From assembly GCA_963708025.1 (NCBI GenBank), contig CAVPSB010000025.1, positions 1-64,000 on the forward strand: a DNA stretch of 64,000 nt, in the 5' to 3' direction. The translations under genes and the position numbers were made by a program. Within the stretch, counting starts at the first letter, position 1. Every line of letters starts with the position of its first letter. This DNA is from an uncultured Candidatus Rokubacteria bacterium (GTDB taxonomy: Bacteria > Methylomirabilota > Methylomirabilia > Rokubacteriales > DASRDR01). Positions 1 through 64,000 of this stretch are shown here, in pieces. The notes below the pieces were generated by a model, which saw only the letters and a list, made by a program, of their open reading frames with translations, did not search any database and had not been told where the DNA came from.

Positions 1-155
1 CCGCTACGATTCCAAACAGGCAGTCCCGGTCTGCACGAGTGATCGACCAGCTCGGGCGGCGCGTGGTGCTGGAGACTGCGACCGGATCAGTCATGCTCTG
101 GCGGCCTGATCCATTCTCGGATTGGGGCAGGACTCCCACGAGGCGTTGCGGCTGA

Positions 156-1736
156 GTGGGTACTGCCGCGCTCTCTGGCGTCCTTGCGCGCGGTGCCGTT
201 GCCGTGATCCTGACATTCACCCTGTTCCCCTATCATCTTGTCGGTGGGTCTGATGCGCATGCGGCCGACTCGCACTATTCTGTTCGCCGTATATCGGCCG
301 ACGTGTTGGCGAATGTCGTCCTGTTCGCTCCGCTGGGCTTTGGCCTGGCTGCAGTGGCCGAGCACAGGAGGATGGCAAGGCGCGTCGGCTTCTTACTCAG
401 CCTTGCCTCGACTCTCGGTCTCTCGATCGGGGTCGAAGTGCTTCAGGCCATGATACCCACCCGGACCGCCTCGGTGCATGATGTGGTGAGCAATGGCGTC
501 GGGGGCGTCATCGGATACCTGTGTCATGTTCGATGGGGACCGGCAATCCTTGGATGGCTATGCGCACTGATCCGGAATGCCACGGGTCGTTTGTCCGTTC
601 GGTGGCTGACCGGGAGCCTTTTCGCGTACGTCTCGATGACCCTGCTGCTGCCCCTGCCTGTGCTGTTCTGGGCAACGGGTTTCAGCAACTGGGATGGTTA
701 CTTTCCGTTGGTGGTCGGCAACGAGCCCACGGGAGACCACCCCTGGTCCGGGTGGATCGATCGACTGGAGATCGTGGGTCGGGCGATTTCCGATGGCGAG
801 GCCCGAATGGTTGCGGCAAACGGGGCGCTGGCGCCCACCGACGGCGCTTTGCTCGCCCGCTATGACTTTCAAGGGCAGTCGCCGTTCGAGGATCACAGCG
901 GTCATCTGCCGGACTTGGTGTGGAGGGGTCGGACAGTGGAGGCATCGCGACGAACCGGGGTCACGTTCGCAGGAGGTTCCTGGCTTGAAAGCGTCGAGCC
1001 GGCAACCGACCTGGGACGCCGGTTGCGCCGAACCCGCCAGTTCACGGTCATCGTGATCTGTGCCCCCGCCAATACCCTTCAGAGAGGCCCTGCTCGGATC
1101 GTGACCATTTCCAGCAGTCCTCGTGCCCGTAACTTCACAATCGGACAGCAAGGGTCGGACGCCATCGTACGGCTGCGAACTCCGTTTACCGGCGGCAATG
1201 GCGCTCCCCCGGAGCTGCGGGTTGCCGACGTCTTCGAGATTGGCGGCCTGCGCCAGTTGATCGCAACCTACGATGGCTCGATCCTTCGGCTGTATGTCAA
1301 CGGCCGGGCGGCTTCAGCCAGCTTGCATCTAGATCCGGATCCCCGGGCGCTTCTGGTGGGTCTCCTGACGCCGGCTCGTCCCAAGACCACCTGGGCCCGG
1401 GTCTATTCGGACCCCAACAATGTGAGACAGGATCTCGCTCTGTACTACCTGGCCACCTTCGTTCCGTTGGGATGTCTTTTGATGATCGCCAAGAGGCGGT
1501 ACGGGCAGACAAGAAGTGCGGTCACGATGCTGCTCGTCAGCAGTCTCCCAATACTATCCCTGCTGCTGGAATGGCTGATCAGTGGGCTGCGTGGGTCCGC
1601 GTTCTCTGTCGGGAACGTGCTGCTCGGGTTCTTGCTCGGAGGACTCCCGGTGTTCTGGCTTGGTTGGCACGCGGAGCCTCGGATAGGAAGATTGCCGACG
1701 CGCGGGTGCCAGCCACCTATCGACTCTTGCACGTGA
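156..1736 (+). CDS. VanZ-family membrane protein with central LamG/concanavalin-like domain
   Basis: N-terminal VanZ motifs (DVLANVVLFAPLGF, IEVLQ..PTRTASVHDVVSNGVG). Central LamG-like beta region (ATYDGSILRLYVNG). C-terminal TM helices. Confidence 0.8.
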   Translation: MGTAALSGVLARGAVAVILTFTLFPYHLVGGSDAHAADSHYSVRRISADVLANVVLFAPLGFGLAAVAEHRRMARRVGFLLSLASTLGLSIGVEVLQAMIPTRTASVHDVVSNGVGGVIGYLCHVRWGPAILGWLCALIRNATGRLSVRWLTGSLFAYVSMTLLLPLPVLFWATGFSNWDGYFPLVVGNEPTGDHPWSGWIDRLEIVGRAISDGEARMVAANGALAPTDGALLARYDFQGQSPFEDHSGHLPDLVWRGRTVEASRRTGVTFAGGSWLESVEPATDLGRRLRRTRQFTVIVICAPANTLQRGPARIVTISSSPRARNFTIGQQGSDAIVRLRTPFTGGNGAPPELRVADVFEIGGLRQLIATYDGSILRLYVNGRAASASLHLDPDPRALLVGLLTPARPKTTWARVYSDPNNVRQDLALYYLATFVPLGCLLMIAKRRYGQTRSAVTMLLVSSLPILSLLLEWLISGLRGSAFSVGNVLLGFLLGGLPVFWLGWHAEPRIGRLPTRGCQPPIDSCT

Positions 1737-1830
1737 CACGCGGCACCCTGAACCTACTGATTGCAACGTCTTCCGCGCTGGCCCTGCCAGAAGGCAACCG
1801 CCTCACCGTGTTTTCCAAGAATCCAAATCA

Positions 1831-2817
1831 TCAATCCTGATCTGTGTTGCCCGAGCCGGCCGCTTCGGCGAGTACGCTAGCGCGCAACGCGGCGTAGGAG
1901 GCTTCCGAGCTCCCCAAGGTTGCGCTCGTCGCCCGGTCGAAGGTTGAGCCGTCGTTCTCAACGGAGGCGATCGGAACGTCTCCTAAGAACGATGCGCCTT
2001 CGGAGAACGTACTCATAGGAGCGATGATGAAATCGCACTGCGAAAGCGAAACGAAATCTCCGTAAACAGACCCTGGTCCTCGAAAAGTCCCTTCAAACGC
2101 CAGAAGGCGGGGCGAGATCCGTTCATCGGAGACTACGAGGAAGCATACGCTGCGAGCCGACTGCCACCGCCGAACCGCCTCCATGCACCGCAGATACTCG
2201 TCGTCTGAGAAGAAATATCTGCCCCGTTGAAAGTGACGATAGTCCGACCGTCGTACATGCACTCCACAAAGAAAGTCCCCGGCCGCTCGGGCTGGGCTGA
2301 TTGCAGTTTGGGCCTCTTTCACCACAAGCGGATCAGGACGCAAGAACCGGCGGACCTCCTTCCGAATCTCCGGTTTCCGAAGAGCGTGATGATAATAGAA
2401 ACCGGGGCCGTCCAGTACCACGATAGAATGATCTTGGAGTAGACTGTGCGTCTGAGGCTCTCCGAGTAAGACACGCGACGGATAGCTCTTGCAGTTCGGA
2501 TCTCCCGAAGCCTTCAGGTAAGCTACTCCAGGCGGCAGGACGGACAATGCGTCCATCCGCTGGAGTAGGCCGCATGACCTTCGCGAACCAGCCACCAGCC
2601 ACCTGCGAAGCCAAGTCATAGCTACTGAGCGCCCTCGATGCGGCGGCCATACGGGGATCGCACCGATCTGCATTTCGGGGAAAAGCCCTGCATACGGCTC
2701 GATCGCGGGAAGCCAAAGCCGGGCTCCGTGCTCCGTCGCAGCAGCTACGAGATGGGCGAGGACATACACTCGATTGCCAAGCCGGTTTCCCTGCCGAGCC
2801 CAGAACAGAATTCGCAC
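1831..2817 (-). CDS. GT11-like (alpha-1,2-fucosyltransferase family) glycosyltransferase
   Basis: GNRLGN N-terminal motif, GVHVRRSDY, FLVVSD and CDFIIAPMSTFS are GT11 signature motifs. Confidence 0.8.
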   Translation of the reverse strand: MRILFWARQGNRLGNRVYVLAHLVAAATEHGARLWLPAIEPYAGLFPEMQIGAIPVWPPHRGRSVAMTWLRRWLVAGSRRSCGLLQRMDALSVLPPGVAYLKASGDPNCKSYPSRVLLGEPQTHSLLQDHSIVVLDGPGFYYHHALRKPEIRKEVRRFLRPDPLVVKEAQTAISPARAAGDFLCGVHVRRSDYRHFQRGRYFFSDDEYLRCMEAVRRWQSARSVCFLVVSDERISPRLLAFEGTFRGPGSVYGDFVSLSQCDFIIAPMSTFSEGASFLGDVPIASVENDGSTFDRATSATLGSSEASYAALRASVLAEAAGSGNTDQD

Positions 2818-3140
2818 GATGGTGACTTGCCGCTTCGCTATGTCACTAGATCTTATCCAACAGATGGTATTCCAGACAGCGATCCGGCCATAGAATGGAC
2901 AAACGCCACTCCCTCGGCTCCCTCGCCGTGCGACCCGGGTGAGCGGAATGCGCCCTCCCCTGCGGACCCCCTAGCCTGACACCGGGACGGCCCGCTTTAT
3001 CGGGGCGAAGGGGGGGGCGGCACCGCGATCGCCCGCCCACCCCAAGCCATTTTGAGCCGCCACGGGCTCGCGGTCAAGAAGCGGGTGGAGGGGTGCGGCT
3101 GCGGGCCCCGGGGGGGGGCGCCGGCGCGTGTCAGGGCGCG

Positions 3141-3208
3141 CACGTCCGAGTCTTCGGGTTGCGCGGGCTGAGCACCGGCATCAGCTTCATGGCGTACGAC
3201 CCGGCGTT
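3141..3208 (+). repeat. 68-bp copy of an internal segment of the downstream FG-GAP gene (4604-4671)
   Basis: Direct comparison gives 66/68 identity. Confidence 0.9.
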
Positions 3209-3527
3209 CAGACGCGCTGGTCTGACCCTGACATCGCGGCAACCGCGTGGTTCTCGTGACGGCATGCCGCACGCCGGGAACGGGACCCGGGCCACAGACA
3301 CGAAGATGGATTTGACGTCTTGGTCCGCCACGGAATCCGGCGTCCGAGTCCGTCCCCCGTGGCGGGGCGCTTCGACGAGCCAGGCCGGAACAAAACCTAT
3401 CCTTCGCGTTCTACCGGCTCCCGATCATCACTCACCTCGCCTGACTCAGCAGCCCGAAAGGAGAACCCCTTCCGAAATACTTCCTGGTCGGGACTAGGGG
3501 ATTATCCCTGACGAGGGATCATTCCTA

Positions 3528-3556
3528 TTGACCCGGCCCCGCTCGACGGTGATACT
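3528..3556 (+). promoter_or_regulatory. Putative sigma70 promoter upstream of the riboswitch and FN3 gene
   Basis: TTGACC-17 nt-GATACT. Confidence 0.5.
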
Positions 3557-3692
3557 GTCGGGGGCTGAGAGGCAAGGCTGAGTACGATCGCCAGCATCCG
3601 GGCGGCGTGCGGGCTATCGGGTCTTTCGTATGGAGCCAGGCTTGGCGATCTACTTGGACTTCTCGCAGCGACGAGCCGAGTGACCGGAGAAT

Positions 3693-3797
3693 TGCGGCCG
3701 ATCGAGGCAGACGACCCGAAAGGGTGCGACGCAAGGCTACGGGCCCATGTCCCGCGCCGCGCGGGGCCGGGATAGGGCGGCTGGACTGCCGAGCGCA
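3693..3797 (+). ncRNA. c-di-GMP-I (GEMM-I) riboswitch
   Basis: AGGCAGAC-GACCC-GAAA-GGGT-GC-GACGCAAGGCTACGGGCCC...GGCGGCTGGACTGCCGA follows the GEMM-I pattern GGCAAAC-P2(GAAA loop)-GACGCAAAGC..GGGTCT...GCCGGGCTGCCGA. It lies in the 5' leader of a secreted protein gene. Confidence 0.8.
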
Positions 3798-4075
3798 CAC
3801 CGGCCTCCACGGCGCGGTGGTCGCCTCCGGCCCTTGCCTCCGGCCCTTGGAGGTTGACCTCGAGTTCGCCGCGAAGGCCGTCCTTTCCCCACCTGCCACT
3901 TGCTCAGTCCGGCTTCCGGATCGAGAGCAAGGCTGGCCCCGGCGGCAATATGCCAAGCGACGCAAGTGGGTGTCGATGTGACGAGCCATGTCGATGCGAC
4001 CGTGACCGACGGAAAGGCGCAGTGGCTGCGGCGTCAACAGCGCGGGAGACTCCTGGGTCGAACGAGGAGGACTGG

Positions 4076-5356
4076 TTGAAGATACTCCTGCCGAGCATTC
4101 CCGGCGCGGGGCCTGTCGTTGTCGTGCTCTTCCTCGCGCTGGCCCTGTGGGCCGGGGAGGCGCATGCCGCTCATCTGGTGCTCAGCTGGACGGACAACGC
4201 CAGCAACGAAGACGGCTTCGAGGTCGAACGGAAGGGGCTGGACGGGCAGTACCGCAAGGTTGCCGTGATGGGGCCGAACACGACCTCCTATGTCGATTGG
4301 GGCTTGATGGCAGGCGTTCCCTACTGCTATCGGGTCCGCGCCGTCAACGCAGCCGGCGCCTCGGCGTTTTCGAACGAGGCCTGCGCCGCCGCGCGCACCC
4401 GGGCGCAGGCGGAACCCCGCCAGTTCACGGGGGCGGGTTTCGGCGGCGGGCCCCACGTCCGCAGCTTCGCGGTCAGCGCCGACGGCGCCTCCCTGAACTT
4501 CATGGCCCCTGACGCGGCGTTCTCCGGTGGGCTCCTCCTCGCCACCGCGGCGCTGGACGGCGCGCAGACCCTGGTCACTGGGGTCGGGCCCGGGGGCGGG
4601 CCTCACGTCCGAGTCTTCGGGTTGAGGGGGCTGAGCACCGGCATCAGCTTCATGGCGTACGACCCGGCGTTGAGCGGCGGGGTGCAGGTCGCTGCAGGCG
4701 ACGTCGATGGCGACGGCACGCTTGAAATCATCACGGCGGCCGGTTCCGGCGGCAGCCCCCACGTGCGGGTGTGGAAGATCGAAGGGACGAGCGTCCGGGA
4801 GCTCACCGGCTTCCTCGCCTTCGACCCGGGGTTCGCGGGTGGTGTCTTCGTCGCCGCGGCCGATGTCGATGGCGACGGAAGGGCCGAGATCATCACGGCG
4901 GCGGGGGCGGGGGGTGGCCCGCAGATTCGGGTCTGGAAGATCATCGGCTCGGGCGCCGTCGAGCTGGTCGGATTCTTCGCGGACAGTCCGGACTTCACGG
5001 GCGGCGTGTTCGTCGCCGCGGGCGACCTCGACAGCGATGGCCGTGCCGAGATCGTGACGGGGGCCGGCCCCGGCGGCGGTCCCCATGTGCGGATCTGGCG
5101 TGTCACGGATAATCAGGTGAGCGAGTTGACCGGCTTCCTCGCGGAGATGCCAGAATTCGGGGGGGGTGTTCGCGTGGCTGTCGGCGATCTCAATGCTGAC
5201 GGCATCGGAGAAGTCGTCACGCTTACCGAGCCGGGCGGTGGCACCCACGTCCAGGTATTCGGGCTGGCGGGCACCGGCGTGGTTCCCCGGCTCTCCTTCT
5301 TCGCGTACGATCCCACCTTCACGGGAGGGGTCTTCGTCACAGCCCCCGCGCGGTAG
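4076..5356 (+). CDS. Secreted fibronectin type III + FG-GAP repeat protein
   Basis: TTG start after GAGGAGG. Signal peptide ends AHA. FN3 domain (LSWTDNASNEDGFEVER..YCYRVRAVN). Repeated GD(V/L)DGDG..EIITAAG.GGGPHVRVW units. Confidence 0.85.
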   Translation: MKILLPSIPGAGPVVVVLFLALALWAGEAHAAHLVLSWTDNASNEDGFEVERKGLDGQYRKVAVMGPNTTSYVDWGLMAGVPYCYRVRAVNAAGASAFSNEACAAARTRAQAEPRQFTGAGFGGGPHVRSFAVSADGASLNFMAPDAAFSGGLLLATAALDGAQTLVTGVGPGGGPHVRVFGLRGLSTGISFMAYDPALSGGVQVAAGDVDGDGTLEIITAAGSGGSPHVRVWKIEGTSVRELTGFLAFDPGFAGGVFVAAADVDGDGRAEIITAAGAGGGPQIRVWKIIGSGAVELVGFFADSPDFTGGVFVAAGDLDSDGRAEIVTGAGPGGGPHVRIWRVTDNQVSELTGFLAEMPEFGGGVRVAVGDLNADGIGEVVTLTEPGGGTHVQVFGLAGTGVVPRLSFFAYDPTFTGGVFVTAPAR

Positions 5357-5691
5357 GCTCGGGTCGCCGGCGCCGAGCCCGGACGGCCAAAGCCGCCCGG
5401 GCCGGGTTGTCTCGGATAGTCGGCGGCGGCTACCCGACTTCCTACCAGGGCCGAGGCTTCGAGGATCTCGGACGGCGTGTCGCCCGGGCCGTGGGCCGCC
5501 CGTCGGGTATGAGTGCTGGAGGCCGCCCCAGGGGACCCGCCTCGCCGGTCCCCTCCGCCGAGCGTCGCCGTCAGATCGCCGGGTGCCTGGAATAGTACTT
5601 GACGTTCACAGTCGGCGGCCGGCTGCCATGAACACGCGCTCCTCCTGCATCAGTCCTCCTAGCCATTTCGCACCACGGCGAATTTAGACTT

Positions 5692-5707
5692 GGGCACACG
5701 GGTTGCG
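5692..5707 (+). promoter_or_regulatory. Candidate sigma54 -24/-12 promoter
   Basis: GGGCACACGGGTTGCG with GG-N10-GC spacing. The downstream ORF is unclear. Confidence 0.45.
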
Positions 5708-6170
5708 TATGGTCTTGACGGTGGTACCCGGCGATCATCGGCCGACCCGCGCAGGTGCGCACCCCAGTGTGCGCCGAGGAATGCCCGCACGCGTTGTTTG
5801 CGCCTTCATTCAGCGACGCCAGGTTCTCGGCGCTGCGTCTGTCCTCTCTTGAACCGCTCCCTTGGCCGGCTTGGAGCATGGACGACGGGCTGGACGCTCT
5901 TCCAATGGTGGGCGGTCATCGGCTGGCCAGCCAGCGCCGAGACGGCGGGGGGAATGCTCGCCGTCTTGAGCGGCGGCACAATCGTAGGATTGATCGCCTG
6001 GTTTGGTTGGCAACAGTTCGGCGCCTCTGGCGGCGGCCAGAATCTGGCCGCGGGTGACGGGCAGTCGCATTGATTATCCTCGGGGTGGCGTCCTCGACCA
6101 CGAGAACGCCTCGCGGGCACGCTCTGACAAGCACGCCGATTCGCCACGCTAAGGAGCCGCCTTCCGACAA

Positions 6171-6186
6171 TGTGACCGCTCTTACA
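6171..6186. promoter_or_regulatory. TGT-N10-ACA enhancer-like / CRP-like palindrome
   Basis: TGTGACCGCTCTTACA, about 190 bp upstream of a sigma54 promoter. Confidence 0.35.
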
Positions 6187-6371
6187 CATGGTTCCCCACT
6201 CCTGGATGGAGGCCTCAGACGGGCACTTCCTGCACATACCTCGGCCTGACCAGAGGCACCGACGACGATAGCCCCACATCCCGGGGGGACGCTGTCTCCT
6301 GGGCTTTGTCCGGCGGGACAGAACGGGCGGGCTGCCGTCTACGCTCCGGCAGGGGGACCCGTGCTGACCCC

Positions 6372-6387
6372 TGGCACGAGGCTTGCC
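6372..6387 (+). promoter_or_regulatory. sigma54 -24/-12 promoter
   Basis: TGGCACGAGGCTTGCC matches the consensus TGGCACG-N4-TTGC. Confidence 0.7.
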
Positions 6388-6513
6388 CGTTGAGGCATCG
6401 ATGCCTTCGAGGCACGCGATAGTCAGGCGGGAGGCTCGTCAACGCCGATTCGGGGCCGGCCGCTGTTTGCCTCTGCTTCGCACGTGGCTCGTCTTCGGAT
6501 TGGGTTCGGGGCC

Positions 6514-6817
6514 GTGAGTGCCGCACGCCTGTGGGTTCGCAAGCGCGTCCGCCAGGGGCAGCAGGTACTCGCGTTCGAGGGGGAGATCAACGGGTTGAAC
6601 AGCATGCCACGCACTCGAGCGTCTCGCCGGTACGCCGCCACAGGCCCGGGAGATCGTGCTTGACCTGTCGCGGGTGACCATCGTTGACCCTTTCGGTCTC
6701 GACGTGCTCTCACGTGGACTTTCCCGTCTCGGTCGTGGACGTCGCATCCGGATCCAGGCGTCGCCCGAGCAGCTTCCCCTCCTCGCCTCGCTGACCGGCG
6801 GTCTCGTTCGCGTGTAG
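6514..6817 (+). pseudogene. STAS-domain (anti-sigma antagonist-like) protein with +1 frameshift near 6598
   Basis: My translation reads VSAARLWVRKRVRQGQQVLAFEGEINGL, then after the shift TACHALERLAG..EIVLDLSRVTIVDPFGLDVL, a STAS pattern. It is absent from the ORF track. Confidence 0.65.
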
Positions 6818-7114
6818 CGTTTGGACTGTCGTGCGGTGTACCTCCTCGGAATCGGGGGGCCCGAGATCCACCACGACCCGATCGAGCTTGCGCAAGCGGT
6901 CCTCGAGTTTGGATTCGGAGCGCCTGTGATCACTCAGCGAGTCGGCAGACGCCCGATGGGGCCCGCGACTGGGAGCGCCATCGTAGACCCCCTGTCGAGG
7001 GCCGAGGCCGGCGGCGGGTCCGGCCGTCTGTCGAGCTTTTCGGATCTCCGGTCGGAGGCAGCCGCGGCGGGGACGCACGGAGACTCATGAGGTGTCGGGC
7101 CCCCGGGGTCTCGG

Positions 7115-7549
7115 GTGACGACCGCTGGAGGCGACGCGGAGGCCCGATTCTCGCCTTCGGCCGACGCCGTAAGGTTGAGAGCCCTCGTCATCGACGACGA
7201 GTCGAGCATCCGCCACCTGCTCTCCGAGGTTCTTGACTCTCTGGGGTTCCACGTCGATGCGGCTGCTGACGGACGTGCCGGGCTCGCACTATACGAGGAG
7301 CGCATCTACGAGCTGGTGGTTACCGATCTGAACATGCCGGGCCTCTCCGGCTGGGAAGTGGTGGAGGGCGTCCGGCGCCGCGGGCCGGCTGCGGGCCTCA
7401 TCATGGTCACCGGCTCTGCCGAGAATCTGGACAGAGAGCGGGCCAGGGCCCAAGCGCTGGTTCTGTTGCAGAAGCCGTTCCGGATAGAGGAATTGAGGAA
7501 CGCAATAGAGGAGGCGCTGAGGAGCAAAATGGCAGCGGGGCCCGGGTGA
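7115..7549 (+). CDS. Single-domain response regulator (REC)
   Basis: LVIDDE, TDLNMPGLSG (phosphoacceptor Asp), VTG, KPF. Confidence 0.9.
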   Translation: MTTAGGDAEARFSPSADAVRLRALVIDDESSIRHLLSEVLDSLGFHVDAAADGRAGLALYEERIYELVVTDLNMPGLSGWEVVEGVRRRGPAAGLIMVTGSAENLDRERARAQALVLLQKPFRIEELRNAIEEALRSKMAAGPG

Positions 7550-7624
7550 TCGAGTAGGCGCCTGTCGAAGATCTACTCGCTAGGGCTCCCGGTCAAGGCG
7601 GGGATCGAGTTCGCCCCACCCTCT

Positions 7625-7715
7625 TCTGCAGCCGGCAACGTCAACGGCGACGGCCACGCCGACATCATCACCCGCGCCGGCCCCCGCGGCGGCCCTACGT
7701 CCGCGTCCTCGATGG
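7625..7715 (+). pseudogene. Isolated FG-GAP repeat fragment
   Basis: Translates AAGNVNGDGHADIITRAGPRGGP / YVRVLDG, the same motif as in 4076-5356. Confidence 0.6.
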
Positions 7716-7732
7716 CGTTAAAGGACATCCCG

Positions 7733-8191
7733 CTAGTGAATCCGCCACACTCCTGTCCCACCCTGGCCTGTCCCACCCTGGCCTGTCCCACTCTGGCCTA
7801 ACCCACCCTGGCCTGTCCCACCCTGGCCTGTCCCACCCTGGCCTGTCCCACCCTGGCCTGTCCCACCCTGGCCTGTCCCACCCTGGCCTGTCCCACCCTG
7901 GCCTGTCCCACCCTGGCCTGTCCCACCCTGGCCTGTCCCACCCTGGCCTGTCCCACCCTGGCCTGTCCCACCCTGGCTAGCAACCTGTGGATCTTGGTGA
8001 GGGGGATTCCCCGACGGGGGGTTGCCCGAGCCTCCCGGCGTGTGGTTGCCCGAGCCTCCCTGCGTGTAGTTGCCCGAGCCTCCCTGCGCGAACGCCGGCT
8101 TGGCGGCGAGCGTAAGGATGATCGGCTGCACGTACAACGCCTTCCGAAGGATCTCTCGCCTCGTCTGATCCACTGGACGATTCTCGGACAT
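7733..8191 (-). CDS. Small Gly-rich repeat protein with RR..KALYVQPIILTL leader (precursor-like or secreted)
   Basis: ATG 8191 with GGGAGG RBS and a sigma54 promoter just upstream. Leader TRREILRKALYVQPIILTLAAKPAFA, then (GGSGN)x3 and (QGGTG)x15. Confidence 0.75.
   Translation of the reverse strand: MSENRPVDQTRREILRKALYVQPIILTLAAKPAFAQGGSGNYTQGGSGNHTPGGSGNPPSGNPPHQDPQVASQGGTGQGGTGQGGTGQGGTGQGGTGQGGTGQGGTGQGGTGQGGTGQGGTGQGGTGQGGLGQSGTGQGGTGQGGTGVWRIH
7753..7977. repeat. 15-bp tandem repeat, ~15 copies (CTGTCCCACCCTGGC), coding QGGTG
   Basis: Seen directly. Two units vary (QGGLG, QSGTG). Confidence 0.95.
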
Positions 8192-8248
8192 TCTCGGTTC
8201 CCTCCCGAGTCTGGGACTTGCGATAGCGTGGTGCTGAGCCTCATGCAT

Positions 8249-8264
8249 AGCAACTAAGGTGCCA
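8249..8264 (-). promoter_or_regulatory. sigma54 -24/-12 promoter for the Gly-rich gene
   Basis: Minus strand reads TGGCACCTTAGTTGCT. Confidence 0.8.
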
Positions 8265-8465
8265 AGCCTAGAGGCTCAATCTGGCGGCACAATCTCCCAT
8301 CATGTGGGCGGCGAAATACGAACGCGAATACACATAGTGTGCACAGAACATCAGCTCATTGCAAGCCGAAGTCTGTGCCGTTCTGGTGGAAGCGAGAAGG
8401 GCGGGTGGTGTCCCTATTCTGGTGGAAATGTCGGGACGCAACTTCCGGTTCGGCACCACGCTGGA

Positions 8466-9455
8466 TCACTCGATGATCTCGTCTGCCCGCGCGAGCACGG
8501 ACGGCGGGATCGTCAGGCCGAGAGCCCTGGCAGTCTTAAGGTTGATGATCAGGCGAACCTGGGTGACGTCTTCGACGGGAAGGTCGCGAGGCGTTTGACC
8601 CCGCAAGATCTTCGCGACCAGCCGTGCGGCCTGAACTCCTTCCGCTTCGTAATCAGATCCATATGCCGCCAGCCCGCCAAGCCCGCTCTCTGCCACCCCA
8701 GGAAGCGTTGCCCGGGCCCAGAGTGCCGCGGGGTAGATCACGGGCAACCGAGCCTGCAGCGATGCCACCAACATCTGTCCCGGCACATTGAGGATGGTGT
8801 CATAGGGTGCTAGCAGCCCGTCGCCCTGTGGGATGCCTTTCAGCGTCTTCGCCAGCTCTTCAGCCGTGCGAACGGGTCGCGCGATGACCTGCACGCCCAG
8901 ACGCGGAGCCGCTTCCTGGGCGCCCCGGGCGGCTGCAGCCGCCGACGGATCGTCCACATGGTGAACGGCCCAGACACGGCGAAGGCTCGGGACGAGGGCC
9001 TTCAAGATCTCGAGTCGCTTCGGTGCCAGCTCGGTCTCCAGGCCTGACACTCCGGTCACATTTCCTCCTGGATGTGCCGTAGCCTTGACAATCCCGGCCG
9101 CTACGGGGTCCCCCACCCCTGCAAAGACGATCGATGTCGTCCCGGTTGCCGCCATGGCGGCCCTCGTTGGGGCTTCGCCAACGGTGAAGATCACGTCCAC
9201 GCCTCCGGCCATCAAGGCCTTCGCGGCTGCGGGAAGTGCGTGAACATCTCCCCGGGTGAATTTGACATCGAAGACAACGTCGCGACCCTCTTCCAACCCC
9301 GCCGCCTTGAGTCCGGCCCTGAGTCCCTCCAAGGCCGGCGTTCGCTCGCCGAAGGCGGGGTGGAGCACACCGACGTGGTATGCGCGGACCGAGGCCTGCT
9401 GTGCCGCAGCGGTGGGCGGCACGGACACGAGAGCGATGGCAAGGCTGACTATCAT
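8466..9455 (-). CDS. ABC transporter substrate-binding protein (ABC_sub_bind type)
   Basis: Signal peptide, GDPVAAGIV..HPGGNVTG, KRLEILK, LIINLKTARALGLTIPPSVLARADEIIE. Confidence 0.9.
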   Translation of the reverse strand: MIVSLAIALVSVPPTAAAQQASVRAYHVGVLHPAFGERTPALEGLRAGLKAAGLEEGRDVVFDVKFTRGDVHALPAAAKALMAGGVDVIFTVGEAPTRAAMAATGTTSIVFAGVGDPVAAGIVKATAHPGGNVTGVSGLETELAPKRLEILKALVPSLRRVWAVHHVDDPSAAAAARGAQEAAPRLGVQVIARPVRTAEELAKTLKGIPQGDGLLAPYDTILNVPGQMLVASLQARLPVIYPAALWARATLPGVAESGLGGLAAYGSDYEAEGVQAARLVAKILRGQTPRDLPVEDVTQVRLIINLKTARALGLTIPPSVLARADEIIE

Positions 9456-9546
9456 GAGGGGCCGTGGAACCGTGATACTCGCCTCCCGTCGGAATCGGGA
9501 TGGCTCAGCATACCTCGGGGCGTGATGGCCCGAAAGACGCGATTTC

Positions 9547-10110
9547 GGGCATGCCCCGGAATCGGTACGCCCGTCGAACGCGATCCTGGCGCCACTGCGC
9601 GATGCGTCATGCCGCGTTTCGCCGTCGCTGACTGAGCACCGCCGGGATGTCGCGCCACCCGTCGACGCGCCGCAGCCGGATCTGGCCGCTGGCCACGAGG
9701 CCGAAGAGGAGGACCAGCGCCGCGTCCTCGGTGGGCAGGCTGCCCTGGGTCTTCACCCGGCGCCGGAACTCCTCATGCAGCCGCTCGATCACGTTTGTGG
9801 TCCCGAGGCCGCGGGCCACCAGATCGTCCAGGCAGCCCTTCCACGCGTCAAACGATTCGCCGCCGCAGAGGTCCAGCGCCACGAGCTGCTTCTGGCCGTC
9901 GGCGCGAATGGCGACCACGCCGAGGACCGGGACGCTGGTGACCTTCCCAGCGCTCCGGACCCGCAGGGCGATGGCGTCGAGGTAGACGGTCTTCGCCTGG
10001 GCGATCGAGGAAGCGAGCGCCGCGCTCGACGCGGAGCCGCCCCGTCGGTCCGCTCGACGTCGGCCGACGCCCGGTCACGCGGCGCTCGCCGACCTGGCGG
10101 CGCGTCATGA
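9547..10110 (-). mobile_element. IS256-family transposase remnant (internally deleted)
   Basis: VYLDAIALRVR..GQKQLVALDLCGGESFDAWKGCLDDLVARGL is joined directly to TTNVIERLHEEFRRRVK. GGG-starting terminal sequence at 9547. Confidence 0.8.
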
Positions 10111-10720
10111 CGGCCGACTGGTGAACGGCGTGATCAGGATCGTGAACAGCTAGATCAACGCCGCTCAGAAAGAAGCGGACCGGGTCGCCGAGCGATCCAT
10201 GTGCAAGATCTGGGATGGGTTCGCGTGTGACCCGGACGCTGAAGCGGCTTCGGACGGAGGTGACCGACGGAGTCGTGCGGCGGCGCGACCGGAAACGCGG
10301 CGTGGCACGGCGGGTCTTCGGGTTCGTGCCGCCTACCGGATCTCATGGGACACGCCTGGGCGGTGGTCCGGCAGGCCGCGCGCCGTTCGAGCTGCGCTCA
10401 GATGGCGGACCGGTTGTGGAGCGCGCATCAGCGTGCTGAAGCGGCGCCACGGCCTCCGACGCTATCGTCGGGGTCTCGCGGGCATCCCGAGCGTCAGGCG
10501 CCCTGGTCGGTCGCCTTCCTAACCCCGATCGGCGATTCGTCGAATGATCGCGACCACGCGAGCCCCAGGTCTGGCGCCGTGCCAGAGCTCGCTCCATCGG
10601 GTGGATGTCAACGCCACGTGGGTGGCCGTCATTCGAACGCATGCGATCGCCCCAAACGTCGGCTGCCCGAGCGGTGCCGAGTATGGCGATCGGTCTCCGG
10701 TAATCGCCGATCGGCGCTAA

Positions 10721-10960
10721 CTACCCCTGAATGACGAAGTAGCCGAACTGCGTCCACATGCTTCGTTGCCCCCAGGTCAATGGTCGGCGCCGTTCGCCGT
10801 CAGGTCGTTCCCGGGCAGTATCCGGTCGCCGTCCTTCTCGTCGCCGCCGGTCGAGAATGACTTGGGTGTCCGGCCCGTACTGTCGGCGAAGATCCTGGTA
10901 GAGCAGCATCTCATCCGCCCGGACGACGAGCAGCCGCGGTCGGTAGGGTGTCAGACCCAC
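10721..10960 (-). CDS. Small Arg-rich DRR/ERR-motif protein
   Basis: LLVVRADE.LLYQDLRRQY..DTQVILDRRRRE..ERRRP. Paralogous to the two neighbours. Confidence 0.65.
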   Translation of the reverse strand: MGLTPYRPRLLVVRADEMLLYQDLRRQYGPDTQVILDRRRREGRRPDTARERPDGERRRPLTWGQRSMWTQFGYFVIQG

Positions 10961-11043
10961 GTCTCTAGGCCGCGGAGGATCATGGTGGTGTGGAGGGGCT
11001 CACCCGATGGTCCGAGGAGCGGGATCATGTGGGTTGAGACGGT

Positions 11044-11391
11044 CTAGCCGACGAGGACGTCGGCGACCCGCGTCACTGGCCGTAACGTTCGAAGGCGGCG
11101 CTCGCCATGCCGACGCTCCGGCGGGCCCAGCCCGAGCGTTCGACGCCGTTCGGTCCGTCGACGGTCCACCACGATCCGCACGTCTGGCACGTCGGCGAAG
11201 GTGTGCAGGAGATGCCTGAAGAGATCCGGCTCGCTGACCGGCACGACAAGAACGGAGCGCGGGGGCCGAGACGGTCGGTCGCGGAGAACCCGGTCCTGGC
11301 AAGAGAGGCAGATCCCATGCGGGACATTGTGGAGATCCAGCGGCGGTTTCTCCCCGAGGACGCGGTCACACCACGCGCACACGCAGATCAC
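11044..11391 (-). CDS. CxxC..HGICxxC Zn-ribbon fused to a DRR/ERR-motif domain
   Basis: CAWC..HGICLSC, followed by VLVV..PDLFRHL..DVRIVVDRRRTERRR..ERRHGERR. Confidence 0.7.
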   Translation of the reverse strand: MICVCAWCDRVLGEKPPLDLHNVPHGICLSCQDRVLRDRPSRPPRSVLVVPVSEPDLFRHLLHTFADVPDVRIVVDRRRTERRRTLGLGPPERRHGERRLRTLRPVTRVADVLVG

Positions 11392-11790
11392 GAATGATCG
11401 ACTCCTAAATGGGAAGTAAGTGACGCGTACGGTGAGGGTAACTCTGTACGCTTGTCAATGCCTTCAAGTGTTGACTGTTTGGGCATTCCCCGCCGTTTGG
11501 AGGTCCCTCTCCGTGTTGGCCATCGGCACCGCGCGATTCAGGTGAACAGACGGTCTCGCGTCGCGGCCTCACCCGGTTTCGCTTATCCTCGAGTTGGCCC
11601 TCACGAGTACTTCCGCCCGCGCTGCGGAACCTCGCTGCCGTTGCTCATTGTGGGCGCCGAGCGGCGCCGGATTGTCCGTGGTCAATTCCTAACACCACCC
11701 CTGATCAGGAAGTGAGCGTTCAGCGGAGTCGGCCGTGCGGCACACTCATTAAATCAATCTGTTGGTAAGCTAGAGCGGATGGACGCCGAG

Positions 11791-11806
11791 TGGCACGCCG
11801 GATGCT
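11791..11806 (+). promoter_or_regulatory. Candidate sigma54 promoter
   Basis: TGGCACGCCGGATGCT (GG-N10-GC). It is very close to the RBS, so the geometry is imperfect. Confidence 0.45.
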
Positions 11807-11818
11807 CCATGGAGGACC

Positions 11819-12067
11819 ATGCGAGACAGACGGCCCCGACTCATCGTCGTTCGGCGGGGTGCCGTCGAGTTGTTCGAAGAACTCCAGGCCCGGTACAGGA
11901 GGGACGGGCGTACCACCATCATCTGGGATCGGCGGATTGCCGAGGGGCCGAACGAGGGGTCTCACCGGTCGCCACGCGAGCGACGGTTTCCGCGGGATCG
12001 CGACATTCTGATCGATCGCGGATTCTTCGTGACGCGAACCGGAAACCGTAGAGTCGAGGCCGGCTGA
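11819..12067 (+). CDS. Small Arg-rich DRR/ERR-motif protein
   Basis: GGAGG RBS. RLIVVRRG..LFEELQARY..TTIIWDRR..ERR..DRGFFV. Confidence 0.7.
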   Translation: MRDRRPRLIVVRRGAVELFEELQARYRRDGRTTIIWDRRIAEGPNEGSHRSPRERRFPRDRDILIDRGFFVTRTGNRRVEAG

Positions 12068-12106
12068 GGTCGGGCGCGGAGAGGCCTTGCGCTTACGAGC
12101 TGCCTG

Positions 12107-12523
12107 CTATGAGCTCGATAGTTGAGCGCGGGCTTGGGTCTCTGCCTGGGTCAGTAGTTCTTCAAGGTTGGACCCCGTCGTCGGGAAGCACGCCGAACCG
12201 AAGCCCATCGGGGCGAGATCCGAGAGCTCCTGATTCAGTCGCCCAATGACGGGCGCAATCTCCTCGAGCCCTACGTCAATGAGAAGAAGCCGCACCCCCG
12301 ACATTGAGGGCATGAGGCAAACGAGGTCGGAGCCGCGGATAGCCGCGCCTACGAGCCGAGCCATCGGCTCAGCCGATTCGACAGAACTCGAAAGAATCGT
12401 GATGATGGTGACTGGATACTGAAGTCGCAGAGCCTTCTTGATTTCCAAGCTTGCCACAAAGCGAAAGAGATGCTCCTCAACAACTTGGGCGCCTTCCGGT
12501 CTTTGCTTCATTTCCTCGCTCAA
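12107..12523 (-). CDS. Degenerate stand-alone GGDEF-like protein
   Basis: EIKKALRLQYPVTII..IRGSDLV..LLLIDV..GSACFPTTGSNLEELLTQAE follows the GGDEF scaffold. The GG(D/E)EF motif is absent. Confidence 0.6.
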   Translation of the reverse strand: MSEEMKQRPEGAQVVEEHLFRFVASLEIKKALRLQYPVTIITILSSSVESAEPMARLVGAAIRGSDLVCLMPSMSGVRLLLIDVGLEEIAPVIGRLNQELSDLAPMGFGSACFPTTGSNLEELLTQAETQARAQLSSS

Positions 12524-12860
12524 TCGGTCCTAAAGCCGCTTCCAAAGCATGGCACGCCTGCCCGGTAAGTGGAAAACGCCGAGCTTGCACGACCGACGCA
12601 CACTCTGACTTGGGCGAACGAGGCTGTCAAGATGAAGAAGTTTGCGCATTCGTCGGATCCTGTACTAGGCGGCCGATTGACTGGTGCTGACCGAGCTTCC
12701 CACGCCCGCCGTGAACGGATGGCCGCTCTTGGGTTCCGGTCATTTCGACTACCTTGGGGTGCCGACCCGTTGACCGCCGCCGCCTCGACGCGGATGCGCC
12801 CGAATGACGTGCCCATCGGCGCCGAGGCGACGGCTTTCCATCTAGTAGAGGCCTTCGCCC

Positions 12861-12983
12861 CTATCCGGCATACCCGTCCACGGTGTCATCAGGGCTAGCG
12901 GACCCGACGCCGGTGAGGCCCGCGAGCTTCTCCTCGTGTTTCACCAGCTCCGGTTCGACAAACTCCTCTTTGCGCGGCTCCAT
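12861..12983 (-). CDS. Lasso-type RiPP precursor A3 (40 aa)
   Basis: GGGAGGA RBS. MEPRKEEFVEPELVKHEEKLAGLTGVGSASPDDTVDGYAG. Leader is near-identical to A1. Confidence 0.85.
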   Translation of the reverse strand: MEPRKEEFVEPELVKHEEKLAGLTGVGSASPDDTVDGYAG

Positions 12984-13089
12984 CATTCCTCCCTTGGCTT
13001 TCAATCCACCCTTCCACCCTTCTGCTCCGTTTGCGCTCGACGACCGCTGCCGTCCCGGCCAGCCTGGCGCTGACGCCACCTTGCTGGCC

Positions 13090-13215
13090 GGGCGGCTGCG
13101 GCTCCCGGCGCTTCATCGGGGACGACGTGCCGATGCCGTCCATTCCGGTGATGTCCGCGAGCTTCTACTCGCGTTTCACCAGCTTCGGCTCGACGAACTT
13201 TACCTGCCTTGGTCC
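13090..13215 (-). pseudogene. Degenerate RiPP precursor copy A2
   Basis: ..RQVKFVEPKLVKRE*KLADITGMDGIGTSSP.. has the same leader, an in-frame TAG and no start codon. Confidence 0.8.
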
Positions 13216-13334
13216 TAAGTCGGCGTTGAAGCGTCGTCGGTGTTATACCCGACCGCCCCGGCGGTGAGGTCCGCAAGCTTCTCGTGGTACTTGACCAGCT
13301 CGGGCTCGACGAACTCCGCCTTCCGCTCTGTCAT
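13215..13334 (-). CDS. Lasso-type RiPP precursor A1 (39 aa; not in ORF track)
   Basis: My translation: MTERKAEFVEPELVKYHEKLADLTA-GAVGYNTDDASTPT*. FxxPxL RRE-binding motif, Thr(-2), Gly1, Asp8/Asp9. Starts 17 nt after the upstream stop. Confidence 0.9.
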   Translation of the reverse strand: MTERKAEFVEPELVKYHEKLADLTAGAVGYNTDDASTPT

Positions 13335-13351
13335 GAATCCGCCTTTCCGGT

Positions 13352-15248
13352 TCAGAGGTTCGCTCCGCGTGTGATGCCCAGCAGGTCCCGGACACGATCA
13401 CCCCCTTTCGTCGTCGCTCGTGAGGTCCCAAAATACCGCTCCGCCTTGAGTAGGCTGTTCACGGCATGCTGAGTGTGATCGATGCGCATCGTGCTATCCG
13501 CCAGCGAAGCGCGAAACCCACCCCAGACTCGCTCCGCGTGCTCCACGTAGAAGCTGTTATCCTTCGTGAATTGAAGGCGTAGAGTAAAGAGGACGGCGGT
13601 CAGCGCCGCCCGCTGATACAAGGCGGCGCGCTCGCGCTCCCCCAGTTGGCAGGCAAGGTCGTATGCCTCCAAGATCCCCTCGTTATAGGTGGCGCTCGGA
13701 ATCCCGGGCACCCGGCCGCCCGCGTATCCGCCCACGTAGTCTGGATACGGGGCGTTGACGCCGGTGTACTGGCGCGGCAGCATCCAGTCGGCCATCTCGA
13801 ACACGAACTCGGCATAGTCGCGCTCGCGAGTCAGCCGGTAGAGCTGCGCGTAGGCGGCCATCTGCCAGGGAGGGAAGGCCGAGGGTCGCTCCCGGCGGAA
13901 AAAGTCGCGGTAGTGAGGCAAATGCTCGTCGGAGCGCTTCGGGATATCGCGGGTCGGGATGCCGGGCGTGAAAAGTCATGAGTGCCAGCATCGCCTCGCC
14001 CGGGTAGAAGTCCTGCCCGTCGGCCCGCGTTGACGGGGGAAAATACGCGAGAAATCGACCGTTCGGCTGCTGGAGGCAGAGGATCGCCTCGGCCAACCGC
14101 TGTCCGAGCGCCAACAACCCATCGTCCTCGGCGGCGGCAACCGTCAGAAGGCCAAATGCCGTGGCGCCGAGCGTCACCTCTCCGCCATCGCCGTCCACCA
14201 GGGCGCTATTCGCGCCGGCCGGCCCGGGCCGTGTCTTCCCCTGGACGAAGGCGAGCGCCCGTCGGGCCGCTGCCCAGTACCGGGCGTCTCCGAAGCGGTG
14301 GGCCAGCTTCACCATCAGCCAGGTCGTGGCGACCTGGCGCACCACGTTGTCTTCCGGGGCATACCGGCCTTCGGCCGGCGCATACTGGTAGGCGAACCCA
14401 CCATCGGCCCGCTGGGTGCGAACCAGGAACTCGGCCCCTTCTCGGATCGCCTCGGCGATCCGATCCGGAGACCAGTCCCGGGCGCTGACGAGCCGGTTGG
14501 CGCGCAGCAGGTCGCACACGGCGACGCCACCCTCCCCCTCGATGAAGCTCGTGGAGCAGAAGCGCGAAAACCGGATTCCCGGGCGGCGATACGCCTTCCG
14601 CGGCCATCCGCCCTTCTCACAGAGCTGCGGAATCAACTCGCCGATCTTCCAGTTCCTGGTGATGGCCATCGCGCTCTTGAACAGTGCCCGCCGCCCTTCT
14701 TTCTCCACCATCACCCCGTGGATCCCCGGCTCGATCACCTCGACGAATCGCTTCAAGCGGCGCGCTCGGACGCGACTCGCCGGGCCCAGCACTTCGAGCT
14801 CGATCCTCAGGCGGGAAAGCTCATCGGCTCCGAGGGGGACGACGCGCTGGTCACGAAGCGTCCGCTGGGCCGCGAGGACCGTATTGTGGAACAGGGATCC
14901 GCCGCCCTCGCCGCGGCACCCCCGCATCGTCCCATCGACCCAGAACGTCACGAACACGGGCTCGGTGCGGTGCAGGAGCCGGGGTGCCGAGACCGGCATC
15001 GTCCCGTTTCGCTCGCCGCCCAGGTGGTGCGTGACGACCGTCCGGGCCAGATGAAGGAGAGAGCGCTTTTCTTCCTCACCGAGAATGGGCGCCGGACCGT
15101 CGTCCGCGGCGCTGGCCCGGCCGCGCCTCGACGCGACAAGCGGGAGATTCTGGCACCGGGTCGAGATTGCGCGTGCGACGTGTCTGAACAGACGAGTCTT
15201 CGCGGCGGCCTGGGCGAAGGCGATTGTCCGAGCCGCATGCCAATTCAT
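13352..15248 (-). CDS. AMMECR1-domain + alpha-helical toroid protein (+1 frameshift near 13920)
   Basis: VFVTFWVDGTMRGCRG..DQRVVPL..EL..LRIELEVL (AMMECR1). Then FLVRTQRADGGFAY, LQQPNGRF and RIDHTQHA. ATGA-coupled to the nucleotidyltransferase. Removing one base joins ORFs 13683..15287 and 13352..13921. Confidence 0.75.
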
Positions 15249-16498
15249 CGGACGGCCGCCCGCCTGTCCTTCGCCCGCATGCCCCACCAGCGGGCGGGAT
15301 GAAACGAGTAGAGGAAGTTCAGGAGCTCAGATTCCGGGTATCGCTTGGGCAGGAACCGATTGTCTTCCGGGTAATGCACCGCCGTTCGGTAGAGGGCGCG
15401 CCCGACACCGACCCATCGCTCCTCGCTCGCGAGGTGCCAGAGCAGTGCGTGAAAGGCGGAGGCCTGGTCTGGCGCACAGGATCCGAGGTCGGCCAGCCAC
15501 CGACGGCTCACCAGATCGATGAGCGCCCGCTCGCACATCCCACCGCCGGCCAGAGCCTGCGGCGGGATCGCGGTCCCCAACACCCTTTGCGTGAGTCCCA
15601 GGGCCACTCGGACCCGTCGGGCAATCCCATACCGTTCGGCCGCGCCGCCCAGATGAGCCCAGTCGAGTCGCTGTCGAGTCACGGCCAGGTCGATGTCGAC
15701 GAGGCGAGCGAGCCGGAGCTGCCCGTAGGCGTCCCCCGTGAGGTGGAGGCAAAGGTGGAGGAGGAGGTGCTCCGGGCGGAGAGAGAGAGTCTCGACGCCA
15801 GCGATTGTGGTCGCCTGCGCCTCCTGCCACAACTCGGCGATGTTGACGCCTGTGCCCGGCTTGGCGATGTGCCAGTGGAGCTCGAGCGGAAAGAACTGCC
15901 CCTCCCTCCAGAGCTGGTAGTGGAAGTGAAAGCGCGCATAGATCTTCGCGGTCGTCTGGACGTTGACCGGGCCCCGGGATCGGGGCAACAGGCCGGCACG
16001 TCGTGCGCGGGCCCGGAGGTCGGCCGGGACGATGGGATGCAGGCGATACCCGCGCTCTTCCAGCAGCTCCATGGCCCTTGCCCGCGTCTCTTTCGGCACG
16101 AGAAGATCGAGGTCGCCCATGTACCGGAGGGCGATGTCCCCATATAGCGAGGGGGCCATGGCCGCCCCCTTCAGGACCACCACCGGGACCCCGGCCTGAT
16201 GAAGCCCCTCCAGTACCCCTCCCAACTCACGGTAGAGGTAGGCGTTGCGCGCGAGATTGTGGACGTAGAGGGCCCGACAGCGCTCGGCGAGGGCCCGCAC
16301 AGGGCCATCGCCCTGTCCGCTGGCGACAAGGGGAGCCAACGTACGGTACACGAGTGGCCCGACACGGTGATCGGCAGCCGTGGCGGCAACGTGGTCCCAG
16401 CGAAATGCTCCGGGGTGGAAGTCCTTCGACGCGAGCCGCGGGGCGCGCCGGCCCAGCTCGATCAGCAGGCGCCGCTCCTCGGCGAGAGGTGTATTCAT
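15245..16498 (-). CDS. Nucleotidyltransferase (NTP_transf_5-like, lasso-cluster associated)
   Basis: VVVLKGAAMA..LYGDIALRYMGDLDLLV, LELHW, HLLLHLCLH, RLVDI. ATG overlaps the B2 stop (ATGA). Confidence 0.9.
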   Translation of the reverse strand: MNTPLAEERRLLIELGRRAPRLASKDFHPGAFRWDHVAATAADHRVGPLVYRTLAPLVASGQGDGPVRALAERCRALYVHNLARNAYLYRELGGVLEGLHQAGVPVVVLKGAAMAPSLYGDIALRYMGDLDLLVPKETRARAMELLEERGYRLHPIVPADLRARARRAGLLPRSRGPVNVQTTAKIYARFHFHYQLWREGQFFPLELHWHIAKPGTGVNIAELWQEAQATTIAGVETLSLRPEHLLLHLCLHLTGDAYGQLRLARLVDIDLAVTRQRLDWAHLGGAAERYGIARRVRVALGLTQRVLGTAIPPQALAGGGMCERALIDLVSRRWLADLGSCAPDQASAFHALLWHLASEERWVGVGRALYRTAVHYPEDNRFLPKRYPESELLNFLYSFHPARWWGMRAKDRRAAVR

Positions 16499-16959
16499 GT
16501 CGCTTGACGCTCCCGGCCGGGATGTCGATAGACCACCCTGAACCTCCTGGTCTGGTGGGTATCCCGTTCCAGGTAAAGCTCGCCGTTTCGCACCAGCCAG
16601 GCATGGCCGAGCAACCGGCGCACGCTCCGATACGGCGGCTGGTCGTCTTCGTATTTGACTCCGAAGCAGATCTCCAGGTTCGCCGCCTCGCCGCCTAGGA
16701 ACCGGTAGAGCGTCAGGCTCCGCGCCAGACAGGGGCCGCGTGGGTTCCACATCCGGCGTCTCAGGACAGAGTCGGTGCAGGCCACCACGAGATCGTCGTC
16801 AGCGGGGTGCGCGCGAGCCGCGGCAGTGCAAAGCTGAAGCAGGCGCGGCAGGCTGCACAGCCGAAGCAGAAGGGGAAGGATGGAGACAAAGGTCCAGATT
16901 CGGACGAACAGGACAGCCTTCCGGACCCACGAACCGCGGAACGGACTGCTAGAGCGCAC
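16495..16959 (-). CDS. Lasso peptide B2-type leader peptidase (transglutaminase-like)
   Basis: GTG with GGAGG RBS. Catalytic motifs PCLARSLTLY, FGV and GHAWL. Confidence 0.9.
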   Translation of the reverse strand: MRSSSPFRGSWVRKAVLFVRIWTFVSILPLLLRLCSLPRLLQLCTAAARAHPADDDLVVACTDSVLRRRMWNPRGPCLARSLTLYRFLGGEAANLEICFGVKYEDDQPPYRSVRRLLGHAWLVRNGELYLERDTHQTRRFRVVYRHPGRERQAT

Positions 16960-17962
16960 GGGCCCTCCCCGCTGTTCGTGGCTGAATACCGGCAACGAGG
17001 ACCCTGATGGCCCGACCGGGATCCGTGAGGAAATCGCGGCCGTGGAGGAACTCGTAGGTTGACGACTGCCGGACGAGAGCGCCGAGGGTTGCCAGCTGCC
17101 GTCTTGCGAGCTGGGGGCTCGGGGAAAGTGCGCTCTCGCCCAACAAGCGCCTAAAGGCCTCCGTCTGGGGGATCGGTCGGAGGACGCTCTCCGGCCCGGC
17201 GACGATTCGCGGGAACACGATGAAGGCGGGCCGACATTCTCCGACATGGGATCCACGGTATAGCTGCTCAGGACTGAAGTTCCGTTTGCCATTTTCGAGC
17301 GGTGGCAGCTCTTTGATGAACGACAGCTCGGTGTAGTGATCCACCCACATCGGGTCGAGGTTGAACGTCCGAAAGAATGCAACGCAGCGGACATCGTCCG
17401 GTCCGCCCGCGAGGAAGACGAAATCGTCGGTGACGTACTGGAACCCCGCATGGCGGATGAGAGCGAGCGCCAGGGACGTTTTCCCGCTGCCTGACGGGCC
17501 GGGGAGCAGACACCCGGCGCCGTCTTTGGTCACGGCGGCGGTATGGACGCCGTAGAACCCGCGGTGCCGGGCGAGTTCGAGGAGAGCGACCGAGACCAGC
17601 TCCATCAGGAGTCGCTGATTGGAAGCCGCCTGCCGGCTGACCCACACTGTCGCCCTCGAGGCGGTGGGCGTCACCCGTAGGCACGCGCCTCTTCCCGAGT
17701 CGTAGAAAAAATGACGACCCAGGCTCGCGGTGCGGTAGTTCGGATGCCGGCTGACCGGCTCGGCGGCCAGGGGAATGATCGGAAGCTTTTCCGGCGCCAC
17801 AACGGTCAGCCGCAGGTAGAACCGCTGAGGACCGAGGTGGCCGAGTCCCGCCTCCAGATAGCGCAGGTAGCCGGAGAGGAACTCGCGCACCACCGAGTCT
17901 CGGCAGGCGAGAGACACCGACTGGACGGTCAAGGGCGGGGCCGCCAATTCAGCGGACCTCAC
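16949..17962 (-). CDS. HPr kinase-like P-loop kinase (RiPP-associated)
   Basis: VHTAAV, GPSGSGKTS (Walker A), YVTDD. Confidence 0.85.
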   Translation of the reverse strand: MRSAELAAPPLTVQSVSLACRDSVVREFLSGYLRYLEAGLGHLGPQRFYLRLTVVAPEKLPIIPLAAEPVSRHPNYRTASLGRHFFYDSGRGACLRVTPTASRATVWVSRQAASNQRLLMELVSVALLELARHRGFYGVHTAAVTKDGAGCLLPGPSGSGKTSLALALIRHAGFQYVTDDFVFLAGGPDDVRCVAFFRTFNLDPMWVDHYTELSFIKELPPLENGKRNFSPEQLYRGSHVGECRPAFIVFPRIVAGPESVLRPIPQTEAFRRLLGESALSPSPQLARRQLATLGALVRQSSTYEFLHGRDFLTDPGRAIRVLVAGIQPRTAGRARAL

Positions 17963-18067
17963 CCGCTCGAAGAAACGGAATATCCTCGAGCACGCGCTCG
18001 AGCCGCCCGATCCGCCTACCCTCGATCCCGGCGCGGTGGCCGCCGGGTTCCTTGACCGTTCCCATCG

Positions 18068-19732
18068 CTACAGGTTCCCCCGCCGCGCTTCCCGGACCAG
18101 ATGATCGGCCGCCCGCATCGCGAGGGCGTGGATGGTCAGGGAGGGCGAGTCGCCCCCGCCTTGAGTCACGAACGTGCTCCCATCAGTCACGAACAGATTT
18201 CGCACGTCGTGGGCCTGGCCGTACCCGTTCACGACGGAGGTTCGGGGATCGTCACCCATCCGGCACGTCCCACCCATGTGCGTGATGAAGCTCATGTCGT
18301 ATGACGAACGCTGCTGGATGATCTCCACCGCCCGGGCGGCGCGCAAGATCTCGCCGATCTGGCGACGCATGAAGGCAAGCATCTCCAGATCGTTCGGGCG
18401 CAGGCAGGTGGTGATCCGGGGCAGCGGAATCCCGTGGGCATCCTTCGCCTCCGGATCGAGCATTACCATGTTGCTCGCGTGGGGAAGCTGCTCGCCGACC
18501 CCGTACACGGTCAAAGCGTGTCCGAAGAACTCGCGCATGAACGCCTTGTGCTCACTGCCCCATCCCGGGGCCAGACCCAGCGCGTAGGCCACGGGCCCCA
18601 TGACGTCGAGAGCGGACACCCCCAACAGGACGCCACCGGCAAAGCGGTCGCTCTTCTCCGGACGATTGAAGTCCCAGATCCGCGCCTCGATCGGCACACC
18701 GCGGTGCGCATCGATGCGGTCGGCAAACAGTGCCGTCATACTCAGGGTGATCGTTTCCTGGAAGAACCGTCCTACTGTGCCGCTGCCGTTGGCGACACCA
18801 TTCGGAAACGCCGGGCAGGCGGAGTGGAGAAGCAGTCGCGGCGATTCGAGCGCTCCCCCGGCGAGGACCACGACGCGTGCCTTCTGGCGACGCGGGATCC
18901 CGTCCGACCCGAGATAGACGACGCCCGTTGCCCGTTCTTGGCCGTTGAGCTCGATCTGGGTGGCTACGGCCTCGGTGTGGATCTGGACACGCCCGGTGGC
19001 CTCGGCCATCGGGACAAAGGTTCGATCCATGCTGGACCGGGCCCCGGTCATGCAACCCCAGAGGCAACCATTGCAGTAGTCGCACGCAGGGCGACCGTCG
19101 TCGGCTTGCGAGAGGATGGCCAGGGAGTTGGGGAGCAAGGTGAGTCCCAACTCCTGGCACCCCCGGCGGACGACCTCGCTGCCTCTGCCCAGGGGGTGGG
19201 GTGGGCGGGGATAGGGCTCCCGGCGAGGCTTGAAGGGATTGTGGTGAGGGCCCGCCACCTGGAGAACCGCTTCGGTCTCGCGGTAGTAGGGCGCCAGGTC
19301 CTCATAGGAGATCGGCCAATCGGCGCCCACGCCGGTGAGCGACCTCAGCCGAAACCCTTCCGGAGCGAGGCGATGCGCCTCTCCCTCGTAATGCAGGGTG
19401 CTGCCCCCCACGCCCTTCACCCGGAAGACGCGGGGTGGCGTCCGCCGCCTGGTCGAGTTGTGGAGCCCGCGGGCCTTCGACCAGGAGCGAAGATCCGAGT
19501 ACGAGCGTTGCAGCCGTTCGCACGGCCCCCATGTGTACTGCCGGGGACCGGCGAGGAGCTGAGGAAACGCCTCCCGGTCCGGCCGGTGGCTGTGAAAGTT
19601 GCGCCGCGGGTCGAACCGCGGGCCAGCCTCCACGACCGCCACCGATAGCCCGGCTGCCCCGAGGCGCTGAGCCACCACCGCGCCGCCGGCGCCCGAGCCG
19701 ATGACACAGACATCCACCTCGCCCTGATTCAC
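18068..19732 (-). CDS. GMC-family FAD oxidoreductase
   Basis: VIGSGAGG, GVGGSTLHY, CDYCNGCLWGC Cys cluster, HMGGTCRMG, VTDGS, SPSLTI. Confidence 0.92.
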   Translation of the reverse strand: MNQGEVDVCVIGSGAGGAVVAQRLGAAGLSVAVVEAGPRFDPRRNFHSHRPDREAFPQLLAGPRQYTWGPCERLQRSYSDLRSWSKARGLHNSTRRRTPPRVFRVKGVGGSTLHYEGEAHRLAPEGFRLRSLTGVGADWPISYEDLAPYYRETEAVLQVAGPHHNPFKPRREPYPRPPHPLGRGSEVVRRGCQELGLTLLPNSLAILSQADDGRPACDYCNGCLWGCMTGARSSMDRTFVPMAEATGRVQIHTEAVATQIELNGQERATGVVYLGSDGIPRRQKARVVVLAGGALESPRLLLHSACPAFPNGVANGSGTVGRFFQETITLSMTALFADRIDAHRGVPIEARIWDFNRPEKSDRFAGGVLLGVSALDVMGPVAYALGLAPGWGSEHKAFMREFFGHALTVYGVGEQLPHASNMVMLDPEAKDAHGIPLPRITTCLRPNDLEMLAFMRRQIGEILRAARAVEIIQQRSSYDMSFITHMGGTCRMGDDPRTSVVNGYGQAHDVRNLFVTDGSTFVTQGGGDSPSLTIHALAMRAADHLVREARRGNL

Positions 19733-20319
19733 GGATGCCTCGCGGGCAGGGAGGGCGGGGTCGCCGTATCCTCGGGAGTCTGGATAGGCGGCCCGAACCC
19801 GAGCACCTCTCGGCCGGTGGCGCTCATGTAGAAGGCTTCAAAGGCATGCCGGCGCACGGTCCAGAAGAACTCACGGGCCATCGGGAGGTCGTGATAGAAG
19901 AGGGCGAGGCGCCCCTGCTCGAACGGCGACTGTCCGCGCAAGTCCAGCTGAACCAGGATCTGTCGCTGCTGACCGACCGTCAGCGCGAGAAAGGATCGGC
20001 GAAAGCACTTTTGCGCGGCGTACTCGAGCCAGGCGACGCCACGCCGATAACGCAGGTGCAACGCTGGCGCGGCGTCGCTGGCGGTTTCGATGTAGCCGAC
20101 GGCATCCGCCTCGTGGGCACCGGGGCCGTCATCGGTGGGTACGATATGGCAAACCACTGCTTCGATGACGGTCCGCTCGAAGGAGGTGAATCGGCCCGAC
20201 CGCGAGGCGAGCGTGCGGGGGTGCGAAGAGGAGAGCCCGCGCCACCCATCGTACAGCCAGCTCCACGGATAGAGAAGAAGGACTCCCGTCTTCGCCAGCG
20301 ATCTCAGTCCGGCCGTCAT
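19729..20319 (-). CDS. Gluconate 2-dehydrogenase subunit 3-like small subunit
   Basis: IVPTDDGPGAHEADAVGYIE, FLALT..QQ.QIL, FF..VRRHAFEAFY..G..LGF.P. Stop overlaps the GMC start. Start is uncertain (20394 is an alternative). Confidence 0.8.
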   Translation of the reverse strand: MTAGLRSLAKTGVLLLYPWSWLYDGWRGLSSSHPRTLASRSGRFTSFERTVIEAVVCHIVPTDDGPGAHEADAVGYIETASDAAPALHLRYRRGVAWLEYAAQKCFRRSFLALTVGQQRQILVQLDLRGQSPFEQGRLALFYHDLPMAREFFWTVRRHAFEAFYMSATGREVLGFGPPIQTPEDTATPPSLPARHP

Positions 20320-20448
20320 CCGTGGGCCGATGGTGGAGTCTCGCGGGTCAACGCCGGCATACAAGGTCTCGACCCTTCCCCCGAAGACCGGCAACTGACG
20401 GTTTGATCTGCGCGTCGCTCCCTCGTCGGCCCTTTTCTGAGATCCGGC

Positions 20449-20736
20449 TCATCTCGCTTCGTCGTGAACCAGATTTTCGCGCACCAAGTTGCCGACGACC
20501 CGCTCGGTGCTCTCCGTCGCGTGCGCAAGGTCGACCTCGTATTGGACCGTCAACTGCCGGGCGATCGCCTCAACAGTGGGATACTGATCTATGAGATTCC
20601 AGATCTCGAGGCCCGTCGAATTCAGGCTGTAGTAGGACGTGGTGTCCAGGTCGAGCAACACCCCCCCGTCCTCCATCTCGGTGCATACGACCGAGGGGTT
20701 CTTGATCAGGCGTTTCTCCGGCACGTCCACCTCCAT
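20449..20736 (-). CDS. PqqD-family RiPP recognition element (RRE / lasso B1)
   Basis: GGVLLDLDTTSYYSLNSTGLEIWNLI..IARQLTVQYEV..LVRENLV. GTG 20724 with GGAGG is an alternative start. Confidence 0.93.
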   Translation of the reverse strand: MEVDVPEKRLIKNPSVVCTEMEDGGVLLDLDTTSYYSLNSTGLEIWNLIDQYPTVEAIARQLTVQYEVDLAHATESTERVVGNLVRENLVHDEAR

Positions 20737-20929
20737 TCTCCGGGCCCGTACGGCTGGGCTCGCCCTCACCCGGTCGACCCCGGAAAGGGATCAGAGAAAT
20801 CGGCCGCCCGAGGGCCCCAGCGTCCCCGTCGGTGGCCACGCAGGCCCGGGCCGGCGTGCGGGTTCCGTGTCGCCGCCAACCGTCACGCGGATCTCTCGCC
20901 GGAACATGGACCAGCCCTTCATCCACTCA

Positions 20930-20945
20930 AGCAAGACCCGAGCCA
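20930..20945 (-). promoter_or_regulatory. sigma54 promoter of the RiPP operon
   Basis: Minus strand reads TGGCTCGGGTCTTGCT (GG-N10-GC). An AT-rich tract and TTCCCGA..GCGA direct repeats lie 100-140 bp upstream (21047-21080). Confidence 0.65.
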
Positions 20946-21382
20946 GCTTGACCTCGATAACTAATCGCGAACTTGACCGAAAATCATGTGCGCCGCACTC
21001 AGTGCGTGAAAACAAAGCGTCTAGATTGGGAAAAACAATTCGCACGTTCCCGACAAATGCGACATTCCCGAAACAGCGATCCGGGGCCGCCGACGTCCAG
21101 GCGACCGGGGAGGCCGATTTCCGCTGGTGAGCCTTGACCACCCCTCCGTGGGCGCGCGCGAGGCGCCGCGGCCAGCTCCGGGAGGCCCGCGCTCGGCGCG
21201 AGCGGGCGGCGAGGTCGGGCCGCTGACGAGTCTGCGCGGAACGCGCGGTCGAGCGCGCGGCAGCTCCGGGAACCGCAGCTCCAGCGGACTGCCAGGCGGC
21301 AGTCTGTGAGCGTCGCAGCTGGCGGCGGCTTGTTCCAGGGCGGAGTCCTAGTGTAGCATCGAGATCCACGGAGGGCTGAGAC

Positions 21383-22387
21383 ATGGAACCGCAGGTCACG
21401 ATCGTGGTCGTACCGCGGGAACGGTTCAGCGTCACCCGTAAGTCTCTCGAGAGCATCTACGAGCATACCGACATACGCTTCCGGCTGGTCTACGTGGACG
21501 GGGGCTCTCCGCCCCGGACCCGCCGGTATCTGCGGGCTCAGGCCGCGTTTCGGGGCTTCGAGCTCGTTCGGACCGAATACTACCTCTCCCCGAACCGCGC
21601 GCGAAATCTCGGGCTGGCCAGAGTCACCACACGGTATGCCGTCTTCATGGACAACGACGTCGTGGTCGCGCCCGGCTGGCTCGGCGCCCTGGTCCGGTGT
21701 GCCGAGGAGACCGGGGCCGCCATCGTCGGTCCCCTCAACTGCGAAGGGATGCCTCTCCACCAGGTGATCCATTTCGCCGGAGGGGAGTGCGGTGTTCGCG
21801 AGGACCGCGTGGATGGACGGATCGAGCGACACCTCATCGACAAGATCTCCCGGCAGGGACAGCGGCTGAGCGACGTGCGCGAGCAGCTTCGCCGTGAGCC
21901 GACCTCCGTCGCCGAGTTCCACTGTCTGATGGCTCGGACCGACGTGTTCCAGAAGGTCGGTCCCTTCGACGAGGCGCTGCTGAGCGTGCGAGAGAACCTC
22001 GACTTCTGCATGGCGGTGGCCCAAGCCGGGGGTACGATCTACATCGAGCCGGCCTCCATCATCACCTACGCCGGGGATGAGCCGCTCGCGTTCGCCGACA
22101 TGCCCTACTACATCCTTCGCTGGAACGATGCCTGGACGCTGGGCAGCTTGCACCACCTCCGCGACAAGTGGAACCTGACCGAAGATGAATACTTCCTCCG
22201 GCAGTACAAGAACCTCTCCTGGCGGCGCAAGCTGTACCTGATCCGGCCTCTCTTCCGCTGGGTCCCCGCCTGGCGGATCCGCCTCGTGCTGGAATGGCTG
22301 GTGGCTCCTCTGGACAGGGTGGTCAGCCGCTGGATCGTGACCCGGTACACGCGCCGCCAGGCCGAGCTTCTTCGAGGTCAGGCCTAG
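21383..22387 (+). CDS. GT2-family glycosyltransferase
   Basis: VTIVVV, VYVDGGS, RARNLGL, FMDND (DxD), GPFDE, ENLDFC. Confidence 0.9.
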   Translation: MEPQVTIVVVPRERFSVTRKSLESIYEHTDIRFRLVYVDGGSPPRTRRYLRAQAAFRGFELVRTEYYLSPNRARNLGLARVTTRYAVFMDNDVVVAPGWLGALVRCAEETGAAIVGPLNCEGMPLHQVIHFAGGECGVREDRVDGRIERHLIDKISRQGQRLSDVREQLRREPTSVAEFHCLMARTDVFQKVGPFDEALLSVRENLDFCMAVAQAGGTIYIEPASIITYAGDEPLAFADMPYYILRWNDAWTLGSLHHLRDKWNLTEDEYFLRQYKNLSWRRKLYLIRPLFRWVPAWRIRLVLEWLVAPLDRVVSRWIVTRYTRRQAELLRGQA

Positions 22388-22529
22388 CACGCCCGGGGGC
22401 CCTTCCGACCGGTTGGAGCGTTCCGCGGCCGGGTGAAGCCACCAGGCAGGACGGGAGCCAAGTGCGGGGTCACGATCGGCGCCGGCCGGGATTCGGTCCG
22501 CTTCCGACGCCGCGCGCCGATCTCGGCTG

Positions 22530-23741
22530 ATGCGCGCGGAATCGGGAAGGCTGCGTGTGCTCTTCCTCCCCTCCTGGTACCCGCACGCAGACCACCCCAC
22601 GTACGGCATTTTTCTGCAGGTCCAGGCGGCCGCGTTGGCGAGACGGTGCGGCGTCGTGGTCGTCCCCGTGCCCCGGCCGATGTCGCTGTTCCGGCGTCCA
22701 TGGGGCTGGGGCGACCGCTGCCGAATCCGCCAGGGTCCTGCGAGCCTGGTCGAGCTCCATCTGAGTGGGCCGAATTACACGCCGCGCGCCTCGAAGGCCT
22801 ACGAGAGCGTCATCTGGAGGCTCTATCGGCGCGGCTTCGCCGAAGCGGGCCGGCTCTTCGGGGCACCACCGGACCTCATCCACGCTCACGTGGCGATCGA
22901 GGCCGGCTACTTCGGCGCCCGCCTCGCGGAGCGGTATGACGTCCCCCTCGTCCTGACCGAGCATGTGAGCCGGCCGGCGCTCTTGATGAGCACGCAGTGG
23001 GACCGAGAGCGCGCGCTGTACGCGATGCACGCGGCGAAAAGCTTGATCGGCGTCAGCCCTCCGCAGCGGGATCTGCTCTATCGGGCGGGCGTGCAACGCG
23101 AGATCGACGTCGTACCGAACCCGGTCGACACCGAGCTGTTCAGCCCCGATGGGTCGGTCCCGCCACCTCCGCTCCGGCTCATCACGGTGGGACACCTCAT
23201 CGCGCGGAAGGGGATCCTGAACCTCCTGGAGGCCGTGGCGCGGATCGGCGCGAGCGATCACGGTCCGCTGGAGCTCGAGGTCGTGGGAGCCGGTCCCCTG
23301 AGACCTCGGCTCGAGGCCGCGACCGCCTCACTAGGGCTCGCCGGGCGGGTCCGGTTCCACGGCGAGCGATCGCATCCAGAGGTCCGAGACCTGCTCCGGC
23401 AGTCGCACATCTACGTCTGCTCGAGCGTGACCGAGTCGTTCGGGGTGGCGGTCGTCGAGGCGATGAGTGTCGGACTCCCGGTCGTGGTGACGCGGAGCGG
23501 CGGGCCGGAATCCTACGTCACGGACGCTCACGGCGTGGTCGTGGCCCCGGACTCGATCGAGGGACTGACGGAGGGCATCCGTGGACTCGTGGGTCGCCTG
23601 GGCGACTTCGACCGGCGGAAGCAACGCCAGTATGTGCTGGACCGCTTCAGCCAGGACGTCGTGGTGAACGAGATCGAGAAGTGCTATGCCCTCGCGCTCG
23701 AGCGTCACGCGAGCCAGGTGGCCGGGCGACGCCCGCGGTGA
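22530..23741 (+). CDS. GT4-family glycosyltransferase
   Basis: DLIHAH, VPNPVDTELF, VGHLIARKG, ESFGVAVVEAMSVGLPVV. Confidence 0.92.
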   Translation: MRAESGRLRVLFLPSWYPHADHPTYGIFLQVQAAALARRCGVVVVPVPRPMSLFRRPWGWGDRCRIRQGPASLVELHLSGPNYTPRASKAYESVIWRLYRRGFAEAGRLFGAPPDLIHAHVAIEAGYFGARLAERYDVPLVLTEHVSRPALLMSTQWDRERALYAMHAAKSLIGVSPPQRDLLYRAGVQREIDVVPNPVDTELFSPDGSVPPPPLRLITVGHLIARKGILNLLEAVARIGASDHGPLELEVVGAGPLRPRLEAATASLGLAGRVRFHGERSHPEVRDLLRQSHIYVCSSVTESFGVAVVEAMSVGLPVVVTRSGGPESYVTDAHGVVVAPDSIEGLTEGIRGLVGRLGDFDRRKQRQYVLDRFSQDVVVNEIEKCYALALERHASQVAGRRPR

Positions 23742-23789
23742 GCGACGGCCAGGTGCCGCCGCCTCCGGCTCAGCAGAGGCGAGCACTGG

Positions 23790-23850
23790 CAGGCTCAACA
23801 ACACGAGAACGCGGCCCTCCGCCACCAACTGGCGGTCCTGCAGCGAGTTC
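23790..23850 (+). mobile_element. Short transposase/integrase N-terminal remnant
   Basis: HENAALRHQLAVLQR resembles the ENLALRHQLAVL motif of integrase-core IS transposases. Confidence 0.45.
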
Positions 23851-23896
23851 CCGCCAACCACGGCTGACCCGCTGGGACCGCATCCTCAGAGGAGAG

Positions 23897-23913
23897 TTAT
23901 CCACTTATCCACC
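23897..23913 (+). promoter_or_regulatory. Two overlapping DnaA-box-like sites
   Basis: TTATCCACT and TTATCCACC, each 8/9 to TTATCCACA. Confidence 0.65.
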
Positions 23914-24171
23914 GTCATGCACCGCGTGCGATTCGGTGCGTGTGGCGCCCTGGTGAGCGAGGTCCCGGTCGTGACGCCGCACCAGATCGACATCCACGAG
24001 GGTCGCCCCAGCGAATGCCCGGTGGATCCACGGTCTCCACGATGTTGGTGTCGCGCCGCTGCATGAGGATTGACGAAACAAACGCTTGACAGCCACCGCG
24101 CTACCGACGATTCATAGAGGGCGTTGACGGCGCCGTGTGCTCGTTCCGGGTTCGACAGGGAGGGCCATGCA

Positions 24172-24411
24172 GTGGATGTTCCGCGGAAACCGTTGGCCAA
24201 GTCCGAAGGCCGGCAAACCCTCCGCAGTGGTGTCGTGATCCAGTGGCGCGGGACACCCACCCTCGACGATTGGGCGGCCTTCATCGTGAACGGTGGCCGG
24301 TCGAAGCGACTCATCTTGGCCGATCGCACATCCGAGCGCCGACTCACGGCGCTGCTTGGCCGCCTCGAGGGCCTCCCCAAGCGCGAGATCAAACGGCTGG
24401 CGAAGAGCTGA
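24172..24411 (+). CDS. Small basic hypothetical protein upstream of dnaA
   Basis: GGGAGG RBS before GTG. Clean GC3-rich ORF (VDVPRKPLAKSEGRQTLRSG..). Confidence 0.6.
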   Translation: MDVPRKPLAKSEGRQTLRSGVVIQWRGTPTLDDWAAFIVNGGRSKRLILADRTSERRLTALLGRLEGLPKREIKRLAKS

Positions 24412-24490
24412 GGCACCGACTCGCCACTCCCAAACGGCTCGCCGACGGCGCGACTCCGGTCGCTCGCTGACGGTCCGTCTGGCCTTCCGA

Positions 24491-24514
24491 GGTTATCCAC
24501 ACCGGTGGATAACC
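24491..24514. promoter_or_regulatory. Inverted pair of DnaA boxes before dnaA
   Basis: GGTTATCCACACCGGTGGATAACC: perfect TTATCCACA plus an inverted TTATCCACC. Confidence 0.85.
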
Positions 24515-24555
24515 GGGTGGGAAACCGTCCTTCGGCTGGAGCAGGAGTCCCCGCG

Positions 24556-25872
24556 ATGCACGACGTTCTCTGGGAGCGCCTCCTTACGGCTCTCGAGGCC
24601 CGGCTGCCCCCGCAGGCCCTCGACACCTGGATCCGCCCCGGCCGCCTCCTCGCCCATCGCGACACCCACTTGGAGATCGGGGTCCCCAGCAAGTTCCTCC
24701 GCAGCTACATCGTCGATCACTACCTCCCGGACCTCCAAGCGGCCGCCGAGACCTGCCTGGGCCCTCACGCCCAGGTCACCGTCTCCGTGGACCGCCCAGC
24801 GGCCGGAGTGTCCCCCAGGGTACTGCCGGCCCCCCCGGCGCCCCCGCCACCGGCCGAGCTGGACGGCCGCTACACCTTCGACACCTTCGTGGTCGGCTCC
24901 TCCAACCAGTTCGCCCAGGCCGCCTGCCTCGCCGTCGCCGAGCTGCCCTCCCGGGCCTACAACCCGCTGTTCATCTACGGCGGCGTCGGGCTCGGCAAGA
25001 CCCATCTCCTCCACGCGATCGGCCACCAGATCAGCCAGACGCACCCCCAGTTCCGCGTCGAGTATCTCTCCACGGAGAAGTTCACCAACGAGCTGATCGG
25101 GGCCATTCGCTACGACAAGACGCCCGACTTCCGCCATCGCTACCGGACGATCGATCTCCTCCTGATCGACGACATCCAGTTCATCTCCGGCAAGGAGCGG
25201 ACCCAGGAGGAGCTGTTCCACACCTTCAACGACCTCTACGAGTCGCATCGCCAGATCGTCATCTCGAGCGACCGCTCCCCGAAGGAGATCCCCGAGATCG
25301 AGGAGCGTCTCCGTTCCCGATTCGAGTGGGGCCTCATCGCCGACATCCAGCCGCCCGATTTCGAGACGCGGGTCGCCATCCTCAAGAAGAAAGCCGAGCT
25401 GGACCGGGTGGCGCTCCCCGACGACCTCGCCTACTTCATCGCCAACAAGGTCAAGTCCAACATCCGCGAGCTGGAAGGATCCCTCGTCCGCATCCGCGCC
25501 TTCTGCAGCCTCACCGGCCGCGAGCTCGGCCTCGATCTCGCCCAGGAAGTGCTCGCCAACATCTGGGGAACCGAGGAACGCCTCATCACGATCGACGACA
25601 TCCAGCGCCGCGTGAGCGAAGTCTTCGGCGTGAAGCCCCACGATCTCCGCTCCAAGACGCGGACCAAAGCGGTGGCCTTCCCCCGGCAGGTCGCCATGTA
25701 CCTCGCCCGCCAGCTCACCAGCGACTCCTTCGCCGACATTGGCCGGAGCTTCGGCGGCAAGGATCACACGACGGTCCTTTACGCCGTGCACAAGATCGAG
25801 ACCCTCCTCCAGGAAGACCTCAAGTTCCGGAAGACCCTGGACCACGTCATCAACACGATTCCCTTCGAGTGA
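24556..25872 (+). CDS. dnaA: Chromosomal replication initiator DnaA
   Basis: YTFDTFVVGSSN, YNPLFIYGGVGLGKTHL, LLIDDIQF, RLRSRFEWGL, FGGKDHTTV. Confidence 0.99.
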   Translation: MHDVLWERLLTALEARLPPQALDTWIRPGRLLAHRDTHLEIGVPSKFLRSYIVDHYLPDLQAAAETCLGPHAQVTVSVDRPAAGVSPRVLPAPPAPPPPAELDGRYTFDTFVVGSSNQFAQAACLAVAELPSRAYNPLFIYGGVGLGKTHLLHAIGHQISQTHPQFRVEYLSTEKFTNELIGAIRYDKTPDFRHRYRTIDLLLIDDIQFISGKERTQEELFHTFNDLYESHRQIVISSDRSPKEIPEIEERLRSRFEWGLIADIQPPDFETRVAILKKKAELDRVALPDDLAYFIANKVKSNIRELEGSLVRIRAFCSLTGRELGLDLAQEVLANIWGTEERLITIDDIQRRVSEVFGVKPHDLRSKTRTKAVAFPRQVAMYLARQLTSDSFADIGRSFGGKDHTTVLYAVHKIETLLQEDLKFRKTLDHVINTIPFE

Positions 25873-26007
25873 CGTGTGGTGCGCCCTGCCCCTGTGCGAG
25901 TCAGAAACCGGATCCGCGCCACCGCTCGCGTTTCGTAGTCCATGGCGAGGGTGGCGGGGTCGAGAGAACACGAATCCCCGGGTCTGATGCGGGAACCGGT
26001 TGCGAGA

Positions 26008-26058
26008 GGTGGTGGCGGTGGGAGGACTTGAACCTCCGACCAAGGGCTTATGAGACCC
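26008..26058 (-). repeat. att site: 51-bp direct repeat of the tRNA-Met 3' part (matches 34715-34765)
   Basis: Exact identity by direct comparison. Covers the anticodon loop through CCA. Confidence 0.95.
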
Positions 26059-26321
26059 TGGCGCCCGCCTGTTGCCGCGGGGACTTAGCCGATCGGCGCT
26101 ACGATCGGCGCTACGAGCCCGAAGGCCGGTGGCTCGCAGGGGAGCGGCCATGGGGCGCGCTCCAGGCTCCCGGCCTTTACGGGCGGCCGGAGCCCCCAGG
26201 TTGAGACGGATCATCAAGCACCGACACCGGCCTGTGCATCGTCAACCAGACTCCCGCAGGACTGGGATTAGCCGCGAGCCACGGCCTCCGGGTCGTGGCC
26301 CGGCAGCCGGCTGCTTGGCGA

Positions 26322-26858
26322 TCAGGTCGTCATCCCTGGCGGTGGAGCGGGCGGCTCACGGACCACGCGAGGCGGGGGAAGCGGTCGGGCGCGCGGCACG
26401 CGCTCCGTCTCGTGGAAGAGGCAGAGAACGAGGCCGTCGCGCGGTCGCGCAGCACTGGGCGCGAGCAGGCCCGGCCAGCCCTCGCGCCAGAGCGTCTCGC
26501 CGACTTCCTGGTACGGCGGCCAGGTCTTCCGTCCGGGGCGCGGGACTGCGAGGCCCACCCGCTTCAGGCGCTCCGCGGTTGCGAGATCGGCGACCTCGAG
26601 GCCCGGATCGACCGCCCATGTCCAGAGATCACGCGGCATCTGCTGGGTGGGCGGGACTCCCGCCTCGGCGAGGTGCCGATACCATTCAGCCCACACCGTG
26701 GCCTCATCGCTGGCGAGATACACGACCTCGACGATCGCGCCACGCTGCCAGCGGCCGTCGGGTGGGGGGACCCGTCGTGCGAGCGGGTCGGCGCCGCGGA
26801 CCGTGTGGCGCCACCATCGACGCTGCCGAACGGCGACCGCGTCGACGGCGAGGGCCAC
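26322..26858 (-). CDS. RES-domain toxin
   Basis: DGRW (R), VYLA..WAEW (E), GLLAPSAAR (S). Directly follows the antitoxin. Confidence 0.85.
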   Translation of the reverse strand: MALAVDAVAVRQRRWWRHTVRGADPLARRVPPPDGRWQRGAIVEVVYLASDEATVWAEWYRHLAEAGVPPTQQMPRDLWTWAVDPGLEVADLATAERLKRVGLAVPRPGRKTWPPYQEVGETLWREGWPGLLAPSAARPRDGLVLCLFHETERVPRARPLPPPRVVREPPAPPPGMTT

Positions 26859-26860
26859 GC

Positions 26861-27199
26861 TCAGGCCGCGCCGGGCTCTTCCAGACTGGAGACGAGGCGG
26901 GCCACGCGCATGTAGTCGCCGCGGGCGATGAGCTCGATCGGCTTCTCGTCGTCGAGGGCTTCGAGCGGCTTCGTGAGCCACACGGGGATGTACTCGGGGC
27001 GCATGATCCGGGCCAATCGCTCGACGATCGCCGAGAGCTCGGCCACTCGCTCGGCGCGGCGGCCGGTGGGTTCGTTCCTGAGGGCGAGCCAGCCGCGGAC
27101 GGTGCTCCGCGCGGCGCCGGTGGCGCGCGCGATGAGCTGGTCGCTCAGATGGCCGCGCTCGTGGACGCGGCGGGCTTCCTTTGCGAAGGCCGTAGCCAT
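26861..27199 (-). CDS. Xre/MbcA/ParS-type antitoxin
   Basis: HTH (IARATGAARSTVRGWL) plus a C-terminal WLTKPLEALDDEKPIELI motif. Confidence 0.85.
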   Translation of the reverse strand: MATAFAKEARRVHERGHLSDQLIARATGAARSTVRGWLALRNEPTGRRAERVAELSAIVERLARIMRPEYIPVWLTKPLEALDDEKPIELIARGDYMRVARLVSSLEEPGAA

Positions 27200-27353
27200 G
27201 GTGCCGCTCGTCTTATGGACCAGTATGGAGCTCCGTCGCGTTATCGTCAAGATTCGATCGCTGGATCGTACGCTCGAAAGCAGTGTTGCCGGCTGCTAAC
27301 GTGTTGCCAGAACTGCCGAAAGTCCCACCCTCGCGTAGGTATCCGGAACCCTC

Positions 27354-27907
27354 CTATTCCCGTCTTCGATTCTTGGGCTGCAGCCCTCGCTCGAGCTTCC
27401 GTGCGGCCTTCAGCATCGTGGACTCGTCGGAGTGGGCGTAGATCCCCAGGGTCGTGGTGATCTGCGCGTGGTCGAGCCACGTCTGGACGGTCTTCGGATC
27501 GACCCGCGCCCGAGTCATCACGGAACCCGTCATGTGCCGCGCATTGTGGAAGCGGAGCGTCGGGAGCCCGCAGGCTTTGCGCGTCCGGTCCCACGCCTTC
27601 TTCGGGAAGGCGCGGAGGACCTCGCCGTACTGAGTGATCATCGCCGGGTCGTGCCGGCGCCAGAGAACAGGACGGGATGCAGCTCCGGCTCATGGGCCCT
27701 GGCGTAGGCTACGAGGCGCTCCCAGGTCTCCGCGTCCGGGAGCATCGGCGCGGAGCGGTCGATGATCGGGAGGCGCACGCGGCGCGAGGGGTCCCGCTCG
27801 AGCAACGGCGGATCCCAGACGTTCACGGCCAAGCTGCAGAGATGCCGGAGGGCCTTCAGGTAGTGCGCGACGGTCTGCTCGCTGCGGAACCGAACCTTCG
27901 GCTGCAC
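27354..27907 (-). pseudogene. Tyrosine integrase remnant (two pieces, internal deletion)
   Basis: LRFHNARH (HxxR) and WLDHAQITTTLGIYAH (H..Y). The upstream piece SEQTVAHYLKALRHL is core-binding-like. Confidence 0.85.
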
Positions 27908-28081
27908 GTCCGGCCCCGAATGCTTCCCCGCGCCAGGAGCCGGCGATCCGGATGGCCGGCTCGGGATCGGGTTGCTCCGGCCGGCGGTCGGGGATCTGGA
28001 GCGTCGGATCCTTCTGTCGAGTGCGTCCGGTCATGTCGTCACCCCTGGGGGTGGGGCTTCCGCCGACATCCGGCTGGTCCC

Positions 28082-28745
28082 TCACGGGATACCGTCCACT
28101 CGGTCGGCGCCGGCCACGGTTTCGGGCGCGGCCCGCGAGCCTCCGCTGGACCGCCCGAGCTTCAGCGTGGCCCCTTCCTCCGGCTTGGCCTTCCGGTGCC
28201 CGAACCAGGGCGGGGTCGGCGTGCGCGCCGGGGCGAGGGCGGCCTCCAGCGTCGGCTGCCGCGTGAAGAGCGCCCTCAGGGCGCGCGAGTCCACGGAAAG
28301 GAGCGGCCAGGGATCGCCCCCCGCATCGGCCACCGCGCGAGCGACCTCCTTCGGGTCATAGCGGCCGCTCGTGGGGAAGAACCCCACGTCCAGGTCGTCT
28401 ACCGCCAGCGGGTCCTGATCCTCGAGGTACTGCTTGAGGCGCTCGCGGAGGCGCCCGACCCGGGCCTCGCCGGCGAGGAGGAGCCCGGCGAGCCGGCGGG
28501 CCTCGACGTCGTCAGGGATCGGCGCCTCGTCCATCGCCTCGAGCGCGGCCTGGCCCGCGGGGCAGCGGTTCACCCACGGGCACGTGCCGCACGCCGTCGA
28601 GGGTCGGGGCGGAAACGCTTCCGGATCGTCTTGGTCGCCGACCGGCTGCGGGAGCCGTAGCACGTACTCGAAGCGGTACGCCGCCGGGCAGCCGTCCCAG
28701 ACCTCGAAACGCGACGGGCTGAGGCGCGGGAGCGTCCGGGCGGCG
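28082..28745 (-). pseudogene. PD-(D/E)XK (RecB/Cas4-like) nuclease remnant lacking its catalytic core
   Basis: [21 protein letters not shown] runs in frame into [19 protein letters not shown]. Confidence 0.65.
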
Positions 28746-28752
28746 AGCCCGA

Positions 28753-28898
28753 GCCAGTTTTCGTTCGCCCAACAGAGACAGAAGGGAAACTAGCCTGCCC
28801 GAACGGAGTACTTCTTCGAACGGCCTGTTCAACAGTCGTTTGCCGTTAAACCAATAGTGGTAGTAGCAAAACCCCGAGATGCCGTATTGCCGGGCCAA
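28753..28898 (-). pseudogene. WbsX/GH99-like glycosyltransferase fragment
   Basis: [25 protein letters not shown], then [12 protein letters not shown]. Confidence 0.8.
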
Positions 28899-29137
28899 TT
28901 CACAGCCGGGTCAACTCTAGGCCGCCACATACGAGGAAGAGTGACTGGAGCATCTGGTGAGCGTTGATGTGATACCGCCTCCGTCGCCAGGTTCCGGAGG
29001 CTGAACTTGCCGCGTGAAGAAGTTGGTGGGTCTTCAGAAACCCGTGACTGGAAACTCCTCTTACCGCGAGGGCGGCAGGCGTTGACGAAAGCGGACGGGC
29101 CATCGCCGAGTCCCTCCTCCGTTTTCAGCCATTCGAC

Positions 29138-30904
29138 CTAAGGCCGTGCCTCCTTCGTGTTGGCCTTCAGCCATTCAATGATCGCCGCCAACCCTTCCTC
29201 ACCCACCTGCTGGGCCGGCATCGTCGTTCCCGGGACGATCTCTTGCGGGTTGCGGATGTAGTCTTGCAGGGTACGTTCCGTCCACGTAAACGAGGATTTC
29301 CTCAGCGCGTTCGAATAATTCACGCCGGGTTGCGTTCCCGCCTTTCGACCGAACATTCTGTACAAACTGGGGGCGCCGGCACCGGAATGACAGACCAGGC
29401 AGGATGACAGCTCGGGTACCGTTGGAGCTTCGACACTCACGGAAGCCGACGCCTTCTGTAAGATGGTGAGGGCGGCTTGGTCGTCATGGAACATGACGAT
29501 CGCCCCGTTGCCGCTTTGGTGGACGTACCGAATGCGGTAACCGATCGGAATCCGTTCCATGAAACGAACTTTGCCGCCATCGTAGATCGTGCGGTAGAGT
29601 GACGCGTCCTTGAGCGATGCCAAGAGGAGCGAACCGTCCCAGTCCGGGTGAAAGCCCTCGACGTAGGTGATGTTGGAAAGCCCGACGTCGGGGATGAAGG
29701 CAAAGACCGGTTTTTCGAAGCGGCTGTGCCGCTGCTGGCGGAGTGAAAAGGGCCAGGATGTCGTGTTGTAATTCACTCCATAGGTTTCCGCTGGCCAGCC
29801 GAAATTGGGGATCTCGCCCCGCTGAATCCTCTCTCGCGATATCAGGTTCAGCTCCTCGCCGCCCTGAGGTCCGTGTTCGGTTGTGAACACGCCTTCCTTG
29901 GTCACCACGATCCCTTGGTGGTTGCGATGCCCCATCGAGATCAGGCGATACTCGCCCGTTTCTGTGTTCAGCAGGATGGTCTTACCATAGTCGTTGTCAC
30001 GCTCGGCTGGAAGCGGGTCCGGGCGGGTTATCCCGTCATGGCCGTAGTCGCCGATGGTCACGACGAGATGGTGCTCGTCGAAAAGAGCCAGGCGGTTTCC
30101 GCCCTGCCACCAGATGAGCGGCAGACTTTCCTCTAGAACCAGCTGGAGGCAAGGCTTTGACCGGTAGATCACTTTCCAATCCGCTCCGTCAGCAAGATCG
30201 CCGAGACTTGAGACGGTCTTCTTTGCCACGCGGGATTGATAGCAGCGGTTTTCCGAATCCCAGGCGGAATACCCAACGAAGACCTCGGTGGCGCCCTTCT
30301 TTCGCGGCACTGCCAGAATGCCTTCATAGCGAAGTCTGATCGGCTCGACGGGCGGCCTGGACGCCGATTTCGATCCGTGCGCGAGGAAGTACTCACGTAG
30401 AGCATCGAGTCCGTTGTGGGGTGCGGCAAAAGGTACCTCCTCGAGCTGCACGTCCTGATCGCGGAGGGTAAGGCGGATCATGCGGCCTTGGCCCTCGAGG
30501 ATCAGGACATCGCCCCCGAAATCGGTCACGCCGCCGCCCTTCATTCCTCCTTTGCTCACATCCCAAAACGGGTGGCCACGGTCCCCTCGCACGAGGATGC
30601 GGTTCAAGACCAAGGATTGGTGCCGGAAGTCGCTCTTCTCGATCGCCCGATAGAGGCGTGGCCTCGGCGCGGGAGTCGATCCCGGAGAAGAACGGCCGGA
30701 AAGCGCGGTGATCATCCCGTAGCCGGATCGTATCCCTCGGTAAGAGGCGGCGATCAGCGAATAGGGGAAGACCTCGTATCGTCCGACGGCCGCTCCATAG
30801 GCGAAAACGAGGCCGGACGATGCGGCGCCCCAGGCCAGACCGAGAAAAAGGTGGCGGCGGACAAGCCCCGCGAAGTCCTTGACGAACGCTGCCAGCGCCT
30901 TCAT
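29138..30904 (-). CDS. PQQ-type glucose/sorbosone dehydrogenase-like beta-propeller fused to C-terminal cytochrome c
   Basis: N-terminal TM helix, GHRNHQGI, TEHGPQGGEELNLI, NFGWP. CLVCH heme motif and a cytochrome c2-like tail (NPQEIVPGTTM). Confidence 0.85.
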   Translation of the reverse strand: MKALAAFVKDFAGLVRRHLFLGLAWGAASSGLVFAYGAAVGRYEVFPYSLIAASYRGIRSGYGMITALSGRSSPGSTPAPRPRLYRAIEKSDFRHQSLVLNRILVRGDRGHPFWDVSKGGMKGGGVTDFGGDVLILEGQGRMIRLTLRDQDVQLEEVPFAAPHNGLDALREYFLAHGSKSASRPPVEPIRLRYEGILAVPRKKGATEVFVGYSAWDSENRCYQSRVAKKTVSSLGDLADGADWKVIYRSKPCLQLVLEESLPLIWWQGGNRLALFDEHHLVVTIGDYGHDGITRPDPLPAERDNDYGKTILLNTETGEYRLISMGHRNHQGIVVTKEGVFTTEHGPQGGEELNLISRERIQRGEIPNFGWPAETYGVNYNTTSWPFSLRQQRHSRFEKPVFAFIPDVGLSNITYVEGFHPDWDGSLLLASLKDASLYRTIYDGGKVRFMERIPIGYRIRYVHQSGNGAIVMFHDDQAALTILQKASASVSVEAPTVPELSSCLVCHSGAGAPSLYRMFGRKAGTQPGVNYSNALRKSSFTWTERTLQDYIRNPQEIVPGTTMPAQQVGEEGLAAIIEWLKANTKEARP

Positions 30905-31814
30905 CGAAGGTCCCTCAAGAAAACGGAAGGCCGGTGAAGTCTACAGAACCTCGCGGCGTCTCGCGGCCGATCGGTCAGGCGCGCCCTCAGGCGGCCGACG
31001 CGATCGCCCGCCGTCCGGGTACGTGGGGATCTCAAGGTCATGATCTCCTGCCCCTGCTCCTGATCGCCAACATCAAGCTGCGAATCGATGGTCTCATGCT
31101 GTTCCCAGGCGCTTGGTCGCGACGGACTCTTCGAAACCTCTGCAGATTCGGACTATTGTCCACAGCAGCACAACCGCCTCGCGCGTCGCGGGCCGCTGCG
31201 ATCGTACCCGCGAGCAAGGCGCTGGTCGCCCTCCACGGCAGGCTCACCCCCACCTGACATCACCCGCCGCTCACCTTGCCGAGTCTGGATACCGACTGCG
31301 CGATCCTCGAAATGGTTCTGTCAATCACACGCAGTGGTCTGGTAATTGCGCGGCCCGTTCTCCACGTCCATGGTCACTTCAACGCGTCCAGCTCCGCTAT
31401 CGTGCCGAACAACGGCGGCGGCGGTGGTTGCGCCGTTACGCCCTCGGCGGCGACAGCCGCCGCAGCGTTTCCAACCTTCCAGCTCTCTATTTTCGGCGTC
31501 CGAAATCCTCGGGTCGGCGATCCCTTTTCGGGTCACCCCACAGAGCCATTCTGCTCCCTCTTCGCCAAGCGGGAACTGGTAGTGGTGGGTGTACGCTTGA
31601 CGAGTTTGACTCCCCATTGCCTGCCCGGCCACCGCGGGCAGCACTGTCATCTCGACGCCCAAGCTGCAACGGCGGACTGTATCCAGGAGGCTAGGCGGTC
31701 CTATGCGCCTTTCTCGATCCCCGTCCTCGCCCCGCGTCACCCCGGCTCGGGCCTCCGGTGGCCAGAGAATAGCGCGCAGCGTGCCGGCGGGCAAGGGCAG
31801 TTCCGCCGCCTCTT

Positions 31815-32167
31815 GATGGTCTATAGAAATGTCCTCCCTAACTGTTCAGTAGAAATGTCCTCCCATGGAGACATGGGAGACCGTCACGATGAGTCGAAAG
31901 GAGGCCCCCCGGGCCGGGCTGGTCAAGGCGGCCCTCGCCGGGCAGATCACCAATGCCCACGGCGCTCACGCCCTCGGCCTCAGCCTCCGGCAGTTCCGCA
32001 GCCTCAAGGCTCGCTATCAGGAGAAGGCGATCCGGGGCCTGGTGCATGGGTTGCGGGGCCGGGCCTCCCCGCGGGCGCTGGAGGTCGAGGTCCGGGATCG
32101 GGTGCGGGAGCTCATCCAGACCACCTACCGGGAGCTCAATGACGCGCACTGCACCGAGAAGCTGTGG
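31815..32167 (+). mobile_element. IS1202/ISNCY-like element left end and truncated transposase
   Basis: 15-bp direct repeats TAGAAATGTCCTCCC (31824, 31850). HTH sequence ..ALGLSLRQFRSLKARY..GLVHGLRGR. Cut at 32168 by an IS21 end. Confidence 0.7.
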
Positions 32168-33358
32168 TGTCAACGGGCACCCCAATCTCCCCAGCTGCGG
32201 TCATCGAAAATTCCTCACCCCCCGGGTTCACTCCGTGGCCTCGGCGGGGCGGACGAGGCCGGCCTTGAGCTTGTCCTTGAGCCGGTAGGACTGGCCCCGG
32301 ATGTTCAGGGTGATGGCGTGATGGAGGATGCGGTCCAGGGCGGCCGTGGCGATGACCCGGTCGCCGAAGACCTCCCCCCAGCTGCCGAAGCTCTGGTTGC
32401 TCGGATCATGGCCCCGCGCTCGTAGCGCCGGCTGATGAGCTGGAAGAACAGGTTGGCCCCGGCCCGGTCGATCGGCAGGTAGCCGATCTCGTCGATGATG
32501 AGCAGCCGCGGCGTCGTGTAGACCTTCAGTCGGTCGTCCAGGCGCCCCTCGGCCACGGCGCGGGTGAGGCTCGTGATGAGGGCGGCCGCCGTGGTGAACA
32601 AGACCCCGTAGCCTCGCTCGATGGCCGTGAGCCCGAGGCCGATTGCCAAGTGCGTCTTCCCAACGCCGGGGGGCCGAGGATCACCAGATTCTCGCCATGC
32701 TCGATGAAGTGGCACGTGGCGAGCGTCTGGACCTGCTTCTTGTCGAGGGAGGGCTGGTAGCTGAAGTCGAAGGCATCCAGCCCCTTGACGAAGGGGAAGC
32801 GGGCGAGCTGGGTCGCATGGTGACGTGCTTGGCCGTCTTGGAGGCGACCTCTTCGGTGAGGACTTGGTCGAGGAAGTCGGCGAAGGTGAGCTCCTTCGTC
32901 GTCGCCTCCTGCAAGAGGGCCTCGAGCCGCTCGCGGCTCTTGAAGAGACGGAGACGCTGCAGGTGCTCGTGGAGGCGCTTGAGCTGGCGGCCTTCATGGC
33001 CCCACCTCGGCCAGGACGACGGATTCGGCGGCCCCGGCCGGCGGCGGCAATCGCTCAGCGCCTCCAGGACTGTGAGTTCAGAGGGGGGCTGCTATCTCCG
33101 TATTCCCCAGGAGCGCGTCGCAGACGGCCAGGTCGCGGACCTCAACGACCGCCGTCGGCGCGCGGCCCCGAGTGGGGGGCGGGCTGGAGTGCCGCTGGCG
33201 GGCGGTGCGGGCGCTGGCGCCAGGCCCGTGCTCGGGCAGGATCCGGAGTTGATGTTTGCCCTGGAGCTCCGGATGCTCGACCACGACGGCCTCGCGGTGG
33301 AGGATCCGCAGCGTGCCGTTGTGGCGGTGGACTTCCACGGGCTGGCCGATCAGGGTAA
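32168..33358 (-). mobile_element. istB: IS21-family remnant (istB with frameshifts, istA 3' end)
   Basis: TGTCAACG terminal repeat. [36 protein letters not shown]. istA tail VEVRDLAV. Confidence 0.85.
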
Positions 33359-33359
33359 A

Positions 33360-33704
33360 CGGGACTGATGACGGCCCGGCATCGGGCGCGCCTGCCTCGG
33401 TTGCTCGGGCAGAGCGCCGCCGCGTTTGGCTTCGCCACCGACCTGTGGACCACCGGCCGGATCGCCACCCTGATCCGCCGGCGGTTCGGCGTGCTTCTGC
33501 ACCGCGCCCATGTCGGGCGGGACTTGGCCACCCTTGGCTGGTCCTGCCAGAAGCCCGAGCGGCGGGCGGTCGAACGCGATGAGGCGGCGATCGCGCATTG
33601 GAAACGCTATCGCCGGGTCGCCATCAAAAAAAAGCCCAGCGCCTGAACACCCATCTGGTGTTCCTGGACGAGTTGGGCTTCCTCCTGATCCCGAACGTGC
33701 GACG
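33360..33704 (+). mobile_element. IS630-family transposase fragment
   Basis: DLWTTGRIATLIRRRFGV..LGWSCQKPERRAVERDE, A8G slippery site, then LVFLDE.GF. Confidence 0.8.
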
Positions 33705-33813
33705 TAATGTGAAGCTGAGGAAGGCAGGACAGAACGGATTACTGCGGCCTACACGGTCAACTCCACATTACTGACGGCTCACCATTAGTCGAGTAATGTT
33801 TAGCTCCACATTA

Positions 33814-34154
33814 CTCGACGATTGGGCCCTGGCGCCGCTGCAGGAGGCCGAGCGCCGTGATGTGCTGGAGATCCTCGAGGACCGCTCCGGCACCCGCTCG
33901 ACCATCGTCACCAGCCAGCTGCCGCCCGGCCAGTGGCCCGACTACGTGGCCGATCCAACCCTGGCCGACGCGATCTGCGATCGCCTACTCCACAACGCGC
34001 ACCGAATCGTGCTAAAAGGACCGTCACGGAGGAAGGAGGGGAAGCTCGAGAGCTACAGATCGCTTCATCGTGATCAGCTCGATCGGGGATCATGGTCGGA
34101 GCGGAGCGACGCTGGGCGTCGGCGGCTAGGTGATCACGATCGCCGAAATGCGCA
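33814..34154 (+). mobile_element. Second IS21-family istB 3' fragment with right end
   Basis: LDDWALAPL..LEILEDR..TIVTSQLP..LADAICDRLLHNAHRIVLKGPS. End sequence GATCACGATCGCCGAAATGCGCA. Confidence 0.8.
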
Positions 34155-34500
34155 GGAAGGGAGACACGGGCGGTGCGATAAGTGTTGACCAGCCCGACCA
34201 AGCGGCCCCTTCGAGCCTCGTACACGCCACCCCCGCTCGAGCCGTAGCTGACCGACGCGTCCACCATGAGCTGCGGCGCGGGCTCCCTCCGGGCAAGGCC
34301 CAGGCCTGTCAAGCTAGAGGCGGCGGGTTCAAGTCCCGTCGACGGCGAGACCCAAGGAGACCGCCAAGCAGGTGAGGCGCATCGCTCGCCGGACCGCCGA
34401 CCTCCTCGGCATCGGCCGTGACCTGCGAGACGACGAGATCGAGACGGGCTCCCCCGTGCTCCATGCCCACCATGGCGGCCACCCGGCATTCAACCGGCCG
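34155..34500 (-). pseudogene. Trypsin-like serine protease remnant
   Basis: LMVDASVSYGSSGGGVY..GRLVGLV contains the catalytic Ser motif. Truncated by the IS end. Confidence 0.6.
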
Positions 34501-34716
34501 GGCCGGGGCAGGACCGCGGCCGGCTCCGTCGGGCCCGGGCCGATGGTCAGAAAGGTCCCGCCTGGCTACCGCCGGCGTCGCCAAAAAACTTCGCTACGAA
34601 TTTCGCTACGATTCGCCATCAAAACCCGTCTCACCCGATCACAATCCATCCCAGGAGTCCCGGGGCCGCGGACATGACCTGCCCCGCGCCGGGCGCGGGG
34701 ATTCGGGCCTGGAGGG

Positions 34717-34791
34717 TGGTGGCGGTGGGAGGACTTGAACCTCCGACCAAGGGCTTATGAGACCCCTGCTCTGCCTCTGAGCTACACCGCC
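34717..34791 (-). tRNA. tRNA-Met (CAT), elongator type
   Basis: GGCGGTGTAGCTCAGAGGCAGAGCAGGGGTCTCATAAGCCCTTGGTCGGAGGTTCAAGTCCTCCCACCGCCACCA folds as a cloverleaf with G1-C72 and encoded CCA. Ile2 identity is not excluded. Confidence 0.95.
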
Positions 34792-34905
34792 GTCCTCGTC
34801 GCCTCGCGGGCCCCGCTTCTCCTCACTCCAGGACCCAGGAGTGACGCACGCGGCGGAGGGCGCGGGGGGGCCGGCGCCGTCGCTGCAGCACGGCGCCGAC
34901 GTCGC

Positions 34906-34955
34906 ATTATACCCCGTCCCGCTCGGCTGGACACGCTCGACCCCTTTGTTATAAT
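34906..34955. promoter_or_regulatory. Back-to-back sigma70 promoters (tRNA-Met and acidic protein)
   Basis: Plus strand: TGGACA-16-TATAAT with extended TG. Minus strand: TATAAT at 34911-34906. Confidence 0.65.
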
Positions 34956-35037
34956 CGGTTCATCGTCCCCACCCCGAAGAAAGGCGCACCGACGACATCG
35001 CTTTCTGACATCAAGGCAACGATCCCACGGAGGAGCT

Positions 35038-35298
35038 ATGAGGCTGCGGAGGCGCCCAGACGTCGAGGACGAGGAAAACCCGCACTACGCGACCGATGAC
35101 GACGGGGACGAGGAGCTTGACAAGGACGAGGAGCTTGACAAGGACGAGGAGGAGGACGACGACGAGGAGGACGAGGACCTCGACGACGACGACTTCGAAG
35201 ACGACGACGAAGAGCTCGACGACGACGAGGATCTCGAAGACGAGGAGGACGACGACGAGGAGGACGAGGAGGACGAGGAGGAGGGGGACGACGACTAG
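35038..35298 (+). CDS. Extremely acidic 86-aa protein
   Basis: GGAGGAG RBS and its own promoter. About 62 of 86 residues are D/E. Confidence 0.75.
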   Translation: MRLRRRPDVEDEENPHYATDDDGDEELDKDEELDKDEEEDDDEEDEDLDDDDFEDDDEELDDDEDLEDEEDDDEEDEEDEEEGDDD

Positions 35299-35369
35299 CT
35301 CCGCCACCACCCGAGTCCGTGTCGCTCGCGTGAATCGCCCCGGGCGGTCTCGACCGGCGTAGGCGTCGC

Positions 35370-35621
35370 ATGCCCCTCTCCCATCTCTGGGCGGACTTCG
35401 GGGCGGAGGTGATCCGCGAGGAGGTGCACCACCCCGTCCACGGCCCGGTTCGGGTCGTGGGCCTGCCCGTGTTCCTCCACCGCACACGGGCGAAGGCCAC
35501 CGCGCCCTCGCCGCTGCCGGGCCAGCACACCCGCGAGATCCTGAGCGCCGCGGGCCATGACGCCGTCGCGATCGACCGTCCCCTGGCGGAGAAGGTCGCG
35601 GCGGAAACACCGCTGCCCTAG
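35370..35621 (+). pseudogene. CaiB/BaiF CoA-transferase remnant (internal deletion)
   Basis: N-terminal ADFGAEVI is joined to C-terminal EVHHPVHG..PLPGQHTREIL. Confidence 0.65.
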
Positions 35622-35635
35622 AGGTCTGGACCCAC

Positions 35636-36421
35636 ATGAGCGACGAGATCCTGGTCGAACGCCGTGATCACATCGCCACCATCGTCTTCAACCGGCCCCA
35701 CGTCCGGAACGCGTTCAATCTCGCCATGTGGACGGCGCTCCCGGAGGTCATCGAGGGGCTCGTCCGCGACCCGGCGGTGCGGTGCATCGTCGTCCGGGGC
35801 GCCGGCGAGGAGGCGTTCGCCTCCGGCGCCGACATCTCGGAGTTCAAGGAGCAGCGGAAGGACCGCGCGACCGCCGAGGCGTACAACAAGCGCACCGAGG
35901 GCGCCTACCGGGCCCTGCAGACCTGCCCGAAGCCGACGGTCGCCATGATCTACGGCTTCTGCATGGGCGGGGCGGTGGCGATGGCGCTGGCCTGCGACCT
36001 CCGGTTCGCCGCGGACACCGGAAAGTTCGGCATCCCGGCGGCCCGGCTCGGCATCATCTACGGGCTCCACTCGGTGAAGCGCCTGGTCAGCCTGGTGGGC
36101 CCGGCGGCGGCGAAGGACATCCTGTTCTCGGCGCGCACACTCGACGCCGCGGAAGCCCTGCGGATCGGCTTCGTCAACCGCGTCCTGCCGGCCGCCGACG
36201 TGGCCGCCCACACCTACGAGTACCTGGCCAAGGTGGCCGAGAACGCCCCGCTCTCGGTCCAGGGCGCCAAGCTGATCGTCGAGTCCATCGTCGAGGACGG
36301 GGGGGTGGCCCGGCAGGCCGACATCGGCCGCCTGCAGATCAGCGCGTTCGAGAGCGAGGACTACCGCGAAGGGACGGCGGCGTTCATGGAGAAGCGGCGG
36401 CCGAAGTTCCACGGCCGGTGA
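35636..36421 (+). CDS. Enoyl-CoA hydratase/isomerase
   Basis: FASGADISEF, GFCMGGA..LACDLR, EGTAAFMEKRRPKF. Confidence 0.93.
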   Translation: MSDEILVERRDHIATIVFNRPHVRNAFNLAMWTALPEVIEGLVRDPAVRCIVVRGAGEEAFASGADISEFKEQRKDRATAEAYNKRTEGAYRALQTCPKPTVAMIYGFCMGGAVAMALACDLRFAADTGKFGIPAARLGIIYGLHSVKRLVSLVGPAAAKDILFSARTLDAAEALRIGFVNRVLPAADVAAHTYEYLAKVAENAPLSVQGAKLIVESIVEDGGVARQADIGRLQISAFESEDYREGTAAFMEKRRPKFHGR

Positions 36422-36654
36422 GCCCGGGCCGATACCCGTCGCCGCGGTCGTCCTCCATCCCGGCCGGGACGCGCTCGGCCTGCGTCGATCGGACGGCCTT
36501 CGGCCTGGGGGCGTCCGTCCCGGCCTCAGGGGGCCTCGCCGAGGGGCCCGGTGGACGGGTGCGGTCAGGAAAGTCAAGGGTTTCGGGGGGTCGCCGGCAT
36601 CTGGTATACTCGGAGTCGAGCCACGTCAATTCATTCCGCTTCGAGGAGGCATGC

Positions 36655-36979
36655 ATGATCGCGATCAGTGAATCGGCCGCCAAGAAGGTCCAGGACCTGC
36701 GCCTGGAGGAAGGGAAGCCCGAGTGGGGGCTCCGGCTCCGCGTGGTGGGCGGCGGCTGCTCCGGCTTCTCCTACGAGCTGGGCTGGGAGGACGCCGAGCA
36801 GGACGGGGACCAGGTCGCCGAGTCGCAAGGCGTCAGGGTGTACGTTCGACCCGATGAGCGTCCAGTACGTCGACGGGGTCGAGATCGACTACGTGGACAG
36901 CCTCTACGGCTCGGGCTTCTCGATCAAGAACCCCAACGCCAAGGGCTCCTGCGGCTGCGGGCATTCCTTCCAGGCCTGA
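36655..36979 (+). CDS. iscA: A-type Fe-S carrier (IscA/ErpA/HesB), frameshift near 36845
   Basis: GGGCSGFSY in one frame and [14 protein letters not shown] in the other. Confidence 0.9.
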
Positions 36980-37004
36980 CGGCGCGCCCCTCGCCGGTCC
37001 CGCC

Positions 37005-37274
37005 GTGAAGGTGGCGGTTTGCCTGTTCGCCCGCTACCGTGAGGCCGCGGGGCGGGACCGTGTCGAGGTGGATGTCCCGGAGGGCGCGACCGTGGAAGAC
37101 GTGTGGCGCGCCCTCTCGTCCGCGCACCCCGTGCTCGCCCGGTACCGCCCGCACACCCTGTTCGCCGTCGGCAACGACTACGTCACCCCGGAGCGGGCCC
37201 TCCAGCCCGGCGAAGAGGTGGCCTGCTTCCCGCCCGTGAGTGGCGGCAGTCGCCATGATCCGCGTCACCGCTGA
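37005..37274 (+). CDS. moaD: Molybdopterin synthase sulfur carrier
   Basis: FARYREAAG..EEVACFPPVSGG, followed by an 8-aa extension. Confidence 0.88.
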   Translation: MKVAVCLFARYREAAGRDRVEVDVPEGATVEDVWRALSSAHPVLARYRPHTLFAVGNDYVTPERALQPGEEVACFPPVSGGSRHDPRHR

Positions 37275-37686
37275 GCCGCTGTCCGCCGACGCACTGGCCG
37301 ACGCGGTTACCGTGCCCGAGGCCGGCGGCGTCGTCGTCTTCCTCGGCGTCGTCCGGGACAACAACGCCGGGCGGCGGGTCGTGGCGCTCGAATACGAGGC
37401 GCACGTCCCGATGGCCGAGGCGAAGATGAAGGAGATCGGCGAGGCCGTCTACCGGCGGTGGCCGGACGTCCAGCAGGTCGCGATGGCCCACCGGATCGGG
37501 CGGCTCGGGATCGGCGACGCCAGCGTCATCATCGCCGTCTCCGCCGCGCACCGGCAGCAGGCCTTCGAGGCCTGTCACTTCGCCATCGACCGCCTGAAGG
37601 AGACCGTGCCGATCTGGAAGCGGGAGATCTTCGAGGACGGCGCGGTCTGGGTCGGGCTGCAGGGCGAGTCGCCCCCGACCGGATAG
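37255..37686 (+). CDS. moaE: Molybdopterin synthase catalytic subunit
   Basis: FLGVVRD, LEYEAH, HRIGRL, IDRLKETVPIWKRE. Confidence 0.95.
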   Translation: MIRVTAEPLSADALADAVTVPEAGGVVVFLGVVRDNNAGRRVVALEYEAHVPMAEAKMKEIGEAVYRRWPDVQQVAMAHRIGRLGIGDASVIIAVSAAHRQQAFEACHFAIDRLKETVPIWKREIFEDGAVWVGLQGESPPTG

Positions 37687-37702
37687 CCGCGCGGCGCCAG
37701 CA

Positions 37703-39152
37703 ATGAACGGCAGGCCCGAGGCGTCCCCGGAGTCCCCGCCGCTGGTTGCGTCCATGCGGGCCGCTGCCGCCCGCCATCGGCTCTTCGGCCCCGGCGCCTC
37801 GCTCCTCGTCGCGGTGTCCGGCGGGCCGGATTCGGTCGCCCTCCTCCACGCACTCACCTGCCTGCGCGCCGAGCTCGCGCTGACCCTCGCCGTCGGTCAC
37901 GTCCACCACGGGTTGCGGGCGGAGGCCGACCGCGACGCCGCCTTCGTCCGGGGTCTCGCCGCCCGCCTGGGCTGCCCGGTCGCGGTCGAGGCGGTCCACG
38001 TGCCGCACCGGCCCGGCCGCTCGCCGGAGACGGCGGCCCGCGCGGTCCGCTACACCGCTCTCGCACGCATGGCCCGGGCGACGGGGGCCACCCGGATCGC
38101 GGTGGCCCACACCGCCGACGACCAGGCCGAGACGGTGCTGATGCGGCTCCTCCAGGGCGCGGGCCCCCGCGGTCTGGCCGGGATCCCGATTCGACGCGGG
38201 GCGGTGGTCCGGCCCCTGCTCGAGGTGGATCGGGCCGCCGTCCTGGCTCACCTCGCCACCCACGGCTTGCCGTGGGTCGAGGACGCGACCAACCTGGACA
38301 CGAAGCTCCTCCGGAACCGGATCCGCCACGAGCTGCTGCCGCTCATCGCGGCGCACGGCTGGCCCCGCATCACGACGGCGCTCTGCCGCACCGCGGCCGC
38401 CGCCCGTGAGCTGTCGGCGGCGCTCGATGCGCTGCTCGCGCCTCGCGTCGCCGGCCTCCTCCGGCCCGGGCTCGGTGGCCTCGCCCTCGACCTGGCGCCC
38501 CTGCGCGAGCTGCCGGCCGGCGCGCTCAAGGCCGTGCTTCGGCTGGCGCTCGTTCGACCTGGCCCCGCGTCCCGAGGTCCGGGCCGGGCTCCGGGCGGGG
38601 CACTTCGAGGCGCTGGCGGCGCTGGTTGACGCGCCGGTCGGCGCCCGCGTCCGGCTCCCGGCCGGACTCGGCGTCGAGCGGGGCCGCGATGCCCTCTGGG
38701 TCGTGAGCGGGGAGCCGGCCGGCGAATCGGTGCCGCTGGTGGTGCCGGGCGAGACGCGGCTCCCGGCGCTCGGGGGCCGGCTGGTCGCGGAGCGGACGCC
38801 GTTCGCGCTCGAGGACCCGGCCCCGGACCCGGCGGGCGAGGTGTGGATCGACGCCGAGGCGCTCCCGGGGCCGCTCCGGGTGCGCCCGCGGCGCCCCGGG
38901 GACCGCCTGGTGCCCTTCGGCCAGGATCGACCCGTCCGGGTCGCCCGCCTGCTCGCCGCCACCGGCGCGGCGCCCTCGGCGCGCGACCGGTGGCCGCTGC
39001 TCGTCGCGCCCGGATCGGATGGCGAGACCATGGTGTGGGTGATCGGCGTGCGGCGCGGGACCGTGGCGCCGGTTCACCGAGAGACGAGGACCGTGCTGCG
39101 GGTCCGGCTTCACCTGGACCCGGTGCGCGGTCCGGAGGAGGAGTCCACGTGA
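37703..39152 (+). CDS. tilS: tRNA(Ile)-lysidine synthetase, frameshift near 38550
   Basis: AVSGGPDS, HVHHGLR, AHTADDQAET, RNRIRHELLP. The C-terminal domain (VRPRRPGDRL) is in a second frame. Confidence 0.9.
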
Positions 39153-40621
39153 GTCGAGCTTCGATGGTCCGTGTGAGTCTGGTCGCGCTCCTCGTGTTCG
39201 GCGCGCTCCCGGTGGCCGCTCAAACCGCCCCGGCGCCGCCCCCGGACCCGAAGGCCATCCTGGAGAGCCTCGAGCGGACGTTCGTCTCCGTCGCGGAGCG
39301 CGTGATGCCCGCCGTGGTGCATATCGACGCGACCCCCAAGGAGTCGCCGCGCGAGCGGGGGCCCCGGGAGGGTCGTGATCCGCGCGAGCGCCTCAGCCCG
39401 CCCGAGCGCCGGGAGTTCGAGCGGCGCTTCCGGGAGTTCTTCGGGGAGGACTTCGAGCGCTTCTTCCGGCAGCGCCCGCCCGAGCGCCGCGAGGCGCGCA
39501 GCCAGGGCTCGGGCGTGATCGTGGACAAGTCGGGCATCGTCCTGACCAACAACCACCTGATCGAGAACGCGGGCGAGATCGAGGTCGGGCTCTCGGACAA
39601 GCGGAAGCTCAAGGCCAAGGTGCTCGGTCGCGACCCCAAGACGGACCTGGCTGTGCTGAAGATCGAGGCCGACGGGGAGTTCCCGACCGCCGAGCTGGGC
39701 GACTCCGACCGGCTCCGCGTCGGCCAGTGGGCGATCGCCGTCGGCAACCCCTTCGGGCTCGACCGCACGGTCACCGTCGGTATCATCTCGGCCACCGGCC
39801 GGCAGGACCTCCGCGTGACGACCTACGAGAGCTTCATCCAGACCGACGCCGCCATCAATCCCGGCAACTCGGGGGGCCCGCTGGTGAGCCTGGACGGCAA
39901 GGTCATCGGCATCAACACCGCCATCGTCTCCGTTGGCCAGGGCATCGGCTTCGCCATACCGGCGAGCATGGTCCGCCGCGTGATGCCTCAACTCGTGGCG
40001 ACGGGACGCGTGACGCGGGGCTGGCTGGGCATCCGGATCCAGCCGCTGACCGCGGACCTGGCGCCGTCGTTCGGGGTCAAGGAGGGGGACGGCGTCCTGG
40101 TGGCCGACGTCATGCCGGGTAGCCCGGCCGAGACCGGCGGTCTCAAGAGCGGCGACGTGATCCTCGAGGTGGAGGGGCGGAAGACCGCCGAGGTGCCCGA
40201 CCTGCAGAAGATCGTGGCCGATACCGAGCCCGGCAAGGCGGCGCGGGTCACGGTCCTGCGCGACGGCCGCCGGGAGACCCTGTCGGTGAAGATCGGGGAG
40301 ATGCCGGCCGACGAGCCGGTGGTCGCCTCTCGCGGCACCGAGCGCTGGGGCCTGTCGGTCCAGCCCATCAGCCCCGAGCTGGCGCGCCAGTTCAAGCTGC
40401 CGGCCGGCGAGGGGGTGCTCGTCTCGGACGTGGAGGAAGACAGCCCGGCGGCGCGGGCGGGCATCCGCCCGGGTGACGCGATCGTCGAGGTGAACCGCCG
40501 GCGCGTCAAGGACCTGAAGTCGTTCGAGGACGCCCTCGGGCGGTCCCAGCAGGAGGTGCTGCTCTTCGTCCAGCGCGAGGGTCGCTCGCAGTACGTCGTG
40601 CTGAAATCCGAGGGTCGCTGA
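39149..40621 (+). CDS. Do/DegP-family serine protease with two PDZ domains
   Basis: TNNH, DLAVLK, IQTDAAINPGNSGGPL, two PDZ domains. Confidence 0.95.
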   Translation: MSRASMVRVSLVALLVFGALPVAAQTAPAPPPDPKAILESLERTFVSVAERVMPAVVHIDATPKESPRERGPREGRDPRERLSPPERREFERRFREFFGEDFERFFRQRPPERREARSQGSGVIVDKSGIVLTNNHLIENAGEIEVGLSDKRKLKAKVLGRDPKTDLAVLKIEADGEFPTAELGDSDRLRVGQWAIAVGNPFGLDRTVTVGIISATGRQDLRVTTYESFIQTDAAINPGNSGGPLVSLDGKVIGINTAIVSVGQGIGFAIPASMVRRVMPQLVATGRVTRGWLGIRIQPLTADLAPSFGVKEGDGVLVADVMPGSPAETGGLKSGDVILEVEGRKTAEVPDLQKIVADTEPGKAARVTVLRDGRRETLSVKIGEMPADEPVVASRGTERWGLSVQPISPELARQFKLPAGEGVLVSDVEEDSPAARAGIRPGDAIVEVNRRRVKDLKSFEDALGRSQQEVLLFVQREGRSQYVVLKSEGR

Positions 40622-40635
40622 CCGATACCGCCTGC

Positions 40636-41757
40636 TCAGCCGCGAAAGAGCTCGTAGAGGACGGTCCAGAGCGCCAGGAGGTCGCGGGCCTGCTGGACGA
40701 GGGCCGGCGCGCGGCCCTCGACGTGGGCGAGCAGGCTCACCACCACGAGCCGCGTGCGCGCCGGGTCGGCGGCCGCCGCCAGGCGCCGGCTCTCCGTGAA
40801 GGGGATCGCCGGGTCGTCGCGTCCGTGAACCAGGAGGAGCCGCGCCGGCAGGCGCCCGACGTCCCGGGCGGGTGAGAGGACGTCCAGGAGTGCCCGCGTC
40901 CCCGCCGGCAGGGCGGCCAGGAGAGCGTCCACCCGGTCGGGGTCCTGGTTCTCGAGGACGGCCAGGACCGCCCGCGCCTCGGCGCCCACCGTCGCCGGCA
41001 GCGGTGCCCCGGCCAGGGCTCGCCGCACCGCCTCCCGGTCGTCGAGGTCGCGCACCAGGTCGAGGTTCGACGCGAGGAACGCGCGCGCCAGGGCCGGGTC
41101 GAGCCGCGCGCGGCCAGCGGCGCCGCCGAACGCCCAGGCGCCGGTGGTGAAGTAGCGAACCAGCTCCCGCGCTTCCGCGTAACCCCCGAGGCTCACCACC
41201 AACCGCACCGGCCCGGGCGCGCTCGCGGCACCCGCCAGCGCCGGCTGGACCCCGACGCTGACTGCCAGCACCACCGCGCCGGCCCCGCTGGTCCCGGACC
41301 CTCCGCCGGCGGTCGCCAGCGCCGCGGCGACGATCCGCGCGTCGTCGGGCCGGAGGCGCTGGGCGCGAAGTCCCGGGAGGTCGGGCACCAGGACGAGGAA
41401 GCCCCCCCGGGCGAGGAGCCGCGCCGACCACTGCAGGCGCGCATCGTCCTTCCCGTCGGGCGTGAGGCCGTGGACGAGGACCAGGGGCGGGAGGGGGAGA
41501 CCGCCCGGGACCCGCCAGACGTCGGCGGGGGCGCCACCGGGGAGGGTCACGGTCTCGCGCACCGGCGGGCGGTCTCCCGCTGTCAGCCAGGGCCGGTGTC
41601 CGTCGGTGAGGAACTCCGCCAGGAACCGGGCGGCGGTGGCGCCGGCCGAGAGCCGCTGGCCGAGCGGCACGGCGAGCACCAGGATTGCCGCGCAGGTGGC
41701 CCAGCCGACCAGGAGTCGGCCCAGCGATCCGCCGGCGTGGGAACGCCATTCACCCAT
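40636..41757 (-). CDS. Alpha/beta hydrolase-fold protein
   Basis: LVLVHG, AVSVG, LLVHGRDDPAIP. Confidence 0.7.
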   Translation of the reverse strand: MGEWRSHAGGSLGRLLVGWATCAAILVLAVPLGQRLSAGATAARFLAEFLTDGHRPWLTAGDRPPVRETVTLPGGAPADVWRVPGGLPLPPLVLVHGLTPDGKDDARLQWSARLLARGGFLVLVPDLPGLRAQRLRPDDARIVAAALATAGGGSGTSGAGAVVLAVSVGVQPALAGAASAPGPVRLVVSLGGYAEARELVRYFTTGAWAFGGAAGRARLDPALARAFLASNLDLVRDLDDREAVRRALAGAPLPATVGAEARAVLAVLENQDPDRVDALLAALPAGTRALLDVLSPARDVGRLPARLLLVHGRDDPAIPFTESRRLAAAADPARTRLVVVSLLAHVEGRAPALVQQARDLLALWTVLYELFRG

Positions 41758-41825
41758 CACTTGGCCAGCCGCTCGGCGGACCACGCGGCTATGACACGCA
41801 ACCAGCCCGAGCTGATGGCAGGGCG

Positions 41826-42123
41826 TGGGGAAGGAATGGTTCGTCCGGCGCCCCCTCCCCCGCCACAGGCCGAAGGCCGTCCGAACAGAGGGGGAGGGGG
41901 GCCAAAGGCCGAAGGCCGTCGAAGGATCGGGTGGGCGGGAGGTCCCGAACTGAGAGGGTGTGAAGGAATGGGTCCTCCGACTCCCCCCTCCCCCGGTGGG
42001 TGGGGAGGGGGGGGCGGGAGGTCCCGAACTGAGAGGGTGTGAAGGAATGGGTCCTCCGACTCCCCCCTCCCCGGTGGGTGGGGGAGGGGGGTTGGGGGGG
42101 TGGGCGGGAGGTCCCGAACTGAC
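41826..42123. repeat. Tandem ~79-90 bp G/C-run palindromic repeats
   Basis: GGGCGGGAGGTCCCGAACTGA starts at 41933, 42012 and 42102. The first two units contain a CCCCCTCCCC..GGGGAGGGGG hairpin. Confidence 0.85.
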
Positions 42124-42134
42124 AGGCCGTCAGC

Positions 42135-42881
42135 CTACCGCCGGGCCCGCTCCGCCCGCAGGTCCCACAGGCTCGCGAGGAACTCCCACCCCACCCTGGG
42201 GCTGACCTTGCTGACCCCCTGCCGCCGCTCGCGGAACACGTAGGGCAGTTCGATGACCTTCACCGCCCCGGCCCGGCAGACGATCTCCAGGAGGATCTTG
42301 TAGCCTCGAGGCTGCAGGTGGTCGCGGACACCCTCGAAGACAGCCCGACGGAGCACGAAGTAGCCGCTCATGGGATCGGACAACGGCACCCGGAGCCACC
42401 ACCGGGCGAGCGCGGTGGCCAGGTCGGAAGCCTTGCGGCGGTGCCAGGCCCAATGTTCGGCCCCCCCACCCGGAACGCGCCGGGAGCCGACCGCGATGTC
42501 GGCTCCGCCGGCGGCGGCGTCCACCAGCCGCGGCAGGAGCGCCGGGTCGTGCGACAGGTCGGCGTCCATGACGGCCAGGAAGTCACCGCGGGCCCGGAGG
42601 AGGCCCTCGATCACGGCCCCGCTCAGGCCCCGCTTGCTCGTTCGCCGGATCACCTGAACCTCCGGGTGCGAGCGGGCATAGTCCGAGGCCAACTCCCAGG
42701 TCCGGTCCGGTGAGTCGTCGTCCACGATCCACACCTCGAGGCCCCGCCCAGCCATCGCGGCGCGGATCGCCTCCAGCAGCGGGACGATGTTGTCCCGCTC
42801 GTTGTAGGTGGGGACCACGAGGGAGACGATCGCCGGCCTCACTTTCCGGCTGGGCGCAGAAACGCCCAGCCGATTCGCCAC
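42135..42881 (-). CDS. Polyprenol-phosphate mannose synthase (DPM1/Ppm1-like GT2)
   Basis: VPTYNE, VDDDSPD, MDADLSH, SDPMSGYF, GYKILLE. Confidence 0.92.
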   Translation of the reverse strand: MANRLGVSAPSRKVRPAIVSLVVPTYNERDNIVPLLEAIRAAMAGRGLEVWIVDDDSPDRTWELASDYARSHPEVQVIRRTSKRGLSGAVIEGLLRARGDFLAVMDADLSHDPALLPRLVDAAAGGADIAVGSRRVPGGGAEHWAWHRRKASDLATALARWWLRVPLSDPMSGYFVLRRAVFEGVRDHLQPRGYKILLEIVCRAGAVKVIELPYVFRERRQGVSKVSPRVGWEFLASLWDLRAERARR

Positions 42882-44416
42882 TCACGCTCTCCACGCCAGG
42901 TCTGGTTTCGGATCACGAGGGGCGCACGGTCTTCGGCCGTTGGAAAGGCCGCCCGCATGTGCCCGGGCATCTCGCCGTTGCGCGCCGCCGACCACAGGAG
43001 CACCGCGCCGCGGCGCCGTACGTCGGCGACGTCGATCCACGGGCTGAAGTAGACGTTCGCTTCGTGGAACAGATGCGGACTATCCGGCGAGAAGAAGATC
43101 ACGTTGCCGGCCAACCAGAAGTCGCCGATCACGTACGAGAGGCGATCGTTGGTTTCGCGCTGCCACGTCTCGGTCACGGTCGCGGCCAGCCGATCACCAG
43201 GGAACTGCGTCGCCCAGCGCTCCCCTCCGCCCACGTGGAACAGCTGGGCGCCCGTCTGAACGCCCATCAGCAGGATCGTCAGAGCGCCCCAGGCGGTCAC
43301 GAAGCGCGTCAGGGTGACGCGGTCGATCACGGGCCGCCACAGAACGACCAGGAGCAGACCGATGAAGCACCAGAATGGAGAGGCCCACTTCGTTTGCAGG
43401 CCGCGCCCCATGACGACGCTGGTGAGGACCGCCGTGGCGAACGGTCCCAGCGCCAGGACGACCGCATAGCGTCTGGCGAACGGATCGGACACGGCCGCTG
43501 CCGCCGGCATGCGGGAGCGCCCGCCGATCAGCGCCGCGAACAGCGGGAACACCAGGGCGATCAGCGACAGCGCCGAAACGATGGTGTCCCCCGTGACGTA
43601 GGCGCGCCGCAGCAGCCCGCTCGCCTTCGGGGCCCGGCTCAAGGCGAACTCGACGGGGCTGAAGCCCCCCTGGATGACCCAGACCAGATGCGGGGCGAGC
43701 ACGAGGAAGAAGGTGAGGATGGCGAGATACGGACCGGGCGTGCGCCAGCACCGTCGGGCCTGGGGATCGACCATCGAGAACAGGAGGAGCGGGGCGACGA
43801 GCGTGACCGCGGCGTACTTCGCGTAGAAGGCGAGCGCGAGCCAGAGCCCGACCAGAATCCAATCGGCTCGTCGGCGATCGACCAACGCACGATAGAGGCT
43901 CCAGCCGGTGAGGCCCCAGATCGGCAGCTGAACGATGTTGTGGTTGAACTCCATCGTGTGGAGGTTGAACACGACGCAGCCGTCGAGCAGCACCACGGCG
44001 ACGAGGGCCTCCACCGGGCGCAGGATCGTGGATCCCAGACGCCACACCGCCCAGAAGCAGAGCACGACCGCGAGTTGCCCGAGCAGAAAGAGGGGCCACA
44101 GGCGCGGGCCGGCGATGGTGCGCACGACGTCGATCAACCACCACGGCAGCGGCGGATGCTTCCAGTAGCCGATCTGCCATTCCTGGCCGTGGGCGACGCC
44201 CTCGATGACGTCGAGGGGGAGGTTGCGGCACAGGATCGTCGGCAGCACCGTCCACAGTGCCGCGTGCACGAGCGCGAAGACGATGAACGCCGCCCTCGGG
44301 TTGGACTCGATCATCGCGACGGATCGCCGCAGGCCTCGGCCCCACCTCCGCGGCTCCGTGACCACGTCGGCGTGGCCAGTCTCGTCCACCGCTCTGGAAT
44401 CTCGCAGCCCTACCAT
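42839..44416 (-). CDS. PMT/GT39-like membrane glycosyltransferase
   Basis: GYWKHPPLPWW, FYAKY, PHLVW and many TM helices. Adjacent to the polyprenol-P-sugar synthase. Confidence 0.85.
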   Translation of the reverse strand: MVGLRDSRAVDETGHADVVTEPRRWGRGLRRSVAMIESNPRAAFIVFALVHAALWTVLPTILCRNLPLDVIEGVAHGQEWQIGYWKHPPLPWWLIDVVRTIAGPRLWPLFLLGQLAVVLCFWAVWRLGSTILRPVEALVAVVLLDGCVVFNLHTMEFNHNIVQLPIWGLTGWSLYRALVDRRRADWILVGLWLALAFYAKYAAVTLVAPLLLFSMVDPQARRCWRTPGPYLAILTFFLVLAPHLVWVIQGGFSPVEFALSRAPKASGLLRRAYVTGDTIVSALSLIALVFPLFAALIGGRSRMPAAAAVSDPFARRYAVVLALGPFATAVLTSVVMGRGLQTKWASPFWCFIGLLLVVLWRPVIDRVTLTRFVTAWGALTILLMGVQTGAQLFHVGGGERWATQFPGDRLAATVTETWQRETNDRLSYVIGDFWLAGNVIFFSPDSPHLFHEANVYFSPWIDVADVRRRGAVLLWSAARNGEMPGHMRAAFPTAEDRAPLVIRNQTWRGEREWRIGWAFLRPAGK

Positions 44417-44707
44417 CGTCTCACCGGCATCCGAGCTCCAATCGGTCGCGGTACGGCCGATGAGCGGCTCGGCCCATGACGGCCCTCAGCGTCTCTGATG
44501 CGGCGGAGTGTGTCAAGCGCCGGGAAAGGGCGAGAACGCTGCCGCGGGGGCTCGCTGATCGGACCCGTCGAGCGGGGCGACCCCTCCCCGCTTCGCGTCA
44601 TCACGCGCAGCCGAACATGCCGGCCGTCAAACCCGGTGTTCCAGTTCGCGGTGGATCGCCGCCGTCCGCCCCCGGCGGCGGTCTCCGGAGTTGAGCCGGA
44701 TGCGGCT

Positions 44708-45337
44708 CTACGTGCGGTTCAGGCACTTCACGAGGTGCCAGCCGCGCAGCAAGTTCACGCGGCGGACGACCTCGGGTGTCAGGCCGACGGTCTCCAGGAG
44801 GGGCGTGAGGGCCAGGTTGGTCTTCCAGCCCAGGTGGGCGCACACCGGCGCCAGCGCGTCCTCGATCCGGCGCATCAGCGGGTTCTGGCTCCGGAAGTGG
44901 TTGAGGATGACGATCGCGCCGCCCGGCTTGGTGACCCGGCGCATCTCGCGGAGGACCGCCACCGGGTCGGGGACGGCGCTGATCACGTAGGTGGCCAGGG
45001 TGGCGTCGAACTCGCCGTCGGCCAGGTCCATGGCCGAGGCGTCCATGACCTTCAGCGTCACCCTGTCCATGTGGAGCGACTCGACCTTCTCCTGCGCCTT
45101 CTTCAGCATGCCCTCGGAGAGATCGATCCCGACCAGGTCGATGTCCGGCGGGTAGAAGGGCAAGTTCAGGCCCGTGCCGATCCCGACCTCCAGGACCCGG
45201 CCTCGCGGCGGGTTCCCCAGGAGGCGCACGGCGGCGATGCGTCCGGGCTCGAAGATCTTCTTGAAGAGGAAGTCGTAGACCGGCGAGTAGAAATCATACG
45301 CTCGCCTGACCTGCCGCTCCTCGAGAGAGACGTCCAA
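44708..45337 (-). CDS. Class I SAM methyltransferase (PmtA-like phospholipid N-methyltransferase)
   Basis: VLEVGIGTGLNL, GIDLSEGML, RVTKPGGAIVILNHF. Confidence 0.8.
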   Translation of the reverse strand: MDVSLEERQVRRAYDFYSPVYDFLFKKIFEPGRIAAVRLLGNPPRGRVLEVGIGTGLNLPFYPPDIDLVGIDLSEGMLKKAQEKVESLHMDRVTLKVMDASAMDLADGEFDATLATYVISAVPDPVAVLREMRRVTKPGGAIVILNHFRSQNPLMRRIEDALAPVCAHLGWKTNLALTPLLETVGLTPEVVRRVNLLRGWHLVKCLNRT

Positions 45338-45506
45338 GTCCCGATCTCCTTTCGCGTTCTTGAGGCCGAGCCGGCGGCACCTACTTCTAGCACGTTCGAC
45401 CCGGGCTGCCAAGCGCCGAATTCACGGAACCTCACACGCCCGATTCCGACTGCCGGAGGAATCGGCGTAAGAGCGTCGCCAGACCCAGAAACGACGGCTG
45501 CCTCGA

Positions 45507-45535
45507 GTCGTCGAGCAGCCGTGCCGACTCCTCCC
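45507..45535 (-). terminator. Hairpin, probable terminator
   Basis: Coordinates approximate. ACGGCTGC..GCAGCCGT stem followed by GTTTCT on the minus strand, downstream of the LapA-like gene. Confidence 0.35.
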
Positions 45536-45550
45536 GCTCCGTCGCGATGC

Positions 45551-45853
45551 TCAGGCTCCCGGCCGAGCGGGCGGGCCCGACCGTGGCGATGCCGGGGGCG
45601 GGAGCGCGGCGTCGCGGGGCGTGATGCCGGTGGGGCTGGCCCGGCGAGAGCGCTGCCAGCGGCGCAGCCGGCTGGCGAGGCCGACGAGCCCGGCGATGAG
45701 GGCGCCGCCCGCCGTCGCCCCGAGAATCACGGCGGCCAGCGAGGCCTGAAACTGCCCGGGCCAGAACCGGACCGTCACCACCTCGGAGTTCTGGAGGGCG
45801 AAGAGTCCGACGGCCAGCAGGAGGAGCGTGAGGACGATGAAGAGGAGCTGCAT
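45551..45853 (-). CDS. LapA-family small membrane protein
   Basis: FALQNSEVVTVRF..SLAAVILG. Confidence 0.8.
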   Translation of the reverse strand: MQLLFIVLTLLLLAVGLFALQNSEVVTVRFWPGQFQASLAAVILGATAGGALIAGLVGLASRLRRWQRSRRASPTGITPRDAALPPPASPRSGPPARPGA

Positions 45854-45858
45854 GCGTC

Positions 45859-46494
45859 CTACGAGCGGAGGAGGTCCTTTGCGCCCGAGGGGCCGCTTCG
45901 CACCAGCTCCAGGGTCCCGGAGGGGAACGTCGCCTTGACGAGGCCTATGGCCGGGACCAGATCGGAGACCCACACGGTGCCGTCCCGATACGGCGCACGG
46001 ACCGCCATGAACTGGCCGGCCGGCACGCTGACCGATTCCGGGGTGCCCTTGACGTCGGCCTGCCGGAAAGGCCGGAGGGGATCGTCCGGGGTTGACGCGA
46101 CGCCCTTCGGAGTCCGGGTCACGCTGCGAAGGGCCTTGCCCGAGGCGCGGTCCACCCGGATCTGGGTGACGGACAGGGGTGATCCGTCGAGGACCCGGCT
46201 CGTGACGATCTGCAGGGTGTACGTCTTCGCGTCGCCGCCCACGATCGCGTACGTGACGAAGAGCGGCGGCGGCGCGGTCGACTCCCGGCTGACGGACCAC
46301 GTCACCTGGCCGCCGGGGCGCTCCTGCCGGACGACGATCGGCACCTCGTGGCTCAGCGACGAGGTCCACTGGTAGGCGGCCCACGCCCCCACGGCGGGCC
46401 CGCTCGGAGTCGCGGCGCCGGCGACGAGGGCGAGCGCGAGGAGCGGGGTGGCCAGGGACATGACCCGTGCACTGCGACCTCTGTTCCGGTTCAT
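45859..46494 (-). CDS. Exported hypothetical protein
   Basis: Signal peptide, ESVSVPAGQF motif, ATGA-coupled to the upstream gene. Confidence 0.65.
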   Translation of the reverse strand: MNRNRGRSARVMSLATPLLALALVAGAATPSGPAVGAWAAYQWTSSLSHEVPIVVRQERPGGQVTWSVSRESTAPPPLFVTYAIVGGDAKTYTLQIVTSRVLDGSPLSVTQIRVDRASGKALRSVTRTPKGVASTPDDPLRPFRQADVKGTPESVSVPAGQFMAVRAPYRDGTVWVSDLVPAIGLVKATFPSGTLELVRSGPSGAKDLLRS

Positions 46495-48101
46495 CGGCCG
46501 GTCCTCACGACGAATTGGGCACGCCGGTTCAACGCCCAGGCCAGCTCGTTGTGGCCGGGGTCGAGCGGCCGCTCCTCCCCGTACGAGGTGGTGTCGATGC
46601 GAGCCGCATCCAGGCCGAGAGCGACGAGGTAGTCCTTGGCGGCCTGGGCGCGACGCTGGCCGAGGGCCAGGTTGTACTCGGGGGTCCCACGCTCGTCGGC
46701 GTGCCCCTCGATGAGGACACTGAAGCCGGGATTGGCCTTGAGGGCCTGCGCCAGATCCTCGAGCGTCCGCTTGGTGTCCTCGGTGAGGTCGTAGCGGTCG
46801 AACTCGAAGTAGACGTCGCGGATGGCGGAGCGCACGGGCGCCGGCAGCGCCGAAGGCGGCACCGCGGCGAGCGGCGACGGTACCCCCGGGGCGCCCGGAG
46901 TGATGGGGGCGCCGGGGCCGGGAGCACCTGGAGCGCCCGGGGCGGTGGGGGCGCCGGGACCCGTCGGGGCACCGGGGGCGGCCTGAGCACCTGGAGCTGC
47001 TGGAGCGCCGGGGGCAGCCTGGGGGCCGGGAGCAACCGGGGTGCCCGGGGTCGGGGCGCCGGGGCCGGCGGGGGCGGCCGGGGCGCCTGGGGCCGGCGGC
47101 GGCCCAGCCGGAGCGGCCGGAGCGGCCGGCGTGCCGGGCGCCGAAGGCGGCACCGCAGCCGGCGGGCCCGGCACGGCGGCCGGCGGGCCCGGAGCCGCGG
47201 CGGCGGGCGGCGGGGCGGCGGCCACCTTCGACGGCGTGTGGGTGTAGGTGACCAGCACGAAGACACCCCAGTCGGGCGCGTCGCTCGTCAGGCCCTTGCG
47301 GCCGGCGACGCTCACCAGGAACCCGCCCCATCGAAGCCGGAAGCCGGCGCGCGTCTCGGCCACCCAGTCCGAGTGGCGGTCGCTCCCCGTGCGCCGGTTG
47401 GTGTCGGCCAGCGCTTCGGCGACGAGGGAGAAGTGCGGCCCGAGCGGGTACTCGAGCGCCACGCCGGAGGTGAACTGATCGGCCTGATTGAGGCCTCCCC
47501 GGCCGGAGTAGGTGTACCCGACGTTCACATGGCCGAGCAGGCCCCCGGGCAGGGTTTTGCTCAGGGCGACCTTCCCCCCGACGTCCCACTCGTTCGGCCC
47601 GATTCCCTCGGAGCGTTCGCCGGTCGGCGCCACGGCGAACCCCACCACGGCCAGCGCCGGCGCGACGGGCCCCTCGTCGAGAACGCGGTACACGAGCCCG
47701 AACGGCAGATCATCGACACTCGAGCCGTCGTGGCCGGCCCGGTCGGCCTCGTACCAGGTGTAGGGCACGTCGAACCCGATCTGGAGCCGGTCCGTGATCC
47801 CGTAGGCGACCGCTAGCCAGAGCGTGTTGAGATCGAAGACCCCGTCGAGCTGCTGGCAGACCGCGTCCTCGCCCAGGTAGCCGAGGCCGACCGAGAACCC
47901 CCCGCCGGCGAGCGTGTTCGCGCCGAAGACCGAGAAGCCGCCCGTTCCGTTGACTGGCTGGTACGGCCGCGCCGCAGCCTGGGGCGGATTGCTCCGCTCC
48001 TGCCCCACGGTGAGGCAGCCGGAGGCGGCCCACGCCGGGACGGGGGAGAGGGACACCAGGAGGGCCAGAGCCAGAGCGGAAGGGCGGATCCGGTTGGTCA
48101 T
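46491..48101 (-). CDS. OmpA-like protein: beta-barrel + Pro/Ala/Gly linker + Pal/OmpA peptidoglycan-binding domain
   Basis: Signal peptide, amphipathic beta strands, long PGAP linker, IEGHADERGTPEYNLALGQRRA..NRRA. Confidence 0.88.
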   Translation of the reverse strand: MTNRIRPSALALALLVSLSPVPAWAASGCLTVGQERSNPPQAAARPYQPVNGTGGFSVFGANTLAGGGFSVGLGYLGEDAVCQQLDGVFDLNTLWLAVAYGITDRLQIGFDVPYTWYEADRAGHDGSSVDDLPFGLVYRVLDEGPVAPALAVVGFAVAPTGERSEGIGPNEWDVGGKVALSKTLPGGLLGHVNVGYTYSGRGGLNQADQFTSGVALEYPLGPHFSLVAEALADTNRRTGSDRHSDWVAETRAGFRLRWGGFLVSVAGRKGLTSDAPDWGVFVLVTYTHTPSKVAAAPPPAAAAPGPPAAVPGPPAAVPPSAPGTPAAPAAPAGPPPAPGAPAAPAGPGAPTPGTPVAPGPQAAPGAPAAPGAQAAPGAPTGPGAPTAPGAPGAPGPGAPITPGAPGVPSPLAAVPPSALPAPVRSAIRDVYFEFDRYDLTEDTKRTLEDLAQALKANPGFSVLIEGHADERGTPEYNLALGQRRAQAAKDYLVALGLDAARIDTTSYGEERPLDPGHNELAWALNRRAQFVVRTGR

Positions 48102-48261
48102 CTTCCGAGCGCCTCCGGAAACACGGCCGGGGTGGCTCACGATGCGCGGAATCGCGCGTAGCTATGACTAAGAGCCACCATAGCACTCCGGGCCAACCCG
48201 GAACAGCCCTTAGTTGACTTCGGCGGGGGCCGCGCTGTCGCGGCCGGCGGACCGGGCCGGA

Positions 48262-49677
48262 TCAGCCGTGCTTGCGGTCGGACGGAGTGCCGTCGAGGGC
48301 GCGGATGAAGCGGGTCGCGATGGCCCGCCGCATCGTGGCCGGGTCCAGCGACCCCACACGCGCTTCCCAGTCACGGGCCGGGATCACCGCCTTGGCGGCC
48401 GTCCGGTGGCCGCCGGCCGAGCCGAGCTGGCCGAAGGCCTCCTTGACCACGTCGCCGGCGGCCCGGACGTAGCCCACGTTCCGCACCGACACGTGGACCT
48501 CGTCCCCGGTGAGCCCCGAGACCACCGACCACTCGATCCCGGCCACCTGGAGGCAGAGGTCGGCGAATTGTGGAATGAGGTCCGGCCGGCTCACCCGGCC
48601 GAGGTGCGCGAAGAGGACGTTGTGGATGATCTGGCGATGCACGAGCGCGTCGCCCAGGGCATCGAGCGCGTCGAGCGGCAGCTCCGGTCGCTCGATCCGC
48701 CGGAGGATGTTGTGGTTGGCCAGCTCGTAGAGGAAGGCGAAGGCCTCCATGTCCGCCCGCGTGCCGCCGCGCTCGAGGTGGAGCGTGTCCGACTTGATCC
48801 CGTAGAAGAGCGCCGTCGCGACGCGCTCGGTGATCTTGACGTCGGCCGCGCGCAGGTACTCGGTCAGGATGGTGGAGGTCGCGCCGTAGGAAGGGCGGAT
48901 GTCCCGGAACGCCGCCTTGCCGCCCCGGGCTTCCGGATGATGGTCGATGACCAGGAGCAGCTCGCCGAGTTGCTCCTCGCAGAAGCTCGGCTGCACGTCG
49001 ACCATGGCGAGCCCGTCGAAGCGGGCCAGAGTCGTCCACCGTCACGTGCTCGACCTCGATCTCCAGGGCCGACACCATCGCGACGTTCTCGGGCCGGGTG
49101 ATCCGCCCGAAGGTGATCAGCGGCGCCGTGGCCTTGGTGCGGCCGAGGAGCGCCCGGAGGGCGAGCCCGCTGGCCAGCGCGTCGGGGTCGGGGTCGTCCT
49201 GGAGCAGGATGCCGATCCGCTCCTTGTCGGCCGCCAGCGCCCGGATCCGCTCGACCTTGAGCCGGAGACAGGCGCGCTCCATCTCGGGCCGGAGCAGTTC
49301 GCGGAAGAGTCGCGGCAGGAGGAGCGCGTCACCGTGGGGTACTGCGGGAGGAGCGGCGGCTCGGCGCCCTGGTGGAGAAGCAGGACCGGAACACCGGGCG
49401 CGACCTCGAGGATCGCGTCGAGGATTGGCTCGGGCGCGCGCGGGCCCGACAGGAGCAGGACCAGATTGCCCGGCGAGAGGCGGGCGCGTCGGTACACGGC
49501 TGGATCGTCCAGGGAGCCGGCCAGGGCCTCGACCTCGCGGCGGGCCAGCCGGCTCCGCGTCCGCACGTCGCCCACGATGTACACCGGCGGCTCTCCCATC
49601 TGGGAGCCGGCGGCGGTACCGGAGCCTTGAAGGAGCTGGAACAGGAAATCCGTGGGGCAAACGATGACGCGGCGCAT
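48262..49677 (-). CDS. DHH/DHHA1 phosphoesterase with N-terminal TrkA-like domain (two frameshifts, ~49320 and ~49030)
   Basis: DPDPDALAS, VIDHHP, YGIKSDT and GSAGGH are distributed over three frames. Confidence 0.8.
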
Positions 49678-49744
49678 GGACCGCCCACTATCTTAACGGA
49701 ATCGGGCCGGCGGCGAAAGCGACGAGACGACCTGTCAAATCGGC

Positions 49745-51257
49745 TAGTTAGCCGACGTCCGAGCCGCCGCCGGAGCTCCGCGTAGGGCGCCCGGCGCCGG
49801 ATCGCGGCGACCAGGCGCGGGTTCGGCCGGGTCGGCCGGGTGACCGCCAGGGGGTCGAGGATCCGGTCCAGCGCCGCTGCGGGGATCAGGTTGTGGGCTC
49901 GGACCACGGCCCGGAGCGGCCGCCCGGTCCGCAGCGCTTCCTTCACCAGCTCGGCGACCATCGCGTAGCCGAGGTAGGGGGACAGCGCGGTGGCCAGGAC
50001 GAGGCTCCCCTCGACGAGCGCGCGGACCCGCCCCCGGTCCACTCGGAGGCCCTCCACGCACTTCTCGCGCAGGAGCCGCACCGCCCGGGTCAGGAGATCG
50101 AGGCTCCAGGCGAGGTCGAAGGCGAGGAGCGGGGTCATGACGTTCAACTCCAGCTCCCCGGCGATCGCCGCCTGCAGGCACGCGGCGTCGTTGCCACAGA
50201 CTTGGTAGCAGACCATCTCGACGGCCTCGACGACCGAGGGATTGATCTTGCCGGGCATGATGGACGAGCCCGGCTCCACGGCGGGGAGCCGGAGCTCTGC
50301 GAGCCCCGCGTGCGGCCCCGAGGCGAGCAGGCGCAGGTCCCGGCAGATCTTGGCCAGGTCCACGGCGAGCCCCCGGGCGGCGGCCGAGGCGGTGAGGAGC
50401 GGGGTCATGCTCCAGGCGGCGGCGACCGGAGACGGCGCCGGCCGCAGGCGCTCGTCGGTGAGGCGCGCCAGCTCGCGAACGACCGCCCGGGCGAAGCGGG
50501 GGTGGGCGGTGATCCCGGTGCCGACGGCGGTGCCGCCGAGCCCGAGCCGGCTCAGCTCGGCGCGGACGGCCACCAGGCGCGCCCGGCCGGCGGCGAGGGC
50601 CTCGGCGTAGCCGTCGAAAACCTGGCCGTAGGTGATGGGCACGGCATCCTGAAGGTGCGTGCGGCCGGGCTTCACCGTGCTCCGCTCGGCCCGCGCGAGC
50701 CGGCGCCAGGCCGCCTCGAGCGCGGCCAGCTCGGTATCCAGCGGGCGCAGGAGCGCGAGCGCGGCCAGCCGGACGGCGGCCGGCGTCACGTCGTTGGACG
50801 ACTGGCCCCGGTTCACGTGGTCGTTCGGGTTGACGGGCACGTAGGCGCCCCGGCGGCCCCCGAGGCTCTCGTTGGCGAGGTTCGCGATCACCTCGTTCGC
50901 GTTCATGTGGTGCGGGGTGCCGGCCCCGGCCTGGAAGGCGTCGAGGACGAACGCTTGGTCCAGCTCGTTCGCGGCGACGCGGGCAGCCGCGCGCTCGATG
51001 GCCCGGGCCACCCGGGGCGGGAGGAGCCCGAGCCGTCGGTGCACGCGGGCCGCGGCCAGCTTGATCAGGCCGAGGGCCCGGATGTACGCGGGGTGCGCGC
51101 GGAGGCCCGAGAGCTGGAAGGTCTCGCGGGCGCGCTCGGTGAAGATGCCGTGGAGGGCGCCCGCCGGGACAGCCTTCTCGCCGAGGCTGTCCCGTTCGAG
51201 ACGAACGGGGTCAGGCCTTTCATTCTTAACATTCCTGATCCTGGTCTTCTGAGCCAC
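49745..51257 (-). CDS. aspA: Aspartate ammonia-lyase / class II fumarase family
   Basis: ERDSLG, AGTPHHMNANEV, QSSND, GRTHLQDA, GSSIMPGKINP. Start and stop are both uncertain (the frame stays open to 49329). Confidence 0.85.
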
Positions 51258-51287
51258 CGGATTGTTGAGAATGAAAGGCCTGACCCC
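51207..51287. repeat. REP-like palindrome, 20-bp perfect inverted repeat
   Basis: GGGGTCAGGCCTTTCATTCT / AGAATGAAAGGCCTGACCCC. Second copy at 56893-56965. Confidence 0.9.
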
Positions 51288-52006
51288 TACAGGTGGGCGA
51301 TGTCGTCCTCGGGGGAGGTCTCCCGCTGGCGGAAGCGGCGCTCCAGCACCTCGCGCGCGAGGTCGCGCGCCCCCAGGCCGAAGGCGAGGGCGAAGGTCAG
51401 GACGATCCCGCCGAACGTGAGCCCGAAGGCGATCATGACCATCTCCCGTCCGATCCCGAGCTGGGTGAGCACCGCCGCCAGCGTGAAGGCCAGCACCGCC
51501 CACCGCACCGCGCGCGCCAGGACCCGGGCCTCGACGATGCGGGCGTTCACCGACCCGATGAGGACGGCGTTCGAGAGGAAGTTGGCCAGGAGCCAGCCGA
51601 CCACGAGCATGAGCGCGGCGGCCAGGACGTTGGGGATGAGCTGGACGACCATCGAGGTCGCGCCGGACATCCCCGGGAGCGCCAGCGCGTCGATCCCCAT
51701 CATGGCGAACAGCAGGAAGATCCCCCAGAAGACCAGGGAGCCGGCCAGCGCATCGGGCTCGCGCAGGATGCCGGCGCGTGCCAATGCTTGCTGAACGCCC
51801 CAGCGCTCGCACCGCGCGCTGAAGCGGACGGCCCGGAGGACGCGCACGACCAGCGACCGGGCCACGGCGCCGATGGCGAGCCCGAGCAGCAGCAGGGCCA
51901 CCATGGTGAGCACGTTCGGCACCACGTCGGCCAGGCGCCGCCCGACGCCCCGCATGGTCTCCACCACGACGATGTCGTCCCAGATGCTCCGCATGACCGA
52001 CTCCAC
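51287..52006 (-). CDS. CmpX-like / mechanosensitive-channel TM-helix repeat protein
   Basis: VPNVL and IPNVLAAAL repeats, ALAFGLGARDLA. Confidence 0.8.
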   Translation of the reverse strand: MESVMRSIWDDIVVVETMRGVGRRLADVVPNVLTMVALLLLGLAIGAVARSLVVRVLRAVRFSARCERWGVQQALARAGILREPDALAGSLVFWGIFLLFAMMGIDALALPGMSGATSMVVQLIPNVLAAALMLVVGWLLANFLSNAVLIGSVNARIVEARVLARAVRWAVLAFTLAAVLTQLGIGREMVMIAFGLTFGGIVLTFALAFGLGARDLAREVLERRFRQRETSPEDDIAHL

Positions 52007-52082
52007 CTCCGGGGCGGCGGCTCCCCTCTTTCAGCCTACGGGACCCCCCGCAGCCGGTCAATCCGTGAAGGCCCGCTAGCTT

Positions 52083-52223
52083 CTTCGGGGGGGTCTCGGA
52101 AGACCCCCCCGATGCCCCCCTCGGTTGCGCCGGCAAAGCCGGCGCTCGGACGCTGCTCTTCACCGAGCACCGCCAGCCGCAGGCCCCGCGATACTCCGAC
52201 GGTCTTCCGAGATCCCCCCGAAG
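52083..52223. repeat. Intergenic palindromic element
   Basis: Terminal inverted repeat CTTCGGGGGGGTCTCGGAAGACC / GGTCTTCCGAGATCCCCCCGAAG. Confidence 0.75.
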
Positions 52224-52226
52224 GTA

Positions 52227-53429
52227 TCAGGCGCCGAACTTCGTGAAGCGGAGCGCGTTCGCCATCACCAGGGGCATCAGGTGGTGGGAGGGGAAGGTGC
52301 CGAGGCTCCCCGCCCCGCAGGCTCGCTCGGTGAAACGCTCGACCGCGTCGGCCGTCGCGTAGCGACCGGCCAGGAGCACCGGGACGGGGTGCCAGGAGTG
52401 CGCCGCCAGCACGGCGGGAGTGGCGTGGTCGCCGGTGATCGCGAGGACGTCCGGCCGGAGCGCCTCGATGCCGGGGATCTCCGCGTCCAGGCGCTCGAGC
52501 GCGGAGACCTTGGCGGCGAAGTCGCCGTCCTCGCCCGCCTTGTCGGTGTCCTTGTAGTGGAGGAAGAAGAAGTCGTAGGCGTCCCAGTGCGCCCGGAGCG
52601 TCGCCACCTCCTCGGGGAAGGTCCCGCCGGTCTTGACCGCGTCCATGCCGACCAGTCGCGCGAGGCCCCGGTACATCGGGTAGGCGGCGATGGCGGCGGC
52701 GCGGAGACCGAAGACCTCGGGGAAGCGCGGGAGCACCGGGAGCTGATCGAAGCCGCGGAGGAGGACCATGTTGGCGGGCGACGCGTCGGCGAGCCGCCGC
52801 CCCGCCTCGGCGATGAACGCGTTGACCAGCCCTGCGGTGCGCTCGGCCTCCGGGGCGAGGGCGCGGACGGGGAGCGGGCGCTGGCCGATCGCCTGGGGAT
52901 CCGTCTCGGACAGGTGGCCCGTGAGGCCGGGCCCCCGCAGCACCAGCACGAAGCGGTGCTCCTTCACCGGCTCGACGAGGACCTCGACGCCCGCCAGGCG
53001 GATCGTCCGGAGTTGCTCCACCAGCTCGACGCACCGGATGGTCGGGATCCGCCCGGCCCGCCGGTCGGTGATCCGCCCCTCCCGGTCCACCGTGCAGAAG
53101 TTCCCGCGGGCGGCGACGTCGCCGGGACGGAGGTCGAAATCGATGCCGAGCGCCTCGAGGACGCCGCGGCCGACGACGTAGCGCAGCGGATCGTAGCCGA
53201 AGAGCCCGAGGTGCCCCGGCCCGCTCCCCGGCGTGATGCCGGGGCCCACGTGGCGGATCAGGCCACAGCTCGCCCGGCGCGCCAGGGCGTCGAGGTGCGG
53301 CAGCCGGGCCGTCTCCAGCTCCGAGCGTCCCGTGTCCGGATGCGGGAACCCGCCGAGTCCGTCCGACGAGAGCAGGACGATCTTCGTCGTCCCCGGGATG
53401 GCCAGGCTCCGGATCAGGTCGAGATCCAC
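52227..53429 (-). CDS. apgM: 2,3-bisphosphoglycerate-independent phosphoglycerate mutase (ApgM type)
   Basis: DGLGG, PGSGPGHLGLFGYDP, DRRAGRI, TGDHATP, HSWHPVP. Confidence 0.93.
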   Translation of the reverse strand: MDLDLIRSLAIPGTTKIVLLSSDGLGGFPHPDTGRSELETARLPHLDALARRASCGLIRHVGPGITPGSGPGHLGLFGYDPLRYVVGRGVLEALGIDFDLRPGDVAARGNFCTVDREGRITDRRAGRIPTIRCVELVEQLRTIRLAGVEVLVEPVKEHRFVLVLRGPGLTGHLSETDPQAIGQRPLPVRALAPEAERTAGLVNAFIAEAGRRLADASPANMVLLRGFDQLPVLPRFPEVFGLRAAAIAAYPMYRGLARLVGMDAVKTGGTFPEEVATLRAHWDAYDFFFLHYKDTDKAGEDGDFAAKVSALERLDAEIPGIEALRPDVLAITGDHATPAVLAAHSWHPVPVLLAGRYATADAVERFTERACGAGSLGTFPSHHLMPLVMANALRFTKFGA

Positions 53430-53767
53430 CGCGCCTCCTCCTCCGGCCCATCGCCCGGGGTGAGCGCCCCGTCGCCGACCCACTCGGCGACGTGCACCCG
53501 GATCTCGGTCAAGTAGCGGAAGTCGGCGTCGAACTCGTGGACGACGATATGCTGCTCGTCGGGGTCGTAGTAGCGCACCGCGAAGTGGGCCGGATCCAGC
53601 GCGAAGCCGTCGATCGTCCGGCAGCCCTCGAAGTCGATGCCGAGCCGCCGCATGACCTCGGGCAGGGTGTATGCCTGCCCGGCGACCGTCAGCCGCCGGG
53701 CTCCGCGGCCGAGCGGGCCGAACCGGCTCTCCATCCGGCCGCGGGCGCCCGCGGGTGGCTCGCCCAT
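53414..53767 (-). CDS. Hypothetical protein
   Basis: GC3-rich ORF overlapping the apgM start. Confidence 0.65.
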   Translation of the reverse strand: MGEPPAGARGRMESRFGPLGRGARRLTVAGQAYTLPEVMRRLGIDFEGCRTIDGFALDPAHFAVRYYDPDEQHIVVHEFDADFRYLTEIRVHVAEWVGDGALTPGDGPEEEARWIST

Positions 53768-53993
53768 GACCCGAGTCTAGCAGGCCGCCGAGCGGTGCGG
53801 CAAACGGCCGGGTGGCGGCCGGGTGGCGGCGCCGCCCTTGAAGGCGCCACGCCGCTCTTGCTATAGTGACGGCCACCGCCCTTTTCCGATTATGAGCACG
53901 CGACCTTCCCCGCGCCGACCGCCGAGCCGCGACCTCGCCGGGCCCCGCGCCCGGTCGGCGGCGGCGCCCGGCCCCCATGAAGGAGGAGTCGAG

Positions 53994-55427
53994 ATGGCCG
54001 CAGGGAGCGACGTGAACCGACCCGCCGGCGCCGATCGGCGGCCGCCCCCCTGGCCCGCGACGCCCGTGCCCACCGCCGACGAGGTCTACGGGAACCTCGC
54101 CGAGCCGGCCAAGAACTACCCCACCTTCCTCGAGTCCATCGTCCACCCGAAGGACGCCTTCAAGAAGCCGGAGGCGCTGGACCGGGTCCGGGTGCTGGAC
54201 TGCTCGACCGGCATGATCATCGGTCACTGGGCGTCCTCGATGCTCGCCGAGCTGGGGGCCGAGGTCATCCAGATCGAGCCGCCCGGCGGCGATCCGCTCC
54301 GGCAGCTCACGCCCTTCGGCCGCAAGGAGTACATGGTCAAGGACAAGGCGCGGGGCGAGGCGGTCGGGCTCCACTTCCTCCACGAGATGCGGAACAAGTA
54401 CTCGGTGACGCTGGACCTCTCGAAGCCGGCCGGCCGGGACGTCCTCAAGAAGCTCGCCAACCACGTCGACGTGATCATCGAGAACGCGCCGCCCGGCCAG
54501 TGGGACAAGTGGGGGATCGGGTACCGCCAGCTCTCGAAGATCAACCCCCGGCTCGTCTACGCGTGGGTCGGCCAGCGGGGCCAGTGGGGGCCGCTCAAGG
54601 ACAAGCCGGGCATGCGGGACCCGGTGGCCCAGGCCGCCTGCGGCTTCGTCCACGCCACCGGCGACCCCAAGGAGTTCGGCGGCCGCCCCACCCGCTCCGG
54701 GATGTGGATGGCCGACCACGTGGGCGGCACGGCGGCGGCGATGGCCATCGTCTCCGCCCTGGTCCACCGGGAGCGGACGTCCGGGCGGGGCCAGTTCATC
54801 GAGTCGACCGCGGCGGAGGCGGTGATCCGCATCCTGGACTACAACTGGGCCTGGCACGGGATGGACGGCTCGATCCGGCCGCGCTACGGCAACTGGGACC
54901 TGGCCATCAACATCTACGCCGTCAACCCGTGCAAGGACGGCTTCATGATGGTCGGCGGCGGCCACGACCGCCTGTGGTACCGGATCTGGAAGACGGTCGG
55001 CGACGAGGTCCCGGCCGCCGAGGAGGAGATCATCGCCGACCCCAACCTGCGCAATGTCTCCGAGCGGCTCCCCCACACTCGCCAGGTCAAGACCTACACG
55101 CTCCTCTGCGAGTGGCTGAAGGAGAACACCCGGGCGGAGGCGGAGCGGAAGCTCGTGCGCCAGGAGGTCGCCTCCGGCGGCGTGATGGCGGTCCACGAGG
55201 TCGCCGAGTACCCACACTTCAAGTACCGGGGGCAGGTGACCGAGTTCGACGACCAGCTCTACGGGAAGGTGCTGGTCGGCTCCTCGCCGAACCTCGCCGA
55301 GAAGGTGCCGGCGCGGCTCAAGTGGATCGGCCGCCCGGTGGGGTACGACACCGAGGACGTCTACCGGCGGCTGCTCGGTCTGACCCGCGACGACTTCGCC
55401 CGGCTCCGGAAGCAGGAGGTCATCTGA
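53994..55427 (+). CDS. CaiB/BaiF class III CoA-transferase (subunit 1)
   Basis: RVLD, LAELGAEVIQIEPPGGDPLR, RNKYSVTLDL, INPRLVY. Confidence 0.9.
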   Translation: MAAGSDVNRPAGADRRPPPWPATPVPTADEVYGNLAEPAKNYPTFLESIVHPKDAFKKPEALDRVRVLDCSTGMIIGHWASSMLAELGAEVIQIEPPGGDPLRQLTPFGRKEYMVKDKARGEAVGLHFLHEMRNKYSVTLDLSKPAGRDVLKKLANHVDVIIENAPPGQWDKWGIGYRQLSKINPRLVYAWVGQRGQWGPLKDKPGMRDPVAQAACGFVHATGDPKEFGGRPTRSGMWMADHVGGTAAAMAIVSALVHRERTSGRGQFIESTAAEAVIRILDYNWAWHGMDGSIRPRYGNWDLAINIYAVNPCKDGFMMVGGGHDRLWYRIWKTVGDEVPAAEEEIIADPNLRNVSERLPHTRQVKTYTLLCEWLKENTRAEAERKLVRQEVASGGVMAVHEVAEYPHFKYRGQVTEFDDQLYGKVLVGSSPNLAEKVPARLKWIGRPVGYDTEDVYRRLLGLTRDDFARLRKQEVI

Positions 55428-56892
55428 TGGCCACCAGGAAGCCCGCTCCCAAGGCGCCCAAGGCGCCCAAGGCGCCAAGGCGAAAGTCCGGCGCGCTGCT
55501 CCGGCGGCGCGCGCCAGCGGCAACGGGAACGGTCGGGCGGCCCAGGCCCCGTCCAACCCCGAGTTCGAGCGCTACTGCCGCGAGACGTTCGGCCCGGCCG
55601 CCGTCCACGGCAAGCCCGAGGTGCTGAAGGGCGTCCGCGTGCTCTCGGCCACGCAGTACATCCTGGGGCCGTCGTGTGCGGCCTACCTCGGGGAGCTGGG
55701 CGCCGAGGTCATCAAGATCGAGGCGCCCCGCCGGGGCGAGCCCATGCGCCACTCGACGCCCGGCAACGAGGGCTTCCTCTATCCGCTGTCCCGCTGGGTC
55801 CCCCAGTCCGGCACCGGGCTCGGCTTCTTCGGGGCCAACTTCAACGAGTCGTTCATCTCGATGGACTTCCACCGGCCCGAGGCGCGCGAGCTCATGTACA
55901 AGCTGGCCGCCAAGTCCGACATCATGGTGGAGAACTTCCGGCCCGGCACCTTCGACCGGTGGGGCATCGGGTACCGGCAGCTCCGCGAGGTGAACCCGCG
56001 GCTCATCTACGTCTGGTGCGGCGGCTTCGGCGGCTGGGGGCCGGGCCGGGTCCGGGCCTCCTACGACATCCTGGGCCAGGCCCAGGGCGGGGCCTTCGCC
56101 ATCACCGGCCAGCCCGAGGAGCTGGGCGGCTCGCCGGCCAAGCACACGATCTGGCTCGCCGACTACTGGGGCGGGATGATGGCCGCCACCCACGCGCTGT
56201 CGGCCCTGTACTGGCGCGACAACGTCTCGGGGCAGGGCACCTTCCTCGAGTTCAGCCAGGTCCACGGGGTCTCGCGCCAGCTCGAGTACGCCCTCCCGCT
56301 CTACGGCCGCTACGGCGTGATCCGGGAACGGTGGGGCAACTGGGACACCGAGCTGTGCGTCCACGGCATCGTCAAGTGCGGCAAATCCTCCTACCCGACC
56401 TCCGACAACCCGCAGGAGCGGGAGGAAGGCTATCTCCTGATCTCGGCGTACGAGGACGACGACTTCGCGCGGCTGGCGCGGACCGTCGGCAAGCCCGAGC
56501 TGGCGCGGGTCTACAAGAGCCACGACGTCCGCGTCCGGGCCGACAGCCAGCGCGAGATCTACAAGGTTCTCGAGGAGTGGGCGGTCGACAAGACGAAGGA
56601 GCAGGCGGCGCAGGCCCTCGACCGCGCGAGCATCCTCAACCAGCCGGTGTGGAACGCCAAGGAAGTGGCCAGTCACCCGCACTGGCGAGAGCGCGGCTCG
56701 ATCTTCTGGATGGACGACCCGACGTACGGGGACGTCCTGTCCCAGGGGTCGCCCTTCAAGATGTCGGAGACCCCGCCCCGGGTGAAGTGGGCACTCAAGC
56801 CGATCGGCGCCGACAACGAGGCGATCTACTCGCGGCTCTGCGGCCTGACCGCCGAGGAGATCAAGAAGCTCGAATCGGATGAAGTCATCTGA
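55427..56892 (+). CDS. CaiB/BaiF class III CoA-transferase (subunit 2), probable frameshift near 55500-55540
   Basis: TGATG coupling. LGELGAEVIKIE, ENFRPG, SYDILGQAQGG. Confidence 0.88.
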
Positions 56893-56965
56893 GGGGTCAG
56901 GCCTTTCATTCTTGCCAATCCGGCCGGCAGTGTCGCGGAATGTATAGATTGAAAGGCCTGACCCC
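56893..56965. repeat. REP-like palindrome (same family as 51207)
   Basis: GGGGTCAGGCCTTTCA / TGAAAGGCCTGACCCC. Confidence 0.9.
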
Positions 56966-56980
56966 GACGAGGCGAATGCC

Positions 56981-57367
56981 ATGATGCTGAAGTGCAAGTG
57001 CGGGGTGAAAAACTACCTGGACCCGTATCCCTTCTGGAACTTCAAGGGGCGGACGAAGTGCGCCGGCTGCGACACCGTGTATGCGGTCGAGATCGCCGGC
57101 GGGGCCTCCGTGGGTGAGCCCAAGCCCACCAAGCAGGAGACGGGACCGCTCGTCCTGCCCGGGTTCGCCGACACCCCCGACTACCAGCCGGTGGTGGGGC
57201 CCGGGAAGACGCGGCCGGCGCCCCAGGCCCGGGCCGACGTCTACGGCAAGCCGAAGCCGGTCGTGCGGAACGCCCGGGGCCGCCTGGTGTCGGGGCGCCC
57301 GCTGAAGGCGGACGAGCTGGTCGGCTCCCGATCCCGCTACATCGTCGAGGGCGTCGAGCCCAAGTAA
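56981..57367 (+). CDS. Small Zn-ribbon-like protein
   Basis: CKC..CAGC. GAGG RBS. Confidence 0.75.
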   Translation: MMLKCKCGVKNYLDPYPFWNFKGRTKCAGCDTVYAVEIAGGASVGEPKPTKQETGPLVLPGFADTPDYQPVVGPGKTRPAPQARADVYGKPKPVVRNARGRLVSGRPLKADELVGSRSRYIVEGVEPK

Positions 57368-57395
57368 CCGGCCTCCCCCGGGAGGAGATGACGGC

Positions 57396-57989
57396 ATGGC
57401 TGAGATCCTGTGCTTCTCCTGCACGCACTTCGCGCCCGCCCTCGACCCCAACATCGCCAAGGCGTTCGTCGGCGGGTGCAAGAAGTGGGAGGCTCCGTTC
57501 ACGCTGATCCTCAAGGAAGGCGTGACCGAGTGCCCCCTGTACGAGAAGGGCGCCCGCGTCCACCGGCCGGCCGCCGCGGCCGCCGCCGTCGGCCCCGTCG
57601 CCAAGGCCCCGGCCCGTAAGCGTGTGGAGCTCTACTACTCCTCGAAGCACCGGCCGGGCGAGGCGTTCCCCTTCTCGACGGAGCGGGCGCTCGAGCTGCT
57701 GGGCCGGCTCCGGGCCAAGGGCATCGAGGCCGAGGCCCGGGACCTGAGCGAGGCCCGCGACGTCTTCCCCGTCTACCACAAGGCGGTGACGGGGCCGAGC
57801 GCCGCCAAGCGCGCGGTCTTCGGCATGAAGGGCGCCCTGGAGGAGGACTTCGGCCGCCGGGTCCCCGCCCTCATGATCTTCGAAGGCGATCGCTATCCGG
57901 CCGAGGTCTTCCCCCGGATGGACCGCGAGCTGAACCGGGTCGTCGGGGTCGAGGAAGCGCTCGAGAAGCTGACGACGGGCGCGTCCTAG
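57396..57989 (+). CDS. Cys-motif hypothetical protein
   Basis: CFSCTHF..C..CPLY N-terminus. GGAGGAG RBS. Confidence 0.75.
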   Translation: MAEILCFSCTHFAPALDPNIAKAFVGGCKKWEAPFTLILKEGVTECPLYEKGARVHRPAAAAAAVGPVAKAPARKRVELYYSSKHRPGEAFPFSTERALELLGRLRAKGIEAEARDLSEARDVFPVYHKAVTGPSAAKRAVFGMKGALEEDFGRRVPALMIFEGDRYPAEVFPRMDRELNRVVGVEEALEKLTTGAS

Positions 57990-58092
57990 TGCCGTTCCAA
58001 CTTCATGAGCCGACATGGACACGCGATTCTTGAAGCACCGACGTGCCGCACTCCTCGAAACCATTAGCTGGAACGAGTTGGAACGGCACTAG
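57986..58092. mobile_element. MITE-like element, 107 bp
   Basis: 17-bp perfect terminal inverted repeat CTAGTGCCGTTCCAACT / AGTTGGAACGGCACTAG. Confidence 0.8.
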
Positions 58093-58122
58093 CCCGACCG
58101 CGCGCGAGAAAGAGGCGACGTC

Positions 58123-59781
58123 ATGGGCCAGATCCCCGCGGCCTATCTCCCCCCCCGGGAGCTGTGGCCGGAGCGCATCTACACGCTGCCCGAGCACCGG
58201 AGCTATCCGCAGCGCCTGAACTCGACCGAGGAGCTGGTGGACCGCCACGTGGCGGACGGACGCGGGGACCGGGTCGCGATCCTCTACGAGGATCAGAAGC
58301 TCACCTACCGGCAGCTCCAGGGCTCGATCGACCGGCTCGGCAGCGCGCTTCGCGGCCTCGGGATCGAGGAGGAGGACCGGGTGCTTCTCCGCGCCCCGTC
58401 GATCCCGCCCGCCCTCGTCGCCAACTTCGCCGTCATCAAGATCGGGGCCGTCATCGTGCCGACCTCGCCGCTCTTCTCGCGGGCCGAGATCGCGCACGTG
58501 GCCGAGAACACCGAGGCGGTGGCCCTGATCGTCGCCGCGCCGCTCATGGCCGAGGTCGAGCAGGCCAAGGCCGAGCTGCGGCGGATCAAGCACGTCATCG
58601 TGATCGGCGGTGACGCCGCCGAGATCAAGGGCAAGGGGTACATCCCCTACGGCGAGCTGATCGCGAAGGGGAGCGAGCGGTGCGAGCCGGCCCGCCGGGA
58701 CCGGGATGCGGTATCGGTGCTCCTGTACACCTCGGGAACGACCGGGCTGCCGAAGGGGACCGTCCACTTCATGGAAGAGGCCCTGACCGTCCCCGACGGC
58801 TTCGCCAAGTACGGCTGGCGGGTCACGGCGGACGACGTGATCGGCGGGCCGGCCCCGCTCTCTTTGGCCGCGGGCTATTCCACCCAGGCGGTGATCCCGT
58901 TCCGCTTCGGCGCCGCCGCCTCGCTCCTGCCCCGCTTCACGCCGGAGGGCATGTTCGAGCAGATCCAGAAGCATCGGATCACGGTCGTCTCGATCCTGCC
59001 GACGGCCTACCGCAAGATGATGCAGGTGCCGAACGCCCGCCAGACCTACGACCTCTCGTCGGTCCGGATCTGCACCGGCGGCGGGGAGTCGCTCGGAGCG
59101 GAGACCTACCACCGCTGGAAGGAGACCTTCGGGCTCGAGATCTACGAGGGGCTGGGCACGACCGAGATGATGTATGTCTTCGTCTCCTCGGCCGTGACCC
59201 GCCGCGTCAAGCCTGGCGCCATCGGACCGGCGGTGCCGGGTTACGAGGTCAAGGTCCTGACCGAGGACGGGGCCGATGCCAAGGCGGGGGAGGTCGGGCT
59301 CCTGATCGCCCGGGGGCCGACCGGCACCGTGTACTGGCGCGACCCGGACAAGCAGAAGTCGGCCGTCCGGAACGGCTGGTGCCGCGCCGGGGACTTCGTG
59401 ACGATGGACGAGGACGGCTACGTCTGGTTCATGTCGCGCGAGGACGACCTCATCAAGTCCTCGGGCTACCGGATCGGTCCCGAGGAGATCGAGGACGCGC
59501 TCGCCCGGCATTCCTCGGTGGTCGACGTCGGCGTCATCGGCGTGCCGGACGCCGTGCGGGGTCAGAACACCCGGGCCTACGTGGTGCTGAAGGCCGGGAT
59601 CCAGCCGTCGGAGGCGCTGAAGGTCGAGCTGGTCGAGTTCTGCCGGGACAAGATCGCCGTGTACAAGCTGCCCCGGGAGATCGAGTGGGCCGGCCAGCTC
59701 CCCCGGGCCCCGGGGCCCGCCGGCCCCGGAACCGGCAAGCTCCTCCGCCGCGTCCTCCGCGAGAAGACCCCGGCGCGATAG
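58123..59781 (+). CDS. Aryl/acyl-CoA ligase (benzoate/2-aminobenzoate-CoA ligase-like)
   Basis: YTSGTTGLPKG, EGLGTTE, GD, REDDLIKSSGYRIGPEEIE, TGKLLR. Confidence 0.9.
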   Translation: MGQIPAAYLPPRELWPERIYTLPEHRSYPQRLNSTEELVDRHVADGRGDRVAILYEDQKLTYRQLQGSIDRLGSALRGLGIEEEDRVLLRAPSIPPALVANFAVIKIGAVIVPTSPLFSRAEIAHVAENTEAVALIVAAPLMAEVEQAKAELRRIKHVIVIGGDAAEIKGKGYIPYGELIAKGSERCEPARRDRDAVSVLLYTSGTTGLPKGTVHFMEEALTVPDGFAKYGWRVTADDVIGGPAPLSLAAGYSTQAVIPFRFGAAASLLPRFTPEGMFEQIQKHRITVVSILPTAYRKMMQVPNARQTYDLSSVRICTGGGESLGAETYHRWKETFGLEIYEGLGTTEMMYVFVSSAVTRRVKPGAIGPAVPGYEVKVLTEDGADAKAGEVGLLIARGPTGTVYWRDPDKQKSAVRNGWCRAGDFVTMDEDGYVWFMSREDDLIKSSGYRIGPEEIEDALARHSSVVDVGVIGVPDAVRGQNTRAYVVLKAGIQPSEALKVELVEFCRDKIAVYKLPREIEWAGQLPRAPGPAGPGTGKLLRRVLREKTPAR

Positions 59782-59867
59782 GCCGGCAGCCGTCTCCGCG
59801 CTGGCCGGGGGGCCGTCGTCAGCCGGTGTCCCCGAGCCGCCGGCCCAGGACGTAGAGCCGGAACCCG

Positions 59868-60449
59868 TCAGGCAGCTCGAGGCTGGCCAGCTCCGCGAAG
59901 CCCTGCCGCTGGTAGAACCCGAGGGGGCCGGCGCCACAGAAGAGATGCACGCCCGGCGCGTCGGTCTCGCGCAGCGCCCCCAGGATACCGCTCGACCAGC
60001 GCCGTGCCGAGGCCTCGACCGCGGGAGCCGGCGGCGACGTTCATGTGGAGGTGTGCCGGGTAGCGGGCGGACAGGGTCGCCAGCAGGTCGGGGGGGAAGC
60101 GCTCCTCGACGGCGTGGGCGAGCCCGAACGCGCGACGGACGAAGCGGCGCGTGTTAACGGTCCAGCCATAGCGCCCGGCGGCCACCCGGGCCAGGAGCGG
60201 GAGCGTGATCCGGAAGGCGCGGGCCCGCTCGAAGGCGGCGGAGTCGGGGCAGCCGGTCAGGTAGCCGACGAGCCCGCCCCCCTCCTCGGCCACGAGAGCC
60301 CAGCCCGGCGCCAGCCGCTCGTACGCCCCGATCCACACCTCGGCGAAGAAGGCCCACCGCCTCGGCTCGATCGGGTTACCGCCATCCCCGGTCTGGCAGC
60401 ACAGCCTCCGGATGGCAATCCAGTCGCCGGGATGCGCCGCCCGAACCAC
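59868..60449 (-). CDS. GNAT acetyltransferase (frameshift near 59980)
   Basis: YPAHLHMNV..RGRGLG. FYQRQGF is in an alternative frame. Confidence 0.8.
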   Translation of the reverse strand: MVRAAHPGDWIAIRRLCCQTGDGGNPIEPRRWAFFAEVWIGAYERLAPGWALVAEEGGGLVGYLTGCPDSAAFERARAFRITLPLLARVAAGRYGWTVNTRRFVRRAFGLAHAVEERFPPDLLATLSARYPAHLHMNVAAGSRGRGLGTALVERYPGGAARDRRAGRASLLWRRPPRVLPAAGLRGAGQPRAA

Positions 60450-60504
60450 CGCTGCGCGCCCGCGATGGAAGCCTCAGGACCTGTGCTAGTCGAAGACGGG
60501 GCGG

Positions 60505-60665
60505 GGCCGAGGAGCGAGCAGCGCTAGGACGCAGGGAGTCGCCCACCGCAGGCGTATGCCGCATACGCCGAGGATGGGCGACGACCGAGGACGACCATAG
60601 GTCGGGACGGACGCGAGGCCGTAGGCCGAGCGCGTCACGACCGAGATCGACGTTGCGAAGCTCAT
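60505..60665. repeat. Structured intergenic palindromic element
   Basis: Nested hairpins GTCGCCCA..GGCGTATGC/GCATACGCC..TGGGCGAC. Confidence 0.5.
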
Positions 60666-60677
60666 CGGCCCCGCCCC

Positions 60678-61658
60678 CTACAGCGTGCGGGCGCGGGAGG
60701 CGGCGCCTAGGAGCGGGGCGCGGGGGTCCAGGATGACGTGGACGGGAATGTTCCGGAGGACGGGGGCCATGCGCCCCTTCTCGGCGAAGGCGTCGACGAA
60801 CGTCGCCACCTTGAACGCCGACAGCATCTTCGGCGCGATGCCGCCCCCGACGAACACGCCGCCCACGGCCAGCGCCTTGAGCGCCAGGTTCCCGGCCTCG
60901 GCGCCGTAGAGCGAGATGAAGAGGACGACCGTCTCGGCGCAGACCGGATCCTTCCCGGCCAGCCCCGCCTGGGACACCACCGCGCTCGCGGTCCCCGCCT
61001 TGATCTCGTCGGTCAGCCAGGTCGGTTCCACGAGCTTCCGGTGGCGGCGGAGGAAGTGGTAGACGTTGAGGAACCCCGGCCCCGAGAGCACGCGCTCCCA
61101 GCTCACGTGGCCGAACTCCCAGCGCAGGAACTCCCAGAGCGCCGCCTCCAGCTCGTTGCGGGGGCCGAAGTCGGCGTGACCGCCCTCGGAGGCCATCACC
61201 CGGTGGACCTGGCCGTCCCACGGCATGATGGCCTCGCCGAGCCCGGTCCCGGCCGCGATCAGCGCCATCGTGCCGCCACCCTTGGGCGGAGTGCCCGGCT
61301 GGAGGGTGTGCACGGACTCCGGCGGGAGAACCAGCACGCCGTGAGCGGCGGCCTCCAGGTCGTTGAGAAGGCGCACCGGAGAGATGCCGAGGGCGCTCGA
61401 CACGGTGGCCTCGTCGATCTGCCAGGGCAGGTTGGTGGCCTTGGCCCGGCCGTCCACGACGGCGCCGGCCACGCCGAAGCAGGCGACCCGCACCGCCGGA
61501 CGCCCCACGGTTTCCAAGAACTTGGCGCCCAGCTCCTCGAGGCTGACCGCGCTGGCGCTCGGGTAGACCTCTTCGCGGACGAGGCTGAGGCGGTCGCCGC
61601 CCTCGTCGAAGACGGCGAGCACCGTCTTGGTCCCGCCAATGTCGCCGGCCAGGATCAC
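60678..61658 (-). CDS. glk: Glucokinase
   Basis: ILAGDIGGTKT, LLNDLEA, GTGLGEA, SEGGH, GGGIAPK. Confidence 0.95.
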   Translation of the reverse strand: MILAGDIGGTKTVLAVFDEGGDRLSLVREEVYPSASAVSLEELGAKFLETVGRPAVRVACFGVAGAVVDGRAKATNLPWQIDEATVSSALGISPVRLLNDLEAAAHGVLVLPPESVHTLQPGTPPKGGGTMALIAAGTGLGEAIMPWDGQVHRVMASEGGHADFGPRNELEAALWEFLRWEFGHVSWERVLSGPGFLNVYHFLRRHRKLVEPTWLTDEIKAGTASAVVSQAGLAGKDPVCAETVVLFISLYGAEAGNLALKALAVGGVFVGGGIAPKMLSAFKVATFVDAFAEKGRMAPVLRNIPVHVILDPRAPLLGAASRARTL

Positions 61659-61659
61659 C

Positions 61660-62745
61660 CTACTGGATCCTCCCCGCGTAGACTTGCTTGAGCCCCGCCT
61701 TCGGGATCGGCGTCGGCGCCGCGTCCACTATCTCGATCTTGTCGAGGCCGCCGTAGAACTCGTACCAGGGCTTGGCCCCCTTCCGCAGCACCTGGTTGAG
61801 GGCCTCGATGTTGCGCCGGCCGCGGTCCTTCAGCCACGCCTCCAGGGCCGCCGGCCCGCCCTTGCCGTAGGCGGGGATCCCGTCCTGCCAGGTGGCGCGT
61901 CCGCAGAGCACTCCGGCGAAGCCGACGCCGGCGTCGGCCGCCAGCTCGAGGGTCGCCCGGAAGATCTCGTCGGTCACGCCGGCGGAGAGGTAGATGAAGG
62001 GCCGCTTCGCGACGGCGGCCGCCTTGCGGAAGTGGTCCTTGGCCTCCTCCAGCGAGTAAGCGGCGGTGCCCTCGAAGGCCAGCGAGCCCTTGACGTACTT
62101 GACGTTGACCGGCACCTCGACCTTGAGGATGTCCACGCCGTACTGGGGCTTCGAGAACTCGATCATGTACCGGGTCACGTAGTCCGGCTTGACGCGGGCG
62201 AACTCGAGGCTCTTGTCGTCGAACTGGTTGTGGTACGAGACCGGCTCCAGGAAGAAGGGCGCGTCCCAGGCCGAGCACTCCGCGCCGACCCGCTCGATGA
62301 AGGCGTGCTTGATCTCGTTGACCTGCGGCGGATCGTCGGGGTTGTAGTAGAGGAGGATCTTGATGGCGTCGGCGCCGGCGGCGAGGAGGCGCGGCACCGA
62401 CCAGCCGTCCAGGAGATCCGGCAGGCGTCCGGCCTTGGTCGCGTCGTAGCCGGTCTTCTCGTAGGCCAGCAGCACGCCGGCGGTCGGCGCCTTGGCCCGG
62501 ACCGCGGGGATCCCGTACTCGGGGTCCATCAGGATCGCCGAGGCGTACGGCGTCAGGAGGCGTGTGCCCAGCACCTTGAACTCGGTCAGCTCGGCGTCGC
62601 TGGCATCGCCCCCCTTGGCCTTGGCGATCGCCTTCTTGAGCGAGCCCCGCTGGTCCATCGCCGCGGCGGCGATGATGCCGTTCTCGTCGGCGACGGCCTT
62701 GATGCCGTCGAACTTGCCCCGGGTCATCCGCACCTTCTGTGCCAT
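61660..62745 (-). CDS. lacD: Tagatose-1,6-bisphosphate aldolase (LacD family)
   Basis: AAMDQRGSL, LLAYEKTGYD, DILKVEVP, YLSAGV, GVLCGRATW. Confidence 0.9.
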   Translation of the reverse strand: MAQKVRMTRGKFDGIKAVADENGIIAAAAMDQRGSLKKAIAKAKGGDASDAELTEFKVLGTRLLTPYASAILMDPEYGIPAVRAKAPTAGVLLAYEKTGYDATKAGRLPDLLDGWSVPRLLAAGADAIKILLYYNPDDPPQVNEIKHAFIERVGAECSAWDAPFFLEPVSYHNQFDDKSLEFARVKPDYVTRYMIEFSKPQYGVDILKVEVPVNVKYVKGSLAFEGTAAYSLEEAKDHFRKAAAVAKRPFIYLSAGVTDEIFRATLELAADAGVGFAGVLCGRATWQDGIPAYGKGGPAALEAWLKDRGRRNIEALNQVLRKGAKPWYEFYGGLDKIEIVDAAPTPIPKAGLKQVYAGRIQ

Positions 62746-62824
62746 ATCCACCTCCGCACCCCCTCCCGACGGGGAGAGGGCAGGGTGAGGGGTGTGTCTA
62801 GGATCTGCTCCGTGTCATCGGCGG

Positions 62825-63583
62825 TCAGGCGATCGACGTCGTGAGCTGCGCGGCGGCGGCCCGGTCCACGAGCCAGACGAGCTCGCCGGCGTCCGGCCGG
62901 ATGCCCTGGGAGGGCAGTCGCTCGAGGGCGGGCGGCCCCTCCAGAACCTCGTGGAGCACCGACGCCTTGTCGGCTCCGGCGGCCAGGAAGACGACCCGGG
63001 CGGCCCGGTTCAGGATCGGGTAGGTCAGGGTGATCCGGTCGGCCTTGAACTTCGGGACGTGGTTCGCGACGACCCAGCGCCGGCGCTCGCCGAGCGCGGT
63101 GGTGCCCGGGAACAGCGAGGCGGTGTGGCCGTCGGGACCCATGCCGAGGAACACCAGGTCGAAGACCGGCGGGGTCCCGCCCGGCGTTCCCCCGAGGACC
63201 CGCGCGATCTCGGCTTCGTAGGCGGTGGCCATCGCCGCGTGGTCGTCCTTCTCCGCCTCGATCCGGTGGGTCCGCGCCGGCGTGATCGGCACCGCGTCCA
63301 GAAGGCTCTCCCGCGTCATCCGGTAGTTCGAATCCGCGTGATCCGGCGGCACGCAGCGCTCGTCGCCCCAGAACAGCTCGACCCGGTCCCACGGCACGGC
63401 CGACCGCAACGGCTCCCGGGCGAGGAGCTGGAAGAGCGCCTTCGGCGTCGAGCCGCCGGACAGCGCCACGGTGAAGCGACCGCGCGCCTCGACCGCCTCG
63501 CGGGCCAGGGCGGCGAACCGCTCGGCGCCGACTCGGGCGACCGCTGCCGCGTCCTCGACCACCTGAATGGTGCGACCACTCAT
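62825..63583 (-). CDS. pgl: 6-phosphogluconolactonase
   Basis: ALSGGSTP, WGDERCVPPDHADSNY, LGMGPDGHTASLFP, RITLT. Confidence 0.95.
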   Translation of the reverse strand: MSGRTIQVVEDAAAVARVGAERFAALAREAVEARGRFTVALSGGSTPKALFQLLAREPLRSAVPWDRVELFWGDERCVPPDHADSNYRMTRESLLDAVPITPARTHRIEAEKDDHAAMATAYEAEIARVLGGTPGGTPPVFDLVFLGMGPDGHTASLFPGTTALGERRRWVVANHVPKFKADRITLTYPILNRAARVVFLAAGADKASVLHEVLEGPPALERLPSQGIRPDAGELVWLVDRAAAAQLTTSIA

Positions 63584-64000
63584 GGGTGTAAGCTCCCAGC
63601 CATCGCGCACGCCACCGCGAGGGTGTCGTGGAAGAGAGGGTCCGGCGCCAGGTCGGAGAGCTGACGGGCCACCATCGCCGCCCGGGAGCCGATCGGTAGC
63701 GCCAGACTGCGGCTCCCGCCGGCCGGGCTGTCGCTCCGGACCGTGAGCCGGCCTTCTCCGAGGCTCTCGGCGACCACCGGCGCCGCCGGGCGACCCGGCG
63801 TCGGGGTCAGGCGCAGCGATCGGATCTCCGGCGGCCCTTCGGGCAACCGCCGGATCGTCACTCGCAGGGGCCCGCTCCCCGTCGTGAAGCGCCACGACAC
63901 CTCGGTGCCCGCCGCCACCTTGCCGGCTTCCGCCTTCCAGCCCAGCCGGCAGGCGAGCCAGCCGACGAGGAGCCACGCCTGGGTGAGCCCGTGAGGCCCG
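63580..64000 (-). CDS. opcA: OpcA (G6PD assembly protein) C-terminal part, truncated by window edge
   Basis: AWLLVGWLACRLGW..RQLSDLAPDPLFHDTL. ATGA-coupled to pgl. Confidence 0.75.
   Translation of the reverse strand, partial: GPHGLTQAWLLVGWLACRLGWKAEAGKVAAGTEVSWRFTTGSGPLRVTIRRLPEGPPEIRSLRLTPTPGRPAAPVVAESLGEGRLTVRSDSPAGGSRSLALPIGSRAAMVARQLSDLAPDPLFHDTLAVACAMAGSLHP

Follow-up and report, generated by a model that had tools for sequence, protein, structure and literature searches.

What does an operon make when it carries the leader-removal genes of a lasso peptide cluster but no lasso cyclase? The operon in question lies on contig C25 of a soil Rokubacteria (Methylomirabilota) genome of 8.17 Mb, and the whole stretch of DNA analysed, 64 kb, is referred to here as the window. 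ORF calls, Pfam and NCBIfam reproduced the gene order and families given in an initial annotation of the window, with all genes on the minus strand: PqqD, Gluconate_2-dh3, GMC, HPr-kinase-like kinase, B2, NTP_transf_5, AMMECR1/toroid, and the precursors downstream.

20931 to 20945, minus strand: weak sigma54-like -24/-12 element (TGGCTC-N5-TTGC, TGGCTCGGGTCTTGC), about 195 nt 5' of the PqqD ATG
20449 to 20736, minus strand: PqqD-type RRE, B1-like (PF05402, 60.9 bits)
19729 to 20394, minus strand: Gluconate_2-dh3-type small subunit, accessory (PF13618, 54.1 bits)
18068 to 19732, minus strand: GMC-family FAD oxidoreductase, accessory (GMC_oxred_C 73.9 bits, GMC_oxred_N 56.8 bits)
16949 to 17962, minus strand: putative HPr-kinase-like peptide kinase, K (Hpr_kinase_C 22.4 bits, HprK_rel_A 46.7 bits, both under cut-off)
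16495 to 16959, minus strand: B2-type transglutaminase-like leader peptidase (PF13471, 39.7 bits; NF033537, 34.8 bits)
15245 to 16498, minus strand: NTP_transf_5 nucleotidyltransferase, N (PF14907, 174.9 bits, profile positions 3-249 of 249)
13352 to 15248, minus strand: AMMECR1 domain fused to an (alpha/alpha)6 toroid (PF01871, 81.7 bits; fold comparison)
13215 to 13334, minus strand: precursor A1, 39 aa, MTERKAEFVEPELVKYHEKLADLTAGAVGYNTDDASTPT, with FxxPxL leader, Thr two residues before Gly, and core Asp-Asp
13100 to 13203, minus strand: decayed precursor copy A2 (KFVEPKLVKRE*KLADITG...), without start codon and with an in-frame TAG in the leader
12861 to 12986, minus strand: precursor A3, 41 aa, MMEPRKEEFVEPELVKHEEKLAGLTGVGSASPDDTVDGYAG, identified as an ORF with the leader motif

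The four overlapping junctions listed in the annotation (19729/19732, 16949/16959, 16495/16498 and 15245/15248) were confirmed; the second uses a GTG start, and the last an ATG, the same start as in P0015, an intact 631-aa AMMECR1/toroid orthologue (96% identical). The PqqD ORF is open to GTG 20769, and the ATG at 20736 agrees with orthologue starts. GT2 and GT1 genes lie upstream of the operon on the opposite strand. The sigma54 consensus is TGGCAC-N5-TTGC, and the site at 20931-20945 has one mismatch to it. The promoter proposed in the annotation thus has its match, but one no better than chance, as 36 matches of equal quality were counted in the window versus a shuffle mean of 46, with no enrichment.

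Of the genes by which a lasso cluster is recognised, the RRE (B1) and the B2 cysteine protease were both found. The PqqD protein scored 51.8 bits with lasso_PqqD_Bac and 51.7 bits with lasso_PqqD_Strm, both under cut-off, and is 52-55% identical to the PqqD proteins of the related loci L041-L043. The B2 protein exceeded the NF033537 cut-off of 33 bits, its Cys77, His119 and Trp121 were invariant in 5/5 aligned B2s, and it was the single Transglut_core3 match in the whole genome.

Among the three precursor copies reported initially, A1 and A3 are intact, whereas the middle copy, A2, is a pseudogene; an RNA-library contig from run X20 carries a 7-base deletion in it. The leader follows (E/H)FVEPE(L/I)VK(Y)H...L-x-x-L-T, and its motif and Thr were present in A1, A3 and the A3 relatives P0040 (91%) and P0041 (83%). 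These relatives also retain Thr-Gly, Val-Gly-Ser and Asp-Asp-Thr, while the remaining core varies. With the inferred cut site, the A1 core would begin at Gly1 and carry Asp8/Asp9, and the A3-type core would begin at Val1 and carry Asp7/Asp8. The Asp-Asp pair was retained in 4/4 intact precursors; such cores are lasso-like, and a linear product leaves the pair unexplained. The C-termini (Thr, Gly or Val) are not conserved, and A1 has neither Ser nor Thr at core position 3.

The macrolactam cyclase (C) of a lasso cluster was absent. In agreement with the initial annotation, no Asn-synthase homologue was detected in the window: PF00733 gave no match on C25, and a custom HMM of five sequences, run on the six-frame window, reached a best E of 0.22. 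The whole-genome search that the annotation had proposed found no lasso-type cyclase either. PF00733 had five matches in the genome, and these were rejected as lasso cyclases because their best scores were for asparagine synthase or related amidotransferases (AsnB-type); the highest NF033535 score among them was 279.5 bits versus a cut-off of 525, and the two full-length proteins begin with the nucleophile motif MCGIAG.

Cyclase co-occurrence in homologous neighbourhoods was scored on 97 loci that the kinase alignment recruited, two of them identical to each other; a kinase match was present in 96. An Asn-synthase homologue, AsnB-like and about 9 kb away, was found in 1 of the 22 loci flanked by 5 kb or more on each side. 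B2 was present in 21 kinase-recruited loci, and the eight of these with at least 5 kb on either side had no Asn-synthase homologue (0/8). The nearest relatives of the kinase likewise lack a cyclase. The closest, L041 (47% kinase identity), has the order PqqD-HprK-B2-NTase-AMMECR1/toroid, followed by MQQSREHFVEPEIVKHQ, which is cut off at the contig end, and an ABC ATPase upstream. In L045 the order is HprK-B2-AMMECR1, without the NTase. Genome G001, of the same family, has the same gene kinds with a linked lasso-type cyclase; this and the AMMECR1 link at only three loci (the window, L041 and L045) sit less easily with a cyclase-free pathway.

The catalytic motifs of the kinase are intact. Its P-loop (GPSGSGKTS) and DD pair were invariant in the kinase alignment, and the invariant residues H140, G155, G158, G160, K161, T162, D179 and D180 line up with the motif H-G-G-G-K-S-D-D described for BsfK (PMC10368454). 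The nucleotidyltransferase has an orthologue in L041 (E 3e-111). The NCBIfam HPr-rel-A system likewise pairs a PqqD-like with an HprK-like protein (TIGR04353, PqqD family chaperone; TIGR04352, HprK-related kinase A), and these two families ranked at or near the top of the NCBIfam matches. Membership was rejected, with scores of 46.7 versus a cut-off of 200 (TIGR04352) and 20.8 versus 35 (TIGR04353).

The closest published parallel is LPP (lppA-K-B-S-D-N; Popov et al., Nat Commun 2026; PMC13381572), described as cyclase-free with a linear product. [quoted passage not shown] The corresponding window sequence, FVEPELVKHEEKLAGLTGVGS, agrees with the LPP leader consensus YxxPxVLxHQxIxFETxxS in the FxxPxLVxH part and in having a Thr with a later Ser, and differs elsewhere. 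The operon departs from the published account of LPP in its Rokubacteria host, in cores of 14-16 residues versus 45 in LppA, and in the additional AMMECR1/toroid enzyme and GMC pair. The leader peptidase is a lasso-type B2 instead of an LppS-like archaeal-type signal peptidase I, as no peptidase of the S24/S26 family was found among the operon proteins. An ABC exporter, such as the MsbA-type LppD, was found neither among the operon proteins nor among 52 other window ORFs scanned; an exporter-free operon is unlike both LPP (LppD) and Bsf (BsfD) and runs counter to a close equivalence with them.

The Bsf cluster of Bradymonas sediminis (bsfA, K, B1, B2, N, C, D; Duan et al. 2023, PMC10368454) likewise comes from a Gram-negative host and contains an RRE, a B2, a kinase and an NTase, and its core too has an acidic residue at ring-closing distance. 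As reported there, Bsf has a cyclase (BsfC), an exporter (BsfD) and Ile at -2, whereas the window operon has neither C nor D and has Thr(-2). Paeninodin and pseudomycoidin clusters likewise use an HPr-kinase homologue and a nucleotidyltransferase for tailoring; as described, their kinases target a C-terminal Ser and their clusters have a cyclase, in contrast to the C-terminal Thr, Gly or Val and the cyclase-free operon here (PMC8498205).

With its intact catalytic motifs, conserved synteny, conserved leader and absent cyclase, this gene set is probably a B2-using, non-Bacillota, cyclase-free, lasso-derived counterpart of LPP and of Bsf-type phospho-lasso clusters. The annotation had considered either a new RiPP type with lasso leader removal and different core chemistry or a cyclase acting in trans. 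Lasso leader removal with phospho, nucleotidyl or glyco chemistry is the favoured option, but the type is not wholly new, because LPP, cyclase-free and with the same RRE, HprK-like kinase and NTP-transferase core, was published in 2026. As the ring-closing enzyme is absent, the products are probably short linear phosphate-decorated peptides.

Each chemical step is proposed by analogy with LPP, Bsf and pseudomycoidin. The PqqD-type RRE would bind the FxxPxL of the two precursors of about 40 residues. Aided by the RRE, the HPr-kinase-like enzyme would phosphorylate a core Ser, possibly repeatedly; LppK and BsfK are both reported to phosphorylate core Ser3 (PMC13381572, PMC10368454), and Ser3 in the V-G-S of A3-type cores is the predicted target. 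This prediction is restricted to the A3 type because A1 lacks a Ser or Thr there. The NTP_transf_5 enzyme may then add a sugar or nucleotide to the phosphate; the pseudomycoidin N enzyme is described as placing a hexose on the phosphate (PMC8498205). An RRE is reported to raise BsfK phosphorylation (PMC10368454) and to be required for LPP leader cleavage (PMC13381572), and here the RRE and B2 cysteine protease would cut one residue past Thr, after Thr(-2)-Gly. With no macrolactam made, the product would be a short, acidic, linear phospho- or phosphoglyco-peptide of 14-16 residues. If so, the operon extends cyclase-free lasso-derived phosphopeptides past Bacillota, to which the LPP authors state that the family is restricted (PMC13381572), and a pathway that forms no ring can make use of the B2/RRE module for lasso leader removal.

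The AMMECR1/toroid protein may add a further step. The AMMECR1 family, named after a human disease gene, shows conservation all the way from archaea to humans; to our knowledge, the reaction is known for no member. The N-terminal domain resembles the AMMECR1 structures PH0010 (1vaj), MM0484 (1zq7) and ST0229 (1wsc) by sequence and by fold (Foldseek E 8e-13). It scored 83.8 bits, under the cut-off of 99, with AmmeMemoRadiSam protein A (TIGR04335), from which it differs in its fusion to an unclassified (alpha/alpha)6 toroid and its linkage to RiPP genes; a Pfam scan of the operon found no Memo or radical-SAM partner. The fusion is a conserved extra that marks a sub-family with L041 and L045. We would guess, with low confidence, that its substrate is the phosphate-decorated peptide presented by the RRE, or the sugar on that peptide. 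A tentative, rather doubtful extension makes it an RRE-guided peptide modifier, acting for example on Asp-Asp-Thr or phospho-Ser, whose reaction would be the change that defines a new sub-family of B2-dependent, cyclase-free RiPPs. If true, this would give the AMMECR1 domain its first defined substrate and reaction, and its chemistry is directly testable as the enzyme stands beside a defined peptide substrate of about 40 residues in a small operon.

In the assembly a single extra base near 13915/13916 puts the AMMECR1/toroid gene out of frame; compared with L041, frame A aligns to residue 465 and frame B resumes at 465. The frameshift, the dead precursor copy and a lower-GC stretch (66.6% versus 71.2% for the genome) that also holds transposase, integrase and IS fragments run counter to an active pathway, and together with the missing exporter they could mark a decaying, non-functional remnant left after cyclase loss. 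We consider this quite improbable. The extra base is private to the assembly, being missing from contigs of X1, X2 and X20 (three runs from related populations) as well as from P0015, which suggests a functioning gene set in related populations. The operon enzymes keep their catalytic residues and share 96-98% identity with a close relative and about 47-56% with more distant ones; the cyclase-less order repeats in L041, and contigs from two RNA libraries map onto the operon, a weak hint of transcription.

A true lasso cluster served by a cyclase encoded elsewhere is unlikely, though somewhat less so than a remnant. Thr(-2), Gly1 in A1, the Asp that each of the four intact precursors has within core positions 7-9, and the linked cyclase of G001 speak for it, and contig C26 encodes a divergent 607-aa Asn-synthase-like protein with a PP-loop-like SSGYDS motif. 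This protein, unlinked to the operon, was rejected as a lasso cyclase: it scored 45.9 bits versus a cut-off of 525, had no PF00733 match at E 0.001, and its neighbours are glycosyltransferases, without any RRE, B2 or precursor close by. Among 60 kin its full-length relatives occur only in G036 and G042, neither of which matched the operon NTase. The other homologues in the genome are AsnB-type and the kinase relatives are cyclase-less, leaving no fitting candidate in the genome for a trans-acting cyclase. It is as improbable as a remnant that the cassette matures no peptide and decorates a glycan or protein, like PqqD/HprK/NTase cassettes within sugar-polymer operons. The GT2 and GT1 genes just upstream would suit such a role, relatives' cassettes adjoin glycosyltransferases, Wzy_C and EPS genes (L036, L039, L046-L052), and LPP and paeninodin clusters are reported to co-localise with capsule loci (PMC13381572). 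Against it, small ORFs with lasso-type leaders are found at the matching place in both the window and L041, precursor relatives combine a constant leader with a variable core, and the leader peptidase B2 is present.

The tailoring set, called unusual in the initial annotation, proved heterogeneous: the AMMECR1/toroid is conserved in the sub-family, and the GMC oxidoreductase and small subunit form a strain-variable 2.3 kb insertion. The GMC start overlaps the small-subunit stop by 4 nt, and the pair is absent from L041. Contig joints skip this region, from 18098 to 20433 (X2) and from 18197 to 20305/20311 (X1, X2). The pair is a recent addition that by analogy would oxidise a sugar moiety, and the insertion provides a natural with/without experiment on oxidative tailoring.

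The source genome comprised 8.17 Mb in 49 contigs (marker-gene estimates: completeness 99.67%, contamination 8.18%), and the operon lay on C25, a 482 kb contig whose first 64 kb form the window. The DnaA of the genome shared 87% identity with that of a Candidatus Rokuibacteriota MAG, followed by matches in Rokubacteria/Methylomirabilota. ORFs and Pfam and NCBIfam matches confirmed the gene set and order proposed in the initial annotation, and the four overlapping junctions it reported were all correct. The features, in operon order, were as follows.

Start of the operon span 20769-12861, minus strand, first gene: PqqD-type RiPP recognition element (RRE; PF05402, 60.9 bits)
19729-20394, minus strand, after PqqD: Gluconate_2-dh3 small subunit
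After the small subunit, minus strand: GMC oxidoreductase
After the GMC oxidoreductase, minus strand: HPr-kinase-like protein
After the kinase, minus strand: B2 transglutaminase-like leader peptidase (NF033537, 34.8 bits; cut-off 33)
After B2, minus strand: NTP_transf_5 nucleotidyltransferase (NTase; 174.9 bits)
After the NTase, minus strand: AMMECR1 domain fused to an alpha-helical toroid
3' end of the operon, to 12861, minus strand: small precursor ORFs

The proposed sigma54 promoter was represented by a 1-mismatch element at 20931-20945, but matches of equal quality numbered 36 in the window against a shuffle mean of 46. Scanning 11800-21400 for terminators and sigma70 promoters gave no signal marking the operon ends, and no exporter was found within the operon. 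Directly downstream of the third precursor copy lay a 138-residue minus-strand ORF (12107-12523) with no Pfam or NCBIfam match.

The G+C content of the operon was 66.6%, compared with 71.2% for the genome, and that of window positions 1-35000 was 66.2% versus 71.9% for 35001-64000. The 35 kb stretch around the operon held fragments of a Mutator transposase (9607-9918), an integrase (27354-27641) and an IS21/HTH_33 element (33368-34188). The operon was probably acquired horizontally. The dnaA gene (24505-25872), adjoining GT2/GT1 genes, was also located in the low-G+C stretch. Metatranscriptome contigs from two RNA-library runs (X19 and X20; 90-99% alike) mapped to the precursor ORFs as well as to the toroid, kinase, GMC and B2/NTase genes; because DNA carry-over is possible in these libraries, the contigs hint only weakly at transcription of the operon.

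The absence of a lasso cyclase from the 64 kb window, as initially described, was upheld: PF00733 had no match on C25, and an HMM that we built from five Asn-synthase homologues gave a best E-value of 0.22 in the six-frame window. The whole-genome search found five PF00733 places, none lasso-type and none on C25. For all five proteins the highest-scoring models were those of glutamine-hydrolysing asparagine synthase or related amidotransferases; on the lasso-cyclase model NF033535 they reached at most 279.5 bits (cut-off 525). The two full-length homologues started with MCGIAG, the amidotransferase nucleophile. Three of the homologues, on contig C4, had genes for peptide transporters, arginase and a TrkA-type channel as neighbours. 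Transglut_core3 was represented by a single gene in the genome, that of the operon. On contig C4 (29341-36238; L003-L005, L007), where GC3 was near 0.97, one Asn-synthase-domain protein of 431 aa had no GATase domain, and a second Asn-synthase gene was distributed between two frames; assembly indel errors, or the 8% contamination given for the genome, may be involved.

Applied to the whole genome, our HMM returned the same five places and three extra ones, on C12, C26 and C32. The C12 match (GATase and Pribosyltran domains) read as PurF-like and the C32 match (GATase and SIS domains) as GlmS-like, and both were rejected as cyclases. The C26 match (C26:17643-19463; L179:8644-10467) was a divergent AsnB-like protein of 607 residues with an SSGYDS motif at the PP-loop place and a weak GATase_7 match; its scores were 70.5 bits (TIGR01536) and 45.9 bits (NF033535), with no PF00733 match at E 0.001. 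It is an improbable trans-acting cyclase for the operon. Its gene was surrounded by GT1/GT2/methyltransferase genes and flanked by two adenylate-cyclase/AAA/TPR regulators, and full-length relatives (54-55%) occurred in only 2/60 kin genomes (a tally that, like the 61-genome NTase tally below, includes the unpublished genomes G038 and G055, on which no individual claim depends). Neither of the two, G036 and G042, matched the operon NTase, so the C26 protein was not co-inherited with the operon.

Close relatives of the kinase were few (98%, 63%, 62% and 47% identity, then at most 33%). A single-protein kinase scan of genome contigs gave 101 pattern matches, none a true relative. An alignment of kinase relatives was scanned against metagenome contigs, yielding 80 loci, and species-representative genomes, yielding 17 (one identical to a metagenome locus). 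Of the 97 loci, 96 had a kinase match and 22 retained flanks of 5 kb or more in each direction. Among these 22, only one (L131) had an Asn-synthase homologue, an AsnB-like gene ~9 kb off. B2 was present in 21 loci; 8 of them had flanks of that length, and none of the 8 had an Asn-synthase homologue.

The nearest related locus, L041 (47% kinase), encoded an ABC ATPase, PqqD, kinase, B2, NTase and AMMECR1/toroid, followed by MQQSREHFVEPEIVKHQ cut by the contig end; apart from the missing GMC pair, this is the order of the window, and a homologous precursor occupies the equivalent position. Another locus, L045, had kinase, B2 and AMMECR1. The next kinase relatives were at ~35% identity, and their named members were Acidobacteriota (Thermoanaerobaculia) MAGs. 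The core order PqqD-B2-kinase was found in all four annotated loci of this group (L046, L049, L051, L052), and was followed by an NTase in three (L049, L051, L052); Wzy_C lay upstream in the same three, and a radical-SAM/SPASM gene nearby in L046, L049 and L051. No Asn-synthase homologue was found in the four loci. An uncharacterised protein of ~490-530 aa preceded PqqD, B2 and HprK in each.

Within the window's family, G001 (L036 = G001:C7:24500-44499, about 9700-15600) had, within an exopolysaccharide locus, a set of lasso-type genes in the order NusG-like gene (labelled from the sequence by eye, without a Pfam match), B2, PqqD, Asn-synthase homologue, candidate precursor (KLTWERPTLIYVGRLGEVVAGGSGK...), HprK-like kinase and NTase. 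The Asn-synthase homologue had 643 residues, a weak score (88.8 bits) and no MCG start. Wzy_C and chain-length genes were upstream of the set, and a true AsnB, glycosyltransferases, an epimerase and a carbamoyltransferase downstream. Two further family members, G006 and G011, had PqqD/kinase/NTase cassettes with no Asn-synthase homologue within 16.8 and 20 kb. The best match of the operon NTase outside its own genome was 41% (G001), and 33/61 genomes matched at E 0.001; none of the searched relatives carried the operon. Three more NTP_transf_5 paralogues in the source genome (C49:201689-207647 and C31:183521-184258; L037, L038) lay beside GT1/GT2 and ABC-2 transporter genes, with no PqqD or kinase among the neighbouring ORFs scanned.

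Two of the three precursor copies initially described were intact, A1 (MTERKAEFVEPELVKYHEKLADLTAGAVGYNTDDASTPT) and A3 (MMEPRKEEFVEPELVKHEEKLAGLTGVGSASPDDTVDGYAG), but the middle copy lacked a start codon and had a TAG inside the leader. Further members of the family were P0040 (...KLADLTGVGSVSPDDTFPDGSV) and P0041 (...KLADLTGVGSGNFDDTFPDGSG); the longest contig was 10,746 nt for both the cluster of P0041 and that of the 98% kinase, P0002. The leader was near invariant and the core variable in this family, and Thr-Gly, Val-Gly-Ser and Asp-Asp-Thr were kept. Thr occupies position -2 in most lasso systems. If numbered in this way, the core reads V1-G2-S3...D7-D8 in the A3 type and G1-A2-V3...D8-D9 in A1, which has no Ser3. 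Elsewhere, small ORFs arranged in tandem, with Cys-rich tails and starts resembling signal peptides, came right after the PqqD-B2-HprK cassette in L046 (11909-12593, followed by a sigma54 activator) and L054 (12665-12874); these were not relatives of the window precursors.

Linear polyphosphorylated peptides (LPP; Popov et al., Nat Commun 2026) are described in PMC13381572 as having no cyclase and a leader consensus YxxPxVLxHQxIxFETxxS. The leader is cut after Thr(-1), and core Ser3 receives between one and four phosphates; according to the authors these peptides occur only in Bacillota, often within capsule loci, and NTase deletion made no change in their host. Duan et al. 2023 (PMC10368454) report that BsfK phosphorylates core Ser3 with the aid of the RRE, that its Bradymonas lasso cluster (Bsf) consists of A, K, B1, B2, N, C and D, and that the kinase motif is H-G-G-G-K-S-D-D, which in the window kinase corresponds to H140, G155, G158, G160, K161, T162, D179 and D180. 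For pseudomycoidin, PMC8498205 states that the N enzyme puts one or two hexoses on the phosphate. Literature searches on 'HprK-related kinase' and on RRE-Finder with HPr kinase found no paper.

The initial annotation offered either a new RiPP type or a cyclase acting in trans. This interpretation was supported in part: the lack of a lasso cyclase in window and genome and the cyclase-less kin agree with its premise, but LPP and Bsf are published counterparts. The operon is probably a counterpart of LPP that uses B2 and lies outside Bacillota; a Bsf-type cluster lacking C and D would describe it equally well. The RRE would dock the FxxPxL leader, the kinase would phosphorylate core Ser3 in A3-type peptides, the NTase would extend the phosphate, RRE and B2 would remove the leader, and the end product would be linear. 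This reading has weak points: a linear product does not explain the conserved Asp-Asp at ring-closing distance, A1 has no Ser3 to be phosphorylated, and the operon is missing an exporter.

The AMMECR1/toroid gene of the window spanned two frames; frame A matched the intact L041 orthologue to residue 465 and frame B resumed exactly from 465. An intact 631-residue orthologue, P0015, was 96% identical. Contigs of two public DNA runs (X1, X2) and of RNA library X20 each lacked one base at 13915/13916. The frameshift thus occurs in this assembly alone and reflects a very recent mutation or else an error of assembly. Of the runs X1-X24, X1, X2, X19 and X20 supplied the contigs used as evidence. The sub-family comprised 23 proteins, from metagenome data only, that were 51-56% identical to P0015 with invariant RGC and RIDHTQH motifs. 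Species-representative genomes held relatives only at 22-42% best-segment identity (about 26-34% near full-length), in archaea, Patescibacteria and others. None of 57 distant fusion loci had a PqqD, HprK, B2 or NTase neighbour, and among 47 neighbour ORFs from 13 of the distant-fusion loci no partner recurred and neither Memo, radical SAM nor isoprenoid genes occurred.

The AlphaFold model of the protein had a mean pLDDT of 76.1 and a pTM of 0.69. In Foldseek its N-terminal domain matched PH0010 (E 8e-13). Two kinds of protein matched its C-terminal (alpha/alpha)6 barrel with similar E-values (1e-5 to 1e-6), class II terpene cyclases (MstE, SHC) on the one hand and AGE-type sugar isomerases/epimerases on the other, and the barrel could not be assigned to either. 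Pfam gave only sub-threshold Pec_lyase, TED, SQHop_cyclase and Prenyltrans matches for the toroid, and a PDB profile search returned AMMECR1 structures and nothing for the toroid. The Memo/AMMECR1 system is reportedly linked to nucleotide-base and isoprenoid modification. Our literature search found no report tying AMMECR1 to RiPP biosynthesis, and nothing on AMMECR1, Memo and isoprenoid together; the study of Memo/AMMECR1 by Burroughs et al. 2019 (JBC) is cited in PMC7159879. Because AMMECR1/toroid is kept in the window, L041 and L045, the last even though it is without the NTase, it serves as a marker of the operon sub-family, and its retention is the most interesting handle of the operon.

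Contig joints at 18098->20433 (X2) and 18197->20305/20311 (X1, X2) skipped almost exactly the small-subunit and GMC genes, which were covered by other contigs of the same runs. Together with the absence of the pair from L041, these joints show that PqqD and kinase are separated by a two-gene insertion of 2.3 kb in some close relatives and not in others; the GMC pair is accessory. By inspection, the small subunit (19729-20394) has GLRSLAKTG, with a single Arg, at the position where such subunits carry a twin-arginine signal, and the GMC pair may thus stay cytoplasmic.

Follow-up and report, generated by a model that had tools for sequence, protein, structure and literature searches.

The precursor array and its operon

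The window, that is, the entire 64,000-nt stretch of an uncultured Candidatus Rokubacteria genome analyzed here, contains a minus-strand operon that ends in a tandem array of short precursor genes. Reading along that strand, the operon comprises a discrete RRE (PqqD/B1; PF05402; 20449..20730), in which the Asn equivalent to LppB N33 is kept and Ser occupies the position of the Asp (LppB D70) found in Tyr-binding RREs; two accessory genes, for a small subunit of the gluconate 2-dehydrogenase subunit 3 family (PF13618; 19729..20394, start uncertain) and for a GMC oxidoreductase (18068..19732), the nearest solved relatives of which are the large subunits of fructose/glucose dehydrogenases; an HprK-type peptide kinase (16949..17962) with intact His140, GSGK161T and Asp179-Asp180; a B2-type leader peptidase (Transglut_core3; PF13471; 16495..16959, with a likely GTG start at 16959); a PF14907 nucleotidyltransferase (15245..16498) with a DLD metal motif and an ATG that overlaps the B2 stop; and an accessory protein in which an AMMECR1 domain is fused to an (alpha/alpha)6 barrel (13352..15248). 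The stop and start codons of the kinase, B2, nucleotidyltransferase and AMMECR1 fusion genes overlap. The B2 peptidase retains Cys, His and Glu at the invariant positions and scores 32.5 bits against NF033537 (cut-off 33). The kinase motif (His140, Lys161, Asp179-Asp180) matches the one reported to be needed for BsfK (PMC10368454).

Divergently, on the plus strand (21383..23741), lie genes for a GT2 (21383-22387) and a GT4 (22530-23741) glycosyltransferase, which are putative pathway members. A mycofactocin-like system was considered and rejected, given that the family-level matches of GT2 and GMC are far below the cut-off and the operon encodes no radical SAM enzyme. In this assembly, a single extra base near 13915-13916 breaks the reading frame of the AMMECR1 fusion. 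Because this base is missing in all four sequencing runs compared and a relative of 96% identity carries an intact gene (631 aa), the frameshift is either an assembly error or private to the strain. In a structural model of the fusion (pLDDT 76), the N-terminus matches AMMECR1 proteins; the ESM Atlas yielded only leads under 0.9 for this protein. A lanthipeptide-like route through the barrel was discarded, as A1 and A3 contain no Cys.

The array forms the end of the operon, with the start of A1 located 17 nt past the stop of the AMMECR1 fusion gene. A1 (13215..13334, minus strand; 39 aa) has the leader FxEPExxK[HY]xxxLxxxT and a predicted 14-aa core with Gly4-Tyr5, and A3 (12861..12986, minus strand; 40-41 aa), which is preceded by a strong ribosome-binding site, has a predicted 15-aa core with Gly2-Ser3. 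Neither intact precursor matched Pfam or NCBIfam. The translations of A1 and A3 given in the preliminary description hold, as does its account of three conserved leaders joined to variable cores; A1, absent from the original list of open reading frames, appears once the cut-off is set at 20 aa. The proposal of precursor duplication and diversification is supported. The leaders of A1, A2 and A3 constitute a single family of 55-nt direct repeats with 80-87% identity. A six-frame search of the whole 8.17-Mb genome with the leader motif returned five matches, namely, A1, A2, A3 and two solitary intact copies, one on contig C16 and one on C49, and because all five are family members, the array is not a chance occurrence.

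A2 (13117..13212, minus strand, ends approximate) had been regarded as a pseudo copy on account of its in-frame TAG (13165-13167), which we confirm. Its leader (13147-13197) begins 17 nt past the A1 stop, both a start codon and a ribosome-binding site are absent, and near-identical DNA of other runs contains further indels, of 7 nt at 13152 (run X15) and of 1 nt at 13176 (X1 and X6). Because of these additional lesions, A2 is a genuine decayed copy, rather than an intact gene with a single possible sequencing error. Read-through of the TAG or a single sequencing error as the cause was rejected on the same grounds, and A1 and A2 do not form one multi-core frame, since their frames differ and a stop lies between them. 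One X6 contig contains an A2-leader match that runs into an intact start with a ribosome-binding site, leaving a loose end at 13199, and may represent either an intact A2 or another paralog. A promoter scan found nothing on the coding strand; contigs from the RNA run X15 cover 13104-13562 and 13763-14022, at most a weak hint of transcription.

Spread of the leader family and pairing of leaders with RREs

A leader profile built from six seed precursors retrieved 53 representatives at E values up to 0.001, two of which are long, repeat-rich false matches. The A1 orthologs P0008 and P0009 are near-identical and share the A1 leader, with a different tail; the A3 orthologs are P0002-P0006. A leader-pattern scan of metagenomes reduced 583 pattern matches to 10 confirmed loci. 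The preliminary description had made its case dependent on conservation of the small frames beside homologous RRE and B2 genes, and such conservation is indeed found: precursors adjoin RRE, kinase or B2 genes in seven of the 10 loci, and the gene order, as far as each contig reaches, is RRE, precursor(s), kinase, B2, nucleotidyltransferase and ABC exporter. The other three loci are precursor pairs on contigs without pathway genes, and at least two precursors are present in six of the 10. One locus, L034, encodes the same dehydrogenase pair as the window, along with an RRE fused to a CapA-type (PGA_cap) domain (L034:6006-7595); there, the RRE-plus-precursor unit is duplicated exactly.

Among viral contigs, none of the 19 leader-pattern matches was confirmed, and the plasmids searched yielded no match to the family. 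The profile detected no convincing member in the 250 other genomes of the host phylum, the one weak match lying inside a 355-aa frame, and A1 was not found in 60 relatives. Literature searches, in which few subscription journals were covered, returned no description of this leader family, of a B2-based cyclase-free phosphopeptide, of AMMECR1 in RiPP clusters or of RRE-guided tyrosine phosphorylation.

In the linear polyphosphorylated peptide (LPP) system, Asp70 of the RRE hydrogen-bonds the leader Tyr (PMC13381572). The LppB Asp70 position aligns to Ser in the RRE profile of the leader family. Where a precursor was identified at the locus (25 further RREs, at loci with none, are left out of the count), this Asp is present in all 34 RREs that accompany Tyr leaders and in none of the eight, from six loci, that accompany Phe leaders, where it is replaced by Ser (six) or Gly (two). 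Because the leader residue and the RRE Asp co-vary, the window RRE is the probable partner of A1 and A3; this covariation is the best sequence evidence for the pairing. The Phe-leader/Ser-RRE pair could represent a third recognition code, next to the Tyr/Asp and Trp codes described previously (PMC13381572).

Conserved features of the predicted cores

To characterize the cores, we built an alignment of 64 peptides, made up of 45 of the 53 profile matches (P0008, a near-copy of A1, the two false matches and five long or mis-started frames were excluded), the six seeds and 13 peptides from individual loci. Three peptides without the conserved Thr were dropped, and the remaining 61 cores were counted from an assumed start at the usual cut, one residue after Thr. 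The median core length is 13 residues. All 61 cores have Ser, Thr or Tyr within the first eight residues, and 47 have Gly-[Ser/Tyr] within the first seven (35 with Ser and 12 with Tyr; shuffled cores, mean 7.6 and maximum 17), counts that are overstated inasmuch as the seed profile itself carried Gly-[Ser/Tyr] and Asp cores and the relatives are not independent. The motif Gly varies in core position from 1 to 6, that is, its distance from Thr is not fixed. Tyr is the sole hydroxyl residue in four of the 61 cores, as well as in P0014 and P0015. Asp or Glu occurs at positions 7-9 in 34 cores, an enrichment over shuffles (18.5, maximum 30), and is entirely missing from 14.

Because the seed profile favors Gly-[Ser/Tyr] and Asp, we counted 16 distinct, less biased metagenome cores separately. 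All 16 have Ser or Tyr at positions 3-7, and 13 have Gly-[Ser/Tyr] within eight residues; eight contain no Asp or Glu, and the median length is nine. The preliminary description had singled out a DD pair as the modification site, which is not supported: DD is a minority feature, seen in 14 of the 61 cores (shuffles, mean 5.2 and maximum 14) and in none of the 16 metagenome cores, and the conserved feature is Gly-[Ser/Tyr]. Because an Asp five residues past the motif Gly persists in each of the four intact copies of this genome, Asp may have a secondary, subclade-level role. Nor is the Val1 of A3 an anomaly, as had been suggested, given that with the usual cut position 1 is Val in eight of the 61 cores (Gln in 17 and Gly in 13).

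A probable cyclase-free pathway to linear modified peptides

We put at about 70% the probability that a cyclase-free RiPP pathway of lasso origin takes A1 and A3 as its precursors and turns them into short, linear, modified peptides. Because the pathway includes no ring-forming enzyme, the most likely products are short linear peptides with phosphate and sugar on Ser or, unusually, Tyr. In the proposed scheme, the discrete RRE would bind the FxxPxL leader, its pocket without the Tyr-binding Asp suiting Phe, as the observed covariation suggests. The HprK-type kinase, guided by the RRE, would then phosphorylate the hydroxyl of Gly-[Ser/Tyr], Ser3 in A3 and Tyr5 in A1, a site to which both its conservation and the precedent of LppK and BsfK point. 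Next, the PF14907 enzyme might cap the phosphate with a sugar or a nucleotide, as PsmN does, and B2, with its catalytic residues in place, would cut one residue after the conserved Thr, presumably releasing a linear core of 14-15 residues. As variable accessories, the GMC pair and AMMECR1-barrel would probably remodel the attached sugar; this is the weakest and a speculative step. The array and the lone genomic copies would together feed several cores to one enzyme set, with A2 dead. Within the same model, Tyr could alternatively be nucleotidylated directly, as by GlnD/GlnE-type enzymes.

The closest precedent is provided by the LPP clusters of Bacillota, which have the composition lppA-K-B-S-D-N and the leader YxxPxVLxHQxIxFETxxS (Popov et al. 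2026; PMC13381572). LPP and the window share a discrete RRE, an HprK-type kinase, an NTP transferase and the lack of a cyclase; one to three precursors with a conserved leader, a variable core and a hydroxyl residue near the core N-terminus; and His at leader position 9 instead of the lasso Gly pattern. They differ in that LPP, confined to Bacillota, employs a SipW-like signal peptidase that cuts directly after Thr, and binds a Tyr leader through RRE Asp70/Asn33. In the window, the peptidase is instead a B2 cysteine enzyme, the leader carries Phe, the RRE keeps the Asn but has Ser for the Asp (Ser or Gly across the family), the cores are short, the predicted site is Ser or Tyr, and GMC and AMMECR1 proteins are the accessories; no SipW-like (SpI) signal peptidase was found among the operon proteins scanned. 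LPP clusters also encode an MsbA-like exporter; the window operon encodes no exporter, and those of L034 and L037 are of the ABC-2 type. The system would work like LPP but lies outside that group on its peptidase and leader.

Other known systems share parts of this machinery. The Bsf cluster of Bradymonas sediminis has B1, B2, a kinase with the same motif and a nucleotidyltransferase in common with the window, and differs from it in encoding the cyclase bsfC and in having Ile, rather than Thr, at -2 (PMC10368454). The paeninodin and pseudomycoidin clusters likewise combine an HprK kinase with a PF14907-type NTP transferase, PsmN being needed for the hexose on the phosphate of pseudomycoidin; their products, in contrast, are cyclized and modified on a C-terminal Ser, whereas only two of our 61 cores end in Ser (PMC9266682, PMC6993621). 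Several facts weigh against the phosphopeptide reading. LppK and BsfK, which phosphorylate the internal Ser3 (the latter with RRE assistance), refuse the Ser3Tyr variant (PMC13381572, PMC10368454), though 12 of the 47 motifs, including that of A1, carry Tyr; and the motif position varies, whereas BsfK is described as strictly position-specific (PMC10368454). To these are added the enrichment of Asp or Glu at positions 7-9, the fit of A1 and A3 to lasso geometry, the Asp at Gly+5 in this genome's four intact copies and the lack of an exporter gene in the window operon.

The Asp located five residues after the motif Gly invites another reading, which we regard as rather unlikely, namely, that it is a real modification site in a subclade, on which the AMMECR1-barrel acts, by forming a ring or an ester or otherwise, together with or instead of phosphorylation. 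The four intact copies of the genome all have this Asp, and the A1 and A3 orthologs retain DD while their tails vary; the orthologs of the C49 copy, however, stop 1-3 residues past it. Among motif-bearing cores, it occurs in 16 of 47, a count favored by the seed profile. Also in favor, the AMMECR1 fusion, for which no function is known, turned up at this locus alone among 70 loci and 251 genomes. Against this reading, the solved folds closest to its barrel, those of sugar epimerases, glycosidases and terpene cyclases, match it only weakly (E about 1e-6, TM 0.33-0.40 by query), and no Cys/His zinc set of the LanC type was seen in its invariant columns.

It appears improbable that the core serves as a carrier or primer for a phospho-sugar unit destined for the cell surface or an exopolysaccharide, or that the modified peptide acts inside the cell. 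Such a role would fit the accessory enzymes (GMC pair, barrel, GT2 and GT4), all of which are of sugar type, a core barely constrained beyond one hydroxyl residue, and the location of LPP clusters in capsule loci (PMC13381572). The window operon contains no exporter, which would also agree, but in L034 and L037 the cassette is followed by ABC exporters, and arrays of differing cores, up to five in L080, are better suited to a diversified signal or effector.

Returning to the linear phosphopeptide pathway, we tentatively suggest, as a possibility less probable than its negation, that the leader family is an undescribed branch of cyclase-free, B2-cleaved RiPPs in which RRE-guided enzymes modify Tyr as well as Ser, to give phosphotyrosine or Tyr-phospho-sugar/nucleotide peptides; the GMC dehydrogenase and the AMMECR1-barrel would then remodel the sugar, one enzyme set would serve a dispersed precursor library, and the Phe-leader/Ser-RRE pair would insulate the system from Tyr-leader lasso pathways. 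With this pathway, the linear phosphopeptide logic, first described in 2026 for Bacillota, would reach uncultured bacteria in the form of a B2-based branch. The short cores are cheap to make and test; the Tyr core of A1 bears on tyrosine modification by HprK-type RiPP kinases or PF14907 enzymes, and the system as a whole on what the PF14907 enzymes (PsmN, BsfN and LppN) transfer. An AMMECR1-domain protein is here given a possible pathway context as well.

Contrast with cyclase-bearing lasso loci

No gene for an asparagine synthase homolog or lasso cyclase is present on contig C25. The genome contains five PF00733 matches, on contigs C4, C18 and C22, and a sole B2, that of the window. Two full-length PF00733 proteins start with MCGI and, in a phylogenetic tree, fall with AsnB enzymes and separately from the 46 lasso-locus cyclases included; both C4 matches are too fragmentary for the tree, and their contig has no RRE or B2. 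B2 matches were detected in 64 of the 251 genomes of the host phylum, and 59 of these loci were retrieved. In 45 of 65 loci with a B2 gene, a cyclase-like gene of the same orientation lies within 6 kb; the other 20, several of them short contigs, have none.

For the comparison of precursors, three motif matches were dropped as non-precursors or truncated. Gly10 of the leader is present in 26 of 26 cyclase-linked precursors vs none of 29 cyclase-free ones, which upholds the earlier suspicion that the missing leader Gly is meaningful. The median core length is 19 in the former vs 8 in the latter, and an acidic residue at 7-9 combined with a long tail is found in 19 of 26 vs two of 29, these two being A1 and A3. 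Set against the lasso leader pattern [Y/W]xxPxL...Gly...Thr(-2), the window leader has Phe for Tyr, no Gly10 and one additional residue; Thr is kept. In the B2 tree, a single branch (100/100) unites the window B2 with 15 further B2s from cyclase-free loci and separates them from every cyclase-linked B2; the window B2 is itself a long branch (1.61) and its placement is less sure. Three further cyclase-free B2s, from L107 (a 3-kb contig), L092 and L123, fall among the lasso B2s. Because the relatives are not independent, the cyclase-free counts may reflect one ancient loss, and the sequence available for most metagenome loci is not long enough to prove cyclase absence.

A sister cassette, family f13, has Tyr leaders and arrays of up to five precursors (L080); its cores carry Ser or Tyr at positions 4-5 in 16 of 17 cases, and none has Asp or Glu at 7-9. 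G113, a complete one-contig genome with the sister cassette, yields only two partial PF00733 matches of 65 residues. In three f13 loci (L080, L081 and L082), the cassette adjoins apparent type II secretion/pilin genes, and the row of precursors is interrupted by a frame bearing a CxxxCxxC motif of the radical-SAM type (both labels assigned by eye). Six lasso loci of related genomes (L104, L111, L113, L117, L118 and L120) contain two tandem cyclase-like genes and have Lys/Gly-rich cores.

On these grounds, it is highly improbable, and largely refuted, that A1 and A3 are true lasso precursors cyclized in trans by an asparagine-synthetase homolog encoded elsewhere in the genome: the geometry of A1 (Gly1, Asp8/Asp9) and A3 (Asp7/Asp8) does fit a ring with a tail of 5-8 residues, and PF00733 genes exist in the genome and, on the opposite strand, in L039, but that geometry is not family-wide (Asp/Glu at 7-9 with a tail of at least six in 16 of 61 cores), 14 of the 61 cores have no acidic residue, the family cores are too short to thread, the leader has no Gly10, the operon has no cyclase, the host PF00733 enzymes resemble AsnB and fall outside the cyclase clade, and G113, although complete, has no full-length homolog. 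The system lies outside the lasso peptides on cyclase, leader Gly and ring geometry. According to PMC7470986, about half of the proteins matching its discrete lasso RRE model have no peptidase-plus-cyclase pair. A leader without the Gly could serve in genome mining as a simple sign that a supposed lasso cluster probably makes something else.

Origin, dispersed copies and other features

The GC content of the cluster is 66.7%, vs 70.5% in the housekeeping part of the window and 71.2% in the genome. Because of this low GC content, the failure to find the leader family and the AMMECR1 fusion in 250 other genomes of the phylum, and the occurrence of relatives on contigs of 35-46% GC, the cluster was likely acquired horizontally. 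The lone copies, intact at C16:204818 and C49:167685 and frameshifted at C29:about 126354 (the sixth copy), are far from any RRE or B2; near the C16 and C49 copies are an integrase, at a distance of about 2 kb at most, and an adjacent resolvase gene.

Elsewhere in the genome, two RREs in glycosyltransferase-rich clusters, L025:6892-7350 (C49) and L027:10021-10473 (C31), have a C-terminal extension with a YxxPxL motif of its own, as if they were RRE-precursor fusions, and no B2 is nearby. Within the window, about 3 kb downstream of the array, a short minus-strand frame (9607-9918) resembles a remnant of an IS256-type transposase. A minus-strand frame at 7733-8248, with no Pfam or NCBIfam match and no second genomic copy, has an RRxxLRKxLYxxPxxL stretch in its N-terminus, ahead of many GGTGQ repeats, and resembles a YxxP-type precursor. 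Finally, three short frames within 10721-12067 (10721-10960, 11044-11391 and 11819-12067), none with a Pfam match, share the motif DRRRxERR.
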